A model generated the notes under the pieces. The model was not told the DNA's origin. It did no database searches and worked only from the letters and a program-made list of their open reading frames with translations. A stretch of DNA of 64,000 nt, from IMG/VR virus record IMGVR_UViG_3300048670_001567, positions 30,536 through 94,535 of that record, one strand, 5' to 3'. Of this stretch, positions 1 to 64,000 are shown piece by piece. The position numbers and the translations under genes are program-made. This DNA is from a virus. Lineage: Duplodnaviria; Caudoviricetes. Within the stretch, counting starts at the first letter, position 1. Every line of letters starts with the position of its first letter.

Positions 1-79
1 GTCTGAATAGGCCATAAATATCCCTCGATAATAGAATGTACACTAAAAATTATTTATAATCTAGTACCAAGATACCAAA

Positions 80-451
80 TTATATAGAGGCACCACGCTC
101 TTTGGCGGCTCGTTTGGCCATGCTGGCGACGGTGTCAACTGGGCCTGTTGTCGCCTGATCACCCACATTTGTAGTAGGGGCATCGGATTCAGCATCTGTC
201 GTCAATTCCACATATTTACGATTAAAACTCTTGATTAGATTTCGAACTGTGTCGCTGTGTTCGTTGGCGGAAACCAGTGCGTCGTAATTAAAGTTTTTGT
301 CAGTGTTTATGACAAGATTTATCAGACTCTGTGTGCTGATTTTTGGTGGTTTATTCTCATGCTGATATCGATTTCGGATCAACTCCAGAGCCGTCACCAG
401 ACTGGCCACTGACGGGTCAGATTCAGAGTTATCAAATTCTCTGAGTCGCAT
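80..451 (-). CDS. hypothetical phage protein (probable virion-associated)
   Basis: ORF 80..541; more plausible start is ATG at 451 (MRLREF), abutting the upstream stop. Confidence 0.6.
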   Translation of the reverse strand: MRLREFDNSESDPSVASLVTALELIRNRYQHENKPPKISTQSLINLVINTDKNFNYDALVSANEHSDTVRNLIKSFNRKYVELTTDAESDAPTTNVGDQATTGPVDTVASMAKRAAKERGASI

Positions 452-452
452 A

Positions 453-1142
453 TTAACGACGTTCTCTGCCCAATTCCTCAGCACCACCCACAGCAGCGTC
501 GGTTGCCCCAAATCCGTCGGTTTCATCAGAATCCAGATCACTCTCGGGCGCTGGTGGAGTCATACTGGCATCCATGCCAGTCTGATCACCAGTGGCTGGC
601 ATGGCCATGGGCTGATCCACTGCTTCTCCGCTGAGAATTCTAACACCAGTATCAACTCCCTCACGAGCAGTTTGCAAATTCTGCATAAGTGTTGACAATG
701 TTTCACCCACTGCATTCTTGAATCCTTCAGCCTGCTCTGAACCAATCTGGTCACGAATACTGTCCAGTAGCTGTGGCAGTTGCTCATTCTGCATCTTGCC
801 AACTTTTTCAATGGCGTCTTGAATTGAATCCACCATGTCTTTGGCAGCCAACAGAACCTCGGCATTGCCGACCTCACCCTCGTTGAGTTGTGTGCGTTGT
901 TCACTTAACCAGGCGGCCAGACTTTCTCGAACAGTCAGCAATTCCATATAACGTGGATTGCGTTCTGCAGTGTGAATGTCCACACTGTAACGAATTTTGT
1001 TCAAATTGTTATCAATGGTCTCACTGAGTTTCTCAGCACGCTCAACGGTGAGCTTACGGAAATCAATGGCAAAGCCGAAACGACTTTCCATCAACTTGTT
1101 GATTCTTTTACTTGTGGTTTTTGCAACTTCTGTTAGTCTCAT
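453..1142 (-). CDS. hypothetical protein, probable prohead core/internal head protein
   Basis: 229 aa, helical and acidic, MRLTE start and internal LxE motifs. Confidence 0.5.
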   Translation of the reverse strand: MRLTEVAKTTSKRINKLMESRFGFAIDFRKLTVERAEKLSETIDNNLNKIRYSVDIHTAERNPRYMELLTVRESLAAWLSEQRTQLNEGEVGNAEVLLAAKDMVDSIQDAIEKVGKMQNEQLPQLLDSIRDQIGSEQAEGFKNAVGETLSTLMQNLQTAREGVDTGVRILSGEAVDQPMAMPATGDQTGMDASMTPPAPESDLDSDETDGFGATDAAVGGAEELGRERR

Positions 1143-1156
1143 GGTGATGGTTCCAA

Positions 1157-1648
1157 TTACAATTTAGTATATTTAGCCAAATCAAAGTTTTTTTTCAGTT
1201 CTTTTTTGGTGTAGTTTATTCGGAGAGTTACTTCATTATATTTATTACTGTAATACTCCCTGGCCCAGGTATCCGAAATCTCGGCAGCGCGACGATATCT
1301 GTGTCGATACAATGCCGCTTCGAATTCCAGAGTGGACAATGCCTGATCATTTTTTATTATTTCGTTGGCCACAGCATTTTGTTTCTGGTGTACCGCAATA
1401 CAATAAAAGATGGCATCTTTGCGATGGAAAAAATCAAAAATTTGTTGGCCCTGCACAAAAACACGCCAGCAGTCTGTGTCAATTTTGATTACTCGACTTT
1501 TGCCCACCAACACATCAGTGCCAATCTGATAGCAAAATGGCAGATCGCTGTGACTGAGTTTGGCTAACTCGGTTTCGGTAAATCTGCGAATTTTTTCCAG
1601 TTCAAATTCTTCAGATGCGTTTTCTGTAGTAGATTTTGCCGTTTTCAT
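1157..1648 (-). CDS. conserved hypothetical phage protein
   Basis: 163 aa ORF in a tightly packed operon. Confidence 0.7.
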   Translation of the reverse strand: MKTAKSTTENASEEFELEKIRRFTETELAKLSHSDLPFCYQIGTDVLVGKSRVIKIDTDCWRVFVQGQQIFDFFHRKDAIFYCIAVHQKQNAVANEIIKNDQALSTLEFEAALYRHRYRRAAEISDTWAREYYSNKYNEVTLRINYTKKELKKNFDLAKYTKL

Positions 1649-1817
1649 TGGTACGTAATAGAACGTCTCGAACAGTCAACTGATTGGCCAATAACTGTTC
1701 TCTTTCGTTGAGTTGGTTTTTTGATAGGACATCGCCATCACTGAAGCGATCGAGTAGTTGACTCTCTTCATTGGTGATGGGCATCAGGATCTTGGTGGTT
1801 AGTTCTACAATTTTCAT
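1611..1817 (-). CDS. small hypothetical protein (possible winged helix)
   Basis: 68 aa, MKIVEL start, in operon. Confidence 0.65.
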   Translation of the reverse strand: MKIVELTTKILMPITNEESQLLDRFSDGDVLSKNQLNEREQLLANQLTVRDVLLRTNENGKIYYRKRI

Positions 1818-1857
1818 ATTGTAACAGTTTTAATATTGTAACTTTTAGTTTTTATTG

Positions 1858-2124
1858 CTATTTATTTAAGATACTGTTACAGACAAATCCAAGGAATGCC
1901 GCCAGAATAGCCCCGCCAATTGATACAAATATGCTTATGGTCTGTTTATTCTGGTCGTTGAGCTTGCCAGTGACCGCGTCTTTGATGTCAACAATATGCG
2001 ACTCAAGTTTATCCATACGTGACTCAAGATTTTCTAGTTTGGTTTCCAAGTTCTTGTACCTTTCAGCACAAAGTTCAACGTGGGCTTCTAGATTTTGTTT
2101 TTCAATCTCAGTAGTGGTTGACAT
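1858..2124 (-). CDS. coiled-coil protein with one C-terminal TM helix (holin/XhlA-like)
   Basis: heptad coiled coil then a hydrophobic segment; paralogue of 30133..30384. Confidence 0.6.
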   Translation of the reverse strand: MSTTTEIEKQNLEAHVELCAERYKNLETKLENLESRMDKLESHIVDIKDAVTGKLNDQNKQTISIFVSIGGAILAAFLGFVCNSILNK

Positions 2125-2215
2125 AATATCGCTTTCAGTTACAAGCGATGCCTTCAGATGTGCCAGAGTTGTGCCTTGATATGTGCCTTGATGAATGCCC
2201 GAGCATCACAATTAT

Positions 2216-2656
2216 TTATATCAGGCTGGCGCTAGTAAAGTATATGTTTTTACCAGGGCCCGTGGTATAAAACAATGCCAGGGGCAGGGCAATAGTTTCG
2301 TCCAGCCCTGTTATTACCGGAGTCTGTGCAAAATCACTTTTTAACACCCCGTAATCATCATCAGATTTCAGATACAAGTCAGCGTACTCAACGTCAAACT
2401 CAAACGCCCAAATTCTGTGTTTGCCTTTGTAATCTTCGCCAAACTCGAAATTCTTGACATCTGACTTTTCTGTCTTGAGAATCCTCACACCCAATAACTG
2501 TGTTCGCATGCTGAGCATTTGTATCACAGTTTCCCAGTTGCGTTGCTTGTTGCGCATGCGCTCGTATTCTGGGTTGTTGGATGTGACTCCAGTTTTGGTA
2601 ATGTCTATCAGAGTATAAACTCGATGGCGGTGTATTCGTTGGTCTTCAAAATGCAT
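2216..2656 (-). CDS. conserved hypothetical phage protein
   Basis: 146 aa ORF with an ATAAATA late-promoter-like motif upstream. Confidence 0.7.
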   Translation of the reverse strand: MHFEDQRIHRHRVYTLIDITKTGVTSNNPEYERMRNKQRNWETVIQMLSMRTQLLGVRILKTEKSDVKNFEFGEDYKGKHRIWAFEFDVEYADLYLKSDDDYGVLKSDFAQTPVITGLDETIALPLALFYTTGPGKNIYFTSASLI

Positions 2657-2690
2657 GGTAAACTTATTTATCGTTTTTTTGTGATCATAA

Positions 2691-2717
2691 AAAAAGCACG
2701 GCTGGGCCGTGCTTTTT
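2691..2717. terminator. rho-independent terminator (bidirectional)
   Basis: AAAAAGCACGGC-TGG-GCCGTGCTTTTT perfect inverted repeat. Confidence 0.85.
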
Positions 2718-2732
2718 GGGGTTGGCTAACTA

Positions 2733-3089
2733 TTAAGCGAATGTGTTGCCACTTAGACCGTTGTAGATGGTCCAGGTTGTGGTCAAACCACTGGCCGCGT
2801 CAGCGTCAGTTGCTAGCACTGTGGCGATAGCTGCTGATGTACCGGTGACGTCAGTAACTGAACCTGATGGCAACCCTTCTACCATGAACATGCAGTTGCC
2901 TGAAGCTGGTGTGCCAACGATGGTGACTGTGCAGAACTTTTGTAGAACGCGAACAACCTTTTCGAAGTTGCTGTCTGCTGCGTCGTATGCTGTTTCCAAA
3001 CCTGTTGCTGCGCACTTGACGAACTTAACGTCACGTCCGATAAATTCTCCTGGTGCTGCATAGCCGTTTACTCTTGTGAATGATGCCAT
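2733..3089 (-). CDS. probable virion structural protein
   Basis: 118 aa, Thr/Ala/Gly-rich, AGGAG RBS, ATAAATA motif upstream, own terminator. Confidence 0.55.
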   Translation of the reverse strand: MASFTRVNGYAAPGEFIGRDVKFVKCAATGLETAYDAADSNFEKVVRVLQKFCTVTIVGTPASGNCMFMVEGLPSGSVTDVTGTSAAIATVLATDADAASGLTTTWTIYNGLSGNTFA

Positions 3090-3128
3090 TTTATTTCTCC
3101 TAATTTTGTTACGCTTTCGCGCTTGTAA

Positions 3129-4760
3129 TTATTTATGCCTGATTATTTTTTTCTGAGCTTTTGATTCTGGCAATCCTTGTGCTCGACGTTGACGTAAGAG
3201 GTCACTCATTGACGGCTCTGCTGACTGTGCTGCGGAGGATGGTGCTGAAGTAGATGGTGCTGGTGTCATCGCAGGCGCAGGTGCGGACACAGTGGTGCCA
3301 CCCTTCTTTGCTAGCACAGTGTCAACAAATTTTTTAAGGCTCTGTAAGTCTCTGGTTTTTAAGGTTGGTAAAATTTTGTTAATTTGCCCCACTTGCATTG
3401 TTGCCGTTGTTGAAGGTGCTGCTGCAGGCGTGGGTGCAGGCGACGCTGCTGGTGCTTCTGCTGGTGCTGCTGCAGGCGTTGCTGCAGGCGTTGCTACTGC
3501 GGGCGTTGCTACTGCGGGCGTTGCTACTGCGGGCGTTGCTGCGGGTGCTGCGTACGGAATATTGTTAGATTGAAAAACGGTCTGGATAACTTCTTCGCCG
3601 ACCCCCTCTTTTCTCAGAATATCGGCAATAGCCACGGAATCTGTGGGCTTCCCAGCTGCGCGCCAGGCCTGCATTAGTCTATCACTGGAAACTTTGGCTG
3701 TGAATGCACGACCAACTTTTCCCAACCCCGAGCCGACGGCACCCAGTCCTTTTTCAACTGCTCCCGCAGCACCTTTAAGTCCATCTAGTATACCTTCTTT
3801 CAACATTTGTTGTTTTTCTAATTTCAAACACAACAATACCATGTTGCTTTCTGTAAATTGATAACTTTCTCCCAACTGTTGAAATAATGCCAATGACTCA
3901 ATTGGCTGTCTAGTGAGTTTGTCAAGTATGTATAGGGTGCCTCCATCATTTTGAAAAAATACATTTTCAGGAGAATATTTGCTGGCAATGTAGTTTCTCA
4001 TGCTGGCAGTAACCCCACGACCAAGATTGCCCAGGGCCTCGCCAGCAGGGGTGGTAACAGTTTGCTGTATAATTTGAACGGGGTCTCCTGCTGCAGGAGC
4101 AGTTTGCACTTGTGCAGCAGAATGCCCCTGTGCAGGAGCAGGTTGTCCAGCAGCGGCAGAATGTCCTTGCATGGCCTTGCCAATTTGCCCTGCGGCATAG
4201 GCCATGGCGCCGGTTTCGGCACCTGCAACGGCTGCCCGACTAAATTTTTCTCCCTGCAGTAGTTTGTCTACCATTTTAAACAAGCCCAACGCAGCGGCTC
4301 CGCCCAGCCCTGCGCCACTGATACCTGCTGCAGCAATCAGTGCCGAATAGATGAGTCCCTGTGCTATGGGGTGCTTTTTGGCAAAGTCACGATATTTTTG
4401 CACATACTGCATGGCACCCTGATCACCACCAGTGGCCTGTTTGAGTTTTTCTGCGGCTTGATCGTAGATGGCATCAAAGTTTTTCATGATATTGCTATTC
4501 AAGGCCCGCTGCTTGAGGTCATCGTATGCAGCGAAAACAGCCTTGGGAACATCCACAGCGCGACCAATGGCAGTGCGATTGGATTTGTCGTTTTGTACTT
4601 GTTGGAATATCTGATTGATCTGATCTGCAGTCAACTGTGCCGCCATCAGGGAGCTGCCGGCGTATTCCCAGAGCATCATGGATCTCTGAGCAGATTTATT
4701 CAACCCTTCATAAAGGTATTGATTTTTATTTCTGGGGCGTTCGATTTCGGTTATCTTCAT
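3129..4760 (-). CDS. Ala/Pro/Thr-rich probable virion/internal protein
   Basis: likely start MKITEIE at 4760; LxE motifs; ATPAV repeats; C-terminal motif shared with 4774..5487. Confidence 0.6.
   Translation of the reverse strand: MKITEIERPRNKNQYLYEGLNKSAQRSMMLWEYAGSSLMAAQLTADQINQIFQQVQNDKSNRTAIGRAVDVPKAVFAAYDDLKQRALNSNIMKNFDAIYDQAAEKLKQATGGDQGAMQYVQKYRDFAKKHPIAQGLIYSALIAAAGISGAGLGGAAALGLFKMVDKLLQGEKFSRAAVAGAETGAMAYAAGQIGKAMQGHSAAAGQPAPAQGHSAAQVQTAPAAGDPVQIIQQTVTTPAGEALGNLGRGVTASMRNYIASKYSPENVFFQNDGGTLYILDKLTRQPIESLALFQQLGESYQFTESNMVLLCLKLEKQQMLKEGILDGLKGAAGAVEKGLGAVGSGLGKVGRAFTAKVSSDRLMQAWRAAGKPTDSVAIADILRKEGVGEEVIQTVFQSNNIPYAAPAATPAVATPAVATPAVATPAATPAAAPAEAPAASPAPTPAAAPSTTATMQVGQINKILPTLKTRDLQSLKKFVDTVLAKKGGTTVSAPAPAMTPAPSTSAPSSAAQSAEPSMSDLLRQRRAQGLPESKAQKKIIRHK
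3480..3545. repeat. 15-bp tandem repeat (about 3 copies) encoding ATPAV
   Basis: GGCGTTGCTACTGCG repeated. Confidence 0.85.
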
Positions 4761-4773
4761 ACAATGGAATCCA

Positions 4774-5487
4774 TCAAGTGGTGGGGGTTTTTGTTCGTGA
4801 TGCCAAGATAGCATCAATATTTTTCTTGACACTTAACAGGTCTCTGGTGCGCAGACCACCAATTGCACTTTTTATACCTGTGTTTGCTGTGGTAGACGTA
4901 GTTGCTGCTGCGGGTGTGGTTGACTGTGGTCTAGATGCTGCAGACATTTTGGCGGCCATTGATGCACCAACATTTGTGGCTGATGCTGCAGGCGCTGTTT
5001 GCGTGGTTGCGGTGGGCGCAGGTGCTGTTTGTGCAGCGGCGGCAGGTGCAGGTGCAGTGCTGGAACCAGACTGCGTAAACTGTTGTTTGGTCATGCCTCC
5101 GGAAGTTCCGCCCAGTGTGCGATCAGTGACATTGACATTCTGTTGCTGTAGAAGGCCCACAAATCGGTTGACTACCGCTTGGCGTTGTTTTGCATCGGGG
5201 TATTTTCCCGATTGGGCCACCAGCTTATCAATTTCATCCACAGATATGCCATTTTTCATCACCGCACGTTGTTTCATGGTCTGAACCAACGGCCCTTCTT
5301 TTGCATACTGTGCTGCTAATTTGGGGTCGTTAATTTTCATGTAGCCGTCTGCATCAAGACTGGCGGGGCCTTGAGTAATTTTAGCAGTGTCTCGGGCTTT
5401 CTGATATGCTGCAGAAACGTTGGGCGCCAACCCCTGAGCAAGCCCACTCATGAACCCTTCCTCTGACAGGATTTCTTTAACTTTCAT
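4774..5487 (-). CDS. Ala/Thr-rich probable virion/internal protein
   Basis: MKVKEILSE start; LRTRDLLSVKK motif shared with the neighbouring gene. Confidence 0.6.
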   Translation of the reverse strand: MKVKEILSEEGFMSGLAQGLAPNVSAAYQKARDTAKITQGPASLDADGYMKINDPKLAAQYAKEGPLVQTMKQRAVMKNGISVDEIDKLVAQSGKYPDAKQRQAVVNRFVGLLQQQNVNVTDRTLGGTSGGMTKQQFTQSGSSTAPAPAAAAQTAPAPTATTQTAPAASATNVGASMAAKMSAASRPQSTTPAAATTSTTANTGIKSAIGGLRTRDLLSVKKNIDAILASRTKTPTT

Positions 5488-5725
5488 CTTTGAGTTTCCT
5501 TATGCCTCGGGCAAATTTAGCTGGATCCTGACCACGTATGGCGTTCAACAATCTGCGTTCCAGAGCATCTGCAGTTTCTGCATCATAACTCTCTCGGAGC
5601 AAATTGATAAAATTGATAGCACCGTTGATGATGTTATTGGCGCGAGATTCGATCAGTCGCTCTCGATCACGATGTATCAATAGTTCGTCTAGTTCTGTTA
5701 GGATGCCACGTGTACGTTTTTGCAA
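5477..5725 (-). CDS. conserved small phage protein
   Basis: 82 aa, TTG start, ATAAATA motif upstream. Confidence 0.65.
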   Translation of the reverse strand: MQKRTRGILTELDELLIHRDRERLIESRANNIINGAINFINLLRESYDAETADALERRLLNAIRGQDPAKFARGIRKLKDES

Positions 5726-5767
5726 GATTTCAATCCAATTTAATTTATTTATTATCGTAAATGAATT

Positions 5768-7156
5768 TCAATCTGCACGTTTTAGTCCAGCCAACATACT
5801 TTTTAACTTACTGCTGTCAACTGTGGCAGAAACTTTTGCTGGTTCGTCTCGATTGGTGAGCGTGCTGCCAGTTTTAATTTGACTTAGGATGCTACTACCA
5901 GAAGGTCTTGTGCCATTTTCCTGAGCGTCTTCGCCCGCATCAGTAATGCGCAGGGTCTCAAGATCGTATTCCAAATCCACTTTGGTACCCACCCCACTGC
6001 TGCTGCGAGTCTTCATCAGTTGCAATTGATAACGCCCGCGCTCACGCATGGCTCGGCTAGTAAAAATACCAAACACATTATCTGCTGTGTTAATTTTGCT
6101 TAAGCCGCCAGCGATATGACTGTGGTCAAATTCAATTTCTTCCACTGCTCCACGATTCAACTGACTGGCAGTGATCATGAGAATGTTGAGTTCTCGGGCC
6201 AGATTGCGTAGTTCTTCTGATACATATTTGTCCTTGACAAACAGATCATTAGGGCTGACTTTGGCACTGACTGGCATCACCAGATCCAAGTAATCCACCA
6301 TGATAAAATCCAACTTCATACCAGTCTGTATCTGTAGTTCTTTCAAATAACTGCGTATCTGATTGACATTGCTCTGTGCTGGCATGTATTTGATGCGTAG
6401 AGCACCACTTTTCTTGCCCACCATCTTGATCTTCATTTCCACAGTGTCTAGTTCTTTAAACACCTCTTTGGTACTGACATTGGCCACCATGCTATCCATA
6501 CGCATGGCGCACAGGCCTTCGCTAAGTTCCAGACTCAGGTAAACGCCATTTAGCCCAGCAGTGGCCCAGTTGATGGCAATGTTCTGCATGAACAAACTCT
6601 TGCCACTGCCGGATCCACCAGCAAAAATATTGAGCTCGCCGCGATTCATGCCACCAAACAATCGCTTGTCCAAAGTAGGCCACCCAGTCGATACTTGCCC
6701 ATTGTTGCTCTTGATGGCCATGAGTCGAGTTCTGGGATCGTCAAAATAGTCTGTTCCCATGTCCTTGGTCAGACTGATCTGCACTGCGTCTTTGATAAGT
6801 TTCTCAACAGGATCATATTCGCCCTTTTCCAACATGTCGGCGGCTTTGAGAATTGCTCGCTCTAACTCCTGACGTTTGGTAAAACTTTCAAATTCAGTTA
6901 AAAACCAACTGTAATGGTCCTCAGTTAAGTCCGGAACATGTTTGAAGTCAATACCAGTAACAGCCTGTGTCTGCGCCAGTGTGGGCAGAACTTTGTGTTC
7001 TTGAGCATGCTGTTTAACGAATCTAGCAGCTTCTCTAAGACTACGATCAAAATTTTCTGGATTGTAGATATTCTGCACACGTACATAGCTCTGCGCATCC
7101 TGCAGCATCATTTCCAAAAATAATTTTTGCAGTTCTGAAGAATATTCTTTAGTCAT
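5768..7156 (-). CDS. replicative DNA helicase (DnaB/T4 gp41-like)
   Basis: Walker A GGSGSGKS, MVDYLDL, TASQLNR and MKTR motifs. Confidence 0.95.
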   Translation of the reverse strand: MTKEYSSELQKLFLEMMLQDAQSYVRVQNIYNPENFDRSLREAARFVKQHAQEHKVLPTLAQTQAVTGIDFKHVPDLTEDHYSWFLTEFESFTKRQELERAILKAADMLEKGEYDPVEKLIKDAVQISLTKDMGTDYFDDPRTRLMAIKSNNGQVSTGWPTLDKRLFGGMNRGELNIFAGGSGSGKSLFMQNIAINWATAGLNGVYLSLELSEGLCAMRMDSMVANVSTKEVFKELDTVEMKIKMVGKKSGALRIKYMPAQSNVNQIRSYLKELQIQTGMKLDFIMVDYLDLVMPVSAKVSPNDLFVKDKYVSEELRNLARELNILMITASQLNRGAVEEIEFDHSHIAGGLSKINTADNVFGIFTSRAMRERGRYQLQLMKTRSSSGVGTKVDLEYDLETLRITDAGEDAQENGTRPSGSSILSQIKTGSTLTNRDEPAKVSATVDSSKLKSMLAGLKRAD

Positions 7157-8264
7157 TTAATAAGTTTTGCACATTATGATAAATTTTTTCAAACAATTTA
7201 CCGGAGACGATATAATCATAATTATGCATTAAGATCTCTTTTCGATCAAGTATTAGCTGTTCTAAATCTTTTAAACTATACCGTTGTTTTAATTTGCCAA
7301 CTTGTTCACTTACAAGTTGTGCACGTTTGTAAAAATTCGGCTCTTCCTGATAACTGTAATCAATCAAATCATGATCAAATAGAAGTCCCAAATTTTCCAG
7401 ATGTCTTATTGATTGGAAACCCAGAGGGATTATAAATTGTAAATTTAAAAACCCCTTGAGAGTTTTTTCAGTTAGAATAGAGAAATTTTGATTATCCATT
7501 GTTTCTCTAATTATCTGACAGGCACTTACTGAATGCACATTGCTGTTATATGCAACATTTTTAACCAGTTGCATTTTATCTATATTCTTTCTAGAAGCAA
7601 ATTGAAGAAGTTTTTTATTTTCTACTAGTTGATCACAAGCGTTGCGATCACAAAAGTTGGTCAACTGTTCTAGATACCCGTCGAATTTGCCAGTGTTATT
7701 CGTAAATCCACCCAGATAATCCACATGCCCAATACTTTGATGTGTTAAAAATAACGATACCAAAAAGTCTCTGTTTAAACTTCCATAGGTGCCACCGTAA
7801 AAATCAAAATAATATTTTAGTTCTTTATTGATATGGGGCTTATTTAAATTTTCATAAGAATTGATTACACCAGGCATATAAAAAGTATATAGTGGAACTT
7901 CCACCACCACAAACCCTGTTTGGCCAAATAACCGTAAGTATTTTTGGTACCACTCACCCAAACCCAGAGTGTGAGTGGACACAAACAAAATATTTTTTAT
8001 ATTACAACACTTCTTTAAAAACCAATTGTGTATCGAGATAAAAATTTCTGTCGTTATTGTTTCATCGTAAACAAATACTATTTTTCTATTAAAACTTTCC
8101 AGCAAACTATTGCTATCTATATAATCATCCAAAAATTTATGTATATATTTTTCTTTATGTTCAAGTTCAGGAACACTGGACACCAAATCCAACAATTCTC
8201 CCTTAATTGAACAAATTTTCTTGTATTTACTGAATAGTTCATCTATGCGTTGAATGTAATTCAT
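7149..8264 (-). CDS. AT-rich glycosyltransferase-like protein
   Basis: C-terminal ET...LTEKTLK...IDYSY motif, shared with 45461..46588 and 63085.. Confidence 0.45.
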   Translation of the reverse strand: MNYIQRIDELFSKYKKICSIKGELLDLVSSVPELEHKEKYIHKFLDDYIDSNSLLESFNRKIVFVYDETITTEIFISIHNWFLKKCCNIKNILFVSTHTLGLGEWYQKYLRLFGQTGFVVVEVPLYTFYMPGVINSYENLNKPHINKELKYYFDFYGGTYGSLNRDFLVSLFLTHQSIGHVDYLGGFTNNTGKFDGYLEQLTNFCDRNACDQLVENKKLLQFASRKNIDKMQLVKNVAYNSNVHSVSACQIIRETMDNQNFSILTEKTLKGFLNLQFIIPLGFQSIRHLENLGLLFDHDLIDYSYQEEPNFYKRAQLVSEQVGKLKQRYSLKDLEQLILDRKEILMHNYDYIVSGKLFEKIYHNVQNLLND

Positions 8265-8266
8265 AA

Positions 8267-9301
8267 TTAATTATATAACCTTTTTTTCAATTCAATTTTT
8301 AGTTTACCAGTTTCTTTGGCATCCAGTATACTTTTGATCACAAACAGTCGACCATATTTGACCACTGCCTCGTTGATGTCCTTGCAAGTTTCTTGCCACA
8401 CTGGAAAACTCACCGACCAGCCATACTCAATGGCATCGTTTATCAATTTAGTTCCTGCTCGATCACGATCAGCCACTACTATGACTTCTCTGGCCAGACC
8501 ATCAATGATTTCGGCCTGCGGTTCCGAACACTCACTGCCCAAAACTGCCACACCATCAATGCTCATGGCATCAAATGGACCTTCACAGACTATGACAAAT
8601 TTAGAGTCTGGGCGCTGCTGATCGACATTGAATACGTAGCCTGTGGGAATATCACTGTAGTATTTGGGCTTGACCCCGTCAACCACGGATCTGGCAGTCC
8701 AACCAACAATTTTGTCCTGCCAGCGACAAGGTATGATCACTTTCTGATGCAGACTATGTTCAGTATCATCGGTGATATAAAAATCATATTTTTTTGTATC
8801 TATCCAGCGACCTTGAACATACTCGACTTTGTTCTGAATCATCAGACTCTGAGGAATTTCATAGTCGGCATCAGTCAGTGCAAGAAATGTGCGCAATTGT
8901 TCAAAGCTCACCACTCCCTCAGGCAAGGTGCGTTCTGGAAAATCAATGACCTCATCAGCCGCAATTTTAATTTCTTCAGGCGCAACAATATCTCGGATCC
9001 TGACTGCTTCAATCACCAGACGGCGTATTTCTGATTCATCTGCGCCCAGCCAGCGTAGAAGTTTACGAAATTTAAGTGTAAGGTGCCGGCCTGGTTGATA
9101 TCCAGTTTTATAACCACAGTTAAAGCAATGGTAGGAAACTCCACCATTCGCGTTGGCAGTTATACCAGCACGACCACGAGTGTCTGGCGTTTCGCCATTA
9201 TGAACACAGCAGACGCCAGAAAAACTAATCCACCCACTGGGACTGGTTTTTCGTCTGGCTGGCAGAATTGACTTTACAAAGTCCTGAATCAGCGTTATCA
9301 C
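8267..9301 (-). CDS. DNA primase (gp61/DnaG-like)
   Basis: Zn finger CCVH...HCFNC; TOPRIM motifs EGPFD and DRDRAG; KDINE. Confidence 0.92.
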   Translation of the reverse strand: MITLIQDFVKSILPARRKTSPSGWISFSGVCCVHNGETPDTRGRAGITANANGGVSYHCFNCGYKTGYQPGRHLTLKFRKLLRWLGADESEIRRLVIEAVRIRDIVAPEEIKIAADEVIDFPERTLPEGVVSFEQLRTFLALTDADYEIPQSLMIQNKVEYVQGRWIDTKKYDFYITDDTEHSLHQKVIIPCRWQDKIVGWTARSVVDGVKPKYYSDIPTGYVFNVDQQRPDSKFVIVCEGPFDAMSIDGVAVLGSECSEPQAEIIDGLAREVIVVADRDRAGTKLINDAIEYGWSVSFPVWQETCKDINEAVVKYGRLFVIKSILDAKETGKLKIELKKRLYN

Positions 9302-9312
9302 AAATCTCAGTA

Positions 9313-9750
9313 TCAGTACAAGTTTTTAATTACCTGAAGTTGCCCAGCGGCGCCCCAATTGTCATCCACATATGCTGGCAATGTAAGGTCACCATCAGTA
9401 TAACTCACTGTGTAATTATAATACTCTTGTGAGAGATTGTCTACACTTGACTTGTCCAATACCACTGTGCCCACGGCAGTAACCACGTTACCAATTGTAA
9501 CATTACCGGTCCAGACAGCAGCTTCGCCCTGGGCAGCAGTCAGTGTCAGGGCAAATGACTTGCCAGCAATGTTCGCAGCCTTCTGGTCGTTGTTACGGAA
9601 CTGTAGAGTAATAACATTATCTACACCCTGATAAACCTTGATAGGTCTGCTGTACACAATACGGTTCCTTGTTTTTATCTCGGGGTCATCATCCAAAATC
9701 TGAACAATGACTTTATTGTCATATAAATAACTGGTAATTGTGGTCATCAA
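9313..9750 (-). CDS. hypothetical beta-rich protein, possibly structural
   Basis: 145 aa, late-promoter-like TATAAATA upstream. Confidence 0.55.
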   Translation of the reverse strand: MMTTITSYLYDNKVIVQILDDDPEIKTRNRIVYSRPIKVYQGVDNVITLQFRNNDQKAANIAGKSFALTLTAAQGEAAVWTGNVTIGNVVTAVGTVVLDKSSVDNLSQEYYNYTVSYTDGDLTLPAYVDDNWGAAGQLQVIKNLY

Positions 9751-9786
9751 TCATGCCCTGTAGGACTATTTATACCGACACCATCA

Positions 9787-10161
9787 ATGGACGAATCTTA
9801 TAAGAACTTACTGGACCAATACCCGTTCATCAGTTATCTGACCTATGGTGGCAATGAATATCTGGGCATTATTCAGAATTCAGATGAGATCATAACTACA
9901 ATCTACGACTACGGACTACTAAAAACTCTGGAGCAAAAATCCCGGTTCCTGGAATTGGCTGATCAGTGGTGGTGGGAAAGCAATCGACTGGTGCCCATCA
10001 ATGTATTTCTAAAACACGACTGGGCCGAATTCAAAATTTGCATCAAGACATTCAACAGCAAAGATGTCGTCATACAACACGGTCCACAAATCAGTCTTAA
10101 AGAAATTGCTCAAAAACGCAGCAAACGCAGATCCATCACACTTGTTCGCAAAGTAAGTTAA
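9787..10161 (+). CDS. conserved hypothetical phage protein
   Basis: 124 aa divergent gene, TATAAATA at about 9722. Confidence 0.7.
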   Translation: MDESYKNLLDQYPFISYLTYGGNEYLGIIQNSDEIITTIYDYGLLKTLEQKSRFLELADQWWWESNRLVPINVFLKHDWAEFKICIKTFNSKDVVIQHGPQISLKEIAQKRSKRRSITLVRKVS

Positions 10162-10711
10162 GATTTACCACCACCAGTTGTGCGTAACTCACACTATGCG
10201 ACCTCTTGAAATAATACCCGTCATCCGCAGGTTTGTCCCAGATGGTTTTGGCAACTTCTGACCAGGGACGACCAATCAGGTGCCGTTTGGCTGGGCGTAT
10301 CACAGCCAAAAACATAGCCAGTCTGGGTATACTGTCCACAGGCTCGGGCATCTTGAGCAGTGTTTCATAATGATTGTTGATGTGCACCAGTTGTTGACAT
10401 ATTTCAGGATCGTAGAGTCGGGCCCAGTCGGGTTCCCGCATCAGCTCAATCAGATGTTCTTCGCTTCGCACTTGCCGATAGACGTGAACATTCAACAAGT
10501 CCAATTTGATGTATCCACGCTGCTCGGCTATCTGATAATCCAGACTCGCACACCCTGAAAAGGGGTCCACAGGTATCTGTGTGGCATACACTCCGGTATT
10601 GTGTTTGACAAGTTTACCATCGCGCAATTGACTGGCAGGGATCACATCCAAAACATCTATCAACTGTTGTCTGTCAGCCAGATCTATATCAATGTCCGAA
10701 TTAAATTTCAT
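10136..10711 (-). CDS. miniature DNA polymerase III alpha (DnaE) core-like protein
   Basis: DIDID, KHNTGVY, YIKLDLL, IRP and YYFKRSHSVSYA motifs in DnaE order within 191 aa. Confidence 0.8.
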   Translation of the reverse strand: MKFNSDIDIDLADRQQLIDVLDVIPASQLRDGKLVKHNTGVYATQIPVDPFSGCASLDYQIAEQRGYIKLDLLNVHVYRQVRSEEHLIELMREPDWARLYDPEICQQLVHINNHYETLLKMPEPVDSIPRLAMFLAVIRPAKRHLIGRPWSEVAKTIWDKPADDGYYFKRSHSVSYAQLVVVNLNLLCEQV

Positions 10712-12164
10712 TTCTATGACAATCCAAGTCCGGTATATAATCCATTAGTCGCAATCCTCTGGAATTATCTAGCAAATCATTAAACTCAAAAAACTTTTTC
10801 AAAGTATTTGCATTAATTTGATTGGTATTAAATGTTTTAATCAAACCATCAACAAATGTTTCTAATAGTTTGGTATTTTTGTAACATTTTAAATCCTGAA
10901 TTTTAATTAATTCCCCCAAAATCAATTCACTGTCAGGAAAATTAAATGGGGAGAATATGTCATCTGACGATTCCGCTAATTGACAATGTATTAATCCTGA
11001 AGGATAATTATGTTCTAAAAATGACAGTATTTTATATAATGAAGAAATATTATAAATTGACACAGTTATATTAAACGATAAACTATGTCCGGATTCAACA
11101 ATCCAATTAATATTATCGCAAATGTTTTTCCAATTTGATGGCCACCTTACATAATAATTTAGTTCATCAACTCCATCAACACTTACAATAAAGCATACAT
11201 TTGAAAATTTGCTAATTTGATCTTTAAATTTCTTAGAAAACTTGTGAGCATTGGTGTTAATCATCAGTTCAAAATCGGTATTTTCTTGCCCAATACAATG
11301 ATCTAGAAACCGATAAAACTCAGCCATCGCAGTTGGTTCACCGCCAGCCACATACATTTTAAATAAATTATCAAAATCCACAAAATCAAAGTCAGTGTAG
11401 GTAGGTGTTGGAATTTCTGTTGGTATTAATTTCAGTAATTTATACTCTTGTTCAATCTGGTTGCTGGACGTTGGTCCACAGGTTCTGCACAGCAAATTGC
11501 ATACGTTACTAGCACGAACTTCGTAGTAGGCAGGTTTGGTAATTTTAAGCAGATCGTCAATGGATTTTAAATTGAGTCTGTTGGCCCATTCAACAGTTTC
11601 TTGTTGTCTGGCACTTCGCATCCCCAGTTCCTCAATTCGATAGCAGGCAGAACAATGCTCAGGCAACCGGCTGCCTTCAATCATATGTTGTCTGATGTGT
11701 TGATATTCGGGATTGTTATGAAAATCCAACCCCCGCAAAGGTGCTACTGGAGTTGCAGAACGGCAGCAAACAGTGGTATTCCCGTTGTTGACTAGCAATT
11801 CAATAAAAGGAAAAATACAAAAACTTGTATTTTGATCCACTAGATTTTCAAAAAAACTAACATCGGTCATATAGGACTTGTCTAAAAATTCAGCATTTAC
11901 CTCTTGCCCAACACTGACAGTTACATAAAATGCGTCTGGGTGGTTGTATTGTTCTTTTGGTTGATCTAATACAATAATCTTATCAAACTTTTCTGAAATA
12001 TCAATAAGTTCTGCTCGAGACAAATCAAATAGACTAGTTTGATAAAACCCATCACAAATTTCCTGATCAACACTACTTAGAAGTCCCCGATATTGTGTCC
12101 CAGATAACTGCTGCGTTTTAATTTCAGTGTCTATGGTATTATTTCCAATACACAAAACTTTCAT
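10701..12164 (-). CDS. radical SAM protein with twitch/SPASM-like domain
   Basis: CNLLCRTC (CxxxCxxC), GGEP, N-terminal C..PF..CC..CSAC; likely start MKVLC. Confidence 0.88.
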   Translation of the reverse strand: MKVLCIGNNTIDTEIKTQQLSGTQYRGLLSSVDQEICDGFYQTSLFDLSRAELIDISEKFDKIIVLDQPKEQYNHPDAFYVTVSVGQEVNAEFLDKSYMTDVSFFENLVDQNTSFCIFPFIELLVNNGNTTVCCRSATPVAPLRGLDFHNNPEYQHIRQHMIEGSRLPEHCSACYRIEELGMRSARQQETVEWANRLNLKSIDDLLKITKPAYYEVRASNVCNLLCRTCGPTSSNQIEQEYKLLKLIPTEIPTPTYTDFDFVDFDNLFKMYVAGGEPTAMAEFYRFLDHCIGQENTDFELMINTNAHKFSKKFKDQISKFSNVCFIVSVDGVDELNYYVRWPSNWKNICDNINWIVESGHSLSFNITVSIYNISSLYKILSFLEHNYPSGLIHCQLAESSDDIFSPFNFPDSELILGELIKIQDLKCYKNTKLLETFVDGLIKTFNTNQINANTLKKFFEFNDLLDNSRGLRLMDYIPDLDCHRNEI

Positions 12165-12853
12165 AAACCTGCCTCTCTCAATATCAATTTGACCCATTCA
12201 GTGTCTGCCACATAATCTTTGAACTTACGCTGCCAGAAGTCGGGATCTATCCAGGGCAGAATAATGGAGATATTTTCCTCGTTGAGTGTTTCCAGAAACT
12301 CCACGCCACTGGCACAATTATAAACAATCCAGGGACTGACACGACCATTGCTGATATGATGGCAAATACGATTGGCATTGCCATATCTGAAATAATCGTT
12401 GAAATTTGCTAGTGTTTGCACTTCATCTGCATAACTTTGCATCTCCATGAGTGCACGTTCTACTGCATCCTGAACTGCTTCGCGACGCATATATTGGTGC
12501 AGGTATTCCACATAGATGCTTTCTTTACACCAGTGATCTAGCTTTTTGTTTTCCCGAATAACCCAGTCTATAAATGCGCCAGAATTAACTGCTCGGATAG
12601 CAACCAGGTGGCGTCCAAATTTTACAAATGCCGTGTAGTAGGAACTGGCTACAAAATCCTCATAGCTCTTGAGTTTGGCAGATCCTTGTGTGACTTCGTA
12701 AAATCGCAGGTAGGCCCTGAAGCCCAGTTGAACTCCCACCTCTTTTTCCTGCTGCCATCTGCGTTTGGTTTCGCAAATGTGTGCGGCCAGAGTGCTTTCT
12801 CGTCGGAATTCTTTGTGACAATAGATACATTTATATGCTTTTATTTCGCTCAT
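12161..12853 (-). CDS. C2H2-type Zn-finger conserved phage protein
   Basis: N-terminal YKCIYCHKEF...LAAHIC. Confidence 0.7.
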   Translation of the reverse strand: MSEIKAYKCIYCHKEFRRESTLAAHICETKRRWQQEKEVGVQLGFRAYLRFYEVTQGSAKLKSYEDFVASSYYTAFVKFGRHLVAIRAVNSGAFIDWVIRENKKLDHWCKESIYVEYLHQYMRREAVQDAVERALMEMQSYADEVQTLANFNDYFRYGNANRICHHISNGRVSPWIVYNCASGVEFLETLNEENISIILPWIDPDFWQRKFKDYVADTEWVKLILREAGL

Positions 12854-13677
12854 AAATTATAAGCTTCAATGATTTCTCTGGTGTTAGTCCAATAATCATT
12901 TTTAAGTTTCACATTTACATCGTACGTTGAAACTAACCAATTGTCAATCCATGCTTGTTTTATAAAATTTTCTGAATTAAATTCGTAATTTTGTTTACTA
13001 ACAATCGATTGAGTGATTAAATCAATATCTTTATCAATATTCCTATATCGATTGTTTTTTTTGAATGCGGAAAGATACTCAGTTATATTTGCAACAGGGA
13101 ATATTGGTAAATTAAATTTATGCAATATCAATTTACACTGCTCTAACAATAGTTCATCATTATAAAAACATTCAAAATTCAAAAAATAATCGGCTGAAGG
13201 ATATTTTGTTGGATTGGTGAATTTTTTTATAGTTGCACCATTGTTACCAAAAAAACACAACCTGGCCCATTCCCTTAGGTATTTAATTTCAACATCACCA
13301 GAACTAATTCCAGACACAGTTTTTAGAGATGGCAAAAAATGGGAAAATATTCTGTGATGTTTAATTTTATCAAAAGTGTCTTGATGTAATTCTTCTAAAA
13401 TAATGTTTATGCCTGATGTTCGATTAAAACACACTGCAATATATTTCATGTAGGAACAAGGAGTTATTCTGATATTAATAATCTCATCACACGACGAGGA
13501 CAAATAATCCATTCGATGCGTTGCTTCAAAAATCTTTGGCGGCTGGTAGGCAACTCCATCATAGACATGGCAATTGTCAGTAATTGGATTGGACTCAAGC
13601 TGCAGACCACTGAATAAGTTCAATAGCATTTCTAAAAACTTGCCATGACTGCCACTAGAGTATAAAATCCCAATCAT
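12850..13677 (-). CDS. AT-rich hypothetical protein, sulfotransferase-like
   Basis: N-terminal YSSGSHGKFL P-loop-like motif. Confidence 0.4.
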   Translation of the reverse strand: MIGILYSSGSHGKFLEMLLNLFSGLQLESNPITDNCHVYDGVAYQPPKIFEATHRMDYLSSSCDEIINIRITPCSYMKYIAVCFNRTSGINIILEELHQDTFDKIKHHRIFSHFLPSLKTVSGISSGDVEIKYLREWARLCFFGNNGATIKKFTNPTKYPSADYFLNFECFYNDELLLEQCKLILHKFNLPIFPVANITEYLSAFKKNNRYRNIDKDIDLITQSIVSKQNYEFNSENFIKQAWIDNWLVSTYDVNVKLKNDYWTNTREIIEAYNL

Positions 13678-14144
13678 TATAATTCTAATTTGATTTGCTT
13701 GTCGTCGAGTCCAAGGTTTCGTGCCAGGCTGTCAATATCTCGTTTATCATTAATTTTTGCCAGCAATTCTATTTCATCAGATTTCATGTTGGGATAGAAT
13801 TTAGCCAAGAACTTACTGGCTTTGTTGTTGCCTTCTTTCTTTTTGGTGCCCAACCAATAGTGCCGTTGACGACCCATGCCAGGGCCAACACTGGTACATA
13901 GCAACCACTGTAATTTGGGATGACGGCCAATGTCAAAGAAGTTAATGTTGACTCGTTCATTGGTTGCTCGCAAATACCATTCCTGTAAATCTGCACTGCC
14001 TTCCACACTGGCACCATAACGCAGCATCAGGTAAGTGGAAAACTTTTTGCGTTCTTCATCAGTAAACTTGTCATAATAAGCACGATCTTTGCGATCGAAC
14101 GCCGCCATTTCGTTGCCAATGTACAGAGGATCTGTGTTGCTCAT
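13677..14144 (-). CDS. probable clamp loader small subunit (T4 gp62-like)
   Basis: size, replication context and motif pattern; resemblance only. Confidence 0.45.
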   Translation of the reverse strand: MSNTDPLYIGNEMAAFDRKDRAYYDKFTDEERKKFSTYLMLRYGASVEGSADLQEWYLRATNERVNINFFDIGRHPKLQWLLCTSVGPGMGRQRHYWLGTKKKEGNNKASKFLAKFYPNMKSDEIELLAKINDKRDIDSLARNLGLDDKQIKLEL

Positions 14145-14392
14145 GATCTGCGCCTTATAAATTCTAACAGCATGGCGATACTGCTTTGCATGTCTCGGAC
14201 CTGACTCTGCAGACGATGAATCTCTGTATCTTGTTTCCTGACTTGTAATTCCAGATCCATCATGCTGGCAGTGGTTTCTTTGATCTTCTTTTCATGACTA
14301 AACAGGTTGGGACGAGGGATATCGGGATTTGCCGCTCGCTTTTTCTTCCGGTTAAACTGTGCTGGATTAAAGGCCATCTGTGTGGGTCTCAC
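14141..14392 (-). CDS. small coiled-coil hypothetical protein
   Basis: ORF in operon. Confidence 0.6.
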   Translation of the reverse strand: MRPTQMAFNPAQFNRKKKRAANPDIPRPNLFSHEKKIKETTASMMDLELQVRKQDTEIHRLQSQVRDMQSSIAMLLEFIRRRS

Positions 14393-14636
14393 TTAACTTA
14401 TATATCATGATACACTGATCCAGGGCAGCTTGTAAAGTTGGGTTGGTCTGGGCAGCCAGCCTTATGTCATGCCAGAGTTGATTTTGTCGCAACTGATCCA
14501 CCCGGTTTCGGGCATCATCACTGACACTGTACAGAGTACGCTGGGCACCACCAGCTTGACGAGCGTAGACGGTCTCGCCACCATCTGGCGATTCATATAC
14601 TATATATTCACTGATGTGTTGTACCGGTCCTACCAT
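14367..14636 (-). CDS. conserved small phage protein
   Basis: YESPDGGETVYAR motif. Confidence 0.7.
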   Translation of the reverse strand: MVGPVQHISEYIVYESPDGGETVYARQAGGAQRTLYSVSDDARNRVDQLRQNQLWHDIRLAAQTNPTLQAALDQCIMIYKLSETHTDGL

Positions 14637-15130
14637 ATCTTACCATAATTCACAATTTCGCTCTGTCTGCTAATGTCTTTGACGAAGTATGCACACAAGG
14701 GACTGGGACCATTATTCAAGGGCACAGCCAGCATCTGACCAGGTTTGAGTTTGGGAAAATACCATCGGACATCCTGATAGATGTCAACGATTTCCACTGG
14801 ATGAAACTCGGGTTTAAAACTATTCAGAGGGTTGAATGTGAATGCACTGAAACCACGATCATTGATGGATGTCAGTGGTATTACCTCCAGATCACCAAAC
14901 TCTTGTTCACCAATCAGCAACTGCCAGTCCACTGGCATCCGGATGATATTGCCACCAATGTTCAGCACCAGTGCCGGACCATTGAAACTTTCCAGGAATA
15001 TCAGAGGGATAAAAAAATAGTCGGGATTTTTTGGGTCACTGTTGTCTAAAATAGCAAACCGCAGGTCATCCACCTCGTCTGGTATTTCATTCATTTCAAA
15101 TGCCTGATTTTCTAAAGTCAATATCATCAT
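14630..15130 (-). CDS. conserved hypothetical phage protein
   Basis: 166 aa, directly after UvsW. Confidence 0.75.
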   Translation of the reverse strand: MMILTLENQAFEMNEIPDEVDDLRFAILDNSDPKNPDYFFIPLIFLESFNGPALVLNIGGNIIRMPVDWQLLIGEQEFGDLEVIPLTSINDRGFSAFTFNPLNSFKPEFHPVEIVDIYQDVRWYFPKLKPGQMLAVPLNNGPSPLCAYFVKDISRQSEIVNYGKIW

Positions 15131-15133
15131 TGG

Positions 15134-16591
15134 TTATTGCCACTCCACTCGTTCTTGGGCATAAGGATAATTAGCATCCTTATAGAACTGTTTACGTTTG
15201 GTTAAATGCCGTTTGGCAAACTTACAGGTACTGGTCACATCCCAGATCTGGACAAAGTCCTTGTCTTCCGCCTTGCGAATGCCGCGACCGATGCTCTGGA
15301 TGACCCTGACAAAGCTCTTGCCAGGCTCCACAAGTACAAGGTTGAATATGCGAGGAATATTAATGCCAACAGCAGCCACACCATAAGTGGCCACAATAAC
15401 TTTGTCATCACTGACTGCGACTTCTTCATACTGCTCTTTTCTGTCATCCGACTTTGTGCTGCCCGAAACAAATACTGCATCCTTTATCTTCTCCACCAAC
15501 AGTTGCCCTGGTGCAATTCTGTCCACCAGGACCAGGGTATTGCCTGTCTTGCGCAGAGACTCCACCAGTCTGGCAATGTACTCCATTCGACCGTCGGTCT
15601 CTAACAAGTATTTAAGCTCGGACTGATAATCTCGATATTCCACATGATCCACCAGTTGCAATATGTTGACATGACAGTTGGCCAGCACGCCCTGGTCTTG
15701 CAGTTCACTGGCACTGAGTCTGCCTATGACTTCACCCAGGCTGCAACGCAGACTCATGAACTCATATTCTTCCTTGGGGATGGTACCAGTCAGGCCCCAT
15801 CTGATGGGTATGTGTGCCATGACTCCTGTCAGCAGAGTTTTCAGTGCATCGGCTTTGGCCATGTGGCACTCGTCCACTATCACACACACCACATCCTGCA
15901 GGAACTCTGTGATGGTGATGTCCACTTCATGATTTCTGGACCCTTTGAGCAGAATGTTCAGACTCTGCCAGGTACAGATGGTGTGAGTGTGCCCAAACTC
16001 TTTGCGATCACCAAAGTAGACGCCCACATCCAGGCCCATGTTGCGATAATCTGCTTCAGTCTGAGTCACCAGGCTCTTGTTGGGCACGATAACCACTGTG
16101 CGACCATGCGGCTCACAACTGTGACTCAACACTGCTGTCATGATGGTTTTACCAGCACCAGTGGCCACTTCCTGCAGACACTGAGGATTTTCCAGAAATC
16201 TGTTGATGATTTCCACCTGATAATCTCGCAACAGTATGGGCTGGCCAGCTGCTGGATGTTTTTCTGGCCAGACTCGATCAGCATAGCTCTGCTCGGTGAC
16301 CTGTGCGAATTCAAATTGTGTGGAATAGTCGCGTAGATCCTGGACTTCAATATCATATCCACGCTCTTCCAGATAGGACAAGATTTCCGGCAGCAGGTTG
16401 ATATAAGTGCTGCCACCCAACTGAAAAAATCCAATCTTACCATCCCAACGCCCCAGTCTGACTGCAGGCAAGTATCTGGCACCAGGAATGTCATACTTGA
16501 ACTTGTTGCTCAGAGTCTTGCGTTCAGTCAATTCAAGACCTTCGATCTTGATGTTAACTTCGTCTCGGATAATCAGTCTGGCTATGGCCAT
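15134..16591 (-). CDS. uvsW: UvsW-like SF2 helicase
   Basis: LRDYQ, ATGAGKT, DECH, GLTGT, QSIGRGIR and N-terminal WDGKI motifs. Confidence 0.93.
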   Translation of the reverse strand: MAIARLIIRDEVNIKIEGLELTERKTLSNKFKYDIPGARYLPAVRLGRWDGKIGFFQLGGSTYINLLPEILSYLEERGYDIEVQDLRDYSTQFEFAQVTEQSYADRVWPEKHPAAGQPILLRDYQVEIINRFLENPQCLQEVATGAGKTIMTAVLSHSCEPHGRTVVIVPNKSLVTQTEADYRNMGLDVGVYFGDRKEFGHTHTICTWQSLNILLKGSRNHEVDITITEFLQDVVCVIVDECHMAKADALKTLLTGVMAHIPIRWGLTGTIPKEEYEFMSLRCSLGEVIGRLSASELQDQGVLANCHVNILQLVDHVEYRDYQSELKYLLETDGRMEYIARLVESLRKTGNTLVLVDRIAPGQLLVEKIKDAVFVSGSTKSDDRKEQYEEVAVSDDKVIVATYGVAAVGINIPRIFNLVLVEPGKSFVRVIQSIGRGIRKAEDKDFVQIWDVTSTCKFAKRHLTKRKQFYKDANYPYAQERVEWQ

Positions 16592-17718
16592 TAATGTGTC
16601 GCTCTCAATTTACCATCACTAAAGTAGACAATTTTTTCTGCCCGACTAATCCAATTCAATTTGCGGCCGCCATACATCATCTCCACGGTGCTGGCCAGCA
16701 AGGGGATAGGATGCTGCCAATTGTCAGGAATTTTTCTAGCATAGACTATTTTAACATCTCCAATGTCATAGTGCAAACGATCGGGTCGGCCATTCTGATC
16801 AAACATCAGTATTTCTTCTGAAGAAAACCCGCTGAGGTCCAAATCAAACAATTTGGGATCATAGATGCAAATGGGGTATCGATCAGTCAGTCGGGCATAT
16901 TCAAATAACCATGACATCATGTCGGATTCCGGCGATAGATATGTGATGTGTCGGGTGCCCATGTGCACCAATGCCGGACCGTAATGCTGCTGGCAGTATT
17001 CCAGAATGTCAGCCGACACTGTGTAACCCAATACCCCAGCATGGTCCACCAATTTTATTAAATCATTGCCCAGGTGTTGATCAATATAGGCCTGCAGAGT
17101 ATCAGCAGCATGGGTGACCTGATAAGTATCACCTGTTCGCACCAATTGAATGTCATAGGGTTGCTTTTCTGCCTGCAGGATCTGATCAAACAGGGTCAGA
17201 ACCTCTGGACCGACATCAAATCCCCGGGGTAGGGCCCAGACCACCAACCAATTGATATTCCACTCAGTGACAGCACAGTGCCAGACTTTTAAATCGTGGT
17301 GCCATTCCATTCGGCCCTGACTTGTTTCTTTGAACTTGCGTAGATCTGTGACCATCTGCACATCGTAGGGAAACCTGATTTTAACAATGCCGTCTTCCAG
17401 ATAGATCATTTTAGTTCGGTCAATGGTTCTGACCGGCAGTCTAAAACTGGGTGTTTCAACCGGAGCAACATCTATATTAAATTTGGCAAACTGCCGACGA
17501 TATTTGAGTATGAGCTTGACCGCCAGATCAGCCTGACGGTCTGTCAGTGGTATGCCACTCAAGACCTGCCAGCTCATGTTGTTGACAATCTGTACATCAT
17601 ACCTGGCCAATTTGATAGTCACACGATTGGCGGTTGGTGTAATTGCCGTGGCCAGCCAGGTCCAATCGTCATCGGACAGCAATCCCAGATAATCTTCAAC
17701 GTAGGGAAATGTCTGCAT
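16591..17718 (-). CDS. conserved hypothetical protein with possible HARP-like segment
   Basis: 375 aa; IRFPYD...W...KVW segment; sigma70 promoter upstream. Confidence 0.6.
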   Translation of the reverse strand: MQTFPYVEDYLGLLSDDDWTWLATAITPTANRVTIKLARYDVQIVNNMSWQVLSGIPLTDRQADLAVKLILKYRRQFAKFNIDVAPVETPSFRLPVRTIDRTKMIYLEDGIVKIRFPYDVQMVTDLRKFKETSQGRMEWHHDLKVWHCAVTEWNINWLVVWALPRGFDVGPEVLTLFDQILQAEKQPYDIQLVRTGDTYQVTHAADTLQAYIDQHLGNDLIKLVDHAGVLGYTVSADILEYCQQHYGPALVHMGTRHITYLSPESDMMSWLFEYARLTDRYPICIYDPKLFDLDLSGFSSEEILMFDQNGRPDRLHYDIGDVKIVYARKIPDNWQHPIPLLASTVEMMYGGRKLNWISRAEKIVYFSDGKLRATH

Positions 17719-17759
17719 TCAAATATTATACAGCGAGGAAAATATTTGTGCAATATCTT

Positions 17760-18218
17760 CTAACAAATAAAAAGTCACTGAAGTCAATCCGCACCAAATC
17801 GCAATGCATTGACAGAAAATAGATAATAAAAATCTTAGCCGGCACTTCATTCAATCAAAGTGTATTTAAAAAGTATAAGAACACAACCAATAACATACCC
17901 AGGCAAACAAATTTAACATGATTGACCACCAGCAGCATAGGTTAGTTTTACTACAAGTGGACTGAGTGGGGATTGATATTTGAAAGGAAAAAAATTGTGT
18001 GAAGGTGTAATTTCTCATTTTTCAATGTCAAAAATGTATGAAAAATACAATATGATAAGTAGTATCTGGAAAATTATAAAAGCTCTTGGGATCGTCCTAG
18101 GACTAAATAAATAGGTCTAGTGCTTGATCCATTTTTGTGCCATGCTTGTATCTAGAGGCTTAACTTGTAAGTCATAATCTGTTTTGCCGTTTGTGAGAGT
18201 GATAAATATTTTAGACAT
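17760..18218 (-). pseudogene. degraded AT-rich gene
   Basis: ATG at 18218 gives MSKIFITLTNGKTDYDLQVKPLDTSMAQKWIKH then an early stop; protein-like fragments continue in other frames. Confidence 0.35.
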
Positions 18219-18792
18219 GAACCCTATCTCTGTAAAAATCGAAGTTGAGGGAACTTGGTGCAATCAATGGCCTTGCCTTCGAATTGAAGGCAACAATTCC
18301 ATTTATTTTGATGGAGAGATCGTTGGCAATAAAATCATTAATTTTGTTATACCTGCTAACGATTACAATCAGTTAACGCTGTGTCATTATGGCAAGAGAT
18401 TCGGAGAAAATAATATTTGGGATACTCGAATCAATGAACACAATGTTATCATTGAAGATAGAGCTATTAAATTAGTGGGATTGGAATTTGATCAGGTCAA
18501 CATCATTGAATATCTGTTAACACATTGTTACTTTGTAACTGAATCTGGTGACATTGTCAAAACACATTACTTTGGATTTAACGGATCGCTAATAATTAAT
18601 TTTACTGCCCCAGTCTATGAGTGGATCATAACACAACTAGTAAGACCTAGAGTAAATAAAACACAAGATTTTATATTGGAAACCAGTCACAGCGACTTGT
18701 TTGACTACAGAAATGATCTTAGAGAATTAAAAGAGATCGAACACCTACTGGAAAAACATGCACATTTGTTTAATAAATCTTCCCAGATATGA
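18217..18792 (+). CDS. hypothetical protein
   Basis: likely ATG at 18217 after GATAAATA; overlaps the radical SAM gene. Confidence 0.7.
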   Translation: MNPISVKIEVEGTWCNQWPCLRIEGNNSIYFDGEIVGNKIINFVIPANDYNQLTLCHYGKRFGENNIWDTRINEHNVIIEDRAIKLVGLEFDQVNIIEYLLTHCYFVTESGDIVKTHYFGFNGSLIINFTAPVYEWIITQLVRPRVNKTQDFILETSHSDLFDYRNDLRELKEIEHLLEKHAHLFNKSSQI

Positions 18793-20245
18793 AATTCATC
18801 GGCCACCGTTGAGTTTGGCTATTCTTAGTAGCATATGCGATAGCGAAGGCGTTGATTATAGTTGTTTGGACTTTAGTTTATTAATTTGGCAAAAGTTACC
18901 AGATGATTTTACGAATATTGATAATTTTTGTATAACCAGACGAATTGACAGCAAGGTAAAGGACCGCCTTCAACAGTTGATTGATGACTCGGTTCTAAAG
19001 ATTCTATCACTACATCCCTCTGCAACATTTGCACTAAGTCTGCTCAGTGTATGGAGCCAACCGGTTACTGAGATGGTCTGCAAGAGTATAAAAAAATTTA
19101 GTAATAATGAAGTTTTAATAGGTGGGCAGGGACTAAGTACCGAGTCATGGACTAATGAAATGGTGCGCCAAGGGCTAGTAGATTGTTACATAGTTGGGGA
19201 AGGAGAAATTTCATTTCGACGGTATCTCAAAGGTGATAGAAATTCTCCCGGAATTAATAATTATAACTTTGAGCAGATTGATGATTTGGATCAACATTGT
19301 GTAATTCCCAATTATAGTAAATTGCCATTAACTCAATACCCTTGGCTAGATGATGAGCCGAGTCTGTTTATTACGGCCAGTCGTGGATGTGTGCGCAAAT
19401 GTGGTTATTGCGATGTCGGACATCAGTGGAAAAAATATCGTTATCGTAGTGCACAACACGTGGCATTGGAAATGATTACACAATACGAGCGCCACGGCAT
19501 ACAACAATTCTTTTTTACTGATAGTTTAATCAACGGTAGTATGAAAATGTTAAATGAACTATGTGACAAGTTAATTGAATATAAGAACAGCAATCCCCAC
19601 GCTAATTTTCAGTGGAAGGGGCAGTACATTTTTAGACCCAAGGATCAGGTTAAGGAAACGCATATTAAAAAAATGGCCGATGCCGGAGTTAAATACCTTA
19701 TAGTTGGATTGGAAACCGGCAGTGATAGAGTTCGATTTGATATGGATAAAAAACACACAACCGATGATGCCGACTGGTTTCTTGAAATGTTTAAAAAATA
19801 TGGAATCACTTGTCATTTGTTGATGCTGGGCGGGTGGGTAACTGAAACACTTGAAGATCACCGAGCCACTCTGTCCCTATTTTCTCGTTGGCAAAAATAT
19901 GTGGCTAGCAAAACTGTTATTGGAATTGAATTGGGTTCGACTTTAATGATATTAGACCACAGTCCAGTGGGACAACGTGTTGGCGATCTGGAAATCAATT
20001 TTATTAATGATAAACCATATCTCTGGCAAAGTGGAGCTAATTCAGAGTTGACTATTGCCGAGCGAGTTAGGCGTAGAGTCGAAACACATTATGAAGCCAT
20101 CAAATATCATTGGCCAATTACTCGAGGCCTATATCGGTTAAACACAATCAAAAATAACTTACAAGAGGCGATAGAACATCTGAGTGCAAACTCAACCGCA
20201 ACACCTCGACGAAGTTTTGAAATAAAAAAAGAGGCAACATTTTAG
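18758..20245 (+). CDS. B12-binding radical SAM protein
   Basis: PPLSLA, IGG and VGEGE cobalamin-domain motifs; SRGCVRKCGYC; GLETGS. Confidence 0.9.
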   Translation: MHICLINLPRYEIHRPPLSLAILSSICDSEGVDYSCLDFSLLIWQKLPDDFTNIDNFCITRRIDSKVKDRLQQLIDDSVLKILSLHPSATFALSLLSVWSQPVTEMVCKSIKKFSNNEVLIGGQGLSTESWTNEMVRQGLVDCYIVGEGEISFRRYLKGDRNSPGINNYNFEQIDDLDQHCVIPNYSKLPLTQYPWLDDEPSLFITASRGCVRKCGYCDVGHQWKKYRYRSAQHVALEMITQYERHGIQQFFFTDSLINGSMKMLNELCDKLIEYKNSNPHANFQWKGQYIFRPKDQVKETHIKKMADAGVKYLIVGLETGSDRVRFDMDKKHTTDDADWFLEMFKKYGITCHLLMLGGWVTETLEDHRATLSLFSRWQKYVASKTVIGIELGSTLMILDHSPVGQRVGDLEINFINDKPYLWQSGANSELTIAERVRRRVETHYEAIKYHWPITRGLYRLNTIKNNLQEAIEHLSANSTATPRRSFEIKKEATF

Positions 20246-20314
20246 GGTGCCTCTTAAACAACTCGCCTAGGGTTCAATCTTTGACGAGTTGGATAAACTT
20301 GTTAACCGTAATTT

Positions 20315-21160
20315 TTATGCAACCTTCATACAGGTGCTGCTGGCCAGGGCCTGCCACTTGGTGGGAAAGCTCTTGTAGAGCTGCGCAATCTTGACAGCCA
20401 TGCGCAGGCTGATCTCACGCAGACGCTCCTGATTGGTTTCCATGAAACTGATGACTTCGTCCTGAGCAACTGCACTCAGGTCCTGATCTTCAAAAAGTTC
20501 ACCAGTGCGAGCAATCTGGCGAATACGCAACAACTTGTCGCGAGTGGTATCCAGAGTCAGATCCAGATAGTGACAGCGGCTCTGCAAGGCATCCAGGTGA
20601 TCCCTGAGCTTGGCATTCTTGATCTGATCAAACTTGAGATTGGTGATGAAGATTACCGAACCTTTGAAATCAAACTGATTGGGCACGCCTTCACGACGCA
20701 GCATGTGGCTGTCACTGAGCCAGCTGATGCGGCGCTTCTTGCCCGAGTCCAGGGCACCTTTCAGCAGGTTCAGACACAGCTCGTCCATGAGGATGCTGTC
20801 ACAGTCATCAAACACCACCACCGAATTGGCATCACTGTACTTGTACAGAGTGCTGTAAAGTCCCAGAGCAGTGCTGGCGCCCTTGATGACTTCGGCGCGC
20901 AGACGCTTGCCAGCCACCTGATCAAACAACACTGCCTTGTCAATGATACGTTCAACGCCAAAACTCTTGCCCACGCCCGGGGGGCCTGAAACGATCATGG
21001 CACGAATCTCACCATTGGTGGCAGCCTTGGTCATGACATCTAGAATTTCAAAACGTTCAGCAATGCGCTGCATGACCTGCTCATCGGTTTCGACCGCAGC
21101 AGTGACCTGCGATTTGGCGGTGAACGGGACAACCGAGTTCTTACGGGTGGTGGTCTTCAT
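20315..21160 (-). CDS. AAA+ ATPase
   Basis: GPPGVGKS, VVFDDCD, IFITN, ALQSR. Confidence 0.9.
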   Translation of the reverse strand: MKTTTRKNSVVPFTAKSQVTAAVETDEQVMQRIAERFEILDVMTKAATNGEIRAMIVSGPPGVGKSFGVERIIDKAVLFDQVAGKRLRAEVIKGASTALGLYSTLYKYSDANSVVVFDDCDSILMDELCLNLLKGALDSGKKRRISWLSDSHMLRREGVPNQFDFKGSVIFITNLKFDQIKNAKLRDHLDALQSRCHYLDLTLDTTRDKLLRIRQIARTGELFEDQDLSAVAQDEVISFMETNQERLREISLRMAVKIAQLYKSFPTKWQALASSTCMKVA

Positions 21161-21207
21161 GGTCTGTGCTCCTGAAAGATTGTTGTGGTCGGTGCTGCAG
21201 TTTCAGT

Positions 21208-21236
21208 ATTATATGCGATGCTGCTGGATTTGTCAA
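21208..21236 (-). promoter_or_regulatory. consensus sigma70 early promoter
   Basis: TTGACA-17-TATAAT. Confidence 0.9.
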
Positions 21237-21242
21237 CCGGTA

Positions 21243-21584
21243 TCAGGCCACCAGCCAGTGTTGATCCAATTCCAGACGCAGAGTTTCTGAGCCATCATAT
21301 TCGTCGATTTGGAATCGGGTACCGCGCGGCACCCAATGTATGGTCAGACCATCGGCCCCGTCGTAATAGTCTTCTCCGTAGGTTTTATCACAGTAAGATA
21401 CGATGTCATCAGCCGATGCTTTATTCAGGACCATGTGCACAACCTGAGGATCGTACACCAGTTGCTCTACCTGATGCCAGGTATACCAGCCAGCACCATG
21501 GCCATGAGACAACAGTACTGCCACCCGACCTTGAGGGTCATAGGCACGATTTGCAATGATTTCCAGACTGTGTACAGCCATCAT
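21243..21584 (-). CDS. conserved phage early protein
   Basis: GHGAGWYTW and EYDGSE motifs. Confidence 0.75.
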   Translation of the reverse strand: MMAVHSLEIIANRAYDPQGRVAVLLSHGHGAGWYTWHQVEQLVYDPQVVHMVLNKASADDIVSYCDKTYGEDYYDGADGLTIHWVPRGTRFQIDEYDGSETLRLELDQHWLVA

Positions 21585-21604
21585 GGACTCCTATTGTGGC
21601 AGGG

Positions 21605-22000
21605 TTAGGCCGCTGCGGCCAGCAGTTGATCAGCAATTGCAGCCGATGCCCTGGCTTCCTGAATATAGCCAAAACGCAGACCCAGTCGGAACTCCAGGTA
21701 CTCGTCGTCACCCCGACTGTCATAAGTGTCGTGCAGCCAACGCAAAGCCATTTCAAAATCCCTAGCACCCAAGTGCTGGAGGCCGGCGATACGGCATTGG
21801 AAGTCATGCTCGGCTGCCTTTTGCGATTCACGCTCCAGCTCGCAGTTGCGCTCCATGGTGCCCAACATGCTGTCCCACAGGGCCTGTTTCTGATCACCGT
21901 TGAATGCGGCCCAGGCACTCCAGAAGTTGGCCTGGGGTCGGAAGCCATAGGCATCCTTGTGCAGGTCGCTGACGGTGTCTTCGTCGAAAGTGTAGGTCAT
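21605..22000 (-). CDS. conserved phage early protein
   Basis: start MTYTFDE after AGGAG; SDLHKDAYGFRP motif. Confidence 0.75.
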   Translation of the reverse strand: MTYTFDEDTVSDLHKDAYGFRPQANFWSAWAAFNGDQKQALWDSMLGTMERNCELERESQKAAEHDFQCRIAGLQHLGARDFEMALRWLHDTYDSRGDDEYLEFRLGLRFGYIQEARASAAIADQLLAAAA

Positions 22001-22033
22001 TTGATGTTGCTCCTGGTTGTTCACTGTATGGCC

Positions 22034-22062
22034 ATTATACGACCTTGACAAGAATTTGTCAA
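22034..22062 (-). promoter_or_regulatory. consensus sigma70 early promoter
   Basis: TTGACA-17-TATAAT. Confidence 0.9.
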
Positions 22063-22075
22063 CCAAAATCAGACG

Positions 22076-22450
22076 TCAATTGGGATTATCAAATTCCCAG
22101 TCATGATTGAACACTGTGATGTCTGTTCGATCAGCTAACTCATCCATGGTGTTCCCAATGGCCCGATCAGTCAGCGCATGATGCAACGCAGCCATTTCAT
22201 CGTCAGTGATGTGACTGGGTTCCAACCGTCCGTCAAACACTGCTCGAATATACAATTTACGTTCATCAGAAAAGAGATCAGGAGCCCCTAAGAAAATATC
22301 ATTATCGCTGCCACCGACCACCGTATCACAGATCGACGAATTCATCGAATGTACCTCCCAATAAGAATACCCAGAACCAACAGCAGCACAATCAACCCAA
22401 TCAGACTCATCGGTTGTTCTCCATAAAAAAACGACAGGCCTCATTTTCAT
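22076..22450 (-). CDS. hypothetical protein (start uncertain)
   Basis: ORF in early region. Confidence 0.45.
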   Translation of the reverse strand: MKMRPVVFLWRTTDESDWVDCAAVGSGYSYWEVHSMNSSICDTVVGGSDNDIFLGAPDLFSDERKLYIRAVFDGRLEPSHITDDEMAALHHALTDRAIGNTMDELADRTDITVFNHDWEFDNPN

Positions 22451-22731
22451 CCGGCCAAAAATGTTTGACTTGCCCGTTGACCTGGTACTCCAGATACTCC
22501 TGAATAACCTGATAGATGGTCACGCTGCGTTCGCGAGCCATTTGTTGCAGGATACCATTGGCGTAGTCAGATTCCATTATGCCTCCTCAAATGCTATTTG
22601 GTTGCTCAACTCACGTAACCAACTGTTTACATCCAGTACCCAGGCATCACTATCCAGCCATTCCTGGTGTTGTTGTTCCTGACAGGCAATTTCTGCTGCG
22701 GCATCAGAATGATCTAACATACAACGTCTCC

Positions 22732-23121
22732 TTAAGCAGTCACAATATAACCACGGTTCCAGCGGCCAATGTTGACATCCACATACCAACCCTTGTCAAA
22801 GTAATCGGTTTGGATGTCACTGTTGTCCCAGTTGCCGATATTCAGGGCGTCAATCAGTTCAGCCAGGGCCTCACGGGCCTCGCCTGCAAAATGATTGCGA
22901 TAGTGGTAGACATTGACGTCCAGGTTGGTGGGGCGTTGAGCCCAGGTGCGGCCCATAGTCTCCTGATTGTTGCCGATGAAGTCGATCTTGCCGCTGTTGA
23001 TGGTCAGTGTCACAGTGCTGTGATTGCGCACACTGATGCTGCCTTTGAGACCGTGCTTCTTGAGAATGGCCTTGACCTGGGGGGCGATTTGGGCCTTGCG
23101 TTCTTGACTAAAGTATGCCAT
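22732..23121 (-). CDS. conserved phage early protein
   Basis: DNSDIQTDYF motif, AGGAG RBS. Confidence 0.75.
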   Translation of the reverse strand: MAYFSQERKAQIAPQVKAILKKHGLKGSISVRNHSTVTLTINSGKIDFIGNNQETMGRTWAQRPTNLDVNVYHYRNHFAGEAREALAELIDALNIGNWDNSDIQTDYFDKGWYVDVNIGRWNRGYIVTA

Positions 23122-23155
23122 GGTCGCTGCTCCTGTATCGTTACGTTATGTAGCT

Positions 23156-23184
23156 ATTATACGACCTGTGCACCAAAAAGTCAA
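23156..23184 (-). promoter_or_regulatory. sigma70 early promoter
   Basis: TTGACT-17-TATAAT. Confidence 0.85.
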
Positions 23185-23203
23185 CCAGAATTTATTCTGC
23201 CAT

Positions 23204-23650
23204 CTATGTTTTCTTTAACGCCCAGCCCAGTTGACGAAAGTCGGCAGCAATTTCATCAGTGACTGTGCCCTCAGGAACAAATTTGTGTTGCTTCATAAAT
23301 TTCTCCGCTGCTTCAGCATCATAGTCTGCTATGCCGCCCATGCCTGAACAATACCAGTCCATGTAATCACCTTCCTGCCTCATGCCGGCCACTATGCCAC
23401 CAGCATGCCGCCAGCTGCAACTCCAGGTCTGATCTTTCAATATCTCCAGGATCTCCAACTTTTGCCACTTGGTATTGCATAAAGCAGCATAGACGTTTTG
23501 TGCATAGTCCTGGCGTGCGCATGCTTTGGCCAGAATCCAATCAGTGTTTAATAGATCTGACTCCAGACCGGGGTTTACAGGTTCCGTGTCTGATGACATC
23601 TGATCTGGAAAATTTTTTCCGAGGTCACCCAAGTAATCCTGATCGGACAT
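23204..23650 (-). CDS. conserved hypothetical protein
   Basis: YAALCN, WSCSWR.AGG and DYMDWYCSG motifs. Confidence 0.75.
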   Translation of the reverse strand: MSDQDYLGDLGKNFPDQMSSDTEPVNPGLESDLLNTDWILAKACARQDYAQNVYAALCNTKWQKLEILEILKDQTWSCSWRHAGGIVAGMRQEGDYMDWYCSGMGGIADYDAEAAEKFMKQHKFVPEGTVTDEIAADFRQLGWALKKT

Positions 23651-23788
23651 TCAGATCACTGTTAGGAAAAAAGCAGTCCCAGGGCAACAAACAAACAAAC
23701 CACTGCAATGGCCATCTGAAATGCGCTGACTTCTCGTTCAATCAATTCTTCGTAATGTTCCAAATCTTCCTGACGCTTTTGCTGAATC

Positions 23789-24007
23789 TTAATCATGTCC
23801 ATTTTCACCGTCTCCTTTGGAGTTAAATTGCTGCTCACCTCGAACAACCTCTGCTGCTATCTGCTGTGCCGTGAATGGAAATAAATCAGGAAACACGGCG
23901 TGTATAAAACTACTTATACTGGCTATAAGAAATTTAAAACCCATGTTTGCAGCATAATAGAAATGTTGCCAGTAACCAATTTTTCTTAGTTTTAAATGTT
24001 TAAACAT
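23789..24007 (-). CDS. small membrane-associated protein (DUF6356-like)
   Basis: HL...YWQHF...IHAVFP.LF pattern. Confidence 0.5.
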   Translation of the reverse strand: MFKHLKLRKIGYWQHFYYAANMGFKFLIASISSFIHAVFPDLFPFTAQQIAAEVVRGEQQFNSKGDGENGHD

Positions 24008-24812
24008 CAAATCCCTCGCTGGGATCAAACTCATCAGGACGACTTTCGTGCCCCACGTATCCACGGGGATTGCACATGACACGAGTGTCGCCGATGATAT
24101 AATCAAATGGATCATGAGTGTGTCCGTGCACCCAATACCGAATCTGTGGATGATCCAGGATCAGATCACTAAGATCGCTGCGATACCCACCGCACATATA
24201 AAGATCATTGCAATAAGGAGGCGCAATGCTGAGATCGCTGGGAGCATGGTGTGTGATGACCACTACTTTTCGATCCTGGTGTTCAGACAATTGCCCCCCA
24301 AGCCAGTCCTTGGTCTGCTGATGAATTTTGGCAGTATCGCGAGGATGCAATTTTCTATAACCACCGCCGTCCCAGGTAATGACTCGGTAATCATTCATAC
24401 CGGACTTCAAAGTTTCCATGGTCACAGGACACCCACGATTACAGTCAGTCCACATGGTGGCACCCAGAAATACCACATCGTCGATGATGACAGTGTCTTG
24501 TTCCAGCAGCTGAACCTTTTCCGGCAGGCAGGTCCTGAGCTCACGGGCAGTCCGGTTCAATTTGCCGTGGTAGTGCTCGTGGTTGCCCATGACATACAGC
24601 ACGTGCTGATACTTTGTGCATTCTTCCCAGAAAAAACGTGCTGCGCGGTCTGGGCAACGGCCGCTGGGGTCTTTGAGGGTGTCAGGGGTGTATGGGTGCT
24701 TGGCCAAGGTACGACTTTCACAGGCATCACCCGCAATGATCAGAACTTCTCCGCCAGGCAGTTCCAAATCGCCAAATTCCAAATGAAGATCTGATATTAA
24801 ATTGACTTTCAT
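24000..24812 (-). CDS. calcineurin-like metallophosphoesterase
   Basis: SDLH, AGD, GNHE, THH and HGHTH motifs. Confidence 0.92.
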   Translation of the reverse strand: MKVNLISDLHLEFGDLELPGGEVLIIAGDACESRTLAKHPYTPDTLKDPSGRCPDRAARFFWEECTKYQHVLYVMGNHEHYHGKLNRTARELRTCLPEKVQLLEQDTVIIDDVVFLGATMWTDCNRGCPVTMETLKSGMNDYRVITWDGGGYRKLHPRDTAKIHQQTKDWLGGQLSEHQDRKVVVITHHAPSDLSIAPPYCNDLYMCGGYRSDLSDLILDHPQIRYWVHGHTHDPFDYIIGDTRVMCNPRGYVGHESRPDEFDPSEGFDV

Positions 24813-24865
24813 GTGATTGATCTGTTTTTATCCAGGTTATACCAGATAATATAGCATGAAATTAT

Positions 24866-25636
24866 TCAGACAGTCAAATTTTGATCAGATATTTCAAAAA
24901 TCCAGCGTTCAAAAATATTATCGTCAGCGTAATCTAGAGTTATCCAGCAATAGCCACCGGCTCCCCAGAAAATGCCATAACTGTTCTTGGCCAGAAACAA
25001 TTTTTTATCCAGGTCATAACCCACCAGTACCATGGCATGATCTCCCTCTGACTCGGTGTTGGCGTCGGGCAAAGAAATTGTTGCATTGTTGGCTCTTAGA
25101 TTTTCAAATCCTGGGTATATACTCATGCCTATGACCACTGGCAGATTCTGATTGAGTGCATCCAAGGTGTCTGCGTTATCATTCAGTCTTTGATAATTGG
25201 TAATGGATCTGGTGTCAGCTTCCCGATAGCAGTCATCAGTGGGTCGCACATTGACCAGATCACGCTGATAGGGCCACAACTCTTCTTTACAAACACCATA
25301 TTGCTGCAGGCTTTTTAATGCACTTCTCAGTGTGGTTATTCCTGCATCTGTTGTTTCTGATCCTTCCAGTAGTCTGGCATTGTAATAAACAAACAATCTG
25401 CTCAGTTCAACAAACTGATCGGGATACCTTTGTTTTACCTGCAATTCATAACTGTTGGTGATGGCATTGCCCGAGCAACTGCCCAACAGATGCTGATCTT
25501 CTATCAGAGAATCCCAGGATCTCAGATCTACTGATTTTCTGAGATCTTTACCCGTTTTCTGATAGATGTGATCACGACCATCAGGCCGACTCTGACCGAT
25601 GGGAAAATCATTCAGCATTGTTGTTCCTGGTGCCAC
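24866..25636 (-). CDS. papain-like cysteine protease (C1A)
   Basis: VDLR, DQ.LLGSC, LSRLFVYYNAR, HAMVLVGY, KNSYG.WG..GY. Confidence 0.92.
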   Translation of the reverse strand: MAPGTTMLNDFPIGQSRPDGRDHIYQKTGKDLRKSVDLRSWDSLIEDQHLLGSCSGNAITNSYELQVKQRYPDQFVELSRLFVYYNARLLEGSETTDAGITTLRSALKSLQQYGVCKEELWPYQRDLVNVRPTDDCYREADTRSITNYQRLNDNADTLDALNQNLPVVIGMSIYPGFENLRANNATISLPDANTESEGDHAMVLVGYDLDKKLFLAKNSYGIFWGAGGYCWITLDYADDNIFERWIFEISDQNLTV

Positions 25637-26174
25637 GTATTTCTTCTATCTTTCGAAGCAGAGACGGCAGTATACCTGTAGGCTCGGGCTCTGCCGCTCG
25701 GGCTTCTTTCATATAATCCATCAACTCCTGCACTGTGGGTGTGGGGGTAACTGTTGACGTTGTATCCGCTACTTCAACGTTGACAGTTTCCCTGACGTTG
25801 GCATCCATAGGTTCAGTAAATTCAATACTTTCCACAGCAACATCAGATTCAGGCTCTACAACAACAATATCTGGAGAAATGTCAGTATCAGATTTTACTG
25901 GTTCAGTGTTTGGTGGTTTTAACTCCTTTGTTGATGATTGACTCAGAAACTCCAGAAGTTTCTGAGCTCGAGCAATGATGTCATTTTCGTTAGGGTAGGG
26001 TGGAATTGGTGGATATGCCAGACGGACACGGCGTGTGCGCCAGAGTTCGTTGGATTCCACCAGCCACTGATTGTGCATTTCTGCTCGACGATCTGTGTGC
26101 TCGTTAATCACCAGTTCACGAGCCATGCGTAATATTTCCAAACTGTTAGAATCGAACTCAGGCATCATGCTCAC
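25608..26174 (-). CDS. hypothetical protein, paralogue of 29709..30140
   Basis: shared EIL(R/K)MARE...H.QWL...W...YP.E.DI.ARA domain. Confidence 0.75.
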   Translation of the reverse strand: MSMMPEFDSNSLEILRMARELVINEHTDRRAEMHNQWLVESNELWRTRRVRLAYPPIPPYPNENDIIARAQKLLEFLSQSSTKELKPPNTEPVKSDTDISPDIVVVEPESDVAVESIEFTEPMDANVRETVNVEVADTTSTVTPTPTVQELMDYMKEARAAEPEPTGILPSLLRKIEEIRGTRNNNAE

Positions 26175-26884
26175 CCAAAGATTGGATTGTCAAATCTGGT
26201 GGGCCTCAGAGATATAATTCCTCGGGCCAGGACTTCTGATAGGCCCAGATCAGGAGGATTTCCTGATATCAGATATTCTGACGCTCTGCGTAGACCGTCA
26301 CTGTCCAGGGACCAATTTTTGGCCATTCGGGCCTGAGTCTGGTCAACAATTGCTCCAGCGATTGCTGTCAATAAATCCATTACAGACTGCTGTGGCCATT
26401 GATTGGGAGCCAGATCATACAGGGCTTTAGATAAAGAGCCGATTTGATTTCTCAATTCAGTTTGTGCCATGGATACATCTTTATTTTCCACCAGACTATC
26501 AATCACTGCAACCAGACGATTGGTCAGATTGGAAAATTCTGTGCCTATTCCTTGAGCATCTGCCGACAAAAAAAACGGACTAACCAAGGGCATGAGTTTC
26601 GTCAGATTCTGATCGATTAATTTTCTAGCATCAACAGTAGCAGCAGCATCGCCAGAAATTTTGTTGACAATATAATTTCTCAGGTATGTCAAATAGTTGC
26701 TAAAATAATCCTTGGACATCATTCTCAGGGCCACTGCAGCAGGATTATATTCTATATTGCTGAAGGCGCCAGCCATTATGCGTTGTCCCTGAGTCATGGT
26801 GTTGCCACACTGCATTGCTGCAGTTGCTATTGCGGGGTGATCGTAATGTTCTTCTACAATATTGTGTGTAATTTTTTTGTACAT
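26171..26884 (-). CDS. helical-bundle protein, paralogue of 30390..31094
   Basis: shared MYKKITH.IVEEH N-terminus and P.QWP and RGII motifs. Confidence 0.75.
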   Translation of the reverse strand: MYKKITHNIVEEHYDHPAIATAAMQCGNTMTQGQRIMAGAFSNIEYNPAAVALRMMSKDYFSNYLTYLRNYIVNKISGDAAATVDARKLIDQNLTKLMPLVSPFFLSADAQGIGTEFSNLTNRLVAVIDSLVENKDVSMAQTELRNQIGSLSKALYDLAPNQWPQQSVMDLLTAIAGAIVDQTQARMAKNWSLDSDGLRRASEYLISGNPPDLGLSEVLARGIISLRPTRFDNPIFG

Positions 26885-26901
26885 TTTAAATTCTCCTTGT
26901 G

Positions 26902-27513
26902 TTAAGTTTGACTCATGTAAGTTACTGTGCCCACCAGAATGGTTCCAACTTTGACATCATCTATGACAAGATTGGTCAAACTCTGGCCAGGGTTCTGCTG
27001 ATACCACATGGTGGCCGAAGTGCTGGCAGATATAACAGTGCCGCCCAGGTAATTGACATTTTTATCAAAGTCTTTGTAGTAGGAAATCAGAACCGATCCC
27101 ACTGCACCAGTGTCGGTGATGCTGGTGAATGGCAGTCCGGTCAGTACTATTGGCTTATCAGAACCGCCTGTGATGGCAGTGATTTTAATGTCAAAAGTGC
27201 AAGTAACCAATTGACCAATTTTTGTGTATTTGGCATTACGTGTGCTGATGGTGATGCTGCCGGTGGGGCTGGGCACCAATGCAGGTGTCCAGGTGCCAAA
27301 GGCATAACTGGGACCACCACCGCCACCATTGGCACTGATGGTACCATCGGGGGTGACTGATATGTTGGCACCAATCTTGACCACACCCAGGGTAGTGGTG
27401 GTGGCTATTTCAGCATCCAGCACCACAGGTGCTATGGCCTGCGTGGGTGGCAAGGGAGTCTGTTTCAATCCCTGTCCTGCTCGGGTCACTGCTGGTGGTC
27501 TGGTGTATGCCAT
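26902..27513 (-). CDS. fibre/adhesin-like protein
   Basis: ATTTTLGVVKIG motif and GTWTP...YTKIG.LV...TGLPF tail-fibre-tip-like domain. Confidence 0.65.
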   Translation of the reverse strand: MAYTRPPAVTRAGQGLKQTPLPPTQAIAPVVLDAEIATTTTLGVVKIGANISVTPDGTISANGGGGGPSYAFGTWTPALVPSPTGSITISTRNAKYTKIGQLVTCTFDIKITAITGGSDKPIVLTGLPFTSITDTGAVGSVLISYYKDFDKNVNYLGGTVISASTSATMWYQQNPGQSLTNLVIDDVKVGTILVGTVTYMSQT

Positions 27514-27522
27514 GATTTTTCC

Positions 27523-28134
27523 TTAGACTGCGTTCCAGTTGGTGCCACGGAAGATCAGTGTCACACTGCCATCAGTGTCGGCAATGATGGCATAACTGCT
27601 GGTGTTTTCAATGGTTTCAGCACCATTGGGCACAATGGTGATGTTGCCAGTGTTGGTGACTTCACTCTTGATGATATAGGTGTTGCCGGCTCCGCCCACT
27701 GGCAAATTGATGGTCACCGCAGCGTTGGCTCTGACACCAATATAATAGTCGGATGCCAGGGCAGTGTAGGGACTGTCGGCCTGACTGATCAACCGGGTGG
27801 CCACATTGGGGCTGGCTGATGCTGCTATGGTCAGACTGGGCGCAACACCGGTGATGGTGATGTTATCGCCAGCTGTCAGCGAGGTGATGACTCGATTGCC
27901 GTTGTCCAACACCTGCCCACCACTGATGTTACCCAGAGCAACTATGTCATTGATGACATTTATGGTGTTGCCCACAAACAGATCAAAAGTGGATGAAATA
28001 TTACCAAATGTCACATTGGCAGTGGTGGAAATATCTTGTGGTATATCAACAACACCAGTGGTGACACTGATGTTGGCTCCTACTTCTACTACGCCATACC
28101 GGGTTTTTGATGCCAAGGGTGAATTATATGCCAT
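27523..28134 (-). CDS. fibre/adhesin-like protein
   Basis: YGVVEVGANISV N-terminal motif; C-terminal beta domain shared with 29233..29712. Confidence 0.65.
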   Translation of the reverse strand: MAYNSPLASKTRYGVVEVGANISVTTGVVDIPQDISTTANVTFGNISSTFDLFVGNTINVINDIVALGNISGGQVLDNGNRVITSLTAGDNITITGVAPSLTIAASASPNVATRLISQADSPYTALASDYYIGVRANAAVTINLPVGGAGNTYIIKSEVTNTGNITIVPNGAETIENTSSYAIIADTDGSVTLIFRGTNWNAV

Positions 28135-28137
28135 TTT

Positions 28138-28698
28138 TTATTTTCCTTTTAATTTAATTTCTAAAACAACTTTCTGTGTGTTGGTGCCGTCCTCAGTTTC
28201 AGCGGTGGCGCCAGTCGCAGTTTCGGTGTCTGTTTCGGTATCATCGTCACCGCCGATGATTTCTTCATAGTTTTTCATATTCAAAACATCACCGTCTTCA
28301 CTGAGATCAATTAAATTTTCAGTAATTTCATGTAATACCACATCAGTGCCAGCATCTTCCTTGGCATATTCCAGCAATCTGATCATCAGGGGCACTGTTA
28401 CCTTGATGGCATTGGATTCATCAGCCAGGACTGGATTGGAGTTACCATTCATGATACCAGCATGTTGTTGCCAGCCTGCGCACCAGTAGCGTGGTTTGAC
28501 TCGGGCTGACCATTTGTTACAGTAGTAGGATCTCAGATCAAAATGCTGACAATTGCTGCAAAATTGGTCGGCAGGAGCATTGCCGTAGACTGCAGGCTGG
28601 TAACTGTCGGGCAGTGACTCTGGTATGGGTTGTCCGTTGGGGTAAACTCGGGGTCTGACGTACATGATGGTTTCCTTTATAATTGTATGATGGTGCAT
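28138..28698 (-). CDS. HiPIP-like 4-Cys domain fused to a helical domain
   Basis: Y...CSNCQHF...C..W..V.P..WC..W resembles high-potential Fe-S proteins; VPLMIRLLEYAKED domain follows. Confidence 0.55.
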   Translation of the reverse strand: MHHHTIIKETIMYVRPRVYPNGQPIPESLPDSYQPAVYGNAPADQFCSNCQHFDLRSYYCNKWSARVKPRYWCAGWQQHAGIMNGNSNPVLADESNAIKVTVPLMIRLLEYAKEDAGTDVVLHEITENLIDLSEDGDVLNMKNYEEIIGGDDDTETDTETATGATAETEDGTNTQKVVLEIKLKGK

Positions 28699-29231
28699 CT
28701 TGCGCTGGTGGTCACTGGTCTGACCGGAGCCACTTGGGCAGGGGTACTCAATATTCGCATGGCTGTGTCGGTGCTCTGCCAGGCCACTTGCGTATTGTCT
28801 CCTGCATTAAGTGCCAGAGTAAAGTTCCAGCTGGCCACCAAAACCCCCAATCCCCCAGTAATAGAAATTTGAGAGTTGGTGTCTGGATAGTTGACACCGT
28901 TGCGCACCAACCAGATGTCTGCCAAATCGGTGCCGGCGTCGGTTTTGTCCATCTGCAATACGAATTGAAAATTATAGTTGGCAGTTTTACTCACAGTGAC
29001 CTGTGTGCCAGCCACCAGAGTGATGCCCACGTTAATGGCTGCGTTGTTGAAGCTGACAATATTAACAGCACCGGCCACGGGGTTGGTCTGTGTGACCGTG
29101 CTGTAAAAATATGCCTGATTCAACAGCGCCACAGGTACCACACTGACTACTCCATCGCTGGAGGTCAGGTTATTGCCCGGACGCATTACACCGTATTTGA
29201 CATTTGATGTGATGGGCGCGTTATAGGACAT
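28677..29231 (-). CDS. C1q/BclA-CTD-like fibre tip protein
   Basis: YGVMRPGNNL N-terminal motif; jelly-roll pattern ANYNFQF...IWL..NG...LNAGD. Confidence 0.55.
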   Translation of the reverse strand: MSYNAPITSNVKYGVMRPGNNLTSSDGVVSVVPVALLNQAYFYSTVTQTNPVAGAVNIVSFNNAAINVGITLVAGTQVTVSKTANYNFQFVLQMDKTDAGTDLADIWLVRNGVNYPDTNSQISITGGLGVLVASWNFTLALNAGDNTQVAWQSTDTAMRILSTPAQVAPVRPVTTSARCTIIQL

Positions 29232-29232
29232 T

Positions 29233-29712
29233 TTAGGTCACGTTCCATTCAGTTCCATTAAACACCACGGTGATGCTGCCATAGTCCAGGTCGATGACAT
29301 AATTGGCCTGACCGTCAATGGTGGTACCAGCAGGCACCACGTTGATGTTGTTGGTGGTGGCGTCACCGTCAATGTCCTTGATCACATAAACTTTACCAGT
29401 CACACTGACCGGCAAGTTCAGTGTCACGGGACCTGCCACATCCACACCCAGAAAGTATTGAGCACTGTTGGCAGTGAAGGGTGTAGTAGTAATTATTGTC
29501 ACTGGCACGTTTGCAAGTGTGCCGGCAGGCCCTGGTGGCCCTGGTGGCCCAGGTGGCCCAGGTGGTCCGACACCACCACCAATGTTGATGATGTCATTGC
29601 CCAGCCCACCAAAATTACTGGTGGCAATCTGCGGGACTGCGGTGGGCACAACTGGGCGTCGGAATATTGCAGGACGTCTGCGAGCAGGCAGAAACAATGA
29701 TAATGGTATCAT
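29233..29712 (-). CDS. short collagen-like protein with C-terminal beta domain
   Basis: (GPP)4GPA triplets. Confidence 0.8.
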   Translation of the reverse strand: MIPLSLFLPARRRPAIFRRPVVPTAVPQIATSNFGGLGNDIINIGGGVGPPGPPGPPGPPGPAGTLANVPVTIITTTPFTANSAQYFLGVDVAGPVTLNLPVSVTGKVYVIKDIDGDATTNNINVVPAGTTIDGQANYVIDLDYGSITVVFNGTEWNVT

Positions 29713-30140
29713 GATTTACTCCAAGTGGCTCGAAGCCGATTGAATCGGTCCATGATGCCGTCGGTGGCTGCGGTGACCTCTGTGAATAAGTTGTTGTCCA
29801 CAGTTGCAGCTGGCTCAGTGTTGGCTTCAGTATTGACGGGTTCAACTACAATTGCAGGTTGAACTTGTGTTGTTGTGGTGTCAACTGAAGGGTCACTGAC
29901 TAATAGTGTCTTGCTTAACTCAATGGCGCGGGCCAATATGTCAGTCTCTGAAGGATATAGTGGTGGTATGGGATAGGGCAGCAATGCACCTTTGGTGCGC
30001 CAGGCCTCATCAGCATCTCGCAACCACTGCAGATGATCTTCAGCACGTTGAGCGATAAACTCGCTGACCAATTGCTCTCGGGCCATCTTTAAAATTTCCA
30101 CATTTTTTGATAGGGTTTCTGAAGTCATGATGTTATCCAA
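29709..30140 (-). CDS. hypothetical protein, paralogue of 25608..26174
   Basis: shared N-terminal domain. Confidence 0.75.
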   Translation of the reverse strand: MDNIMTSETLSKNVEILKMAREQLVSEFIAQRAEDHLQWLRDADEAWRTKGALLPYPIPPLYPSETDILARAIELSKTLLVSDPSVDTTTTQVQPAIVVEPVNTEANTEPAATVDNNLFTEVTAATDGIMDRFNRLRATWSKS

Positions 30141-30384
30141 TACGATCTAAAAAAATCATGGTCAATGACACAGTCAATGACATCACGGCAGTGGCCACAC
30201 CAATGGCCTTGATGATTTGTTCGCGGCCCTGTGACCTCATTCGAGTGAGTTCGTCAATCTCTGCTTCAGCCTGGGCCAGTCTGCGCTCAATGGCTCGATA
30301 ACGATGACCACATATTTCCACATGTGCTTCCAAATTGTCTTTTTCAATGTCATCTGACTTTTTTGTGGTGTGGTGAACTATCAT
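30133..30384 (-). CDS. coiled-coil plus TM protein, paralogue of 1858..2124
   Basis: IEKDNLEAHVEIC versus IEKQNLEAHVELC. Confidence 0.7.
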   Translation of the reverse strand: MIVHHTTKKSDDIEKDNLEAHVEICGHRYRAIERRLAQAEAEIDELTRMRSQGREQIIKAIGVATAVMSLTVSLTMIFLDRIG

Positions 30385-30389
30385 TTAAA

Positions 30390-31094
30390 TTATCCTATGA
30401 CGAACGACAGAGGATACTGTGATATTATCCCTCTGCTAATTAGATCAGCAATGCTGGTATATCCCCGATTGGTGTGATTGGGAATGCCACTGACTGCCAC
30501 TTTGAGGATATTATCCAGGGCAATACTGTCAGCAGCAAAATCTTTATCGTATCTGGCCTGGAAGTCTTCCAGCCAGAATCTGGTCAGAGTGACCATCATT
30601 TCCGACATCAGGTCTCGAGGCCACTGACTGGGATTGAGTTCGTTAAGGTACAGGGCCAACTCATCAGCCTGTTTGCTCCAGATGGTTTCAAATACTTCGA
30701 CATCACGTCGATTCTTTATGGCATCAACCACCTTGGTGCCGTTGACGGCTATGGCAGTCAACAAGTTGCCCACCCGGGTACCAGCAGCTATACCATAGTA
30801 GGGCACAAAAAAATTACCAATTTCTGCTGCAGATTTTTTTAGATTTTTCTCCACAGTGGGCGTACTGTCCAGATTACCAAAGTCACTGACACTGAAGTTG
30901 ATCATGCCCAGACTGAATCTGGTCCAGAGTGTTCGGCTATCCATTCTGAATACCAGTGTGCGTTCGTTGATCACCAGAGCAGGCAGTTCGCCTGTGACGG
31001 GAGTCACCACCGATGCTGCTTTGATTGCACGAGATAGACCCGCAACATCATCGAAATGTTCTTCAACAATATCGTGTGTGATTTTTTTGTACAT
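30390..31094 (-). CDS. helical-bundle protein
   Basis: paralogue of 26171..26884. Confidence 0.75.
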   Translation of the reverse strand: MYKKITHDIVEEHFDDVAGLSRAIKAASVVTPVTGELPALVINERTLVFRMDSRTLWTRFSLGMINFSVSDFGNLDSTPTVEKNLKKSAAEIGNFFVPYYGIAAGTRVGNLLTAIAVNGTKVVDAIKNRRDVEVFETIWSKQADELALYLNELNPSQWPRDLMSEMMVTLTRFWLEDFQARYDKDFAADSIALDNILKVAVSGIPNHTNRGYTSIADLISRGIISQYPLSFVIG

Positions 31095-31105
31095 GTGTTG
31101 TTCTC

Positions 31106-31291
31106 TTAGTAAATTGCAGTGGGTGAAAAAATCTGGTTGATGCCAGCAGCCGCACCAGTATTGATGACACTCTGATTGGCCAGCTGACTTTGAAAAGCAT
31201 TAACGCCATAGTTTGCGTAGTATGATTGATAGGGTGGATACAAGGGTTGCATATATGGACTTCTGTAGTACGGATAGTAATAACCAAACAT
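31106..31291 (-). CDS. Tyr/Pro-rich small protein with NAFQSQ...VINTG C-terminal motif
   Basis: AGGAG RBS; motif shared with 31527 and 32096 proteins. Confidence 0.85.
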   Translation of the reverse strand: MFGYYYPYYRSPYMQPLYPPYQSYYANYGVNAFQSQLANQSVINTGAAAGINQIFSPTAIY

Positions 31292-31311
31292 TTTGTTAAT
31301 CTCCTATTAAA

Positions 31312-31336
31312 ATAGCGGGCTCTAAGAGCCCGCTAT
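31312..31336 (-). terminator. internal terminator/attenuating hairpin
   Basis: 12-bp perfect inverted repeat ATAGCGGGCTCT/AGAGCCCGCTAT followed by a short T-run on the minus strand. Confidence 0.75.
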
Positions 31337-31344
31337 CACTACTT

Positions 31345-31506
31345 TTAGTACGGATAACCGTAGAAGCCGCCCCAGTATGGATATGCAAAACCTCCATAGT
31401 AGGGATATCCTATGCCTGCTGCCAGGTATGGTCTCATACCAAACCCACCGCAGCCGCCATATGGATAACAACCGCCAAAGCCACCGTAACCCCATGGTCT
31501 AAACAT
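31345..31506 (-). CDS. 53-aa Gly/Tyr-rich peptide (not in ORF track)
   Basis: MFRPWGYGGFGGCYPYGGCGGFGMRPYLAAGIGYPYYGGFAYPYWGGFYGYPY; GGAGG RBS. Confidence 0.85.
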   Translation of the reverse strand: MFRPWGYGGFGGCYPYGGCGGFGMRPYLAAGIGYPYYGGFAYPYWGGFYGYPY

Positions 31507-31526
31507 AATGCTTTTCCTCCTTTGGG

Positions 31527-32084
31527 TTAAGTCCCAATACGTGTTGGATTATTGTTCTGTGTGGTGTTGGCAATGTTGCCAGTATTAACCACACGTTGAC
31601 CGCTAATCTGACTACCAAATGCATTGATTAAACTATTGGTGTTGGCACTTTGTACTGCACTGTTCAACCCACCGTACGCCAGACCCAGACCACCATAGGC
31701 AACACCCACGCCAGTCAAGGCAGTGTTGGTGTTGATCAATGCTGTGTTCAGGTTCTGTGTGTTCAGGAAGTTGACCAAACCACGAGTGGCTTCGCCTTGT
31801 TCCATGACCAAACGCTGGGTTGACATGGCCGAGGCGCCCACTGCAGCACCACCGCGCGATTCGGCCAACATGGCTTCCACAGTGCCTTTGTTAACTGCCT
31901 GCTTGAGATCAGCAAATGCTGATGTATTACGCAAGGCCACCTGCATGCCACGATTGTTGATGTCGTTGGTCTGTGCAACACTTAGTTTATATCCTTCAAA
32001 CACACCATCAGAAACCTTGGTCTTGGTAGCCTCGATTTCTCTTGATAGTGCGTAGAAGGGATCCATTGTAAATTCTCCAGCCAT
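31527..32084 (-). CDS. Ala/Asn/Thr/Gly-rich putative structural subunit (copy 2)
   Basis: tandem paralogue of 32096..32656; AAGGAG RBS. Confidence 0.85.
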   Translation of the reverse strand: MAGEFTMDPFYALSREIEATKTKVSDGVFEGYKLSVAQTNDINNRGMQVALRNTSAFADLKQAVNKGTVEAMLAESRGGAAVGASAMSTQRLVMEQGEATRGLVNFLNTQNLNTALINTNTALTGVGVAYGGLGLAYGGLNSAVQSANTNSLINAFGSQISGQRVVNTGNIANTTQNNNPTRIGT

Positions 32085-32095
32085 TTTATATCTCC

Positions 32096-32656
32096 TTAAA
32101 GGATGTTAGTGGGGTTCGCTGTCTGAGTTGTACCAGTCATTGTCCCAGTATTGATAACACCTTGGCTTGCTAGTTGGCTTTGAAAAGCATTGATCGCACT
32201 GTTGGTGTTAGCACTCTGATAGGCAGTGTTCAAACCACCATAAGCCAGACCCAAACCACCGTAAGCCAGACCACCACCAACCAATGCTGTGTTGGTATTG
32301 ATCAGTGCTGTGTTTAGGTTCTGTGTGTTCAGTGCGTTGACCAAACCACGTGTGCGCTCGGCTTCTTCCATGATCAGACGTTGTGTTGCCATGGCAGTTG
32401 CGCCAATCTGTGCGTCTGTGCGACTTGCTGCCAACATGGTTTGCAGTGTACCGTCTGCTACGGCTTGCTTGAGATCAGCCAATGCTGTGGCATCATGCAG
32501 AGCAACCTGCATGGCACGATTGTTGATGTCGTTGGTTTGAGCTACTTGTAGTTTGTAGTTCTCAAAAATACTGTCTGAAACTTTGGTCTTGGTTGCTTCT
32601 ATTTCTCTGCTTAGAGCATAGAAAGGATCCATTACATAACTTGTTCCGTCGGCCAT
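32096..32656 (-). CDS. Ala/Asn/Thr/Gly-rich putative structural subunit (copy 1)
   Basis: MDPFYALSREIEATKTKVSD, LNTQNLNTALINTNTAL and AYGGLGLAYGGLN identical in both copies. Confidence 0.85.
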   Translation of the reverse strand: MADGTSYVMDPFYALSREIEATKTKVSDSIFENYKLQVAQTNDINNRAMQVALHDATALADLKQAVADGTLQTMLAASRTDAQIGATAMATQRLIMEEAERTRGLVNALNTQNLNTALINTNTALVGGGLAYGGLGLAYGGLNTAYQSANTNSAINAFQSQLASQGVINTGTMTGTTQTANPTNIL

Positions 32657-32731
32657 TTTATATATCTCCTAATTAAGATTATGAGCATTTTTTCATACTC
32701 ATAGATACTTAGAAGATATATGGTGGCGATT

Positions 32732-32746
32732 TGCTCGACTTGAGTC
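32732..32746. promoter_or_regulatory. candidate operator TGCTCGACT-NN-AGTC
   Basis: 13/15 match to the inverted copy at 33523..33537. Confidence 0.5.
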
Positions 32747-32757
32747 TGACCTGTACT

Positions 32758-33513
32758 TTAATTGATAGTACTTTTACTTCGCTGATTAAACAGCACCAAC
32801 TGAGTACGATTCTTGACACCGTATTTTTTAAATATGGCACTCATGTGCAATTTTACAGTGCTTTCGGATATCCGGAGCAGTCTGGCGATGACCTTGTTGC
32901 TGGCGCCCCGTTCAGACACCAACTTCAAAATTTGATCCTGGCGGGGAGTCAGTATGATATCACCGTCCCGTATCAGATCTCGAGAAGTTTTCTTGCGAGG
33001 GTGCATCAACTGTTGGATCTTTTCCGGAATGTGTGGATGGCCTGCTTCCAGTTCATCCAGAGCCAGCTTTTTCTCCAGTGGAGTAAACTCATCACCACCG
33101 GGATAGATACCCAATATGCCAGTACTCAGGGCATCTCTGATTAGGTGTGTGTCAGTGCTCATATCTGCTCGAACTGCCACCCAAGTGGCCCTGCGTTGAG
33201 TTCGACCCTGTTCTGTCCTGTACACAGTGCATTTTATCAGAGTCAGCAATGTCTGCAATATTTCATAAACTTCACTGATTTGATTTTTAGCGAAATGTGA
33301 CAGGTCCACCACAATCAAATCAATACAGACGTTGGCGTCACTGATCAAAGGAAATAGTTCCTGAATGGTGTCAATTTTACTATAGCATCTGCCAGAACTG
33401 GCGGCTGTTCGTTGCATGTCCAGACAGTGTTCTTGTGCATTTACATAAATTATATTAGGCATGTTGTTCAAATTCCCCGTGTAGTTAATAGTACTTACTA
33501 GTACACCTAACAA
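32758..33513 (-). CDS. LuxR/NarL-family regulator (degenerate receiver plus HTH)
   Basis: LTPRQDQILKLV...SNKVIARLLRISESTVKLHMSAIFKKYGVKNRTQL; start may be MPNII at 33462. Confidence 0.92.
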   Translation of the reverse strand: MLGVLVSTINYTGNLNNMPNIIYVNAQEHCLDMQRTAASSGRCYSKIDTIQELFPLISDANVCIDLIVVDLSHFAKNQISEVYEILQTLLTLIKCTVYRTEQGRTQRRATWVAVRADMSTDTHLIRDALSTGILGIYPGGDEFTPLEKKLALDELEAGHPHIPEKIQQLMHPRKKTSRDLIRDGDIILTPRQDQILKLVSERGASNKVIARLLRISESTVKLHMSAIFKKYGVKNRTQLVLFNQRSKSTIN

Positions 33514-33522
33514 AGTTTTATT

Positions 33523-33537
33523 GACTTGAGTCGAGCA
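33523..33537. promoter_or_regulatory. candidate operator (inverted copy)
   Basis: GACTTGAGTCGAGCA. Confidence 0.5.
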
Positions 33538-33614
33538 TACACTTCAGTATAGGTATTGCATATCTGATATCGATGACAGTCATCGATATTTGATCAAAAA
33601 ATTTTACCAAAAAA

Positions 33615-33641
33615 AACCACGTAAAATTATTTTACGTGGTT
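33615..33641 (-). terminator. rho-independent terminator insulating the LuxR module
   Basis: AACCACGTAAAAT/ATTTTACGTGGTT inverted repeat plus T-run. Confidence 0.75.
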
Positions 33642-33643
33642 GG

Positions 33644-33844
33644 TTATGCAGGGTCTGGTGGGGTCTTGGAAAACTGCCGCAGCAAAGCTGCTGCTTCGGT
33701 GACATCTGTGATGGGTTCCATCCTGTCCCAGATAACAAACTGGTCGTGTATTCTAATCAGTTGGGACAAGTGATACAGGCGCTGATATTTGCCTGTACCA
33801 CCATAGGGCTGAGTCCACGAATGTCTGAAAGATTTATCCATCAC
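33644..33844 (-). CDS. small hypothetical protein
   Basis: 66 aa with its own TTGACA promoter and terminator. Confidence 0.5.
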   Translation of the reverse strand: MMDKSFRHSWTQPYGGTGKYQRLYHLSQLIRIHDQFVIWDRMEPITDVTEAAALLRQFSKTPPDPA

Positions 33845-33875
33845 ATGTATAGATTACTTGGCACTTGGTTTATTG

Positions 33876-34439
33876 TCAAGGATTTTTGGTGGTTTTGAAG
33901 AAAATATGATTACCAATTTTGGCTACGATTTTTCTTTTCCACGCTGGATCAGACACCACATCATAACGATGAAAGAAAAAGGTGTCTGCGCTGATGGCAG
34001 GCAATCTGAATCCGTCAACAAAAACTTTTCGGGCAGCAATATAACTGGGATGATTGCTGCTGACTCGTAAATTTTTTCTGCGTGTGGGGTCACAATACCA
34101 ACTGAATTGACAAACTCTGCTGCCATTTTTAACAACATTCTGCGCAACAACTCTGCAGATATCATCTGGGTATCGGCTACTGCGTGCTCGATTCACAGTG
34201 ACCTGCGCCACTGCCAACTGACCTCGCATGGGTTCTGATCCTGCCTCATAATATACATTGCGAGCCAGGCAAGCCAATTGTCGATCTATACTTTTTAGAT
34301 TGGCCCGATACTTTGATTCCACTGCATAAGCATTGGGCGGCAATTCTCCGCCGTTAATGGCTTGTGGTACTGCTGTTATTCCAACTGTGGACATTATTGC
34401 CCAGGTTAGTAAATTTCTGAAGCGGCGACTGGCCTTCAT
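33876..34439 (-). CDS. SleB-like cell wall hydrolase (Hydrolase_2)
   Basis: CLARNVYYEA, AVAQVTVNR, CQFSW, IGNHIF; N-terminal signal/TM. Confidence 0.92.
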   Translation of the reverse strand: MKASRRFRNLLTWAIMSTVGITAVPQAINGGELPPNAYAVESKYRANLKSIDRQLACLARNVYYEAGSEPMRGQLAVAQVTVNRARSSRYPDDICRVVAQNVVKNGSRVCQFSWYCDPTRRKNLRVSSNHPSYIAARKVFVDGFRLPAISADTFFFHRYDVVSDPAWKRKIVAKIGNHIFFKTTKNP

Positions 34440-34648
34440 AGCGTTTCCTCCTGTTAGTATTGTCTGAATTTTGTGGGCGGTGTCTGCAGTTTTAATTAGT
34501 ATAAACTACCTGCCCTGGAACTGTCAATGTGAACTACTGATTGATGCTGGTGGGTAATGAAATCCTCTGTAATTTTACCAGCATAATAATATATATTCTG
34601 ATGATATCTGAATTTTATATGTAGTTTATGCTGGTATATATCGGATAA

Positions 34649-35482
34649 TTACTCCAAATTTAAAACTCCAGGATTCCTGTTCAGAAAGTCCTGTCTGAAA
34701 TAGTTCCAGACGTCATACAGTTCATCACTCTGGTGGCGGTTTATTTCCACTTTGAGATCGCTCAGTGCCTGAACGGCAGCAAACACCTGCTGATACTTGG
34801 GCAACACTGACGCCTTGGTATGACGATATGCCAGACACCTGATGTTTTCCAATTCGATAAATGTGGGCAATAGTCGTTCAATCAGGAAGGTAAAGTTGGG
34901 CAGTGTTGAGTCGTGTGCGTAGTTGCTGAGACCCTGACCAAACACCAGATTCTCAAACTCGCCATCCTGGTCCGCCTCAGTAAACAAACGACGACTGAAT
35001 GTCATGAATTTATCCCAAAACTCTGGGGTGCCCACCACGTAGTTGGTATACACGGTGCGATTTCTGTCCAGTAATATGCCGCGCACATCCACATCGGTAT
35101 AGCCCAATTTTTTCAAGAATCGATTGCCAATATCAGATATGTTGGGGTGATAATAATCGCCCTGCTCCCAGCAGTTGGCAAACACAGCTTCGTTGACAAT
35201 GCAGGGATTGATCAGATAAACATCATGACCAGGATTGGCTGCAATCCAATCCAGCACAGTCTGCCCTGCCAATCCAGTCTTTTCCTGAAATTTCCAGCTG
35301 ACATAGCCCCACAGGTCCAGACCACTGACCATACGCTGTTCATGGTACTGATCCCAGACATGCCATTCTCGTAATTCTGGGCGGGTATTGGCAGTGTTGT
35401 CCAGTGGCTCAAATGCTGTGTCGCAATGTTCTAATAGTTCAGGCTTATAATATATTTGAAAAATTTTTATGTTGTTGGACAT
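34649..35482 (-). CDS. glycosyltransferase-like hypothetical protein
   Basis: IFQIYY, GYVSWKF and FLIERL motifs; in sugar operon. Confidence 0.55.
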   Translation of the reverse strand: MSNNIKIFQIYYKPELLEHCDTAFEPLDNTANTRPELREWHVWDQYHEQRMVSGLDLWGYVSWKFQEKTGLAGQTVLDWIAANPGHDVYLINPCIVNEAVFANCWEQGDYYHPNISDIGNRFLKKLGYTDVDVRGILLDRNRTVYTNYVVGTPEFWDKFMTFSRRLFTEADQDGEFENLVFGQGLSNYAHDSTLPNFTFLIERLLPTFIELENIRCLAYRHTKASVLPKYQQVFAAVQALSDLKVEINRHQSDELYDVWNYFRQDFLNRNPGVLNLE

Positions 35483-36194
35483 AGGGTGCTATTTCCTCGG
35501 TAAGATCCCGGCTGCGCGGAATAAATTCAGTGGCCAGTCGGTGTTCCAGTGTTTCTCTGTTGGTGATGTGATGAAACCCCCAGTTTCTCTGACGATCGAT
35601 CAGGGGTATCTGTGTCTGTATTTGCAACTTTCGGGATATGGTTTGCTGATCAAACGGACACCAGCCATAATAAAATATCACCAGTTGGTCAGTGGTATAT
35701 TCACCATAGTGTCTGCCAGGCACAGGATACAGAATCGGTACGTTGTGTATGCTTCTGGCTCCGCGATCTACAAAGTGCTCCCGATAACTAAATCCCTGAG
35801 TCTTTTGCAGGTATAATGGCAGCTCTGGTGTGACTGTCTGATCTGGATCGGTGTCCACAAAAAAAATCGAAGGTATAAGAAATTGTCCGGGTTGATCATC
35901 CAAAATTGAATAATTGCCCATCAATAGTTCTGTGACATTCAGACAAATGCGCCATCCCTGAATATTCCACTCGATGTCCATGACTTCATAATCCACTGCA
36001 TCGGCTTGAAAATTGGGATTTCGACTGGTGATAATGTCCCAATCAGGACAAAGTTCCCGAATAATTTCCCTGCTGCTATCTGTGCTGTGATAATCGATCA
36101 TTATGCCATGATCGAAAACCTCACGGTGGTGCCTGAGGAACCAGGGCAACATGTATTCTTCATTGTAAAAATGACACAATACAGTTTTTTTCAT
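35445..36194 (-). CDS. glycosyltransferase family 2-like
   Basis: FYNEEYMLPWFL.HH, IDY.STD.S. Confidence 0.75.
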   Translation of the reverse strand: MKKTVLCHFYNEEYMLPWFLRHHREVFDHGIMIDYHSTDSSREIIRELCPDWDIITSRNPNFQADAVDYEVMDIEWNIQGWRICLNVTELLMGNYSILDDQPGQFLIPSIFFVDTDPDQTVTPELPLYLQKTQGFSYREHFVDRGARSIHNVPILYPVPGRHYGEYTTDQLVIFYYGWCPFDQQTISRKLQIQTQIPLIDRQRNWGFHHITNRETLEHRLATEFIPRSRDLTEEIAPYVQQHKNFSNIL

Positions 36195-37411
36195 TGTTCT
36201 ACACTGATTTTGGGGAAATACCTAACAAACACGTCATCGCCCTGATCACGTCGGGATTTGATTTTTGCACGAATTTCGGCGAAAAAATTCCAGGCCAGGG
36301 GGACGAAAGCCAATTTGTGCTGCTCCAGACCGGTCAAGGCATCAATTCCCACCACTGCATCACCAGTGCCTGGAGTATAGAGCCCCTGCTTTAAAGGATT
36401 GTCGTCGATGATGAAATCCAGTCGGATCTGACCAAAATTCAACAGAGTCATGCCCTTGGCTGCAGCGCCGTAGCCCACCAACTTGTAGCCGCGAGCACGA
36501 AACTCGTCCAGAGTATTTATGAGATCTTTGATGACTTGCCGGCACCGTTCTGCATAGACGTCGTAGGTGATGAGATTTTGTAATCCCAGTTCACGCTCTT
36601 GCCGTAGTACCTGGTCAACCATTGTGGTGTTGCCAGGGGGTTTTCCGATAACAAACACATAACTATTGCCATGGATGGGTGTTTTTACAATGTCCAACAG
36701 GTGCAATCCAGCACGCTTCACCAGCGCATGCATGCTGTTGGCATTGAAGAAACTCAGATGCTCGTGATATATGGTGTCAAATTCATTATTTTTTACCATG
36801 TCAGCCTGACTGGTCTGCACAAACAATCTGCTGCCATCGTGCATGATTTCCCTGCAGGTTTTCAAAAATTCCAGAGGATAACTGTTGTGTGCAAAGACAT
36901 TCTGTGCTGTGATGACATCTAAATTTCGGTTCTTGAGTTCGCCGGTGTGCCTGGCTGTGAAGTAATCGCAGATCACCTGATGATTTTGAGAACTAAGCTC
37001 ATATAAATTTTCTGCTGGGTCGATGCCGTAGGTCCGGAGTCCCAAATTCTGAAAGGCATTCAACTGACTGCCATCATTGCAGGCAATATCCAATACAGAC
37101 TGTGGTGGAGTATCGTAGTATTCCAGCGTAAATCTGGCAAACCAGTCAAAATAGTCTCGCAGAGTCTGGCTGGTTCCGCTCACATACAGATAATTTCTGA
37201 ACAGCAGATCAGGATCAACTGAATGACTCAGTTGCAGATGGGTGCAATTGGTGCACAGATTTAGTTGCAGAGGAAACGTCAATTCCTCTTGGTCTGCGGT
37301 TTTTTTGAAACTGTTGGCCATGGGTTGCTGATTCAGATCCAGCACCAGCTTTAAATCAGATGCGCCACAACACAGGCATTCTGTCAATTCTTTACAATGG
37401 GGTATATTCAT
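36191..37411 (-). CDS. NDP-hexose C-methyltransferase
   Basis: Zn-binding CLCC...C..C, DIACNDG, DTIYHEH, YGAAAKG, DDNPLKQG, AWNF. Confidence 0.92.
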   Translation of the reverse strand: MNIPHCKELTECLCCGASDLKLVLDLNQQPMANSFKKTADQEELTFPLQLNLCTNCTHLQLSHSVDPDLLFRNYLYVSGTSQTLRDYFDWFARFTLEYYDTPPQSVLDIACNDGSQLNAFQNLGLRTYGIDPAENLYELSSQNHQVICDYFTARHTGELKNRNLDVITAQNVFAHNSYPLEFLKTCREIMHDGSRLFVQTSQADMVKNNEFDTIYHEHLSFFNANSMHALVKRAGLHLLDIVKTPIHGNSYVFVIGKPPGNTTMVDQVLRQERELGLQNLITYDVYAERCRQVIKDLINTLDEFRARGYKLVGYGAAAKGMTLLNFGQIRLDFIIDDNPLKQGLYTPGTGDAVVGIDALTGLEQHKLAFVPLAWNFFAEIRAKIKSRRDQGDDVFVRYFPKISVEQ

Positions 37412-38324
37412 TGAGGTGTCCTTCATAATAAATGTATTGATCCCTTCTTTGCAATCGAGATTCAGTGTACCTTTGACAAAGACTCTCCAGTATGGATGCA
37501 GGGGTTTCCCGAAATTGAAAATTGAAGCATTTCTGAAATAATTCAGTGCTCAGGGCAAAATCATAGGCATTGCCCACCAGCCCCTGGTCTATGACTTTGA
37601 TGTCTAATATATCCGCAAGTTGTGTGGCCAGGTCCTGGACAGTGATATTGAAACTGGACAAGTTATATATGCCAGGCACCGGATTTTCCAGACATTGACC
37701 AATTGCTCGACACAGATCTTCTATGCCCAGGATGGCTCTACTGATGTGGCCATTGGTTATGGTGATGTGATTGTTGTTGCGTACAGTTTCATACATGGCA
37801 TTGATCATGACATCAGTGCGCAACACTGGACTCCAGCCATTAACTGTACCAAAACGCAGCCCAATGATGTTTCTGCCCTGTAGTCGGGCATTTTCCGCAG
37901 TGATATCCAGCACATATTTGGTCACATCGTAATTGTTGACCGGAACGAATCCCAAGTTGTTTTCAGTATGTGGTGAATCAGGCTGGCTGTTACCATAGAC
38001 GCTGGCTGAACTGGCATAGACGATCAACTGGTCCTGACTGGTCTTGGCCAATAAATCTGTAAAGTTTGTGACATTATTGAACCAGGCAGATTGGATTGGT
38101 CCGTCACAGGTTTTAACACTACTGTGCCCTGCCAGCAATATCACAGCATCAAATCTTTGCAACTCATGGGCCGATAGTTCCCGATAATCCATGACGATGG
38201 ATTCGGTGTTCTGAGAAAACCAACCGATGTCCACACCAGTCACCAGATGACGTTCTGACAACACCTGGCACAATCTGGAGCCAATGTAACCATTGGCTCC
38301 AATGATTAAAATATTTTTCATCAA
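37392..38324 (-). CDS. NAD-dependent epimerase/dehydratase
   Basis: GANGYIG, ASSASVYG, YDVTK, LRFGTV. Confidence 0.92.
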   Translation of the reverse strand: MMKNILIIGANGYIGSRLCQVLSERHLVTGVDIGWFSQNTESIVMDYRELSAHELQRFDAVILLAGHSSVKTCDGPIQSAWFNNVTNFTDLLAKTSQDQLIVYASSASVYGNSQPDSPHTENNLGFVPVNNYDVTKYVLDITAENARLQGRNIIGLRFGTVNGWSPVLRTDVMINAMYETVRNNNHITITNGHISRAILGIEDLCRAIGQCLENPVPGIYNLSSFNITVQDLATQLADILDIKVIDQGLVGNAYDFALSTELFQKCFNFQFRETPASILESLCQRYTESRLQRRDQYIYYEGHLNEYTPL

Positions 38325-39067
38325 TCGATAATCATCATGCCATTGGGGGCAATGTTGCCCTGTAACCCCACGCGATCCAATTCAACCACCAGGTTATCCG
38401 GAATAAATTTGGCCATACTGTGTTCCACATCAATGTATTTTTGTCGATTGATGGTATCAAACATATTTTCCAAAATCTTCTGGAACAGACTGGTGGTATC
38501 GGCGAACAGGCTGGGCGTAAATGACCAGAGTCTGGTCTGTCGCAGACTGGTCACCCCGGTGTCCTCGCTGGGAATCCAGCTGGGCTGTGACTTCTTGAAT
38601 ACATATTTGTTCTGTGTGGTATCGTTGTCAAAAGCCTGGATGTCGAATTTGTCGGTGAGCACATATCTGCCACTGAGCTTGAAAATTCTGGCTGACTCAG
38701 TCACCCGGGACATCATGTCGGCGTCGCTGGCTATGTAATTCAGTGCTTTGAAAATGCCCAGACATTCCATGGCATTTTTACCAACATCGTAATTGCTGAC
38801 ATTGTTGTGAAAATGCTGAATGTCTGCATCATCACTGTTGTCGATGTAATAGTCCACTAGATCAATCAGCTGATTAAATTCTGCCGAATCATCATTCTGC
38901 ACATCAATAGTGCTGTTATCAATCAAAATAATAGTGGCCTGTGGCAAATACTTACGAACGCTCTGCGCAGTATCCAGGGTTTGTTTGATACGCTCTTGAG
39001 GTGTGTAAATGCCATAGTTACTGTAAACTGCACTGGTCAATAAAACTGTATGCCGATTATCCATTAT
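38321..39067 (-). CDS. hypothetical glycan-related protein
   Basis: LTSAV, ER..QT and FKLSGRY motifs; likely start MDNRH. Confidence 0.6.
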   Translation of the reverse strand: MMDNRHTVLLTSAVYSNYGIYTPQERIKQTLDTAQSVRKYLPQATIILIDNSTIDVQNDDSAEFNQLIDLVDYYIDNSDDADIQHFHNNVSNYDVGKNAMECLGIFKALNYIASDADMMSRVTESARIFKLSGRYVLTDKFDIQAFDNDTTQNKYVFKKSQPSWIPSEDTGVTSLRQTRLWSFTPSLFADTTSLFQKILENMFDTINRQKYIDVEHSMAKFIPDNLVVELDRVGLQGNIAPNGMMIID

Positions 39068-39728
39068 ATACCCCTCCCAGACGCTCTGGAACAACTTTGC
39101 CATTCTTCTCAAAAACCACCACACTGTCATAAAAATGTGTGCTGGTGAGCCCATGATAAAAATCAGCCAACATCATGTTATCAGGGTGCCGATCCAGCCC
39201 CCGGAAGTATTCCACGTTGACCACGTCAGACACTGTTTTGGCATATTCAGTAAAAGACGTGGACTTCTTAAGACCGCCACCACTGAATTCTGGCCAGTAA
39301 CTGGTATGTGTGTCCTCACACATAAACACACCACCCTGATTCAGATGCGGCCAGACTTTTTGCAGTGTCAGGATCTGTTGAAACTGATGGTGACCGCCGT
39401 CATCTAAAAATACATCAATCCGGGGGCGAGTTTCCAGAAACTTGTCCCAAAATGCAGGGTCGCCCTGATCACCAATGATGACTTCGCAGCCATCAGTCTG
39501 ATAGTTCCTGCAGTTTTCATCAATGTCAATGCTGATGATGGTAGCGCCTGGACCAAAATACTTCTTCCACATCTCGGCACTGCCACCACGATACATGCCC
39601 ACTTCCACAAACACTGGGCTCTGACCCACAAACTTTTGGAAATGACGCTCGTAAATGTCGAAATAATGACTCCACTTGTCGCAATGCTTGTCCAGATTGT
39701 CATAAATCTCTTTTAGCATCGGAGCCAC
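39057..39728 (-). CDS. SAM-dependent (sugar O-)methyltransferase
   Basis: EVG..GGS..MW, IGDQ, DDGGH, GG..CEDTHTSY. Confidence 0.88.
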   Translation of the reverse strand: MAPMLKEIYDNLDKHCDKWSHYFDIYERHFQKFVGQSPVFVEVGMYRGGSAEMWKKYFGPGATIISIDIDENCRNYQTDGCEVIIGDQGDPAFWDKFLETRPRIDVFLDDGGHHQFQQILTLQKVWPHLNQGGVFMCEDTHTSYWPEFSGGGLKKSTSFTEYAKTVSDVVNVEYFRGLDRHPDNMMLADFYHGLTSTHFYDSVVVFEKNGKVVPERLGGVYNG

Positions 39729-40741
39729 CGCTCATTGGCCAGGGTCCATTCCACAACTTCACCAATGCGTTGAGTCAGGCTGATCTTGGGTTCCCAACCC
39801 AGCTCACGCATGTAATCGCCGCTCAGAGCGTAACGCAGATCGTGGCCGGGTCGGCTGCTGTGAAAGTCCACCATTTCATACTTGAGTGGCCGGCCCTGTG
39901 CATCAGCAATGATTTGTGCCAGTTGCAGATTGTTGATTTCTTCCTTGCCCACCAGGTTAAACTTGGGACACTTGGCATCACCGTAGTCGGGTTTGAGCTT
40001 GGAGGCATCTAGGTTCAGCAGAAACAGCATGGCGTCGGCGACGTCTGCAGCATGGATGTAGTATCGGCTGCCAGGAATAGTACGAGTGGCGTCTGAGTGA
40101 ATGGTAATGGTGTCACCGTCATGCACCTTACGAATACACATGGGAATAAACTTTTCAGGATGCTGGCGCTGACCAAACACGTTCATGGTGTGGGTGATGA
40201 AAATTGGCAACTTGTAGGTGTTTTCAAAAGCCACTGCCAGTTCTTCACCACCGGCCTTGGTGGCTGAGTAGGGGTTGCTGCTGTTGTAACGATCACGCTC
40301 TGCATAGTTGACGCCATTGGGTGCTGGTCCAAAAACTTCGTCGGTACTAAAATAGATGAGTCTTTCCAGATTTGGCAGATCTCGAGCATAATTTAGAATG
40401 TTGCAAGTGCCCACCACGTTGTCCAGCACGAACTCCATGGGATAGTCGATGCTGCGATCCACGTGACTGCCAGCTGCCAGATGCAGTACGTAATTGACAT
40501 CGCCAATGTCCTTACGCACCAGGGGGTTCAGTTCTGCTCTGAGATCATGAAACACCACACGAACTCTACGCTTGGTCTCTGCGTCAAAGTCCTGCATCAT
40601 GTCTGCCAGACGATTTAGATTGCCTGAAAAGTCCAGTCGGTCCAGACTGACGATATTCCAGTCAGTGTTTTTTAGTAGGTTTTCGATAATATGGTGTGCA
40701 ATAAATCCTGCACCACCTGTTATCAGGACGGTTTTTGCCAT
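39713..40741 (-). CDS. rmlB: dTDP-glucose 4,6-dehydratase (RmlB-like)
   Basis: TGGAGFI, AAGSHVDRSI, STDEVFG, PYSATK, QHPEKFIP, RPGHDLRY. Confidence 0.92.
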   Translation of the reverse strand: MAKTVLITGGAGFIAHHIIENLLKNTDWNIVSLDRLDFSGNLNRLADMMQDFDAETKRRVRVVFHDLRAELNPLVRKDIGDVNYVLHLAAGSHVDRSIDYPMEFVLDNVVGTCNILNYARDLPNLERLIYFSTDEVFGPAPNGVNYAERDRYNSSNPYSATKAGGEELAVAFENTYKLPIFITHTMNVFGQRQHPEKFIPMCIRKVHDGDTITIHSDATRTIPGSRYYIHAADVADAMLFLLNLDASKLKPDYGDAKCPKFNLVGKEEINNLQLAQIIADAQGRPLKYEMVDFHSSRPGHDLRYALSGDYMRELGWEPKISLTQRIGEVVEWTLANERWLRC

Positions 40742-40808
40742 TGATGTCTCCTGAGAATAATTGATTAAATGCTACTTTTATTTATTTTGGCACTATTCTG
40801 GCTGGAAA

Positions 40809-40970
40809 TTATGCCAGTTCTGTGCGTTGTACCTTGGCTTCCACGTATTCACGAATAAATTTGATAGCCTTACGACTGGTGTCAAAGATATACTCGTTGG
40901 TGTCATCCTCGGTGTTGAGAATAACAATAAAACCGTTTGCTACTTTGCGAATTTCAATGGAATCGAACAT
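40809..40970 (-). CDS. 53-aa hypothetical protein (not in ORF track)
   Basis: MFDSIEIRKVANGFIV...; TTGACC-18-TATAAT upstream. Confidence 0.65.
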   Translation of the reverse strand: MFDSIEIRKVANGFIVILNTEDDTNEYIFDTSRKAIKFIREYVEAKVQRTELA

Positions 40971-41114
40971 TGTCTGGTATCCCTATGGTTAAGATATTAT
41001 ATTATAAGCATCTGATCAGTCTGAGGTCAAATGCAATATGTTCAAAAAGTCAAAAAAATAGACCAAGGGCAATTTAATTGCCTTTGATCAGATAATATTT
41101 CTCTATTAATCGAA

Positions 41115-41813
41115 TTAGTTACGTATTAAATAATCAAAAGCCCCCAAGGCGGCGGTGGCCCCACTGCCCATGCTAATGATGATCTGCTTGTAGGCAACAC
41201 TAGTGCAGTCCCCGGCAGCAAAGACTCCCGGAACATTTGTAGCATTGTGTCCATTAACAATGATTTGCCCAAAATGGTCCTTCTCTACATCTACAAATTC
41301 TGTGTTAGGGACCAGACCAATTTGTACAAACACACCCTCTAGTTCAAGATGCTGTTGTTCATTAGTAGCACGATCCACATAGGTAATGCCGTTAACTTTG
41401 TCCATGCCGGTAATCTCTTTTACCTGCACATTCTTTTTAACAGTTACATTTGGTAAACTATACACGCGATCCTGAAGAACTTTGTCCGCTTTAAGGTCTG
41501 ACATGAACTCAAATACAGTTACATGGCCAACAATACCTGCTAGGTCGATGGCGGCTTCAACACCTGAGTTGCCACCACCAATAACTGCCACATGCTTGCC
41601 TTTAAACAAAGGGCCATCACAATGTGGACAGTATGCTACACCTCGATTCTTGAACTCTGCTTCGCCCGGTATACCTAGGTTACGCCAACGAGCACCTGTG
41701 CCGATGCCCGGAGGACCCCACAGAAACACCGGACGATTGGCGCGGAACGCAGTGAGCAGGCTCTTGCGTGCTTGGATGCTGGTAACAGTACGATTTTCAC
41801 TAACATGGCGCAT
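41115..41813 (-). pseudogene. in-frame chimera: AAA ATPase N-terminus fused to the C-terminal half of AhpF
   Basis: [11 protein letters not shown] then TGARWR.LG.PGE...CPHCDG...GGGNSG...FAAGD. Confidence 0.8.
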
Positions 41814-41863
41814 TTGAGGGCTCCTGGTTGGGCTTCAGTGTTGCTAATGTATGCGAGGGTGCA

Positions 41864-42733
41864 TTAGTGGTCAACCAGGTTCCAAATTTCATTTCTTCGG
41901 TCGTGAGCCGGGATAACAACATCTGTCAAGGTCTGAGCCATGTTTTTTGCCGACGATCGCAGATGTGGGGTAATTCCTCCGCACAAGAACTTCACAGTCC
42001 AGTCGTGATGGGCTAGAGTGTTTGGGTGCGCATCTGTTTGGTGAGCGAACGATACCAACTCTTTGGAAGAAATGGTATACTCCCATAGTCCGTTGTAAGA
42101 AATTGGATCTTTGAAATTATCATGCATTGCTACAAACTTCTCCCAGTTGATTTGGGTGATCAACGACTGTACAACTGGAAGGTCTAATATACGTTGAGCC
42201 TGTTCGATTTCACCGGTGGTCAATGAAGATTTGTCTTGCCAGGTAGTATCGTACTGAGGTTTAAAAATTTCTCGGGTATCGCACCAAGGATTTTGCCAGA
42301 ACATCATACGATATTCGCATTGGCACTGATTCAGCAGCAATTGGGTTTGCAGAATTGTATTGAACATTTCAATCTGCATGTGACTTAGACTAGGCTGTCG
42401 GTCAAGCGGCGATTTGTACAATCCAAGATATGGAGTTTGGTGTGTAAACCATAGTTGTCCATCTGTCTCAGGAAAAAATCCTAGAAAGTCCTGTTGATAG
42501 ATGTGATCACGATCGTACCACTCACAGGTTCGGTTAGATCCAGTCCACATGATGTAGACTTGATCGTGTTTAGAAATTTTATCGATCCTTCGCAACAACT
42601 GATAGTAGATTAAAGAATTGGTATAGCCGGGATGCGCTAGATTGCAGATCGACTGAGATTGATAGTTTCCAAGCCAGTCGGCCCAGGTGGGCCAATGCCA
42701 TTTGGTAAAACTACAGCCTAATGTATAGATCAT
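41864..42733 (-). CDS. SGNH-hydrolase-like protein
   Basis: GCSFT...W, MWTG..R and DAHP motifs. Confidence 0.6.
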   Translation of the reverse strand: MIYTLGCSFTKWHWPTWADWLGNYQSQSICNLAHPGYTNSLIYYQLLRRIDKISKHDQVYIMWTGSNRTCEWYDRDHIYQQDFLGFFPETDGQLWFTHQTPYLGLYKSPLDRQPSLSHMQIEMFNTILQTQLLLNQCQCEYRMMFWQNPWCDTREIFKPQYDTTWQDKSSLTTGEIEQAQRILDLPVVQSLITQINWEKFVAMHDNFKDPISYNGLWEYTISSKELVSFAHQTDAHPNTLAHHDWTVKFLCGGITPHLRSSAKNMAQTLTDVVIPAHDRRNEIWNLVDH

Positions 42734-43683
42734 TGTGGGTAAAGGCGAATAGCATGCTGAACACGTTGTTGTAAACTGTGGTCTTCAATCATTTGAAGTG
42801 GGCAATTCTTTTGGGCCCAGAGGTTGAAAACATCAATACACGAATCTAAATTTGATATTTTTTCAATTTTGTCTTTCCAGGTGGCTGCCTTGATTGGAAT
42901 TGGATCCAGTATAACTTTTTGCTCGCATAGTTGATTCAGGGTATTCTCGATTTGATAAACCTTGGCAAGCGAATCCAGGTTGACGCACGATTGTTTTTTG
43001 CTGAGCCGATATTGTACCAACAAGTATTCTGCCAGGCTGATTCCAAACTTTTGTTCAATGGTCAGGGAATCTCCAAAGACATTTTTACAAACCTGGTCGA
43101 TGTCGCTTTCGAGATCGGCGTAGTCTATGTTTTTTGCCAGCGGAAAGCTTTTCTGTGCCCAGTTGATATAGTTCAGATATTTTGCAGATTGAGCAATGAC
43201 ATCGTCAGTCGACACTGTAAAGTTTTCAACAGATTCGTACAATTCATGACGTTGTTGAGCATTGTGAACACAATTAATCTGTTTTTCGTACGGTCTTTTG
43301 GTTTGTCTGCGTAATGCGTGACACAACGAATAATCAAAAATATCGTTCCTGGTCACAAAAAAAATATCAAATTTTTCTTGGAGGAATTGAAAAAATGTTG
43401 CTGATCGATCACGATCATGTCGCAGCAAAAAATGATCATAAGCTAACCGTGCTATAATAGGGTGCGGGCATTGTTCTAATAACTGTTGAATTTGTTCAAA
43501 TGGCTGCGCGTTTACGTCGCACCATTGTTTTACCAAATATCCATTGTGATAATCAATGCCGTTGAGTAGTTCATGGGGGTTGGTGACAGTGGGGTCGACT
43601 AGTTGATGTGCCCAAAAAGCAAGAGAACGTTGCAGGAGTGTTGACCCTGAATTAAACGTAGCAACAATTAGTTTTGACCTCAT
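42730..43683 (-). CDS. sulfotransferase-like P-loop protein
   Basis: NSGSTLLQ, HELLN, YADL. Confidence 0.5.
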   Translation of the reverse strand: MRSKLIVATFNSGSTLLQRSLAFWAHQLVDPTVTNPHELLNGIDYHNGYLVKQWCDVNAQPFEQIQQLLEQCPHPIIARLAYDHFLLRHDRDRSATFFQFLQEKFDIFFVTRNDIFDYSLCHALRRQTKRPYEKQINCVHNAQQRHELYESVENFTVSTDDVIAQSAKYLNYINWAQKSFPLAKNIDYADLESDIDQVCKNVFGDSLTIEQKFGISLAEYLLVQYRLSKKQSCVNLDSLAKVYQIENTLNQLCEQKVILDPIPIKAATWKDKIEKISNLDSCIDVFNLWAQKNCPLQMIEDHSLQQRVQHAIRLYPQ

Positions 43684-43711
43684 GCCAGTATTTAAGTATA
43701 GAATTTTTGGT

Positions 43712-43741
43712 CAAAAAAAAACCGCGCCTATTTTGGCGCGG
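43712..43741 (-). terminator. rho-independent terminator of pqqA
   Basis: CCGCGCC-AAAATA-GGCGCGG followed by a long T-run. Confidence 0.85.
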
Positions 43742-43761
43742 GCTGTACAGCGCGTCGCGAA

Positions 43762-43833
43762 TTAGCGAGCGGCGATGTACATGGTGACTTCGAAGCCGAA
43801 GCGCAGATCAGAAGCAGCGGGCTTGGTCCACAT
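43762..43833 (-). CDS. pqqA: PQQ precursor peptide PqqA
   Basis: [23 protein letters not shown]; W-x-K-P and E-x-x-x-Y motifs; AAGGAG RBS. Confidence 0.95.
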
Positions 43834-43963
43834 AATGATTCTCCTTGAAAATATTGAACTTACTTTAAGTACTCGACAACGATCAACTGTTGCTTGAAGT
43901 ACTTATAGTGAGTATAAGACACAATCCACCCAAATGCACTAAGTGTAATCATGAAATCTCTAT

Positions 43964-44281
43964 CTATAACTTCATGACGGCTATCAAGGCTTCGTTGGCA
44001 TCCCAGAATGCCCAGTACCATTCTTGCCGGGAATCACTTTCTAAAAACAATGGCAAAGCACCATGTTCTAGCAATTTGGTATCGGTGATGTATTCTTCCC
44101 AGTTGAGCAGGCCGCGAGTTTTGTGGACCACAGATATAGTACCGCGTTCTGGGATTCGATCCCGAGGCTCAACAACAAGCACCACGGCAGGCGGATTGTC
44201 CTGATGCAACGGTCTTAGCCGCTCCGCCTCGTAGTAGGGAATGTGCTCGTCAAGCCATTGCGGCCATGGCAGCAACTTCAT
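43964..44281 (-). CDS. conserved hypothetical phage protein
   Basis: 105 aa ORF. Confidence 0.65.
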   Translation of the reverse strand: MKLLPWPQWLDEHIPYYEAERLRPLHQDNPPAVVLVVEPRDRIPERGTISVVHKTRGLLNWEEYITDTKLLEHGALPLFLESDSRQEWYWAFWDANEALIAVMKL

Positions 44282-44852
44282 CGAGGTCCTTGATCAACTC
44301 GTGCCGGCGTTCCATGGTAAGCAGGGCACTTCTTGAATATCTGGCGTGGTCCACACCCACGATGAGTTCACTACCGTGTGCCAGGGCTTGTCGCATTGCC
44401 GCGGGCAATTCAAATCTAAGGAAATGCACAGCCGAGGTCTTGTCTGGTGTGGCTCGGTCAAGATCTTCGTCGGCTACAGCATACACGCGATGTCTACCAT
44501 GGATTTCTACGTATACACGACTTTCAATTCCTACCAGTTCTTGGAGTCGTTGTGCACGTTCCTCGGAATCCGAGTATTCAATCATCATGGTGGCCTTGAG
44601 ATTGGTACCAGTGGGAATCAAGGGTGTGTAGGCTGCTAGTTCATCCTGGATACCCTCGGGCTCAAATGTGCGTTCGATATGCAGCATTTCTTGGATCTGA
44701 TACAGCACAGTTTCGCGGTCTTCAAAACACAAGGTAACATGCGCACCCAGTTCGACCTGCCGATCGCGCCGGCGCAGCAGCGCGTCCTGTCGACGATTGG
44801 GACGCGCTGCTGCGTAGGCTTCCAAGGTCATGAGATCTTGGCGAGTGATCAT
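44250..44852 (-). CDS. DUF3501 family protein
   Basis: QIQEML.IE, EL.AY.PLIP, KTSAVHFLRF; start MITRQD. Confidence 0.88.
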   Translation of the reverse strand: MITRQDLMTLEAYAAARPNRRQDALLRRRDRQVELGAHVTLCFEDRETVLYQIQEMLHIERTFEPEGIQDELAAYTPLIPTGTNLKATMMIEYSDSEERAQRLQELVGIESRVYVEIHGRHRVYAVADEDLDRATPDKTSAVHFLRFELPAAMRQALAHGSELIVGVDHARYSRSALLTMERRHELIKDLDEVAAMAAMA

Positions 44853-44853
44853 T

Positions 44854-45288
44854 TTAACCTTGATCCGCGAGGTAGGCGTCCAGCGTGCGCTGGAACTTGC
44901 CGGCGTGCGAACGCTCGGCCTTGGCCAAGGTTTCAAACCAGTCAGCGATTTCGTCAAAGCCTTCGTCACGTGCATCACGAGCCATTGAAGGGTACATGTC
45001 AGTGTACTCATGGGTCTCGCCGTGGATGGCCGACTTCAGGGCCTCTACCACATCGCCAGCGGGCAAGCCAGTTTCGGGATCGCCCGAGCCGCCCTTGATC
45101 AGGTACTCCATGTGACCGTGTGCGTGGCCAGTTTCACCTTCTGCGGTGTGACGGAAGATGTTAGCCACGTCAGGTGCGCCCACGATGTCGGCCATGTTTG
45201 CGAAGTACAGATAACGACGATTGGCCTTTGATTCACCTGCAAATGCATCCTTGAGATGCTGTTCAGTCTTGGTTCCTACTAGTTTCAT
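44854..45288 (-). CDS. rubrerythrin (short type, no rubredoxin domain)
   Basis: [33 protein letters not shown]. Confidence 0.93.
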
Positions 45289-45298
45289 GTGTGTCTCC

Positions 45299-45364
45299 TT
45301 AAAATTTTCCAAATGATGCCCAAACCATCAGCACCATGACAATGCCGATCAGTGTTTCAAACAT
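45299..45364 (-). CDS. 21-aa hydrophobic peptide
   Basis: MFETLIGIVMVLMVWASFGKF; AAGGAG RBS; stop overlaps the rubrerythrin RBS. Confidence 0.55.
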   Translation of the reverse strand: MFETLIGIVMVLMVWASFGKF

Positions 45365-45460
45365 TGTTTTCTCCTTGCACTGCACAACAATTATATATGA
45401 AAAAAATCCTATTACACAACTGGAAATAATAGGTTTTGCTTATGCTATTTTTCTATAGGA

Positions 45461-46588
45461 TTAATAAATTCTGTTTATGTGCTCCCAGACCCAATTCCTG
45501 ACCGGTGCTATAAAATGCTCTCTGTTATTGATTAAATTTTGGTTGTGTGTTAGAACGTCATCAATTTTTTTTAAAACTTTTTCTGGATTATTTTTGGACA
45601 GCTCCGCCACTTGTTCAAATGCCATTTTCCATCGAATGTAATTATCTGGTTCTGAATCATAGGATTCATCAATCACAGCGCCAAATGTCTCAAATCCAAA
45701 ACTACGCAATTTTTCCAACTGTCGGTATGCTCCAAACAACACAAATGATCGATGGGCCAGCAAGGGTTTGGCAGTCTTTTCACTAAAAAACAGGTGACGA
45801 GTATCTGTCTCTGCTACTATACTATAATAGCTAGTATTATAAATATTTACTGGAAGCAAATTTGATGCCATGGGCTTGCCTGCTTCTGGTAATGGTGTAT
45901 ACGAATCGAATCCCAGATCCACAGAATTCATTGCTGGCTGAACCTGTACTAGTTCCAACTCAGTCAACCCCTGAGATTTATAGTGCACCGGTTTGGGATT
46001 TTGATCCCATCTGGTGGCCGCAGACAACGACACCCAGGATTTATCCAATAAATCATAATTAATTAAAGAATCAAAAATAAACTGGCGATGTGGTTTATTG
46101 ATTCCCAGCAAGGCATCAAATAGTTTGGGTTTGCTTTCAAATAATGGATTGGCATTGTTTAAATTTAAACGATGATTGACTGTCTGGGTTTGTAAAAAAA
46201 ACCAGGGAACGGTCAATACCGTATCCAGTGTGCTAAATGAATCCAGAGGGCAACTACTGAGTACAATAATTTTATTGTTGGAAAATTTTTCTGACAGAAT
46301 ATCAAAATATTCATCCACATTTATAATTTCAGCATCTATAACTATGATTAGATCAAAAACGTCAAGGTTTCGACCAGCCATCCCAGATTCTGGAAAAGCA
46401 CAGTTTACTACGGCAATTTTTATGTAATCACTTCCGTAGATTTTTTTAAATTCGTTGGCATCAAATGATGCATATGGTCCACTAACATGGACAACATCAG
46501 GGCGATCTGGGCGATTTAAAAATTTAACAGGGGCAATTTCATAACGGCCCAATGCCCATTCGAAGTCCAGAATTACTATTTTTTTCAT
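45461..46588 (-). CDS. AT-rich glycosyltransferase-like protein
   Basis: SIVAET...FFSEKTAKPL...GFETF..IDESYD. Confidence 0.5.
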   Translation of the reverse strand: MKKIVILDFEWALGRYEIAPVKFLNRPDRPDVVHVSGPYASFDANEFKKIYGSDYIKIAVVNCAFPESGMAGRNLDVFDLIIVIDAEIINVDEYFDILSEKFSNNKIIVLSSCPLDSFSTLDTVLTVPWFFLQTQTVNHRLNLNNANPLFESKPKLFDALLGINKPHRQFIFDSLINYDLLDKSWVSLSAATRWDQNPKPVHYKSQGLTELELVQVQPAMNSVDLGFDSYTPLPEAGKPMASNLLPVNIYNTSYYSIVAETDTRHLFFSEKTAKPLLAHRSFVLFGAYRQLEKLRSFGFETFGAVIDESYDSEPDNYIRWKMAFEQVAELSKNNPEKVLKKIDDVLTHNQNLINNREHFIAPVRNWVWEHINRIY

Positions 46589-46655
46589 TTATTCTCGATA
46601 CCCAAAATCAAAAATATTTATGTAAAAATAGTAAAAGAATTGCTGCAATTTACTG

Positions 46656-47321
46656 CTATTTTAATTTGTCTAGCCAACGCTGATTGACTCGGTCCACATC
46701 CAGCACTGTCATAAAGTCTGCAGTTCCAAACACTGGATCCACGCTGGGATCTCCTGCAATTTCTGCACCCATTTTGAGATAAACTTTGATCAGATTGGGA
46801 ATCTGAAAATCATCAACCCCAGTTGAGTTTACCAGCAAGGGATTTTTTGGGATGACATGAGATTTATTCAGATAATCAAACTCTTGTTGCCAATGATGTC
46901 TGAGAGAACTCAATCTGTCAGCACCTTGACTCAGACCAATACTACTGGGCCCCAGAATGAATCGGCAGCCCAGCTGATCAGCCAGTTCCATCAGGGCGGA
47001 CCAGAGCTTGGTTATGACCATCATGCTCTTGGCATCAGGGGCCACTGCTGCCCGCCCCACTTCCAGAATCTGATTCCTAGGGATATTTAATTTGCCAAAA
47101 TCAAACTCAGTTTCAGAATAGAAGCCCAGCTCGGTGTCCTGTATGGCCCGATAACACCCATAAATTTTATCGTTGTCTGTGGCAATGACATGCCAACAGA
47201 CATCGTCCCAGGCATCCCGATCCTGCTCGGGGGCGATGCCATAGACTTCAGAAAAAATCTGACCTCTAAATTCCAGGACACGATCTCGCCAACTGGGATC
47301 CTGAGTTAAAATTACTTCCAC
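46656..47321 (-). CDS. GNAT N-acyltransferase, OlsB-like
   Basis: DRDAWD..C.H, GFYSETEF, LEVGR, P.LIK.YLKMGA...GDP.VDP.FGTADF. Confidence 0.8.
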   Translation of the reverse strand: MEVILTQDPSWRDRVLEFRGQIFSEVYGIAPEQDRDAWDDVCWHVIATDNDKIYGCYRAIQDTELGFYSETEFDFGKLNIPRNQILEVGRAAVAPDAKSMMVITKLWSALMELADQLGCRFILGPSSIGLSQGADRLSSLRHHWQQEFDYLNKSHVIPKNPLLVNSTGVDDFQIPNLIKVYLKMGAEIAGDPSVDPVFGTADFMTVLDVDRVNQRWLDKLK

Positions 47322-47331
47322 TTGCTATGAA

Positions 47332-47508
47332 TCAGTCGCCTGCTGGCGCTGTGTCCTTGTCACCTGCACGACGATTTCTAAATGCATGCAGACTTTTTTC
47401 AGCATCTATCATCATCTTCTTGTAGGTGGTCTTTACTGCAGAACTCTTGATCAATGCCATTTCACGTTTGACTGCGGTGGGCAATTTGAAATTAATTTTA
47501 CTGGCCAT
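47332..47508 (-). CDS. 58-aa basic hypothetical protein (not in ORF track)
   Basis: MASKINFKLPTAVKR...; AAGGA RBS. Confidence 0.6.
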   Translation of the reverse strand: MASKINFKLPTAVKREMALIKSSAVKTTYKKMMIDAEKSLHAFRNRRAGDKDTAPAGD

Positions 47509-47532
47509 GTTTTTCCTTGTATTAAAAAATTT

Positions 47533-47606
47533 TGGAGCGGCATGCCAGAATCGAACTGGCGACTTTAGCTTGGAAGGCTAAGGTAATACCATTTTACGAA
47601 TGCCGC
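47533..47606 (-). tRNA. tRNA-Gly(TCC)
   Basis: cloverleaf with encoded CCA. Confidence 0.93.
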
Positions 47607-47614
47607 ATACGTTT

Positions 47615-47698
47615 TGGTGGGCGGGGAGAGACTCGAACTCTCACGCCTCACGGCACTGGCTTCTAAGACCAGCGTGGCTACCATTACACCACCCGCCC
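47615..47698 (-). tRNA. tRNA-Leu(TAG)
   Basis: cloverleaf, long variable arm, CCA. Confidence 0.93.
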
Positions 47699-47799
47699 GC
47701 AATCTTACTTATCTGTAACAAACACAGCAGAAATAATTAGCGACAACAATGGGAGATGATTGCCAAATATCCATAAATACTTGTGTACTGGGAGCCGTT

Positions 47800-48294
47800 A
47801 TGAAAAAATTGTTTTTTTTCTTGAGCTTGCTGGCCCCAGTGGTCTGTTCAGCGGCGGACATCAACAAAACACCGCTGCCACCCATACTGTATCAGAATCT
47901 AATCGAACGTCTGATACCTGAAGTCACTGAAATAACCCGACTGCCCGTGCCCGATGAAAAACCTCAGGTGTTTGTGGCCGATAGAAATCAGATTGAGCTG
48001 GCCTACTGCCGAGATCAACGACACGATTGTCATGTGGCTGCTATCACTGACGACAAGACTGGTGAAATCATTCTGAGTCCCGCACTGTTACAATTGAATG
48101 TGTTCACAGCCAGTGTGGTGTTTCATGAACTGGTGCACTGGGCTCAGGTTAAAAACGGCATGTTCACCGATGAACCCGACTGCATACACTGGGCCAAAAG
48201 TGAAATGCATGCCTACACTGCACAGAGCAGGTTTTTAGAAAAACAAGCGGGTCGAGGATTTCCAGTGCCTGACTTGCTGGCACAGTGCAGATGA
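47800..48294 (+). CDS. secreted HExxH metallopeptidase-like protein
   Basis: signal peptide, HELVH, E..AY..Q; paralogue of 51868..52374. Confidence 0.7.
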   Translation: MKKLFFFLSLLAPVVCSAADINKTPLPPILYQNLIERLIPEVTEITRLPVPDEKPQVFVADRNQIELAYCRDQRHDCHVAAITDDKTGEIILSPALLQLNVFTASVVFHELVHWAQVKNGMFTDEPDCIHWAKSEMHAYTAQSRFLEKQAGRGFPVPDLLAQCR

Positions 48295-48300
48295 CCCAGT

Positions 48301-48780
48301 TTAAAATCCAATAACTGTCTTGAGCCGATCAGCAGCACAACTGGCAGCAAATGCTCGGGGTTTGATGAATGGCACCACATTGCACATGCCTTTGATGTAG
48401 CCCACTGCCTCATTGATCACACAGTTGGATGCATACATCTCATCAGGATTAATATCCAGATGCACTTCAAATTCACGATCTTCCAGAACTTCGTGTAGTT
48501 TCAGGTACAATTCTGCAACCTTGTAGACTTCGGTCATCAGACGCATTCTAGGCCGATCGCGGTTCTGATCATAATCACGTTCACGATGCACTTCACCAAA
48601 AATCTTGCAGCCATGGCGGCCGTCAATATGCACCACAATGGCTAGGGTATAATCAGCCCACCATTGTTCTTTCAAGCGAAATCTTTCACTATCACCGCCG
48701 ATGTAGATCCGGGTGTTGGGTCCTTGAGCAAGGATGAATTCTCTTACTTCGTCGATGTCGATTTTTTTAAACATGCTCAA
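48301..48780 (-). CDS. RNase H-like YkuK (DUF458) protein
   Basis: IYIG.DS, RLMTEV, EVHLDIN, KP.AFAAS.AAD. Confidence 0.85.
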   Translation of the reverse strand: MSMFKKIDIDEVREFILAQGPNTRIYIGGDSERFRLKEQWWADYTLAIVVHIDGRHGCKIFGEVHRERDYDQNRDRPRMRLMTEVYKVAELYLKLHEVLEDREFEVHLDINPDEMYASNCVINEAVGYIKGMCNVVPFIKPRAFAASCAADRLKTVIGF

Positions 48781-48815
48781 GTATTTAACAAACTAACGTT
48801 ACAGGATTATTAAAC

Positions 48816-48892
48816 TGGCCTGCCCAGAGGGATTCGAACCCCCGACCCTATCATTAGAAGTGATATGCTCTATCCAGCTGAGCTATGGGCAG
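48816..48892 (-). tRNA. tRNA-Arg(TCT)
   Basis: cloverleaf, CCA. Confidence 0.93.
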
Positions 48893-48903
48893 GTAACAAA
48901 ATA

Positions 48904-48932
48904 ATTATAGTATGGTTCAGGGAGGATGTCAA
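48904..48932 (-). promoter_or_regulatory. consensus sigma70 promoter
   Basis: TTGACA-17-TATAAT. Confidence 0.88.
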
Positions 48933-48954
48933 TGACTTTAGATTGACGAGAATT

Positions 48955-49030
48955 TGGTGGAGGTGGACGGGATCGAACCGACGACATTTAGCTTGCAAAG
49001 CTAACGCTCTCCCAACTGAGCTACACCCCC
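48955..49030 (-). tRNA. tRNA-Ala(TGC)
   Basis: cloverleaf, G3:U70 pair, CCA. Confidence 0.94.
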
Positions 49031-49066
49031 TTGGGGTAATCTGGCAAGAACCTTACCAAAAAAATA

Positions 49067-49142
49067 TGGTGCTGGAGGCAGGATTCGAACTCGCGACCCC
49101 CTGATTACAAATCAGGTGCTCTACCGACTGAGCTACTCCAGC
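49067..49142 (-). tRNA. tRNA-Thr(TGT)
   Basis: cloverleaf, CCA, one T-stem mismatch. Confidence 0.88.
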
Positions 49143-49150
49143 GTTAAACT

Positions 49151-49528
49151 TTACGCCGACTTCTTTGCACGTGGTTTACGTGCAGGTTTTTCTACAACTG
49201 CCACTGTGACCTGTTCTGCCGATGGGGCAGCTTTGGGCTGACGTGGCTTGCGTGTTTTTTTGACTTCGGGGACCACTTCTACTGCAACTGTTTCTGTCAC
49301 TGGATTCTCGGGCACCATCACTTCTGCGGTCTTGGCACGTGACTTCTTGGCGACAACTTTGGTGATTTTATCTTCCACCATGGCAATGGCAGCTCTGACT
49401 TCCAGTACGAGCTTGTCCCAGTGTGTGACAAATTCAATGCGACCGTCTGGATATTCAGTGCGTGTGCTGTGGTTGCCTTGTGTTACCTGAGGTTCAGTTT
49501 GTTTGGTGTAACGTTTGGTTGTCTTCAT
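49151..49528 (-). CDS. Lys/Ala/Pro-rich basic-tail protein
   Basis: 125 aa, histone-like tail, TATAAATA upstream. Confidence 0.65.
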   Translation of the reverse strand: MKTTKRYTKQTEPQVTQGNHSTRTEYPDGRIEFVTHWDKLVLEVRAAIAMVEDKITKVVAKKSRAKTAEVMVPENPVTETVAVEVVPEVKKTRKPRQPKAAPSAEQVTVAVVEKPARKPRAKKSA

Positions 49529-49566
49529 AAAAATATTTATACTCGAAATACAATACTATTATTTTT

Positions 49567-49642
49567 TGGCTCCCCGACCTGGGCTCGAACCAGGGACACA
49601 CGGATTAACAGTCCGTTGCTCTACCGACTGAGCTATCGGGGA
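49567..49642 (-). tRNA. tRNA-Asn(GTT)
   Basis: cloverleaf, CCA. Confidence 0.94.
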
Positions 49643-49690
49643 ATTAAATTTACTTATACCAGGCCAGTGACAGTAATAATTTTACACTTC

Positions 49691-49910
49691 TGGTATTGGG
49701 AATAGGTGTCAGGCCACCTGCACCACCAGGCCCCTGACTGAGCTGTTACTCTGTCCAGATGTTCACTATAGAGGAGCATCACACCTGTGGGCCGTTCTCG
49801 TAGGGTCCGACTGCTACGCTGTTCCTCAAGGTGGACAGAGCACCTGAGAGTTTCTGGAAGTTCCGGCCGGAACTGGGACTCACAACCTCCTGATTGAACC
49901 GTCAGGATCG
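49691..49910 (-). ncRNA. putative structured non-coding RNA inside the tRNA cluster
   Basis: several nested or adjacent stems, GC-rich, no credible ORF. Confidence 0.45.
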
Positions 49911-49918
49911 GTAGTGTT

Positions 49919-49995
49919 TGGTACGAGCGGGGGGACTTGAACCCACCGACCAACGGATTAAAAGCCCGCTGCTCTACCAACTGAGCTACACTCGC
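49919..49995 (-). tRNA. tRNA-Lys(TTT)
   Basis: cloverleaf, CCA. Confidence 0.88.
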
Positions 49996-50003
49996 ATAAA
50001 ATC

Positions 50004-50094
50004 TGGCGGAGAGTCAGGGATTCGAACCCTGGATACAGCTTAACTGTATGCCGGTTTAGTAGACCGGTGCAATCGACCACTCTGCCAACTCTCC
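50004..50094 (-). tRNA. tRNA-Ser with ACT anticodon
   Basis: CCGGT-CTACTAA-ACCGG, long variable arm, G73, CCA. Confidence 0.88.
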
Positions 50095-50144
50095 CAACGT
50101 TCAACAAGTATATACAGTTTCTGATGCCAAGTCAATAAAAATAT

Positions 50145-50220
50145 TGGTGGGTAGTGTTGGACTCGAACCAACATCGTCCTCCTTGTAAGGGAGGTGCATA
50201 ACCTCTCTGCTCAACTACCC
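50145..50220 (-). tRNA. tRNA-Val(TAC)
   Basis: cloverleaf, CCA. Confidence 0.88.
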
Positions 50221-50230
50221 AATAAATTTG

Positions 50231-50315
50231 TGGTGCCCGGGGCCGGAATCGAACCGGCACGCCTTGCGGCGGAGGATTTTGAGTCCTCTGCGTCTACCTG
50301 TTTCACCACCCGGGC
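50231..50315 (-). tRNA. tRNA-Leu(CAA)
   Basis: cloverleaf, long variable arm, CCA. Confidence 0.94.
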
Positions 50316-50317
50316 TG

Positions 50318-50392
50318 GGGTTGCGGAGACCTGGATTTGAACCAAGAACTCAGGCTTATGAGACCTGTGTGATGCCATTTCACTATCCCGCG
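50318..50392 (-). tRNA. tRNA-Met(CAT), initiator-like, imperfect acceptor end
   Basis: 5' CGCGGG, CAT anticodon, irregular 3' end. Confidence 0.7.
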
Positions 50393-50499
50393 TCGGTATT
50401 TTACAGCTGATTTGTTAATGAACACATCTACTATTTAACCAGTATACCATCGTTGCAGGCAGATGTCAATCACAAGTTTAAAAATTCAGAAAAAATACA

Positions 50500-51156
50500 T
50501 CAGTCTGATTGCTTTGATTGTTCTATTCTTTGATGTGATTCAAGTATTTGTTTTACTAGTGCTCCATTTTTGAAATCACGTTCCCAAACAATTTCCGGAT
50601 AGTCATTGGGCCGCCAGGGGCAAATATTTTCAAAATAAGTTGCCATATCAGCGTAATCAATACCGACATCACAGGGCACATCGTAGGTCTGCAATCGATT
50701 GCCCATCTCAGGTAAAAGTAAGTGTAAGGGGTAGATGGGGCATTGATCCAGATGTTCTTGATAGACTGATTGTTGAGTGCCACTGTGTTGAAATTCAGGG
50801 TTGGTTGTGGTAGCAAATGAATTCTTTTGAAACATAAAATAACAACTGATGGCCCAGCTAATAATATCTGATCTAGTCAGGCGAATCACATGCCATTCTT
50901 CCAGATGTTTTGTTTGCTGAATTAACTTTTCCTTGGATATTAGGTCATTGGCAATACATATATGATATTTGCCATTACCAGTATTAATGTCCTGGTGTAT
51001 GTCCCTGCCATTGAGTTGATCCTGAATTACATAAGGCACCTGTTGCCTTCTGAGTAGAATCTCAATGACATTCTGTAAGTAATGTGATCCCGAGCGGGGA
51101 CTGCCGACAATAATCGTTCCGCGTTTTTTCAGATCATATAATTGAATTTGACTCAT
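50500..51156 (-). CDS. sulfotransferase-like protein
   Basis: GSPRSGSHYL, IRLTR.D....IS. Confidence 0.6.
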   Translation of the reverse strand: MSQIQLYDLKKRGTIIVGSPRSGSHYLQNVIEILLRRQQVPYVIQDQLNGRDIHQDINTGNGKYHICIANDLISKEKLIQQTKHLEEWHVIRLTRSDIISWAISCYFMFQKNSFATTTNPEFQHSGTQQSVYQEHLDQCPIYPLHLLLPEMGNRLQTYDVPCDVGIDYADMATYFENICPWRPNDYPEIVWERDFKNGALVKQILESHQRIEQSKQSD

Positions 51157-51604
51157 TGGCTGGCAATTTTTAGTTTAAATATTTAGTTATTTTGAAAATC
51201 AAAAAAAAACACTACAGTGCATTGCAAAATTCAATATCTGTTATTTGCAAAAAAAATGTGCAGGTGCACAAATTTTGTTGCAACCGCACATAAATAACCA
51301 TATACTAGTTTTGGTAACACAGTAACTTAACCAACAGGAGACAGCAATGAACAATTGGCAGCCCATGACCGAGGAAGATTTTGCCTGGCTCGGTAGTTTA
51401 AATAAAAAATCTCAGTGAGGACCACCCATATGAATAACTTACACGGTCTTATTGCATTGACTCTGATTTTTGTCACCAACGCCGCCTGTGCCGATGCCTC
51501 AGTCACAGACAAGTTGGTGGTGACCCCACCCATCATCATGCCCCAGGAGTTGGTCCTGGTAACTGAACAAGTTTTGCCCCCACCAACACCAGTGGTATTT
51601 AAAT

Positions 51605-51635
51605 AAAAACAAGGGCACTCAGTGCCCTTGTTTTT
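51605..51635. terminator. bidirectional terminator
   Basis: AAAAACAAGGGCACT-C-AGTGCCCTTGTTTTT. Confidence 0.85.
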
Positions 51636-51663
51636 TGATCCACCCCGAGTATGCTGCCAGATA

Positions 51664-51840
51664 TTAAACTTGTCCTGTGACTTTTTGTAACGCATCCTTG
51701 CGCATCAAGAATGTTCTGTTGGCGTTTTCCTGATGTCTGACCACCAGATATTCAATGCCTTCAATCAGGCGAATATCTCTAACATCATCGCACACCACAC
51801 GCTCGTTGTTGAATCGATTCTTCATCGTCACTGCTTTCAT
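51664..51840 (-). CDS. 58-aa hypothetical protein (not in ORF track)
   Basis: MKAVTMKNRFNNERVVCDD...; GGAGG RBS. Confidence 0.65.
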   Translation of the reverse strand: MKAVTMKNRFNNERVVCDDVRDIRLIEGIEYLVVRHQENANRTFLMRKDALQKVTGQV

Positions 51841-51867
51841 GTTATCGCCTCCCTTTAAATTACATAC

Positions 51868-52374
51868 TTATTGTTTTGTCAATCGATTCATCTGGTTACT
51901 GCAACTGTTCCTGGAACTGACTCTGGCCAATTCCATTACTGGCAGACGAATTCGGCCGTTTCTTTTCTTTAACCAGGCATTCTGAATGTCATATGCTTCC
52001 TGCTCAAGTCGCATATGTGACTCACACGATTCAGCACCGTGTTTATTGGTTTTTCCTGACAGGTCCTGCAGGTAATGTACTACCTCGTGAACATACAAAC
52101 TTTTGCTGTAATCGTCCCAGTCGGTGATGTTATCGTTTAGATAAATTGTCTGTTGATAGTAGACACCACGAGGAGACACATTTGCTCCACACTCTCCCCG
52201 ACACATCCATTGCCGTAACTCCCTGTCAGTAATGCGTTCTATTCTGGGAGCAGAATACTCTAATTTGGCCGGGTATAAATCAAATACTTCTCTGGTTAAC
52301 TCAGAAAAATTTACCGATGTCTGTGCCTGGGCATCAGCACAAATCATCACCAACGTTAAAAAAAGTTTTTTCAT
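51868..52374 (-). CDS. secreted HExxH metallopeptidase-like protein
   Basis: start MKKLFLT, signal peptide, HEVVHYLQ, E.EAY..Q. Confidence 0.7.
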   Translation of the reverse strand: MKKLFLTLVMICADAQAQTSVNFSELTREVFDLYPAKLEYSAPRIERITDRELRQWMCRGECGANVSPRGVYYQQTIYLNDNITDWDDYSKSLYVHEVVHYLQDLSGKTNKHGAESCESHMRLEQEAYDIQNAWLKKRNGRIRLPVMELARVSSRNSCSNQMNRLTKQ

Positions 52375-52423
52375 AAGAAAATTTTTTAAAAATTTAGGAT
52401 CTGAACTGAGTTCGTCAATGCTA

Positions 52424-54478
52424 TTAGAATAGCACAAAGTCGGCAGCAGACAATTTGCCAATGCCCACCGTAGAGACTTCGGCAAATTGTACAGGCGCAA
52501 TCTTTCCAGTGCCGTCTGCATCGTAGTAGAGTTTATTGGCGGCACTGTCATAAATGACTCTGTCATACTTGTCCTGTGCCTGTGTGCCAACGATGAACTG
52601 ATCGGCAAATTTGATTGAACCAGATATCTTGAACATGGATTTAGACAAACGAACTTTGTCCACACCAACCTCAAAGTCAGTGATCGCATCAATATTAGTG
52701 GCACCGGGTGCGGTATCAAACACAAAATAATCTGCAGCAGCGCCACCAGTGAGCACATCATTACCTGATCCACCGGACATCTGATCAGACCCAGCACCGC
52801 CCTGGATGGTGTCATTACCAGCAAGCCCAGTCAGTATGTCTGATCCCAATGAGCCCACGATGCTGTTATTCAAAGTATTTCCCTTGCCCTTGAATGTTGC
52901 CGGACCAGTGTAAGTCAAATTCTCCACGTTGCTGCCCAGTGTGTAACTCACCAGTGAGGTCATTACCGTGTCAGTGCCTTGATTGGCCAGTTCCACCACC
53001 CGATCGCCAGTGCTGTCCACGTAGTAGGTGTCGTCACCCAACCCGCCCACCATGGAGTCATTACCTGCTCCACCGTCCAGGGTGTCATCACCCGCAAGCC
53101 CCGTTAGGGTGTCGTTACCACCGAGCCCCTGAATTGAATCAGCATCATTCGTTCCTGAAAGTCGATCTGCTTTGGCAGTGCCTCGGATTACGGGATCTAT
53201 ACCCAGGAAGACCTGCACTTGCTCTCCAATGTTTCTGGTAAGTGAGGGTGGAATAACTCCTCGCGCAGCGACGACATCCATAACTCCATCGTTATTGGCG
53301 TCAAAGAAAAATGCATTGGTTAAATACCAGTCAGGGAACGATTCCCTGGTCTGAAATGGCCCATTGGCATTCGTGGCGAAGTGCCCTGTGCCATCGTTGT
53401 ACCAGACCAGATCATTGAACTTACTGGGGTGAATGCCAAATGTACTGTTCCAGAAGTCTGTATAACCATCATTATTGAAATCTCTGAAATAGATCTGCAA
53501 GCCAGCACCCTTGCCAGCCAAATTATAAACAGCGCCACTTGGATCGGTTTGGAGGCGACCATTCGCATCTTGGAAATAAACCGTGGCGATGGTATTACTT
53601 AGATTCATACCAGTAACCTCGGTCTCCCAAGTGACAACCAAATCCTCCCTGCCATCGTTATTGACGTCGATGTTGGTCATGTCGACTGCACCGTAGTTTC
53701 TTTCACGATCCTGACCCAGATTCGGTCTGGCCAGAGTCTGTGTCTCAACAAAAAATCCGTTTTGCTGATTCAGGACCGCGAGGTCTCCTGGTGATTGGGT
53801 AGGATCAAACCAGCGATAAGCACCAGCAACCAAGCCATAGGAAGCACCCAATCGAATGAAGGTGGCGCCAGATGCAGAGAATGTCCCATCATTAAATTTA
53901 ACTGGCACCAGATCTTCTCGGGTGGTGAAATGACCACGCCCATCGTTTACCAGAATCCGCAAGTGCCTAAAGGATGCGATAACCGCATCCAGCTTGCCAT
54001 CGGCATTAAAATCTGCTGATGCGCCGATGTGATTGAAAGTAACATCATTATTGCCCGCCACCAAGAATTCATCAGTGGGTACGGATTTTAGTCCAGAACC
54101 CGTGCCCACGTAGAATTTTGGCTGGCTAAATTGGAAGGCCGCGCTATTTCGGTTATCTAACTCAAACCCCTGATCCATCATCAGATAATCATAAATGCCA
54201 TCACCCGTGAAATCACCAGGAACAGCGTCTCTGAAATATTGAAAACTGCTGGGGCCAGAAACCAAGTCGGGTCTGGCAGAAAAAACACCATTGGAGTTGG
54301 ACCACACCAAGGGCTGCAACTCGGGAAAAGTGGTAAAGTTAGAAGGAAAGGTAACCAGATCGGTGAATCCATTTCCGTCGACGTCGGCAATAACTACTGC
54401 ATTGATTTTGCCGTAGGCATATGTCAGGGAATTCGCTTCATTCAAATACTGCGCCGAGGTGTAAGAGGTTTTTAACAT
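52424..54478 (-). CDS. FG-GAP repeat plus RTX Ca-binding repeat protein
   Basis: DxxxDG..D repeats, GGxGxD nonapeptides, C-terminal T1SS-type tail. Confidence 0.88.
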   Translation of the reverse strand: MLKTSYTSAQYLNEANSLTYAYGKINAVVIADVDGNGFTDLVTFPSNFTTFPELQPLVWSNSNGVFSARPDLVSGPSSFQYFRDAVPGDFTGDGIYDYLMMDQGFELDNRNSAAFQFSQPKFYVGTGSGLKSVPTDEFLVAGNNDVTFNHIGASADFNADGKLDAVIASFRHLRILVNDGRGHFTTREDLVPVKFNDGTFSASGATFIRLGASYGLVAGAYRWFDPTQSPGDLAVLNQQNGFFVETQTLARPNLGQDRERNYGAVDMTNIDVNNDGREDLVVTWETEVTGMNLSNTIATVYFQDANGRLQTDPSGAVYNLAGKGAGLQIYFRDFNNDGYTDFWNSTFGIHPSKFNDLVWYNDGTGHFATNANGPFQTRESFPDWYLTNAFFFDANNDGVMDVVAARGVIPPSLTRNIGEQVQVFLGIDPVIRGTAKADRLSGTNDADSIQGLGGNDTLTGLAGDDTLDGGAGNDSMVGGLGDDTYYVDSTGDRVVELANQGTDTVMTSLVSYTLGSNVENLTYTGPATFKGKGNTLNNSIVGSLGSDILTGLAGNDTIQGGAGSDQMSGGSGNDVLTGGAAADYFVFDTAPGATNIDAITDFEVGVDKVRLSKSMFKISGSIKFADQFIVGTQAQDKYDRVIYDSAANKLYYDADGTGKIAPVQFAEVSTVGIGKLSAADFVLF

Positions 54479-54557
54479 TTTATTTCCTTAGAACTATTCG
54501 GAGATAGACAAATCTATAAAATATTTAATAGCCAGCTGTCATGACAAATCAAGCCAC

Positions 54558-54586
54558 ATTATATTATGGTCTAGTAAATTTGTCAA
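54558..54586 (-). promoter_or_regulatory. consensus sigma70 promoter
   Basis: TTGACA-17-TATAAT. Confidence 0.85.
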
Positions 54587-54625
54587 ATACTATAAATGGA
54601 TTGCTGACCCAAGGAACGTAATGGT

Positions 54626-54702
54626 TGGAGCGGGAGACGAGGTTCGAACTCGCGACATTCACGTTGACAACATGATGCTCTACCCGACTGAGCTATCGAG
54701 GC
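54626..54702 (-). pseudogene. chimeric pseudo-tRNA (GTC anticodon, Gly-type 3' half, unpaired acceptor stem)
   Basis: 5' GCCTCGA cannot pair with 3' CTCCCGC; D and T arms intact. Confidence 0.65.
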
Positions 54703-54750
54703 CAACTTTTATACAGTTATCTACTAAATATTATTTTGCGGAGCACAAAT

Positions 54751-55113
54751 ATGTCACACTGGGGATATCATCTGACTCTGGACTGTCATGATTGCCATCG
54801 TGCGTTGATCAAAGAACGCCTAAATGTTCACAACTTCATCAAAGAATTGGTGAATCGCATAGACATGCAGCCCATTGGCGAACCTTGGATCGAACACACT
54901 GCTGCAGATCTTCCCGACAAGGCCGGGTTCACAGCAGTGCAAATCATTGTGACCAGCAGTATTGTGGCACACTTTGTGGACAGCACAGGTGACATCTACC
55001 TGGATGTTTTCAGTTGTCGGGAGTTTAAAATCAGCACGGTTAAGGAAGTGGTGCAGGAATATTTCAAACCCCAAAACATGCGTATGAATTTCCTGACACG
55101 TCAGGCTGGATAA
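54751..55113 (+). CDS. speD: S-adenosylmethionine decarboxylase proenzyme
   Basis: WGYHL.LD, GFTAVQII.TSSI.AH, YLDVFSCR. Confidence 0.88.
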   Translation: MSHWGYHLTLDCHDCHRALIKERLNVHNFIKELVNRIDMQPIGEPWIEHTAADLPDKAGFTAVQIIVTSSIVAHFVDSTGDIYLDVFSCREFKISTVKEVVQEYFKPQNMRMNFLTRQAG

Positions 55114-55136
55114 TCAAATATCAGGCTGGCAAATAC

Positions 55137-55190
55137 TGGCGAAATTAGTGAGATTCGAACCCCTAGGGCGCTATTTTAACGCTCACTGGT
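55137..55190 (-). pseudogene. 3'-half remnant of a Ser-like tRNA
   Basis: variable-arm hairpin, GGTTCGAATC and GCCA end; no 5' half. Confidence 0.45.
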
Positions 55191-55240
55191 AAAAAAATAT
55201 TTATAGCAAATTAAATTTGCTAAAATTTGATAGTTTAATT

Positions 55241-56257
55241 CTAAATAAAATTAAGTTCCTTAAGTTTTAATTTTATAAAATCCTTATAGGCATTGTGTTG
55301 TTTTGGGCCAGGGTGGCTGGCGTCGCTACCGAGATCCACGAAATTTGTAAAATTCATTCCGCTTGAATCCAAGGAAACGTTATAAGGATATAAGAAATAG
55401 TTTGGAAGAGTCTTTAAAAAACGGAAAAGTCCCCATTCAGGCAGCAGTCCAACAATCAATAATTTTACATTAAGTTTTTGACAAATGTTAATAACCCGCT
55501 CAATTGAATAGAGATGTTGAAAAAACAACGTTTCAGATAGTAAATAACGTTGAGAACAGATCGATTCTAAATAAGGATATCGTTTATATGCATTGGGATT
55601 TAAATGCAATAAATTTTGTTGGTGATAATAACTCGTACGATTGGTATTAGTTAATCCCCAAATCACGATATCTCCTGGGCGTAAATCACATCGGAGAATT
55701 TGATCTGCGGCCCAATCAATTGACGAGCCGGGGGCAGTTAAAAAACTACATGGCAATTGAAAGTCCCGGGATAATATTTCCCCGTACCTTTCGGATTGAG
55801 TTACGCCAACACCATGAGATATACTGCATCCAGCCACCCACATTTGTAATTTTTGAGTTTTTCTATCATCCACCACTGGATTAATATCGTAACTGAAATA
55901 AAGTTGTTGTTTACGAGTATCCACCACCTTGTCGGAATACATTAACAATAGTTGCTCAGTTAATCCCTGGGTTGATTCGGTGGGGTTTAAAAAATCTAAG
56001 ATTTTTCCGTCGGACCAATGGTCGGGAGGGAAATAATAAATTTTGTCAGCTTGTTGCAATATCTTTAAAAATGGCAGATGATTTCCATTAAATTCACCCA
56101 ACGAAGTATAAACGACAATATCGTGTGTCAAAGGTTTATCCACAATATCAACAACATTATTGTTATCAACTAGGAAAGCGCCAGGATCAATTTTTTTGGC
56201 TTGATGCGATAGCTCTTCAAATATATCACCAACACACACAGTAAGAGAATAATTCAT
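55241..56257 (-). CDS. SGNH-hydrolase-like protein (AT-rich)
   Basis: GCSISHGVG, WGLT...R, D.SHPG. Confidence 0.6.
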   Translation of the reverse strand: MNYSLTVCVGDIFEELSHQAKKIDPGAFLVDNNNVVDIVDKPLTHDIVVYTSLGEFNGNHLPFLKILQQADKIYYFPPDHWSDGKILDFLNPTESTQGLTEQLLLMYSDKVVDTRKQQLYFSYDINPVVDDRKTQKLQMWVAGCSISHGVGVTQSERYGEILSRDFQLPCSFLTAPGSSIDWAADQILRCDLRPGDIVIWGLTNTNRTSYYHQQNLLHLNPNAYKRYPYLESICSQRYLLSETLFFQHLYSIERVINICQKLNVKLLIVGLLPEWGLFRFLKTLPNYFLYPYNVSLDSSGMNFTNFVDLGSDASHPGPKQHNAYKDFIKLKLKELNFI

Positions 56258-56637
56258 GTTTAACGAAATGTCCTGATTTTTTCTATTTTCAGATTATCAC
56301 CGAGTCTGAATTTATATTTGGTAAAGTTTTATAAATTTGTTTTCTTTATAATACTATTTAATATGATTTAATATCAAACTTAATTTTTACAGTGAGGCAG
56401 TTAATCTCTACTTGTTCAGCGGTTGACAACAGCAAAAACCCCAGGATTTTTCGTCCTGGGGGTCTCTCGGTATACACTCTCTCATTTACGCCGTCATCAC
56501 ATATGATTTTCGTCTATGCTGACTACCTGACCAGGCCCATAATCATTTCAGCATAGTGTACCGCTATAAAAATTCACTGTCGTACTGCCGTTTTATTTAT
56601 GCCCGAAAAATTGGTCATACAAAACATCTGCTGATCC

Positions 56638-56929
56638 TGGTGCCCGAGGCCGGAATCGAACCGGCACACCTGTTTAGGGTGGCAGATTTTCTTACCACTA
56701 TAGTTTTCACTACCAATCCTAGGATTGTTTGTGGTCTGGACTATACCTTCATCATAGCGCAACGCCTTAGATGCTCGCCGTCTAGTCTCTACACCTTCCC
56801 ATTACTGGGCTTGGCTCGGTATTAGCAGGTTAAAGCCTTCACCGAATTTGACGAGTTCTACTCTGGTGGTTTCCCGCCAGGCACTCAAATTTTCAAGTCT
56901 GCTGTGTCTACCGATTTCACCACTCGGGC
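56638..56929 (-). tRNA. tRNA-Leu(TAA) with group I intron
   Basis: exons 56895..56929 and 56638..56690 rejoin to GCAGA-CTTAAAA-TCTGC. Confidence 0.92.
56691..56894 (-). ncRNA. group I intron (IC3-type), 204 nt
   Basis: follows U, ends in G; core GTCAAATTCGG, GTAGAGACTAGA, AAGGTATAGTCC; IGS GAGT. Confidence 0.92.
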
Positions 56930-56938
56930 CTGCTACCT

Positions 56939-57148
56939 TTACTCGTTGACCTGGTCCTCGGTGGCACCATCGTCATCATCAAATGCTTCCTGGAAGTCAT
57001 GCACAGTGTCTTCCACAAATTCTTCCACTTCGTGTGCGATATCTGACACCAGTTCTGCAACATTTTCTGCCACAGCACCAGCAAATTCTCCCACATTTTC
57101 CACCACATCCTGCATCTGCTCCAACAAATTCTTTTTTGGGTCTGACAT
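56939..57148 (-). CDS. highly acidic small protein
   Basis: 69 aa, AAGGAG RBS, 11-residue periodicity. Confidence 0.65.
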   Translation of the reverse strand: MSDPKKNLLEQMQDVVENVGEFAGAVAENVAELVSDIAHEVEEFVEDTVHDFQEAFDDDDGATEDQVNE

Positions 57149-57227
57149 AGTAAATTTCTCCTTTAGAATAACATCACTGATACTATTACAATAATCAAAG
57201 TCAACACGGATTCCACCTCCATATGAT

Positions 57228-57505
57228 TGGTGCGCCCACCTGGACTCGAACCAGGAACCAACGAATTCAAGTTTGTGTGACTTTCGCCACTCCTTGGACT
57301 ATGCCTTCACCATTGCTTGCGCTTTAGGTGGGTGCCGTCTAGTCTCTACACCTTCAACAATGTTTCCACTGAAGCTTGGCTCGGCGTTGCCATATGCTTT
57401 CGCACTTAGGGTTCTCCGAATTTGACACCATTCACTCAGCGTATTTCTACATCTGGTGCACCAAAAAGATGAGTTCGCTGCTCTGACCAATTGAGCTATG
57501 GGCGC
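57228..57505 (-). tRNA. tRNA-Ile2(CAT) with group I intron
   Basis: exons 57469..57505 and 57228..57267 rejoin to GCGAA-CTCATAA-TTCGT; adjacent to tilS. Confidence 0.9.
57268..57468 (-). ncRNA. group I intron, Azoarcus tRNA-Ile type, 201 nt
   Basis: blocks TATGGCAACGCCGAGCCAAGCTTC, GAAGGTGTAGAGACTAGACGGCACCCACCTAA and GGAGTGGCGAAAGTCACACAAAC match the Azoarcus ribozyme as recalled; IGS GTG; terminal G. Confidence 0.93.
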
Positions 57506-57524
57506 AAAACCTTCCACTGCTTAA

Positions 57525-58172
57525 CTACTCAACAAAACAATTGTACTTGAGTTCACTGTGATTGTCAACAGATTCCAGAAACTTTTTCTCTACAATTCTG
57601 CGCACAACTTTGTGAATACCCGGGTTAACTTCCAGAATTCTGGGCATGACATCGTGTCTGACCCTGTTACGAGTGTATTTGGTGTCCCAGTTACTGGTAT
57701 CGTCGTGCCAACTGACCTGATGCCGCTGACACCACTCAGCCAGGCACTGTTTGGTGTTGAGCAAGAAGGGCCTGATGACCTGATTGCGCTGATGAGGAAT
57801 GACCTTGGCTGTGCCGTGACACATGCTCCAGACGTAGGTTTCCACACAGTCATCCAGATGATGTGCAGTCACCACAGGCAGATCCAGTCGGTCAAATTCC
57901 TGATATCGCTGTTCGCGCCAGAACTCTTCCCAACTGACTGCAGCAGTTTTAAGACTGTTGTCAATCAGACTGACCAGCATGGCGATCTGATGCTGTGTGC
58001 AGTATTCAGCCACCACTCGTTGTCCCAGTGTGCTGTTCTCGGTGCCGTGATGTATGAAAATCACTGTGACGTCGTGACGTCTGCGCAGGAAATCCAGTGC
58101 GGCCATGCTGTCAACCCCACCTGAGCAGGCCACGTAGATTTCAGCAGGAATCTTACCCAGTAGTCGAATCAT
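57525..58172 (-). CDS. tilS: tRNA(Ile)-lysidine synthetase (short form)
   Basis: SGGVDS, R..RY, TAHHLDD.VET, IRPFL, D.SN...TRNRVRH. Confidence 0.93.
   Translation of the reverse strand: MIRLLGKIPAEIYVACSGGVDSMAALDFLRRRHDVTVIFIHHGTENSTLGQRVVAEYCTQHQIAMLVSLIDNSLKTAAVSWEEFWREQRYQEFDRLDLPVVTAHHLDDCVETYVWSMCHGTAKVIPHQRNQVIRPFLLNTKQCLAEWCQRHQVSWHDDTSNWDTKYTRNRVRHDVMPRILEVNPGIHKVVRRIVEKKFLESVDNHSELKYNCFVE
57540..57568 (-). promoter_or_regulatory. sigma70 promoter for tRNA-Ile2 inside the tilS 3' end
   Basis: TTGACA-17-TACAAT. Confidence 0.75.
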
Positions 58173-58178
58173 TCATTG

Positions 58179-58207
58179 ATTGTATTACTATCCAGCTGAA
58201 ATGTCAA
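58179..58207 (-). promoter_or_regulatory. sigma70 promoter for tilS
   Basis: TTGACA-17-TACAAT, 6 nt before the ATG (leaderless-like). Confidence 0.75.
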
Positions 58208-59763
58208 CGTTTTTCGCGCGGGCTAGAAATCTCAGAACTAGAATTAGAAAATTCTGATGCCCTAGTGGGCCTGATACCTCGCATTGGTCTGTCAATATCA
58301 GAAATTTTTTGTTGTATGGCTGTCTGACGTTCTGAGCTATCAGACTGATCAGCAGTATCTTTTTCCAGAACATCAGCAGATTTGGCATTGTTATACAGAA
58401 TGTTAAAAACAAAATTGCCATTACCACCAGTGCTGTAATAGGTTTTCTGGGCTGAGAATTCTACACCAGTCACAGCAGTGCTGGGATAAACTGATCTGAA
58501 TCCCTTGATGACAATGGTGTCTGATGTCTGCTGTGCATCAGTGTACACCTGCACCAATGCACCATTATTAAGAATGTCAGACGCAGCCTGACTAAAATTG
58601 GTGTTCTTGTTCACATAATCTGCTACTTTGTATGCTATAGCCGCTGTCAGGTGTTCTCTGGGAATGATTCGACTGGGGTCTTTGGCTGACCGTTCTTTAT
58701 AAAAAGATTCCAATTTAGGGCTGAGAACACCAGTGCCCACAATTTTGTCATGGGCACCATAGTTTTTAAGTTTGGCCACCAGAGGCACATCACTGGCATC
58801 AATGATCCCGTACATTACTGCCAGCTGAAGGGGTGCCTGAAAATGTCCCTGATCTTTAACAATTTGTACTATGCTGATTTCTTCTTGATATTGTTTTATA
58901 AGTCGTTGGCCAGCCGGAGTCAGACGCAATTCTTCAATGGCGTTTAACAAATTTACAGCACTGGCCATGGCACCGGACTTGCCTTTGCTGCTTAATTTAA
59001 TTTGCTTGCCATCGGCATTTGTTAGTAGACTGTCTGACAATCCGCCGATTGCTCCAGAATTGAATGTTATGGTGCAGGTATCGAATCCAGCAGTGCCAAA
59101 AAATATTTTCTCTGCCTCGTCAGCGTTGCCCGACACTGGCTTGCCTTGCACCAGAGCAATAGGCTGTAGCAATTCGCAAAAATAGTCTCTAAAACCCGCA
59201 AAATCAATGTCTCCCAGAGGCAAAACAACAGGGAAACTGTCAGATTCTATAAAAATCTTTGTGGCCTGTGTAATGGCACTGGTCACACCAAATTTATTTG
59301 CCACCTGGTTGTATATGCTGGCAGGAGTATTTTTTTCATATTGAGTCAATATGTCTGAAGGTTTATACCCAACGTGTTCTTTTCGTGCTGCCGATGACTG
59401 GTATTGATAACCACCTGGTATAGCATTATTGGGAAAGTTATTCAGAGATGAATTTGGGCTTATCTGTTTGAGGTATCTACCAAAATATAAATCTGCCTGA
59501 GTATCGTCATTCGTGAAATGTGCAATACCAAATCCAGCCATGCCACGATTGTACTGATTGGACCATTGTATTTTATCGGAAAACCCCAGCTTGTCAACTG
59601 CAGCCTGAAGTTCTTCTGGTGATTGAAATTTCCCCTGGGCAGGGTACCAGATCATGGATTGAAAAGTTATGGTCTTACCAGTGCCGGGCTGAACAAATTG
59701 CTCGCCAGGAGTTCTATTGCTTAACCCAACACTTTCAGTCAATATTTCAATCAAATCGCGCAT
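58204..59763 (-). CDS. large hypothetical protein, possible PD-(D/E)xK-like motif
   Basis: MRDLIEILTE start; GLSDS...IKLSSKG. Confidence 0.6.
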   Translation of the reverse strand: MRDLIEILTESVGLSNRTPGEQFVQPGTGKTITFQSMIWYPAQGKFQSPEELQAAVDKLGFSDKIQWSNQYNRGMAGFGIAHFTNDDTQADLYFGRYLKQISPNSSLNNFPNNAIPGGYQYQSSAARKEHVGYKPSDILTQYEKNTPASIYNQVANKFGVTSAITQATKIFIESDSFPVVLPLGDIDFAGFRDYFCELLQPIALVQGKPVSGNADEAEKIFFGTAGFDTCTITFNSGAIGGLSDSLLTNADGKQIKLSSKGKSGAMASAVNLLNAIEELRLTPAGQRLIKQYQEEISIVQIVKDQGHFQAPLQLAVMYGIIDASDVPLVAKLKNYGAHDKIVGTGVLSPKLESFYKERSAKDPSRIIPREHLTAAIAYKVADYVNKNTNFSQAASDILNNGALVQVYTDAQQTSDTIVIKGFRSVYPSTAVTGVEFSAQKTYYSTGGNGNFVFNILYNNAKSADVLEKDTADQSDSSERQTAIQQKISDIDRPMRGIRPTRASEFSNSSSEISSPREKR

Positions 59764-59773
59764 GATCAGTTAT

Positions 59774-60688
59774 TTATTCTGAGTCGTCCTGATTCTTTTT
59801 AGGGGGCTGACGCGCACCCACTGGTTCCAGACCCACCCCTGCAACTTTTTTAGATGCCTGTTTGACACTACGCTTGCGTGACTTTTTAACTTCATTAAAC
59901 ACCCCAGCGTCGACTGGCAACCCAGCTTCAGTGGGAATTTCAGTGGCTGGCATGACATAATCAACGAAATAGTTTTCCCGATCCAACCAGGGATAAAGAA
60001 TTTCTTCCTGACGAATAAAGTTATTCCTGTTGATGGATTCCACCACGGTGGGATTTAGCAGCCCCTGATCTATCAGGTCTGCTAGTGAAGTCTTGCTGGG
60101 ATCCATGGGTGGAATTTCTGATTTATATACTGCCATATGAATCCAGGTGTCATTATATTGTTTTAACAGATAGGCATCGTTGCAATCGAAACCATTAACA
60201 GCCAACATGTATATTAGATTGGCAGGAGTGTGGTGAAAATAACACCCGCTGTGTGTGTTACTGTAATATCGGTTATACTCCACTCCGCTGTGCTGCGGCA
60301 CGGCGATCACCAGCATGCCATTGACATTCATTTGTTCGTTCCAGACACGCAGAGTTTCCAATGGATTGGTGCTGTACTGCAAACTATCGTGTGCCCACAT
60401 CAGATCAATTTCCACAGGAAAAAGTTGTGGTTCTGAAAAGTCTCGATTTATCTTGGTGATGTTGGGCAATTCAGGCACCAGAGCAAGTTTCCTGGCATCA
60501 ACATCAACTGCAAAACAGTTGTAGTTGTGTGGTACTGGTGGATCATCTCGAGTCATAAGTGTTGCCCACCAGGCAATGTCTTCACCGGTGCCGCAGCCCA
60601 TGTCAGCAATGGTCCTGAGACTGTCCATGAAGCTGTCATACTCGTAAAGCTGACTTAAAATATGTTGACTGTGTCTTTGATTATCCAA
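59774..60688 (-). CDS. class I SAM-dependent methyltransferase
   Basis: ADMGCGTG, G.LVIAVP. Confidence 0.85.
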   Translation of the reverse strand: MDNQRHSQHILSQLYEYDSFMDSLRTIADMGCGTGEDIAWWATLMTRDDPPVPHNYNCFAVDVDARKLALVPELPNITKINRDFSEPQLFPVEIDLMWAHDSLQYSTNPLETLRVWNEQMNVNGMLVIAVPQHSGVEYNRYYSNTHSGCYFHHTPANLIYMLAVNGFDCNDAYLLKQYNDTWIHMAVYKSEIPPMDPSKTSLADLIDQGLLNPTVVESINRNNFIRQEEILYPWLDRENYFVDYVMPATEIPTEAGLPVDAGVFNEVKKSRKRSVKQASKKVAGVGLEPVGARQPPKKNQDDSE

Positions 60689-61136
60689 TTGTGGAATCCT
60701 CCATACCTGCTGTCCGTAACCTGCATATATGCCCCAGCATATAATTTTTACTTTCTAACCCTTTTAATACACCAAGCCACTTGTTTCTCAGCAATGCCAC
60801 TTCATTGATGATGGTTTCAAAATCGATGACCTCATCCTCACCGTCCACATATTTCTCAGCATCTCTGCTGGTCAACGCACGATTATAGCCTTCCAAATAT
60901 TTTTGGAAATGCTTGCGTCGTATCTTGCGTAGTTGGATGTTAAGATAATTCAGCACCGCTTCAATTTCCTGTAGTTGATTAAAGCGGTGCTCGGTTAGTC
61001 CTGGTAAACAAGCCAGACTTTTTTCAATGTTGCCGTAGACTGTGACTTCCCGTCTGGCAGCATCCAATTCCTGTTCATAGTATTGAATAAAGTCAGGAAT
61101 GGCCGCCAGGTTGGCCACAACACGGCTGTACCACAT
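60681..61136 (-). CDS. uvsY: UvsY-like recombination mediator
   Basis: helical, D.EKYVDGEDE motif, two genes from UvsX. Confidence 0.7.
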   Translation of the reverse strand: MWYSRVVANLAAIPDFIQYYEQELDAARREVTVYGNIEKSLACLPGLTEHRFNQLQEIEAVLNYLNIQLRKIRRKHFQKYLEGYNRALTSRDAEKYVDGEDEVIDFETIINEVALLRNKWLGVLKGLESKNYMLGHICRLRTAGMEDSTIG

Positions 61137-61375
61137 CAGTAGTTCTCATCCTCGTCGTCACCGTCGTCGATGAATTCCTCGTCCCCCATGTACTCGTTTA
61201 CAGCTCGTTCCAACCAACTGTCAACACCGGCCAGAGCACGTAGATCATGCTCAGTGACATCATGATCAGCAATGACACTGATCACGTGGTCAGCTGCGGC
61301 TTGTCGATCCTTGCCAGCAATGTATTCCTTACAGGTCAACCACATCTCGCTAATAACGTCAACTTCTAAACTCAT
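61136..61375 (-). CDS. small acidic conserved protein
   Basis: 79 aa between UvsX and UvsY. Confidence 0.7.
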   Translation of the reverse strand: MSLEVDVISEMWLTCKEYIAGKDRQAAADHVISVIADHDVTEHDLRALAGVDSWLERAVNEYMGDEEFIDDGDDEDENY

Positions 61376-62448
61376 GTTTCTGTATCTCCTGATTCTTCCA
61401 CCAGGGAAGTACTCTTACTTAGTGAATTGGGATTAGAACTAATTTCTTTCATCACTATGTCCAGACAACCACCCTCATTGGATTCCCATTCCTTGCGGAA
61501 CTGCTTGATTTCCGTGCCATCCGACGTCCGATACATCAGACGATTGCCTTCCTTGACCAACAGGGACTTGGCTTCCAGCATGTCAGTCAACCCACTGTAG
61601 GGGTTCATGCCAGTTTCATAAGGGATCTTGACTTGAACTGATTCAAAAGGTTTGGCATAACGAGTTTTCATAATCTTGCAACTGGCACGAATACCATTTA
61701 CTTCTGAAGTCTTGTTGCCATCTTCATCTTCTTTGAGTTTGAGCTTGCGCATGGCCACCACAATACTTGAAGCATAGATAAAACCCTGACCACCTGAAAT
61801 CTTGTCATCGGGATCAAACATGTCCTGGCTTGCGTAGGTGTGGTTGGTTGCCACCAGACCAATGTTCAGACTGCCAAACATGTTGACACAGTTTCTGACC
61901 AGGGCAGTCAGAGCCTTGGGCTTGCGACCCATGTCACCCTTGAGGTCACCAGATTCAAATTGGTTGACATCTGTGGGGGTCAGCATCATGCCCAGGCTGT
62001 CCAGAATAAACAGGACCTTGGGACGCTCTTCCAGAGGCAACAGTCGATACTCTTTGACAAAGTCATTGATGATCTTGGCCACGTCATCAATCATGGCCAC
62101 GTTGAGTTTCAACAATCGATCTTCACTGGTGTCAACACCCAGGGCACGTAGCCAGTCTTCATCCAGAGCATTTTCCGTGTCAATCAGAATACAATAGATG
62201 TCCTGTTGTTGCGCATTGCGGATCAGGTTACCCGAACAGATATAACTCTTGCCAGCACCTGATTCCCCAGCAAAAACAGTGACCTTGCCCAGGGGCACAC
62301 CCTTGTGGAAGTCACCGCTGAGAAGATAATTCAATGTGTAGTTACCTGTGCTGATCCAGTCAGTGGGATCATTGAACCCAATGCCCAGGCCGTCGATACT
62401 TTTGGTAATACTTTTACGAAATTTTGAAATGTCAAAAGGCTTAGCCAT
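61372..62448 (-). CDS. uvsX: UvsX/RecA-like recombinase
   Basis: GESGAGKS, IDTENA, LDSLG, NHTY, SGG.GFIYASS, KTR. Confidence 0.95.
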   Translation of the reverse strand: MAKPFDISKFRKSITKSIDGLGIGFNDPTDWISTGNYTLNYLLSGDFHKGVPLGKVTVFAGESGAGKSYICSGNLIRNAQQQDIYCILIDTENALDEDWLRALGVDTSEDRLLKLNVAMIDDVAKIINDFVKEYRLLPLEERPKVLFILDSLGMMLTPTDVNQFESGDLKGDMGRKPKALTALVRNCVNMFGSLNIGLVATNHTYASQDMFDPDDKISGGQGFIYASSIVVAMRKLKLKEDEDGNKTSEVNGIRASCKIMKTRYAKPFESVQVKIPYETGMNPYSGLTDMLEAKSLLVKEGNRLMYRTSDGTEIKQFRKEWESNEGGCLDIVMKEISSNPNSLSKSTSLVEESGDTET

Positions 62449-62459
62449 GGTAATTTTCC

Positions 62460-63116
62460 TTAATTATAAAATTTTACTTTATCTAATAATTCATGATCTG
62501 TAAAATAATATTGGTTTAGTCGGTATTGCATACTTGGACTGTTATTAATTACAGATTTTAAAGTGGTAGAGATCGCCAATTTGATGTTGGATTGTAATGT
62601 TGTGTTCAGTTTTTTCGGTAAAATTAAATTTGTATCACTAACATAATCTCGAATCTTTGATACCACACCCTCATCAAAATAAAAAAAAGTTATTTTATCC
62701 AAATCCAACCCTGATAGAAAACAAGTCTGCGGTAGTGTATGACTATCAAATATCACAAAATCAAATATTAAATTTTGAAAAGATTGGGAGTTTATTAAAT
62801 TCAAAATTTCTTCTTGTGATCGATCCCTGTTTAATAGCCAAAGATATTGTGTCATCCCAGATACCCAGCGATCGATGGGATCACGCAATACAACTAAATG
62901 TTTGGGATCAATATCCACGAACTTATTAAAATCTGAAAATTCCCAGTTGGAAAACATCATCTTCAATGAACTAGTTGCATTCTTTGGGATATTTACGTAA
63001 TTAAATTTTTTATCCGGCGATACATAACAGGATCCGTGTGTATGGCCTGAATTAGTCCCATCGTATTCATAACCAATCTTATTATCAGTTAACTTGAATG
63101 TAAATATTCGATGCAT
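62460..63116 (-). CDS. sulfotransferase family 2-like protein
   Basis: NIPKNATSS, LRDPIDRWVSG, HT.PQ. Confidence 0.75.
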   Translation of the reverse strand: MHRIFTFKLTDNKIGYEYDGTNSGHTHGSCYVSPDKKFNYVNIPKNATSSLKMMFSNWEFSDFNKFVDIDPKHLVVLRDPIDRWVSGMTQYLWLLNRDRSQEEILNLINSQSFQNLIFDFVIFDSHTLPQTCFLSGLDLDKITFFYFDEGVVSKIRDYVSDTNLILPKKLNTTLQSNIKLAISTTLKSVINNSPSMQYRLNQYYFTDHELLDKVKFYN

Positions 63117-63999
63117 ATTTGTTTAATTTAGCCAAGAATTTACCACTAAAATAGTGATCGTAATTATAATTAACGGTGTCCAATTCTAATAGATATAAAT
63201 CATGCCAATCTGACACCGATAGTTTTTCAAATTTTGCCAACATTGTAAGCAATTCCACTAATCTAACCACAGGATTTTGAGTATTGTCAAATTTATAATC
63301 AAATATTTTTTCATATTTTTTAAAACCATAATATTTTTCTAAATGATCATGCCAATTTGGTTGCCCGTATGCGACAAATAACCCCCTAGTTACTATACTA
63401 TATAAAAATTTTTCAGTAACAAATGGACAATAACTGGTGGCCAAGGTTTCACTAACCACATGCACAAATGATTCTGTTAGCCGGCTCTCTAAATTTTTGA
63501 TGTTGTTTACATGATCACATCTTACATAATTAAACCCATGACTGTTATTGTAAAAATCTTCTGCGGCAGGCGAACCATCAATAATAAATTTTCTATAAAA
63601 TGGTTCTATTTTTTTATCACAAAATTGTTGAATGTTGCCGTCTACTGTATCCCTGCTGGTTATAAAATTTTTACTACAATAATGGGGATCAAACCAATTA
63701 AATTTATGCAATGCTGAAGTTAAAAATTGTCTCGATACATGTGGTGACCCATTAAAACTACATAGGAAATTTTTAAAATTTATAGTTGCTTTTAGCTTAT
63801 TGATAACGTCATAATAGGAAAAATTAATTTTGTGCTGTAGATCTGAGGAGAAATTTAAATTTAAATTTTCATATTTATTTTTTATTTGATCATTAAAAAT
63901 ATACTGCGTGAAAATATTAAATTCCTTTTGGGAGTTTTTGGCTTTTTGATCAATTAATTCTAGAATAACATTCTTTCCACATGCATCAAATCCATTTAA
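63085..63999 (-). CDS. AT-rich glycosyltransferase-like protein (5' end outside window)
   Basis: frame open to the window edge; VVSET...VTEKFL...IFDY.FD. Confidence 0.5.
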   Translation of the reverse strand, partial: LNGFDACGKNVILELIDQKAKNSQKEFNIFTQYIFNDQIKNKYENLNLNFSSDLQHKINFSYYDVINKLKATINFKNFLCSFNGSPHVSRQFLTSALHKFNWFDPHYCSKNFITSRDTVDGNIQQFCDKKIEPFYRKFIIDGSPAAEDFYNNSHGFNYVRCDHVNNIKNLESRLTESFVHVVSETLATSYCPFVTEKFLYSIVTRGLFVAYGQPNWHDHLEKYYGFKKYEKIFDYKFDNTQNPVVRLVELLTMLAKFEKLSVSDWHDLYLLELDTVNYNYDHYFSGKFLAKLNKYASNIYIQVN

Positions 64000-64000
64000 A

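Follow-up and report, generated by a model that had tools for sequence, protein, structure and literature searches.

The window analysed here is a 64,000-nucleotide stretch of viral DNA. Between positions 24866 and 33513 it carries 16 co-oriented ORFs, flanked by hairpins and all on the minus strand, as are the features described below. An initial annotation made from the sequence alone had recognized the co-orientation, though it counted 15 genes, and had noted the tight packing; the intergenic gaps range from -29 to +20 nt, except for 101 nt after the LuxR gene and 53 nt after the Gly/Tyr peptide gene. The gene order is kept in more than 60 viral contigs. Such recurrence makes the cassette more than a chance arrangement and agrees with its earlier description as one regulated module of phage origin. 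None of the module proteins has a signal peptide, and a named system with this gene layout was found neither then nor in the present analysis.

Counts of the module components come from 64 distinct IMG/VR loci whose flanks are complete. The ANT protein was the search handle that found them all and is therefore present in 64/64. A knobbed fibre occurs in 54/64, one or more Tyr-rich peptides in 52/64, the LuxR-HTH regulator in 38/64 and a C1 protease in 34/64; owing to kinship among the loci, these counts overstate their independence. The number of fibre paralogs differs from locus to locus, as expected of host-contact parts. One complete genome of 385 kb (L117) retains LuxR, ANT, a Tyr peptide and a coiled-coil protein, with no fibre or protease near these genes, which suggests that the fibres are possibly not the core of the module.

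All this belongs to uncultured giant gp23-type (T4-like) phages of about 250-400 kb. The gp23-type major capsid protein (PF07068) was found in five of the ten carrier records tested, with E values of 1e-78 to 1e-99. Records either span 131-400 kb or are 27-33% complete by CheckV, implying a genome of ~350 kb. The 94.5-kb fragment from which the window comes lacks gp23 and encodes UvsW-like and gp41/DnaB-type helicases. The module occurs in phages of different hosts, psbA-carrying cyanophages among them; the proteobacterial host proposed in the initial annotation is therefore conjectural. ANT was not found in about 185,000 GTDB prokaryote genomes or in any cultured phage. The module lies 30-240 kb from gp23, surrounded by accessory genes.

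The first gene (32758..33462) encodes a LuxR/GerE HTH regulator (Pfam GerE PF00196, 2.6e-15), as first annotated. With 56.2 bits against a cut-off of 23.5, its HTH belongs to the LuxR/FixJ/NarL type; the best NCBIfam matches, CsgD and NarL, cover the HTH region only and fall far under cut-off. The N-terminal half is receiver-like in its beta-alpha pattern, judged by eye, with one Asp (IDLIVVDL) and without the DD pair and Lys, and Pfam Response_reg does not match it. A quorum-sensing LuxR was considered and rejected: Pfam Autoind_bind gave no match and the SdiA model aligns with the HTH alone. The ORF stays open to a TTG at 33513, but 33490-33547 is occupied by a conserved promoter element, which makes the ATG at 33462 the probable start.

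That element is the bipartite promoter-like CTGAAGTG-N40-TAAGTACT (33490..33547), and one similar to it precedes LuxR in many related loci. A second bipartite copy, TTAAAGTA-N40-TAAGTATC, stands before ANT1 (32704..32761). A TAA[GC]TA element precedes ANT in 50/52 loci with LuxR versus 6/39 without it, whereas the T4 late promoter TATAAATA occurs in 0/52 and 22/39, respectively. The window contains seven copies of TATAAATA where 1.75 are expected, an enrichment indicating that the phage uses T4-type late promoters. The module would thus be expressed late, and lineages with the LuxR-HTH may have swapped the T4 late promoter for the module-specific TAAGTA element. Since this element also precedes the regulator gene, the LuxR-HTH is probably the dedicated, autoregulated activator of the module.

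Two tandem Ala/Asn/Thr/Gly-rich paralogs follow, as had been noted. ANT1 (32096..32656; 186 aa, Ala/Thr/Asn-rich) is a single long helix followed by GLAYGG repeats, with a Gln/Asn/Thr tail at its end, and ANT2 (31527..32084) is 72% identical to it. In longer ANT relatives the amphipathic repeats resemble those of apolipoproteins. Of all the module proteins ANT shows the highest conservation, with a mean column identity of 62%; MYKK, two fibre families and the Tyr/Pro peptide lie at 39-46%, but the BclA_C-like fibre, at 60%, is near it. The Gly/Tyr and Tyr/Pro peptides of the initial annotation are also present. The type-1 peptide (31345..31506; 53 aa) has 17 Gly, 12 Tyr and 2 Cys and a conserved motif, RxYLAAGIGYPY; the C-terminal half of the type-2 peptide (31106..31291; 61 aa) is a copy of the ANT tail motif. 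The Tyr/Arg-rich peptides of larger phages have a strongly "sticky" composition. No known virion family was matched by ANT, by the MYKK or coiled-coil proteins, or by the peptides rich in Tyr. An identity of the peptides with the coat proteins CotT and CotC/CotU was rejected, the likeness being compositional only, with no Pfam, PHROG or NCBIfam match.

Three hairpins punctuate this region. A hairpin with a T-run, resembling an intrinsic terminator (33615..33641, -15.2 kcal/mol, z -3.95), closes the upstream SleB-type hydrolase gene and would insulate the module, as previously proposed. A leader hairpin (32680..32703, -12.8 kcal/mol, z -4.9) separates the TAAGTA element from the ANT1 ribosome-binding site; other loci also have a hairpin at this position, differing in sequence. 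The third, a terminator/attenuator hairpin (31312..31336, -20.7 kcal/mol, z -4.8), follows the Gly/Tyr peptide gene, the third structural gene. In 28/28 related loci this gene is followed by a terminator-like hairpin with a folding energy of -15.8 kcal/mol or lower, which gives comparative support to the suggested stoichiometry of major and minor subunits. From the strong ribosome-binding sites, the leader hairpin and the conserved terminator-like hairpin directly after, we infer that ANT and the Gly/Tyr peptide would be the major products. The arrangement presumably parallels keratin filaments and their high-glycine-tyrosine keratin-associated proteins, with a helical rod bearing a Gly/aromatic tail and co-expressed 5-7 kDa peptides of ~55% Gly+Tyr with paired Cys; we take it as an analogy of composition and stoichiometry, with no homology.

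Such proteins might instead form a late intracellular, non-virion structure that organises assembly (a helical filament, a scaffold or an aromatic/Gln-Asn-rich condensate), with the small fibres as clients or adaptors. The long helix and low-complexity tail of ANT, the amphipathic repeats of its longer relatives, the sticky peptides of larger phages, the missing signal peptides and the presumed late timing would all suit it. The idea is however purely compositional, none of the cytoskeletal or nucleus-shell proteins known from phages is similar to these, and the gp9/gp10-type knobs and BclA-like heads are left without a role. We regard it as distinctly improbable.

The remaining non-fibre genes include the two duplicated types described at the outset. 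MYKK1 (30390..31094) is a 234-aa orphan with a conserved N-terminus, MYKKITHxIVEEH, for which no family was found; its paralog MYKK2 (26171..26884) is 26% identical (E 9e-27). The coiled-coil protein cc1 (29709..30140; 31/64 loci) has a conserved N-terminal helical domain of ~75 aa, a Thr/acidic linker and a basic C-terminal end, and is paralogous to cc2 (25608..26174; E 3e-21). The TM coiled coil is, as annotated, present (30133..30384; 83 aa), tail-anchored by a C-terminal transmembrane segment. A 4-Cys protein (28138..28698; 15/64 loci) has an acidic C-terminal half. Its description as HiPIP-like did not hold: the resemblance is one of Cys spacing, C-x2-C-x9-C-x13-C, and no Pfam family matches at E 0.01 or better.

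The last gene (24866..25636) encodes the predicted papain-family (C1) cysteine protease, which lacks a signal peptide (Peptidase_C1, 6.3e-13). It scores 49.7 bits against PF00112, with a cut-off of 20.7, and thus belongs to peptidase family C1. The Gln, Cys, His and Asn residues are all present, and the catalytic Cys and His are retained in about 42/44 homologues; one lineage (L091-L093) has lost the Cys.

A protease beside membrane-associated coiled coils raises the question of lysis or egress, in which the two, and with them the adjacent SleB-type hydrolase, would target the envelope. Such a hydrolase is the immediate upstream neighbour in the window and is found close to the module in 4 loci; one phage has a distant homologue of the protease annotated as endolysin, and late timing would agree. 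But SleB adjoins the module in only 1/64 full loci and the TM protein is in only 9/64, while ANT, the peptides and the fibres are left unexplained; to our knowledge, C1 peptidases are not muralytic. A lytic function is thus very unlikely. We give hardly any credence to a second use of the protease, as the C1/C39-like leader peptidase of modified-peptide or bacteriocin precursors represented by the Tyr/Gly-rich peptides. These are small, conserved and near the protease, which weakly matches Peptidase_C39_2 (E 0.0016), and a LuxR-type regulator is at hand, but they lack a leader/core layout, no modifying enzyme, transporter or immunity gene accompanies them, the tail of one recurs in a structural-looking protein of 186 aa, and fibres co-occur in 54/64 loci.

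In the fibres an N-terminal YGVVxVG motif is combined with a short stalk of beta or collagen type and with either an adaptor-type beta-sandwich knob or a weakly BclA_C-like head. The core fibre (27523..28134) has an N-terminal MxY..YGVVxVG, a beta-rich middle and, by fold comparison, a knob (residues 109-203) like those of gp9, gp10 and TSP4-XD. Another (29233..29712) combines a collagen stretch with a gp9/gp10-like knob. It had been called a collagen protein; the stretch is real and short, with five triplets only (GPP x4, GPA), and the protein has no Pfam Collagen match, so a true collagen triple-helix protein was rejected. One relative of another module fibre does match Pfam Collagen. A third fibre (28677..29231) has an N-terminal YGV motif and, from weak profile matches, a BclA_C-like head, and a fourth (26902..27513) has a GVVKIG motif, a Gly run and a head without a recognised fold. 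The three fibre-tip proteins named earlier are thus present.

The commonest knob has the T4 gp9/gp10 or tailspike adaptor fold (Z 12.6, rmsd 1.8 Å over 91 residues). Foldseek (E 1e-4) and VIA matched it to CBA120 TSP4, the KP1 baseplate, T4 gp10 and gp9 and the Pa223 capsid spike; VIA Z scores were 12.6 (7rej_B), 12.0 (9f4b) and 10.5 (5iv5 gp10, 1qex gp9), with unrelated folds beginning at 3.8. Tail-fibre, Gp9/Gp10 and collagen proteins are among its 373 matches in BFVD, and Phage_depo_C matches weakly. Pfam T4_gp9_10_N has no match in the window proteins and reaches 20.1 bits, under the cut-off of 25, in a related module. BclA_C matches 3/15 members of one fibre family, weakly (best E 0.0011), and the exosporium protein 7r1m is a marginal match at E 0.064. 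The C1q-like (BclA) head of the initial annotation may, on this weak similarity, apply to one fibre but not to the commonest knob. The knob is well conserved, unlike the usual receptor-binding tip, which counts against an adhesive fibre apparatus.

The initial annotation proposed a protein shell, matrix or filament, and had named a mapping to known capsid/tail components among the outcomes that would speak against it. The genes do recur as a module, but the knob has the fold of known tail components, which goes half-way towards such a refutation. A layer of the exosporium or coat kind, enclosing virions or the infected cell, would have ANT as its helical basal lattice, be cemented by Tyr-rich peptides open to cross-linking, and bear collagen/BclA-like fibres as a nap. 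As a material it would be like keratin filaments set in high-glycine-tyrosine proteins. It would account for the joint termination of ANT and the Gly/Tyr peptide as major products, the C-terminal motif common to ANT and a peptide, which suggests co-assembly, the Tyr-rich peptides in 52/64 loci, the GerE/CsgD-type HTH, the weak similarity to BclA_C and exosporium protein, and the retention of ANT and a peptide without fibres in L117. Yet the coat-protein likenesses are compositional or sub-threshold, the module lacks secretion signals and any enzyme for cross-linking, such as an oxidase or transglutaminase, the fold of the commonest knob is that of a tail/baseplate adaptor, and we know of no phage that builds such a layer. 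The coat proposal is therefore unlikely.

We tentatively favour, at somewhat less than even chances, a self-contained, late-expressed accessory structural module that builds short trimeric knobbed fibres, or "hair", on the virion for adhesion. In its favour are the conserved gene order, the T4-like carriers with their different hosts, the fold and the relatives of the knob, the promoter switch, the hairpin in 28/28 loci, the high conservation of ANT and its absence from prokaryote genomes, and the varying number of fibre paralogs. Its proteins would assemble in the cytoplasm, as virion parts do. ANT may form a helical shaft or anchoring layer and the Tyr-rich peptides a cement, one of them joining ANT through the common C-terminal motif. 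Through their adaptor-type knobs the small fibres could dock on each other or attach to the particle, much as branched tail fibres do, and the intact C1 protease might mature one module component. Against these accessory fibres, no virion detection of module proteins is on record, and a dedicated regulator is uncommon for virion genes. The lack of ANT in cultured phages, the distance from gp23, the orphan proteins without a virion family, the fibre-less L117 and the well-conserved knob also speak against them.

Several known systems resemble parts of the module. The closest solved relative of the protease is xylellain, the Xylella fastidiosa C1 protease (PDB 3ois, E 6.5e-30), with which Gln, Cys, His and Asn all align; both are compact bacterial-type papain domains without the classical long prodomain, but the phage enzyme terminates a structural gene cassette. 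The Bacillus exosporium and coat (BclA nap on ExsFA/BxpB; CotC/CotU; GerE) likewise combine a collagen stretch and knob, very Tyr-rich small proteins and a GerE-family HTH regulator, and one module head is weakly BclA_C-like. There is however no significant homology to the coat proteins, the collagen stretch is only five triplets long, CotE/CotH-type morphogenetic proteins are absent from the module, and the carriers are T4-like phages, some of them cyanobacterial. T4 fibritin (wac) whiskers and phi29-type head fibres are helical-rod, virion-accessory, late and fibre-associated, as proposed for ANT, but ANT has no sequence similarity to them, and its 186 aa close with a tail of Gly/Tyr and Gln/Asn in place of a foldon. 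Branched tail-fibre and tailspike adaptors (T4 gp9 and gp10-gp11-gp12, CBA120 TSP4 XD, the Klebsiella KP1 baseplate) differ in lacking the regulator, protease, helical orphan and Tyr-rich peptides. Their genes are not, as the module is, far from the structural cluster, and their adaptor domain is in the N-terminal part of large baseplate proteins whereas it is C-terminal in module proteins of ~160-240 aa. The N-terminal YGVVxVG may be akin to the GV(I/V)KL repeats of T4 gp12. As in the module, small paralogous fibres are encoded side by side, and the trimer-type beta-sandwich is common to both, knob residues 109-203 superimposing on the adaptor domains with Z 10.5-12.6 and rmsd 1.6-2.1 Å.

Sixteen minus-strand ORFs are packed within 24866-33513 of the window, neighbouring genes being -29 to +20 nt apart. 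Two gaps are wider, 101 nt 3' of the LuxR/GerE-HTH regulator gene (32758-33462) and 53 nt 3' of the Gly/Tyr peptide gene (31345-31506). Pairwise sequence comparisons showed that the paralogies listed in the initial annotation are all real. ANT1 (32096-32656) and ANT2 (31527-32084), which are Ala/Thr/Asn-rich helical proteins, are 72% identical. The orphan proteins MYKK1 (30390-31094) and MYKK2 (26171-26884) match each other with an E value of 9e-27, and the coiled-coil proteins cc1 (29709-30140) and cc2 (25608-26174) with an E value of 3e-21. In addition, the knob of the collagen fibre (29233-29712) matches that of the core fibre (27523-28134; E 2e-15), and the Tyr/Pro peptide (31106-31291) matches the tail of ANT1 (E 1e-8). 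By inspection, a signal peptide was seen in no module protein.

Scanning IMG/VR with ANT1, MYKK1 and a profile of distant ANT relatives gave 118 loci. All window proteins were compared with these loci by tblastn. The same gene order was found repeatedly, and the co-occurrence of homologues in a conserved order bears out the earlier proposal that the genes form one module. The full order is regulator, one or two ANT genes, Gly/Tyr peptide, Tyr peptide, MYKK, TM coiled coil, coiled coil, a variable set of fibres, MYKK and protease. Over the 64 distinct loci with full flanks, ANT is present in 64 by construction, the gp10-like knob fibre in 54, at least one Tyr-rich peptide in 52, the regulator in 38, the protease in 34, a coiled-coil protein in 31, MYKK in 23, two other fibre heads in 22 and 18, the 4-Cys protein in 15 and the TM coiled coil in 9. 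A reduced module consisting of ANT, a coiled-coil-knob fibre, a second fibre, the protease and two Tyr peptides is common in contigs of 220-400 kb. At one locus (L027:3213 onward) the Gly/Tyr peptide ORF continues directly as the C-terminal part of the C1 protease, and this junction looks like an internal deletion that took out everything between peptide and protease. The cassette is common, occurring in more than 100 viral contigs.

The ANT family comprises 103 representative clusters at 50% identity, and its long form at least 685 clusters at 90% identity; every member is unnamed. No relatives were found in about 185,000 GTDB species genomes or in 50,697 records of cultured or deposited phages, and there was no DNA match to cultured phages. 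AlphaFold models ANT as a single long helix spanning residues 11-163, with a pLDDT of about 90 over residues 30-120 that drops to about 60 beyond residue 130. In the last third, GLAYGG repeats come first and then a Gln/Asn/Thr motif, SQ[IL]..Q.[IV]N[TFY]G.M. Long relatives of 220-450 aa have extra N-terminal amphipathic repeats of the DIRRE type, which give weak apolipoprotein matches, and an unchanged C-terminus. No fused forms were present among the representatives, and two long matches to the ANT profile were discarded as spurious because they are leucine-rich-repeat proteins. PDB profile searches with ANT, its long relatives and MYKK, and ESM Atlas searches with ANT and MYKK, returned nothing usable.

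The Tyr-rich peptides are of two conserved types. Type 1 peptides are rich in Gly/Tyr or in Tyr/Pro/Arg and contain two Cys; of the 53 residues of the window's Gly/Tyr peptide, 17 are Gly and 12 are Tyr. In type 2 peptides a Tyr-rich head is combined with a C-terminus that repeats the ANT tail motif, and this holds for all lineages examined. Such extremely Tyr-rich micro-proteins are thus conserved as genes, and they are usually overlooked by gene callers.

The N-terminus of the core fibre, MSYL..YGVVxVG..INV, is conserved, and the C-terminal part of the protein is predicted as a beta sandwich with a pLDDT above 90. The predicted knob superimposes on the XD domain of CBA120 TSP4 with Z 12.6 (1.8 A over 91 residues), on a KP1 baseplate protein with Z 12.0, and on T4 gp10 and gp9 and a capsid spike with Z 10.5, while unrelated folds begin at Z 3.8. 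Hundreds of viral proteins with tail-fibre, Gp9/Gp10 or collagen annotations resemble it, and the module knob of a related genome gives a weak match to Pfam T4_gp9_10_N. Judged by these modelled structures, the fibre components belong with the adaptor domains for fibre attachment and branching in T4-like and Vi-like phages. PDB profile searches with the fibres returned nothing usable. Of the other fibres (28677-29231 and 26902-27513), the first belongs to a family that is weakly BclA_C-like, and the head of the second could be assigned to no family by PDB profile and family-model searches.

The module protease (24866-25636) is a compact, intact papain-family enzyme with xylellain as its closest solved relative. 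Its Cys and His are retained in about 42 of 44 homologues, and cultured phages gave only three distant matches. In three related loci (L091-L093, at about 12097-12828) the catalytic Cys is lost, with IGTSVGK in place of LGSCSGN; this is a probable pseudo-protease kept in the cassette. Searches of Pfam, PHROGs and NCBIfam with all module proteins gave matches only for the LuxR HTH, Peptidase_C1 and weak tail-fibre PHROGs, and MYKK, the coiled-coil proteins and the 4-Cys protein are orphans in family searches. The TM coiled coil matched a "GTA head formation protein" weakly, at 19 bits where the cut-off is 50, and this was judged to be coiled-coil noise. By sequence comparison, the cassette components other than the regulator HTH, the protease and the gp9/gp10-like knob fit no described family.

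The region upstream of ANT was compared over 91 distinct loci. In most loci TAAGTAWT lies upstream of ANT, with a CTGAAGTA-like sequence about 40 nt further upstream and a hairpin directly 3' that keeps its position and varies in sequence between loci. The bipartite element with TAAGTAWT also precedes the regulator gene, so the true start of the regulator is taken as 33462. TAA[GC]TA was found in 50 of 52 loci with the regulator and, at chance level, in 6 of 39 without it (Fisher p = 2e-16), and the T4 late-promoter octamer TATAAATA in 0 of 52 and 22 of 39 respectively (Fisher p = 7e-11); these p values overstate independence because the loci share ancestry. On the source contig the octamer occurs at four times chance frequency. 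TAAGTA was rejected as a general promoter of this phage, its frequency outside the module being that of chance. We infer that the regulator acts on the TAAGTA element, and it probably autoregulates. Because the T4 late promoter is used wherever the regulator is absent, the module would be a late function. The exchange of a T4 late promoter for a private regulator-promoter pair is a natural experiment in phage gene regulation.

The terminator upstream of the module and the hairpin after the Gly/Tyr gene, both noted in the initial annotation, form much more stable folds than shuffled sequence does. All 28 of the 28 loci examined have a strong hairpin and T-run after the type-1 peptide gene. This supports the idea of major and minor subunits: ANT and the Gly/Tyr peptide would be the major products, with the remaining genes expressed by read-through.

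The source contig is a single viral contig of 94.5 kb, the window being its right-hand 64 kb, and its CheckV completeness of 27% implies a genome of roughly 350 kb. It codes for a gp41/DnaB-type helicase, a UvsW-like helicase, radical-SAM enzymes, NrdA/NrdB and a full-length DnaK, 67% identical to proteobacterial (gammaproteobacterial) DnaK. The DnaK gene lies upstream of the window (L049:7497-9401) near NrdA/NrdB and a RimK-like protein. Eleven clustered tRNA genes, all on the minus strand, occupy 47533-50391. At 52424-54478 a 684-aa protein with FG-GAP repeats, RTX nonapeptide repeats and a serralysin-type C-terminal domain looks like a phage-encoded type-1-secretion substrate. Directly upstream of the module is a SleB-type cell-wall hydrolase with a signal-like N-terminal segment (33876-34439), a homologue of which is near the module in few other loci (L036-L038, L053). 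A nucleotide-sugar/glycosylation island upstream of the module (34649-40741) has two NAD-dependent epimerase/dehydratases, a C-methyltransferase and a GT2. It also encodes a protein of 277 aa (38321-39154) whose match to CotH kinase is sub-threshold (E 1.6e-4). A glycosylation link to the module was dropped, as the island is not syntenic with it in other loci.

The cassette occurs only in uncultured T4-like phages of very large size from freshwater-type metagenomes, cyanophages included. A gp23-type capsid gene was found in 5 of 10 carrier records tested, 30-240 kb from the module. In the 258-kb relatives L063-L066, psbA (photosystem II D1; L063:16701-17795, E 4e-207 to PDB D1 chains) and a reduced module are 6 kb apart; thus some carriers are cyanophages. 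Giant open frames of 5826 and 2381 aa start with a T4_gp9_10_N domain in the records behind L059 and L097 (G003:C1:129581 and G004:C1:255249), so giant conventional fibres of the baseplate-attached kind are encoded in other parts of these genomes as well. In the 400-kb phage of L097 a porin-like protein with a signal peptide (by eye) adjoins the module (13531-14406), and a rubrerythrin-like protein lies about 6 kb upstream of it (3430-3903).

The most economical reading of the cassette, which we hold tentatively, is an accessory virion fibre or "hair" apparatus. It is suggested by the adaptor-type fibre structure, by late expression and assembly in the cytoplasm, by a number of fibre copies that varies between loci, and by the presence of the module in phages of different hosts. 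ANT would be the shaft or anchor, the Tyr-rich peptides the cement and the protease a maturation enzyme. Several findings stand against the fibre apparatus, however. First, the module is far from the structural genes. Second, it has a private regulator. Third, ANT and the Gly/Tyr peptide, the most conserved and presumably the most expressed parts, are unlike any virion protein. Fourth, the complete genome L117 keeps ANT and peptide parts without fibres. These keep alive the spore-coat-like coat or matrix of the initial annotation, but the resemblance to spore coats is one of composition or falls below threshold, and we consider this reading unlikely. An intracellular scaffold, a lysis function and a peptide natural product are weaker readings still. 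Similarly doubtful is a regulator-controlled, self-assembling composite of ANT rods, 5-7 kDa peptides locked onto the ANT tail and knobbed collagen/BclA-like fibres that coats or embeds virions.

As the initial annotation had supposed, no named system with this layout was found in Pfam, PHROGs, NCBIfam, PDB or the searched literature. Phage fibre modules are already known; this one appears to hold several new protein families and is likely a candidate new virion appendage built of them. The cassette would be categorically new only if its product proves not to be a virion appendage. A coat or matrix instead of fibres would represent a phage structure of a new kind, and the composite layer, if true, would be protective or adhesive, the phage equivalent of an exosporium nap or of keratin and the proteins of its matrix.

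Follow-up and report, generated by a model that had tools for sequence, protein, structure and literature searches.

In methylotrophs, the oxidation of methanol and alcohols begins with dehydrogenases that depend on PQQ as their cofactor, and these PQQ dehydrogenases tie one-carbon compounds to respiration in lakes as well as in oceans. PqqB–E are the catalysts of PQQ synthesis and PqqA is its stoichiometric substrate, one peptide being consumed per PQQ. A parallel to a phage-borne pqqA is found in the cyanophages, where psbA encodes a protein subunit with measured expression and benefit. In both cases just a fast-consumed part of a host energy system is carried while the rest is left to the host, and the host-like sequence suggests exchange with the host copies. 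The two differ in that psbA specifies a whole protein subunit, whereas pqqA specifies a sacrificial substrate peptide that is known here from its sequence.

Viral PqqA has been reported from methylotroph phages of Lake Baikal, population VP_266 (Coutinho et al. 2020 Microbiome 8:163, PMC7678222), and pqqA also appears among the viral genes of a survey from 2026. The concept of a phage pqqA was thus already published in 2020 and is not new biology. Like the phage described here, VP_266 is an uncultured freshwater phage that has the precursor peptide without pqq enzymes, and in both cases pqqA has been interpreted as auxiliary to methanol oxidation. The VP_266 virus also had a methanol dehydrogenase and predicted Methylophilaceae hosts, whereas our 94.5 kb record is without any PQQ enzyme, carries two copies of pqqA, and has a peptide with the ending YIAAR that is found only in metagenome-assembled genomes (MAGs) of high-GC Betaproteobacteria. 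What is new is the YIAAR type outside the Methylophilaceae, the giant-phage setting, the presence of two copies, the visible boundaries of the capture and a recurrent link to rubrerythrin. With this case phage pqqA is known also from giant phages, and these are tied to another, uncultured lineage of Betaproteobacteria.

Among cultured phages, a tblastn search of a GenBank phage set returned an intact pqqA in Melnitz (four records), Venkman, P19250A, MEP301, MEP401 and MEP402, and also in the Manatee Spring podovirus. Nine of the records returned are from cultured Methylophilales phages, and in every one of them the gene is an orphan, with 23–24 codons and its own ribosomal binding site and without pqqB–E, as in the present phage, but the peptides end in YVMNK and are 61–73% identical to the first copy described below. 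In the open papers that full-text searches gave for these phages, PQQ occurs only as a supplement to the medium. The earlier note, which was made from the window's letters only, had expected that gene callers easily miss so short a gene, and this is borne out by Melnitz, Venkman, P19250A, MEP301 and MEP402, where pqqA is unannotated or overlain by an antisense CDS. The pqqA of Melnitz-1 (L003:4001–4066; MZ577095.1, 74888–74953) is unannotated, lies under the antisense 'hypothetical protein' CDS Melnitz1EXVC043M_151 and is located just before a tRNA-Leu gene, and in Venkman, P19250A, MEP301 and MEP402 the pqqA region carries no annotated feature at all. Two matches named 'Acinetobacter phage MD-2021a' were discarded as bacterial contigs with a full pqqABCDE; one of them, CAKLQF020000010.1 (L008), is a bacterial contig of 144 kb that bears fur, ppk and a full pqqABCDE operon, and is evidently mislabelled.

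A search of IMG/VR with a degenerate DNA pattern showed that at least 120 contigs carry pqqA. Every pqqA ORF among the matches listed is intact and, with few exceptions, encodes a peptide of the YVMNK type, and no pqqB–E was found in 1.02 Mb of sequence flanking pqqA in these contigs. The family search across phage genomes that had been proposed for this gene thus finds pqqA both in cultured Methylophilales phages and in uncultured viruses; phage pqqA is far commoner than annotation suggests and nearly always unannotated.

The DNA analysed here, referred to as the window, is a stretch of 64,000 nucleotides constituting bases 30536–94535 of the 94.5 kb IMG/VR virus record IMGVR_UViG_3300048670_001567 (record label G000). 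The CheckV estimate of completeness for the record is 27%, which implies a genome of roughly 350 kb, and the record is a fragment of a giant freshwater phage. In keeping with a large phage, it has genes for a helicase of the DnaB type and for other helicases, as well as for NrdA, NrdB and an exonuclease, and there are 7 occurrences of the T4-type late motif TATAAATA against 1.75 expected. No capsid, portal or terminase genes were found in the 94.5 kb. A large terminase is present in two related viral records, namely G011 (201.7 kb), which has a seven-gene block in common with our record at 49–83% amino acid identity, and G021 (215 kb); in the related records G020 and G022, which like these two share gene blocks with our record, a terminase is accompanied by capsid or portal genes of the T4 type. 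A cluster of 11 tRNA genes, interleaved with small ORFs, is located on the minus strand at window positions 47533–50391, and an Rfam search over 43000–51000 gave tRNAs and nothing else. An RNase H-like gene lies within the cluster (48301–48780); its homologue is found beside rubrerythrin and pqqA in phages of the G020 type, and near pqqA in the related record G018.

The first copy of pqqA is located on the minus strand at 43762–43833 and consists of 23 codons and a stop. The product scores 41.3 bits against Pfam PF08042 (E 1.4e-10, cut-off 21.1) and 39.4 bits against the NCBIfam equivalog model TIGR02107 (cut-off 20), and copy 1 is a genuine member of the PqqA family above both curated cut-offs. 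The cross-link pair Glu15 and Tyr19 is intact, and in both pqqA copies of the record it falls within the motif FGFEVTMY. A ribosomal binding site, AAGGAGA (43840–43846, minus strand), can be read directly 6 nt before the ATG. Downstream, a terminator scan and folding give an intrinsic terminator or attenuator at 43713–43741 on the same strand, with a 7-bp all-GC stem at 43722–43741 that begins twenty nt past the stop codon, a 6-nt loop and nine U at 43713–43721. The stand-alone 23-residue pqqA with a ribosomal binding site and its own terminator, as first described, is thus verified in all three elements. Scans for σ70 promoters gave nothing above chance near either pqqA copy, and the sole promoter-like element upstream of copy 1 is a late-type box, TATAAGTA, with one mismatch. 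The gene has 57% GC while the immediate flanks have 36–38% and the whole record 44%, in agreement with the host-like, GC-rich composition claimed for it.

When one genome of each prokaryote species was scanned for a gene with the C-terminal end and stop of copy 1, 21 loci were found; they lie in about a dozen MAGs, which by their record titles are nearly all Betaproteobacteria, Burkholderiales or Rhodocyclaceae. These donor-type MAGs mostly have 63–67% GC and many hold 2–3 pqqA copies; the nine that could be sized are 1.7–3.6 Mb and the seven closest 1.7–2.1 Mb. The title 'Enterobacteriaceae' (L132 and L140; CAZGBK01) and the title 'Klebsiella pneumoniae' (L144, L145 and L149; CAMDGF01) stand on MAGs in which the loci have 63–67% GC and a betaproteobacterial-type pqq, and are probably wrong. 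The peptide of copy 1 is exactly that of bacterial loci L144, L146 and L150 and one residue from most of the others, and at the DNA level the gene agrees with the near-identical copies among loci L131–L150 at 64–69 of the 72 nt. The best host match asked for in the earlier note therefore lies in high-GC freshwater Betaproteobacteria, at 69/72 nt with L146 from a Lake Lanier MAG, and all three differences are synonymous.

The likeness continues beyond the gene. Against the operon-linked loci L139, L142 and L145 the gene is identical at 67–68 of 72 nt and the 3' flank at 37–39 of 54, and the match to the hairpin in the pqqA–pqqB intergenic region of these loci takes in both arms of the stem and the 14-nt spacer behind the stop codon. 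Upstream of the ribosomal binding site the identity drops to 13–20 of about 75 positions. A GGAGA-like box is common to copy 1, copy 2 and the bacterial pqqA genes. Since the gene and the 3' flank match the operon and the upstream region does not, a cassette of about 130 nt with ribosomal binding site, gene and hairpin (43713–43848, minus strand) has been captured just short of pqqB, and copy 1 was taken, hairpin included, from a bacterial pqq operon. Bacterial operon copies and copy 1 thus share the same or nearly the same peptide and the hairpin, but the hairpin is followed by pqqB in the bacteria and by unrelated ORFs in the phage. The exact captured unit, from the ribosomal binding site through the operon hairpin, is visible.

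A GC-rich cassette amid AT-rich flanks is also what host contamination or a chimeric assembly would give, if a bacterial fragment had been put into a viral contig. However, the bacterial homology stops within about 15 nt of the ribosomal binding site and at the U-run, with no further operon gene, two differing copies are present in one record, and the same neighbours surround pqqA in the independent 215 kb record G021. Here the gene order is a homologue of orf105 (see below), pqqA and an oxidoreductase, which is the order of the window. The misassembled host fragment named in the earlier note as a possible objection therefore fails, since pqqA keeps the same neighbours in related giant phages, and we regard contamination as extremely improbable. 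The downstream anchor of this synteny is a pyridine-nucleotide disulphide oxidoreductase gene at 41115–41813 (minus strand; PF07992, 116 bits), whose homologue in G021, 87% identical over the first 38 residues, comes directly after pqqA, whereas the window has two extra ORFs (41864–43683) between the two genes. For one of these, ORF 42730–43683, no IMG/VR relatives were found, and it is without synteny information. Each of the related records G011, G018, G020 and G022 has one orphan pqqA with its own ribosomal binding site and its own, different hairpin.

The second copy of pqqA (G000:C1:4102–4173, which is L155:4102–4173; minus strand) is located 26 kb before the window, and scores 36.9 bits with PF08042 and 36.5 bits with TIGR02107. 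A GGAGA box of its own and a strong hairpin with a U-run (-18.9 kcal/mol, z -3.8) accompany it. The two copies share 59 of 72 nt. Outside the leader codons 6–10 the codon differences are 5 synonymous and none non-synonymous, and within these codons 1 synonymous and 3 non-synonymous; a core with synonymous changes only and a variable leader is the pattern expected of a peptide with its core under constraint. Summed over nine phage genes the core shows 258 synonymous to 8 non-synonymous differences, a count that is biased because the pattern used to find six of the genes already prescribes the core, and the evidence for selection is taken from the comparison of copy 1 with copy 2 only. Copy 2 has 47% GC, is identical at 58–60 of 72 nt to the same bacterial pqqA genes, and on these values looks older, or of other origin, than copy 1. 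It lies 127 nt downstream of a gene for a RimK-type ATP-grasp ligase (L155:4301–5188; PF08443, 159.9 bits). RimK enzymes append residues to the C-termini of peptides, and the pairing of a RimK-type gene with pqqA is kept in none of the relatives examined.

These comparisons also bear on whether the gene is a neutral passenger, a host piece of 130 nt brought in by illegitimate recombination without benefit. The 57% GC of copy 1 and its identity of 69/72 to a bacterial gene could reflect a recent pickup on which selection has yet to act, but the gene comes back as an intact orphan in phages of unrelated types and in no fewer than 120 viral contigs, the compositionally adapted copy 2 has an identical core, and the synteny with G021 is kept at a pqqA identity of 62/72 nt. 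A passenger is thus unlikely.

The note's statement that there is no pqqBCDE in the window holds for the entire record, as profile searches for PqqD, PqqE, PqqC and a PQQ_2 dehydrogenase, and tblastn with Acinetobacter PqqB–E as queries, gave no match in the 94.5 kb. As a positive control, the same tblastn queries did recover the pqqBCDE genes of bacterial loci. PqqC, PqqE and PQQ_2 are likewise absent from five related phage records (58–215 kb, 21–61% complete), while two bacterial control genomes gave PqqC and PqqE above cut-off in the same searches. The phage copies in the 94.5 kb record therefore do not have the position beside pqqBCDE that is typical of pqqA, but this is no bar to membership of the PqqA family because the bacterial relatives keep 1–2 orphan copies off the operon. 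As the record holds about 27% of the genome, pqqB–E or a PQQ enzyme could sit in the missing part.

We consider it fairly probable, at about 0.7, that this is a functional phage-borne auxiliary pqqA that supplies the consumable component of PQQ synthesis. Having only pqqA of the pathway, the phage can act only via host enzymes. It would contribute the precursor peptide alone, which host PqqD and PqqE would bind and cross-link between Glu15 and Tyr19, after which the cofactor would be completed by PqqB, PqqC and a peptidase of the host. Since one peptide is destroyed per PQQ while the enzymes turn over, peptide supply should be the first to fail when host transcription is shut down. During such a shutdown by a large lytic phage the phage copy would keep the substrate peptide coming, and sustained PQQ would keep the periplasmic methanol and alcohol dehydrogenases feeding the respiratory chain during infection. 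Expression during infection, processing by the host enzymes and a gain in PQQ or phage yield are all inferred. The auxiliary role proposed in the earlier note is supported, at the level of sequence, by the conserved core and variable leader and by the orphan state of the gene in every phage locus examined.

It also fits the donor bacteria, which have pqqBCDE and several methanol/ethanol-type PQQ dehydrogenases. In the donor-type loci pqqBCDE adjoin one of the pqqA copies, PqqC and PqqE are above cut-off in the two donor-type genomes tested for them, and each of five donor-type genomes tested has 2–3 TIGR03075 methanol/ethanol-type PQQ dehydrogenases that exceed the curated cut-off (520–790 bits, best hits 784–790). 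With genomes of just 1.7–2.1 Mb, PQQ-dependent oxidation of alcohol or methanol makes up a large share of their metabolism. The hairpin between bacterial pqqA and pqqB probably gives an excess of pqqA transcript, and its retention in the phage fits a supply of substrate; in G020-type phages a hairpin likewise stands between pqqA and the next gene. Methylotrophs keep several pqqA copies, and for some of the orphan ones expression goes in step with the amount of PQQ produced (PMC9851590). In Acetobacter, pqqAB on a plasmid raised PQQ by 29% and the whole cluster eightfold (PMC7936290), and the small gain with pqqAB indicates that the peptide is not always limiting. PQQ is moreover stable and reusable, so that extra synthesis within a single infection may matter little.

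The same peptide could in principle serve as a decoy or regulator that occupies host PqqD/PqqE or another partner and shuts down or redirects PQQ synthesis, since a substrate and a competitive binder look alike in the present sequence data and leader residues 6–10 vary among the phage copies. A pure decoy would need neither the consumed Glu and Tyr nor the whole core, which are strictly kept, and the peptide of copy 1 is identical to that of three bacterial loci (L144, L146 and L150), indicating that such a role is very unlikely. Supply of substrate thus remains the preferred reading, and the case offers a clear test of the idea that what phages take along of a host pathway is its consumable component.

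The genes upstream of pqqA are arranged head to tail on the minus strand in the order rubrerythrin, DUF3501, orf105 and pqqA, with rubrerythrin about 1 kb from pqqA, and no terminator is predicted in this run before the pqqA hairpin. The conserved neighbour orf105 (43964–44281) has no Pfam hit. A homologue with 65% identity is located immediately upstream of pqqA in G021, and the protein is rare, with only 7 clusters among 5.8 billion proteins. An AlphaFold model of the product (pLDDT 80) has unrelated chains as its best matches (Foldseek E 0.5, VIA Z 4.6). The idea of a PqqD-like chaperone finds no Pfam hit in orf105 and no match to PF05402 in the record at E up to 1. The DUF3501 gene (44250–44882; PF12007, 227.8 bits) is part of a GC-rich block and has homologues with 51–59% identity in 10 other viral contigs and with about 50% in candidate host genomes. 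The rubrerythrin gene (44854–45312; PF02915, 88.5 bits) is 73–92% identical in 14 related viral loci (70% in a partial hit in L174), the upper values of 84–92% being those of ten other large viral contigs that also have DUF3501, and 70–76% identical to candidate host genomes. In the G020-type loci L170, L171, L172, L174 and L179 rubrerythrin adjoins pqqA downstream, with an identity of 73% (again 70% in the partial L174). The rubrerythrin–DUF3501 pair is GC-rich and conserved in at least 10 other large viral contigs, and the bacterial relatives have a gap of about 1.5 kb between the two genes that the phages are without.

Rubrerythrin on the same strand in the window, its place directly beside pqqA in five other viral loci, and the oxidoreductase that follows pqqA in G021 could together point to a redox or peroxide-protection module, in which PQQ serves as an antioxidant or for an unsequenced phage enzyme along with rubrerythrin and DUF3501. 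Such a module seems improbable, as rubrerythrin is present in just 1 of the at least 120 Methylophilaceae-type pqqA loci listed, six phage records contain no PQQ_2 enzyme, and the link may reflect one shared accessory-gene region only. The last step of PQQ synthesis, that of PqqC, yields peroxide, and the association of rubrerythrin with pqqA may be functional, for instance in relation to peroxide, or merely that of a common region of accessory genes.

Within the substrate-supply reading, pqqA could be a host-matched part that is updated by exchange with the host copies, copy 1 being a recent capture or gene conversion and copy 2 an older one, with the leader and the tail type tracking host PqqD/PqqE; we hold this extension to be possible but rather doubtful. 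The source of copy 1 may then be the operon-linked pqqA of the host, hairpin included, while copy 2 may have been compositionally adapted, and the tail types, YIAAR here and YVMNK in Methylophilaceae phages, may follow the respective hosts. If this is true, the 72 nt of pqqA could be used as a host-lineage marker for uncultured methylotroph phages, the host of this giant phage group would be an uncultured, high-GC freshwater betaproteobacterial methylotroph with a small genome, and the rubrerythrin link could mean that the phage also handles peroxide from the PqqC step. The GC content of the donor MAGs, 63–67% against 44% in the phage, leaves a gap of about 20 points that is unusually wide for a phage and its host, and the donor lineage of copy 1 may therefore differ from the current host.

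Three further genes of the window deserve mention. A radical SAM protein of 498 residues with a twitch domain is encoded at 10701–12197 (NF033640, 237.5 bits); it has no match to TIGR02109 and is not PqqE. In G011 a generic radical SAM gene, different from that of the window, starts 88 nt after pqqA (L168:1660–2556), and its product is also ruled out as PqqE with 17.2 bits against a TIGR02109 cut-off of 381. A protein of 684 residues (52424–54478) combines FG-GAP repeats and calcium-binding repeats of the RTX type with a serralysin-type domain at its C-terminus, an unusual feature for a phage. A small S-adenosylmethionine decarboxylase-like gene (54736–55113; PF02675, 62.7 bits) shows 40–50% identity to its counterpart in the G020-type phage loci that carry pqqA.

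Follow-up and report, generated by a model that had tools for sequence, protein, structure and literature searches.

The stretch of DNA analysed here, referred to as the window (64,000 nt), is a fragment of the genome of a giant uncultured phage. It carries a short tilS gene followed on the same (-) strand, after a gap of 19 nt, by a tRNA gene with the anticodon CAT that begins at 57505 and is interrupted by a group I intron; a second intron-bearing tRNA gene, for tRNA-Leu(UAA), lies nearby (Table 1). The preliminary description of this DNA had reported a tilS gene ending 19 nt before a CAT-anticodon tRNA, split just 3′ of the anticodon by a 201-nt intron with the IGS GTG and no homing endonuclease. 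The coordinates confirm the arrangement of the genes, and each of the intron features is present in the sequence. The identities that it gave to the two products, TilS and tRNA-Ile2, agree with the profile, structural and acceptor-stem evidence discussed below.

Each gene is preceded by a sigma-70-type promoter-like site. The exact string TTGACA-N17-TACAAT occurs twice in the 64-kb window, against 0.06 occurrences expected. The site before tilS is conserved in a relative, L117, and is present as a one-base variant (TTGACT) in L115 and L116, and the element ahead of the tRNA is the same in L117 and similar in L175 and L118. The preliminary description had not mentioned a promoter-like site belonging to the tRNA itself. 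The 69-aa ORF between the two tRNA genes has a near-identical counterpart at 4534-4743 of L115.

Table 1. Features of the tilS–tRNA locus, in window coordinates
Feature	Position	Strand	Description
Sigma-70-type promoter-like site, TTGACA-N17-TACAAT	58179..58207	(-)	Just upstream of tilS; consensus match only
tilS	58172..57525	(-)	ORF of 215 aa, stop TAG at 57527-57525; predicted catalytic PP-loop N-domain only
Second, identical promoter-like site	57540..57568	(-)	Inside tilS near its 3′ terminus, ~35 nt before the tRNA
Split gene, predicted tRNA-Ile2(CAU)	57505-57228	(-)	Exons and intron
5′ exon of predicted tRNA-Ile2(CAU)	57469..57505	(-)	37 nt, ends in the anticodon CAT at 57471-57469
Group I intron, IC3 Azoarcus type, ‘Ile2.5Ug’ site	57268..57468	(-)	201 nt; RF00028, homologues
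3′ exon of predicted tRNA-Ile2	57228..57267	(-)	40 nt, CCA encoded
Acidic 69-aa ORF	56939..57148	(-)	Conserved, between the two intron-bearing tRNA genes
tRNA-Leu(UAA)	56638..56929	(-)	Interrupted at the U34/A35 junction by a group I intron of 204 nt (56894-56691)

The 215-aa product scores 115 bits against TIGR02432, the NCBIfam equivalog for the TilS N-domain (cut-off, 93.6), matches PF01171 at 9.7e-33 and carries the PP-loop motif SGGVDS at residues 17-22. Sequence comparison aligns it with the PDB entries for TilS (1NI5, 3A2K and 1WY5) along their N-domains. Further, the fold matches of its AF2 model (pLDDT 91.2) are all TilS at ranks 1-6 (1NI5, 2E89, two chains of 2E21, 1WY5 and 3A2K), with TM-scores on the query of 0.76-0.78. 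The N-domain fold is therefore like that of bacterial TilS of type I (E. coli 1NI5, Geobacillus 3A2K) and type II (Aquifex 1WY5), and the motifs SGGxDS (PP-loop), HHLDDxxET, RPF/L, DxSN and RNxxR are common to the bacterial and phage proteins. However, of the 439 positions of a full-length TilS model, only 19-211 match the ORF. The phage ORF, which stops 19 nt before the tRNA, includes neither CTD1, present in both types, nor CTD2, which type I has in addition; in bacterial TilS these two domains contact the acceptor stem, the elbow and the anticodon stem. Neither PF09179 nor PF11734 was found in the whole 94.5-kb record. Without CTD1 and CTD2, the phage TilS is, as judged from its sequence, neither type I nor type II and represents a catalytic-domain-only form. 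This feature of the protein was absent from the preliminary description.

Short catalytic-domain-only TilS proteins are encoded on at least 546 viral contigs, and close relatives of the phage TilS sit on contigs of 320-375 kb. Every TilS described has at least one extra domain for picking tRNA-Ile2, and in a bacterial TilS the deletion of CTD2 makes the activity fall sharply (PMC11947777); a TilS reduced to one domain may therefore have low activity, lack specificity or need a partner. TilS homologues are also encoded in the ~290-345 kb genomes of the jumbo phages PA5oct/MIJ3 (PMC6892783) and RsoM2USA (PMC8504454), neither report mentioning an adjoining or intron-bearing tRNA-Ile2. The tilS gene of PA5oct is likewise short (612 nt), with a product 37% identical to the TilS of the window, while the RsoM2USA protein has 349 aa and is just 29% identical. 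No tRNA was found within 2.5 kb of the PA5oct tilS or beside the tilS of a 635-kb uncultured phage. A catalytic-domain-only TilS, sometimes encoded beside its presumed substrate, offers a natural minimal system for studying how tRNA-Ile2 is discriminated from tRNA-Met.

Removal of the intron leaves a complete 77-nt cloverleaf with the anticodon CAU, all four stems paired and CCA encoded. The tRNA has the acceptor-stem pairs G1-C72, G3-C70, C4-G69 and C5-G68, and also G27·U43; G/A3-C/U70, C4-G69, C5-G68 and G27·U43 are positions that mark tRNA-Ile2 and its use by TilS (PMC1635315, PMC11947777). The marks of an initiator are missing, as the tRNA has G1-C72 and no C1×A72 mismatch, an anticodon stem of GCGAA/UUCGU instead of one with three G-C pairs, and a D stem of the C11-G25 type instead of A11-U24. 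Together, G3-C70, C4-G69 and C5-G68 point to tRNA-Ile2 rather than tRNA-Met. The tRNA body is of the type with a 37-nt 5′ exon found in Polynucleobacter and some Rhodocyclaceae, whereas the Azoarcus tRNA-Ile is of the 39-nt type.

An ordinary elongator tRNA-Met adjoining tilS by chance would be neither a TilS substrate nor a reader of AUA. This reading draws on the fact that ARAGORN labels all such genes Met, that tRNA-Ile2 without its modification behaves like tRNA-Met (PMC1635315) and that the domains by which TilS normally selects tRNA-Ile2 are missing from the phage protein. However, tRNAs for Met and fMet usually have C3-G70, and over its whole length the pre-tRNA is ~80% identical to genes with the intron in Rhodocyclaceae, the family to which the Azoarcus tRNA-Ile belongs. 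A second CAU tRNA in the window (50322-50391, found by ARAGORN) can serve Met, and the adjacency of tilS and a CAT tRNA recurs in several phage lineages, with such a tRNA directly 3′ of a short tilS in L160, L161, L175, L176, L177 and L226. The mature tRNA after a short tilS begins with G3 in all five cases read (the intron-split tRNA of L160 stands outside this count). Based on these observations, we consider a tRNA-Met very unlikely. In most phages with the short form of TilS, no tRNA lies as close as 1.5 kb to tilS, and adjacency of the two genes is therefore not required for function.

The intron starts directly after the anticodon, and its last base is the omega-G at 57268. Its IGS, GUG at 57461-57459, pairs with the exon CAU through C-G, A-U and U·G. 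Its RF00028 score of 51.6 bits exceeds the gathering score (50) by only 1.6 bits (E 3.3e-10 for the whole window). No homing endonuclease is encoded in the intron, as the ORFs overlapping it have 25-72 aa only; the two longest (72 and 50 aa) contain no Pfam family, and the 72-aa ORF begins upstream of the tRNA.

A link to the Azoarcus tRNA-Ile intron, with the same site and near-identical core blocks, had been drawn in the preliminary description; it holds under alignment, as does the assignment to group I under the covariance model. The bacterial locus L136, picked out of 103 bacterial matches with three short motifs of the published Azoarcus ribozyme template, equals that template at all non-N positions and is organised as 39+205+40 nt, as described in PMC13168695. 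The phage intron is identical to L136 at 152 of 198 aligned positions (76.8%), and the identical blocks include GGTGTCAAATTCGG and GAAGGTGTAGAGACTAGACGGCACCCACCTAA. Both introns have the CAU-adjacent site, the IGS GUG, the U·G 5′ splice site and the terminal G; both lack an ORF; the P3, P4, P7, J6/7 and P9 blocks are identical, and GAAA loops on P2 and P9 and CCUAAG/UAUGG in P5 are common to the two. They differ in length and setting (201 nt in a phage genome, 205 nt in a bacterial chromosome) and in the sequences of P2, P5a and P6a. Further, P8 reads CCUAAA...AAUGG in the window and in L008, whereas Azoarcus has the receptor-like CCUAAG...UAUGG. In the Azoarcus structure, L9 docks with P5 and L2 with P8 as tetraloop–receptor pairs; the phage intron may form such contacts, though its P8 lacks the Azoarcus motif.

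All helices from P1 to P9 can be drawn for the phage intron; in the core helices P3-P9, with the P3/P7 pseudoknot, the pairs are standard but for one A·G in P4. Across 85 pre-tRNAs, standard pairs make up 91.7% of pair cells, against 81.2% in shuffled and 34-43% in slid controls, and both partners are changed in 38 pairs. In this set P1, P3 and P7 do not vary; P2, P5a, P6a, P8 and P9 covary, as do the acceptor, anticodon and T stems of the tRNA. The P1 pairs C35-G47, A36-U46 and U37·G45 and the G at the intron end are the same in all 85 sequences. Folded by itself, the intron has a minimum free energy that does not stand out (z = -1.0), a value that tells little for a pseudoknotted structure. 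The related phage L118 has an intronless tRNA(CAT) gene beside tilS that differs from the joined exons at 4 of 77 nt, one difference being a compensating pair, A31-U39 vs G31-C39, which spans the intron; this allele fixes the splice junction.

The absence of an endonuclease for the upkeep of the intron, its marginal Rfam score and the changed receptor-like motif in P8 could be those of a dead relic, in which case the split gene would be decaying and would yield no working tRNA. Yet the phage intron keeps every invariant column of the 85 homologues with every helix intact, and the exons are near-identical to the uninterrupted L118 gene, down to the compensating stem change. Further, the P3-P9 region of the intron is 97.6% identical to that of L008 despite only 80% identity between the TilS proteins, which indicates purifying selection. 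A decaying gene is thus, in our judgement, very unlikely.

The phage uses AUA heavily, with ATA making up 22.8% of its Ile codons (15.1 per 1000 codons) at a GC content of 44%. The codon use of candidate host groups comes from crude ORF calls on 8-kb loci and is indicative only, and the contrast between phage and host is indirect. The locus can be read, with a probability of roughly 80%, as a phage AUA translation module consisting of a short TilS and a tRNA-Ile2(CAU) with an IC3 intron. The two genes, head to tail and each behind a host-type promoter-like site, would first be transcribed. The precursor, with its anticodon C34-A35-U36 paired with GUG in P1, would then splice itself, and its ends would be trimmed. 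The phage TilS, that of the host or the two together would next convert C34 to lysidine, and charging by IleRS would precede the reading of AUA. The anatomy of the genes, their homology, the conserved structure, the occurrence of the intron among relatives and the codon demand are observed, and splicing in vivo, the activity and specificity of TilS and the order of these steps are inferred. AUA decoding by the phage tRNA would need both splicing and lysidinylation, and splicing would have to come before lysidinylation because C34, paired in P1, would not be free, nor the anticodon loop formed, until the intron leaves.

A more elaborate version would make the locus a phage-controlled AUA-decoding switch. 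Since the TilS lacks the domains for telling tRNA-Ile2 from tRNA-Met, it may follow a different recognition rule, directed solely at the anticodon arm of a co-evolved phage tRNA, or may even act on host CAU tRNAs, and since P1 holds C34 for as long as the intron is in place, the intron could add a timing step. The combination of the two appears unlikely.

The distribution of the intron bears on its role. The window has introns in both tRNA-Ile2 and tRNA-Leu, L117 has the Ile intron without the Leu intron, L118 has neither, and L115 and L116 have no Ile intron and do carry the Leu intron. Close relatives are present in the IMG samples 3300023174 and 3300023179. Among the 80 best tilS loci, an intron in the tRNA after tilS occurs only in the lineage of the window. 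The intron is also a mosaic, its P3-P9 being close to L008 as described above, yet its P2 of another type. Presence and absence among close relatives together with the mosaic sequence make the intron look like a mobile passenger and not a switch; it is best read as a selfish element that is tolerated because of splicing. Splicing could instead act as a regulatory gate on the supply of AUA-reading tRNA, responding to the GTP level or the stage of infection and so timing AUA-rich genes. The locking of C34 in P1 before splicing and the heavy use of AUA would fit, as would the fact that both tRNAs for A-ending codons at this locus (Ile2 and Leu-UAA) bear introns. However, closely related phages thrive with one of the introns, with both or with none, most lineages have the module without an intron, and in bacteria introns of this class occur sporadically, as passengers, with ~11 of 201 sampled Rhodocyclaceae genomes carrying one. 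A regulatory gate is therefore highly improbable.

Known group I introns of phages offer a comparison. Those of T4 (td, nrdB and sunY), Twort and Bastille are self-splicing and variably present among related phages, similar to the patchy presence of the tRNA-Ile2 intron. They differ in interrupting protein genes; the intron of the window sits in a tRNA gene and encodes no endonuclease. L115 and L116 have a phage-type endonuclease gene at the same locus, comparable to the free-standing homing endonucleases of phages; no homologue of the L115 gene was found elsewhere in the 94.5-kb record. All phage introns known in 2014 lay in protein genes, although phages have many tRNA genes (review PMC3984707), and no later report of a group I intron in a phage tRNA gene was found among the papers searched. 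The cultured phage Atu_ph07 contains an unannotated case. The window, its relatives and Atu_ph07 show that phage tRNA genes do carry group I introns, and that these belong to the same classes as in bacteria.

The intron family was found on 9 further viral contigs, and viral copies fall at five places in the intron tree. The intron of the window lies near Oxalobacteraceae and Burkholderiales with weak support, for which reason host prediction via intron or tRNA similarity was dropped. The suggestion in the preliminary description that phages spread tRNA introns is consistent with the further contigs, the five places in the tree and the differences among relatives: phages may be vectors for the sporadic tRNA introns of bacteria, with transfer in either direction. 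Carriage in phage tRNA genes supplies a specific path by which such introns could have become scattered so unevenly among Betaproteobacteria.

The default mode of ARAGORN overlooks the split gene. With introns allowed, it gives tRNA-Gln(ttg) with a 201-nt intron and a 77-nt tRNA, that is, a tRNA-Gln(UUG) with the intron 3 nt further 5′, a reading that we rejected as practically impossible since the intron would then end in C and not G, against the omega-G rule, since the last three intron bases vary among homologues (CAG, CGG, CCG, TTG) whereas CAT is invariant (84 homologues have CAT at the exon end and G at the intron end), and since the intronless L118 gene reads CTCATAA. Standard tRNA finders overlook or mislabel intron-split genes; the tRNA sets given for phages are therefore incomplete, and so are statements that a phage has ‘no tRNA-Ile’. 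ARAGORN with introns allowed also reads the tRNA-Leu(UAA) gene, whose intron scores 62.1 bits against RF00028. This gene shares its insertion site and a related IC3 core with the known U34/A35 tRNA-Leu intron, from which it differs in lying on a phage; from the tRNA-Ile2 finding it differs in the tRNA and the site.

Judged by its sequence, the intron in the split tRNA(CAU) gene beside tilS adds a member to a known class, in a setting without a literature record. According to a review (PMC3984707), all phage introns seen up to 2014 were in protein genes, and the tRNA introns mapped by Williams 2020, where the class is named Ile2.5Ug, were in bacteria only; a literature search of incomplete coverage found no report on group I introns in phage tRNA genes. 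The 94.5-kb IMG/VR record, of which the window is bases 30536-94535, has a G+C content of 44% and contains a tRNA cluster. Because it is rated 27% complete (CheckV), the genome would measure roughly 350 kb; a TilS with 93% identity to that of the window is encoded on a 344-kb contig. The locus as laid out in the preliminary description, with tilS, a 19-bp gap, a CAT tRNA, a 201-nt intron and the guide GUG, proved correct in all details of sequence.

Features of the tilS and tRNA region and other elements of the window
Feature	Position	Strand	Remark
tilS ORF, 215 aa	58172-57525	minus	
tRNA(CAU) acceptor stem start	57505	minus	19 bases past tilS end
Anticodon CAT	57471-57469	minus	
Group I intron, 201 bases	57468-57268	minus	Rfam model; terminal base G
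Guide sequence GUG	57461-57459	minus	pairs with CAU, U.G at splice site
tRNA(CAU) 3' exon	57267-57228	minus	CCA-terminated
Acidic ORF, 69 aa	56939-57148	minus	
tRNA-Leu(UAA)	56638-56929	minus	
tRNA-Leu(UAA) intron, 204 nt	56894-56691	minus	group I
tRNA-like element	54637-54695	minus	
684-aa protein	52424-54478	minus	
Second CAU tRNA	50322-50391	minus	

The tilS ORF scores above the curated cut-off of TIGR02432 (115 versus 93.6 bits), and its motifs SGGxDS, HHLDDxxET, RPF, DxSN and RNxxR are invariant or nearly so in its family. Its predicted structure (pLDDT 91) has TilS structures at ranks 1-6, covered in their N-domains only. The C-terminal domains CTD1 and CTD2 are absent from it and from the rest of the 94.5-kb record, so that the protein is predicted to be a catalytic-domain-only variant of the known enzyme. 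The short form is widespread: related proteins number 975 at E <= 1e-10, the best 120 of which are all 181-222 aa long with PF01171 alone, and some are encoded on contigs of 320-375 kb. Relatives were traced to at least 546 viral contigs. Jumbo-phage TilS is already on record for PA5oct/MIJ3 and RsoM2USA. The latter, a Ralstonia phage, is reported to encode 43 canonical tRNAs for every amino acid but Ile (PMC8504454); a tRNA-Ile2 may be hidden among its CAT 'Met' tRNAs or in a split gene that was missed.

The Rfam group I intron model bears out the class of the intron at 51.6 bits, above the gathering score of 50 (E 3e-10). No ORF lies wholly within it and, of the frames that overlap it, the two longest (72 and 50 aa) match no Pfam family, in agreement with the earlier claim that it carries no homing endonuclease. 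When introns are allowed, ARAGORN places the intron 3 nt off and calls a tRNA-Gln(UUG), which was rejected as the intron would then end in C rather than G. Throughout 84 distinct homologues of the gene, the 5' exon ends in ...ACTCAT and the intron in G; the 3' triplet of the intron varies (CAG, CGG, CCG, TTG) with the final G constant. The tRNA-Gln call is also contradicted by L118, a related phage contig where the tRNA(CAT) 49 nt past tilS is uninterrupted and agrees with the joined exons of the window at all but 4 of 77 positions. The differences include a compensating pair, G31-C39 versus A31-U39, whose halves flank the intron.

Helices P1-P9 and the tRNA stems were drawn on the window sequence, where all pairs are standard save one A.G in P4, and counted on 85 aligned pre-tRNAs. 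Pairing cells reach 91.7%, versus 81.2% for shuffled sequences and 34-43% with slid partners, and 38 of 75 pairs change on both sides. P1, P3 and P7 are invariant; covariation is seen in P9, outer P2, P5a, P6a and P8 and also in the acceptor, anticodon and T stems of the tRNA. None of the invariant columns is lost in the window. The low pairing percentage of inner P2 is due to two P2 types that MAFFT did not put in register. The minimum free energy fold of the intron alone is nothing special (z = -1.0).

The joined exons carry G1-C72, G3-C70, C4-G69, C5-G68 and G27.U43. G3 or C70 indicates tRNA-Ile(CAT), Met and fMet tRNAs usually having C3-G70, and C4-G69 with C5-G68 are the determinants of E. 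coli TilS (PMC1635315); for a betaproteobacterial TilS, 3:70 and 4:69 are critical (PMC11947777). The split tRNA is a non-initiator. In L161, L175, L176, L177 and L226, which belong to the best 80 viral tilS loci, the gene right after tilS is a CAT tRNA (G3 in 5/5); the viral locus L160 has a CAT tRNA in this place too, with an intron, and about 70 of the 80 have no tRNA within 1.5 kb. In L175 and L177 tRNA-Leu(UAA) comes next, as in the window lineage. The second CAU tRNA of the window is only 70 nt long; it has G3-C70 together with G4-C69, the base of its acceptor stem pairs poorly, and it may be either a Met tRNA or another TilS substrate. The tRNA-like element, which has an Asp-type GUC loop, matches the tRNA model at positions 8-63 only (41 bits); since its flanks form no acceptor stem, it is a tRNA of degenerate or unusual type.

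The window has just two copies of TTGACA-N17-TACAAT (0.06 expected), one ahead of tilS and the other about 35 nt ahead of the tRNA, and both sites recur in the related contig L117; transcription of the tRNA may therefore start at a promoter of its own and also come from read-through. The guide pairs with C34, A35 and U36 of the precursor, for which reason lysidine formation should come after splicing; moreover, a lysidine at position 34 would disrupt the C-G pair in P1. The proposed order runs from transcription through self-splicing, end trimming and lysidinylation to Ile charging. Over 88 long ORFs from the record, ATA accounts for 22.8% of the Ile codons and has a frequency of 15.1 per 1000; that of TTA, read by the neighbouring intron-bearing tRNA-Leu, is 11 per 1000.

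The likeness to the Azoarcus ribozyme, as first described, stands up to alignment. L136, a bacterial locus from the Rhodocyclaceae sample (a single-contig genome of 4.5 Mb), was picked from the fetched loci by three short motifs of the synthesis template printed in PMC8890501; its intron equals the template at every non-N position, and its gene layout of 39+205+40 nt is that of Azoarcus BH72 (PMC13168695). The window intron is identical to L136 at 152 of 198 aligned positions, including the blocks P3/J3-4/P4, J6/7-P7-P3', J8/7-P7' and P9; the differences are found in P2, P5a, P6a and P8. The core pattern AGAGACTAGACGGCACCCACC was found in 103 bacterial loci, nearly all in CAT tRNAs and nearly all of Betaproteobacteria (Methylophilaceae, Polynucleobacter, Oxalobacteraceae, Rhodocyclaceae); a slightly longer pattern added 9 further viral contigs. 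About 11 of 201 sampled Rhodocyclaceae genomes have a near-full-length match (75-87% identity), and many others have the intronless tRNA only. The 2.2-Mb genome of Polynucleobacter sp. MWH-HuK1 has an unusually high tRNA intron load, with four RF00028 matches (L121, L125, L126, L127), at least two in CAT tRNAs.

Comparison of the window with related phage contigs yields four intron states.

Intron states in the window and related phage contigs
Locus	TilS identity	tRNA(CAU) past tilS	tRNA-Leu(UAA)
Window		intron	intron
L117 (same contig as L008)	80%	intron	no intron
L118	61%	no intron	no intron
L115/L116	93-95%	cassette replaced	intron

In L115/L116, the closest relatives, a 249-aa ORF of a phage endonuclease family (phrog_15137, 1e-19) and a different CAT tRNA replace window 57163-57543, the stretch with the split tRNA-Ile2; the ORF may encode a free-standing homing endonuclease that occupies this locus. 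The replacement lies at L115:3660-4510, with the same coordinates in L116, and its CAU tRNA (TCCCCCG...) has C3-G70. The window intron is mosaic, since it is 97.6% identical to that of L008 from P3 to the 3' end but has a P2 of the type seen in Polynucleobacter, unlike L008. A quick tree puts the viral copies at five points among the bacterial families, the placement of the window being weakly supported. The pattern fits repeated exchange between phages and Betaproteobacteria, with no direction given by the data, and the tests on this locus point to a mobile passenger. As far as sequence analysis goes, the preliminary interpretation of tilS with a substrate tRNA-Ile2 bearing an Azoarcus-type ribozyme, and of phages as possible vectors of tRNA introns, is supported.

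The tRNA-Leu(UAA) of the window is split between U34 and A35 (RF00028, 62.1 bits). Between the two intron-bearing tRNAs lies the highly acidic 69-aa ORF, which has a near-identical copy in L115 and no family match. The cultured jumbo Agrobacterium phage Atu_ph07 (MF403008.1, about 112890-113251; L239:801-1162, minus) has a tRNA-Leu(UAA) with a 278-nt IC3-like intron, a region that does not reach the Rfam gathering score; the split gene is unannotated, the record having hypothetical proteins only at that place. Alteromonas phage vB_AmaP_AD45-P1 (KF005317.1; L238:1087-1341, minus) has another relative of the window core, a group I intron that scores 55.7 bits with RF00028; it sits between two same-strand 'hypothetical protein' CDSs and probably splits one protein gene. 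The 684-aa protein of the window combines FG-GAP repeats, RTX calcium-binding repeats and a serralysin C-terminal domain, a set that is unusual for a phage.
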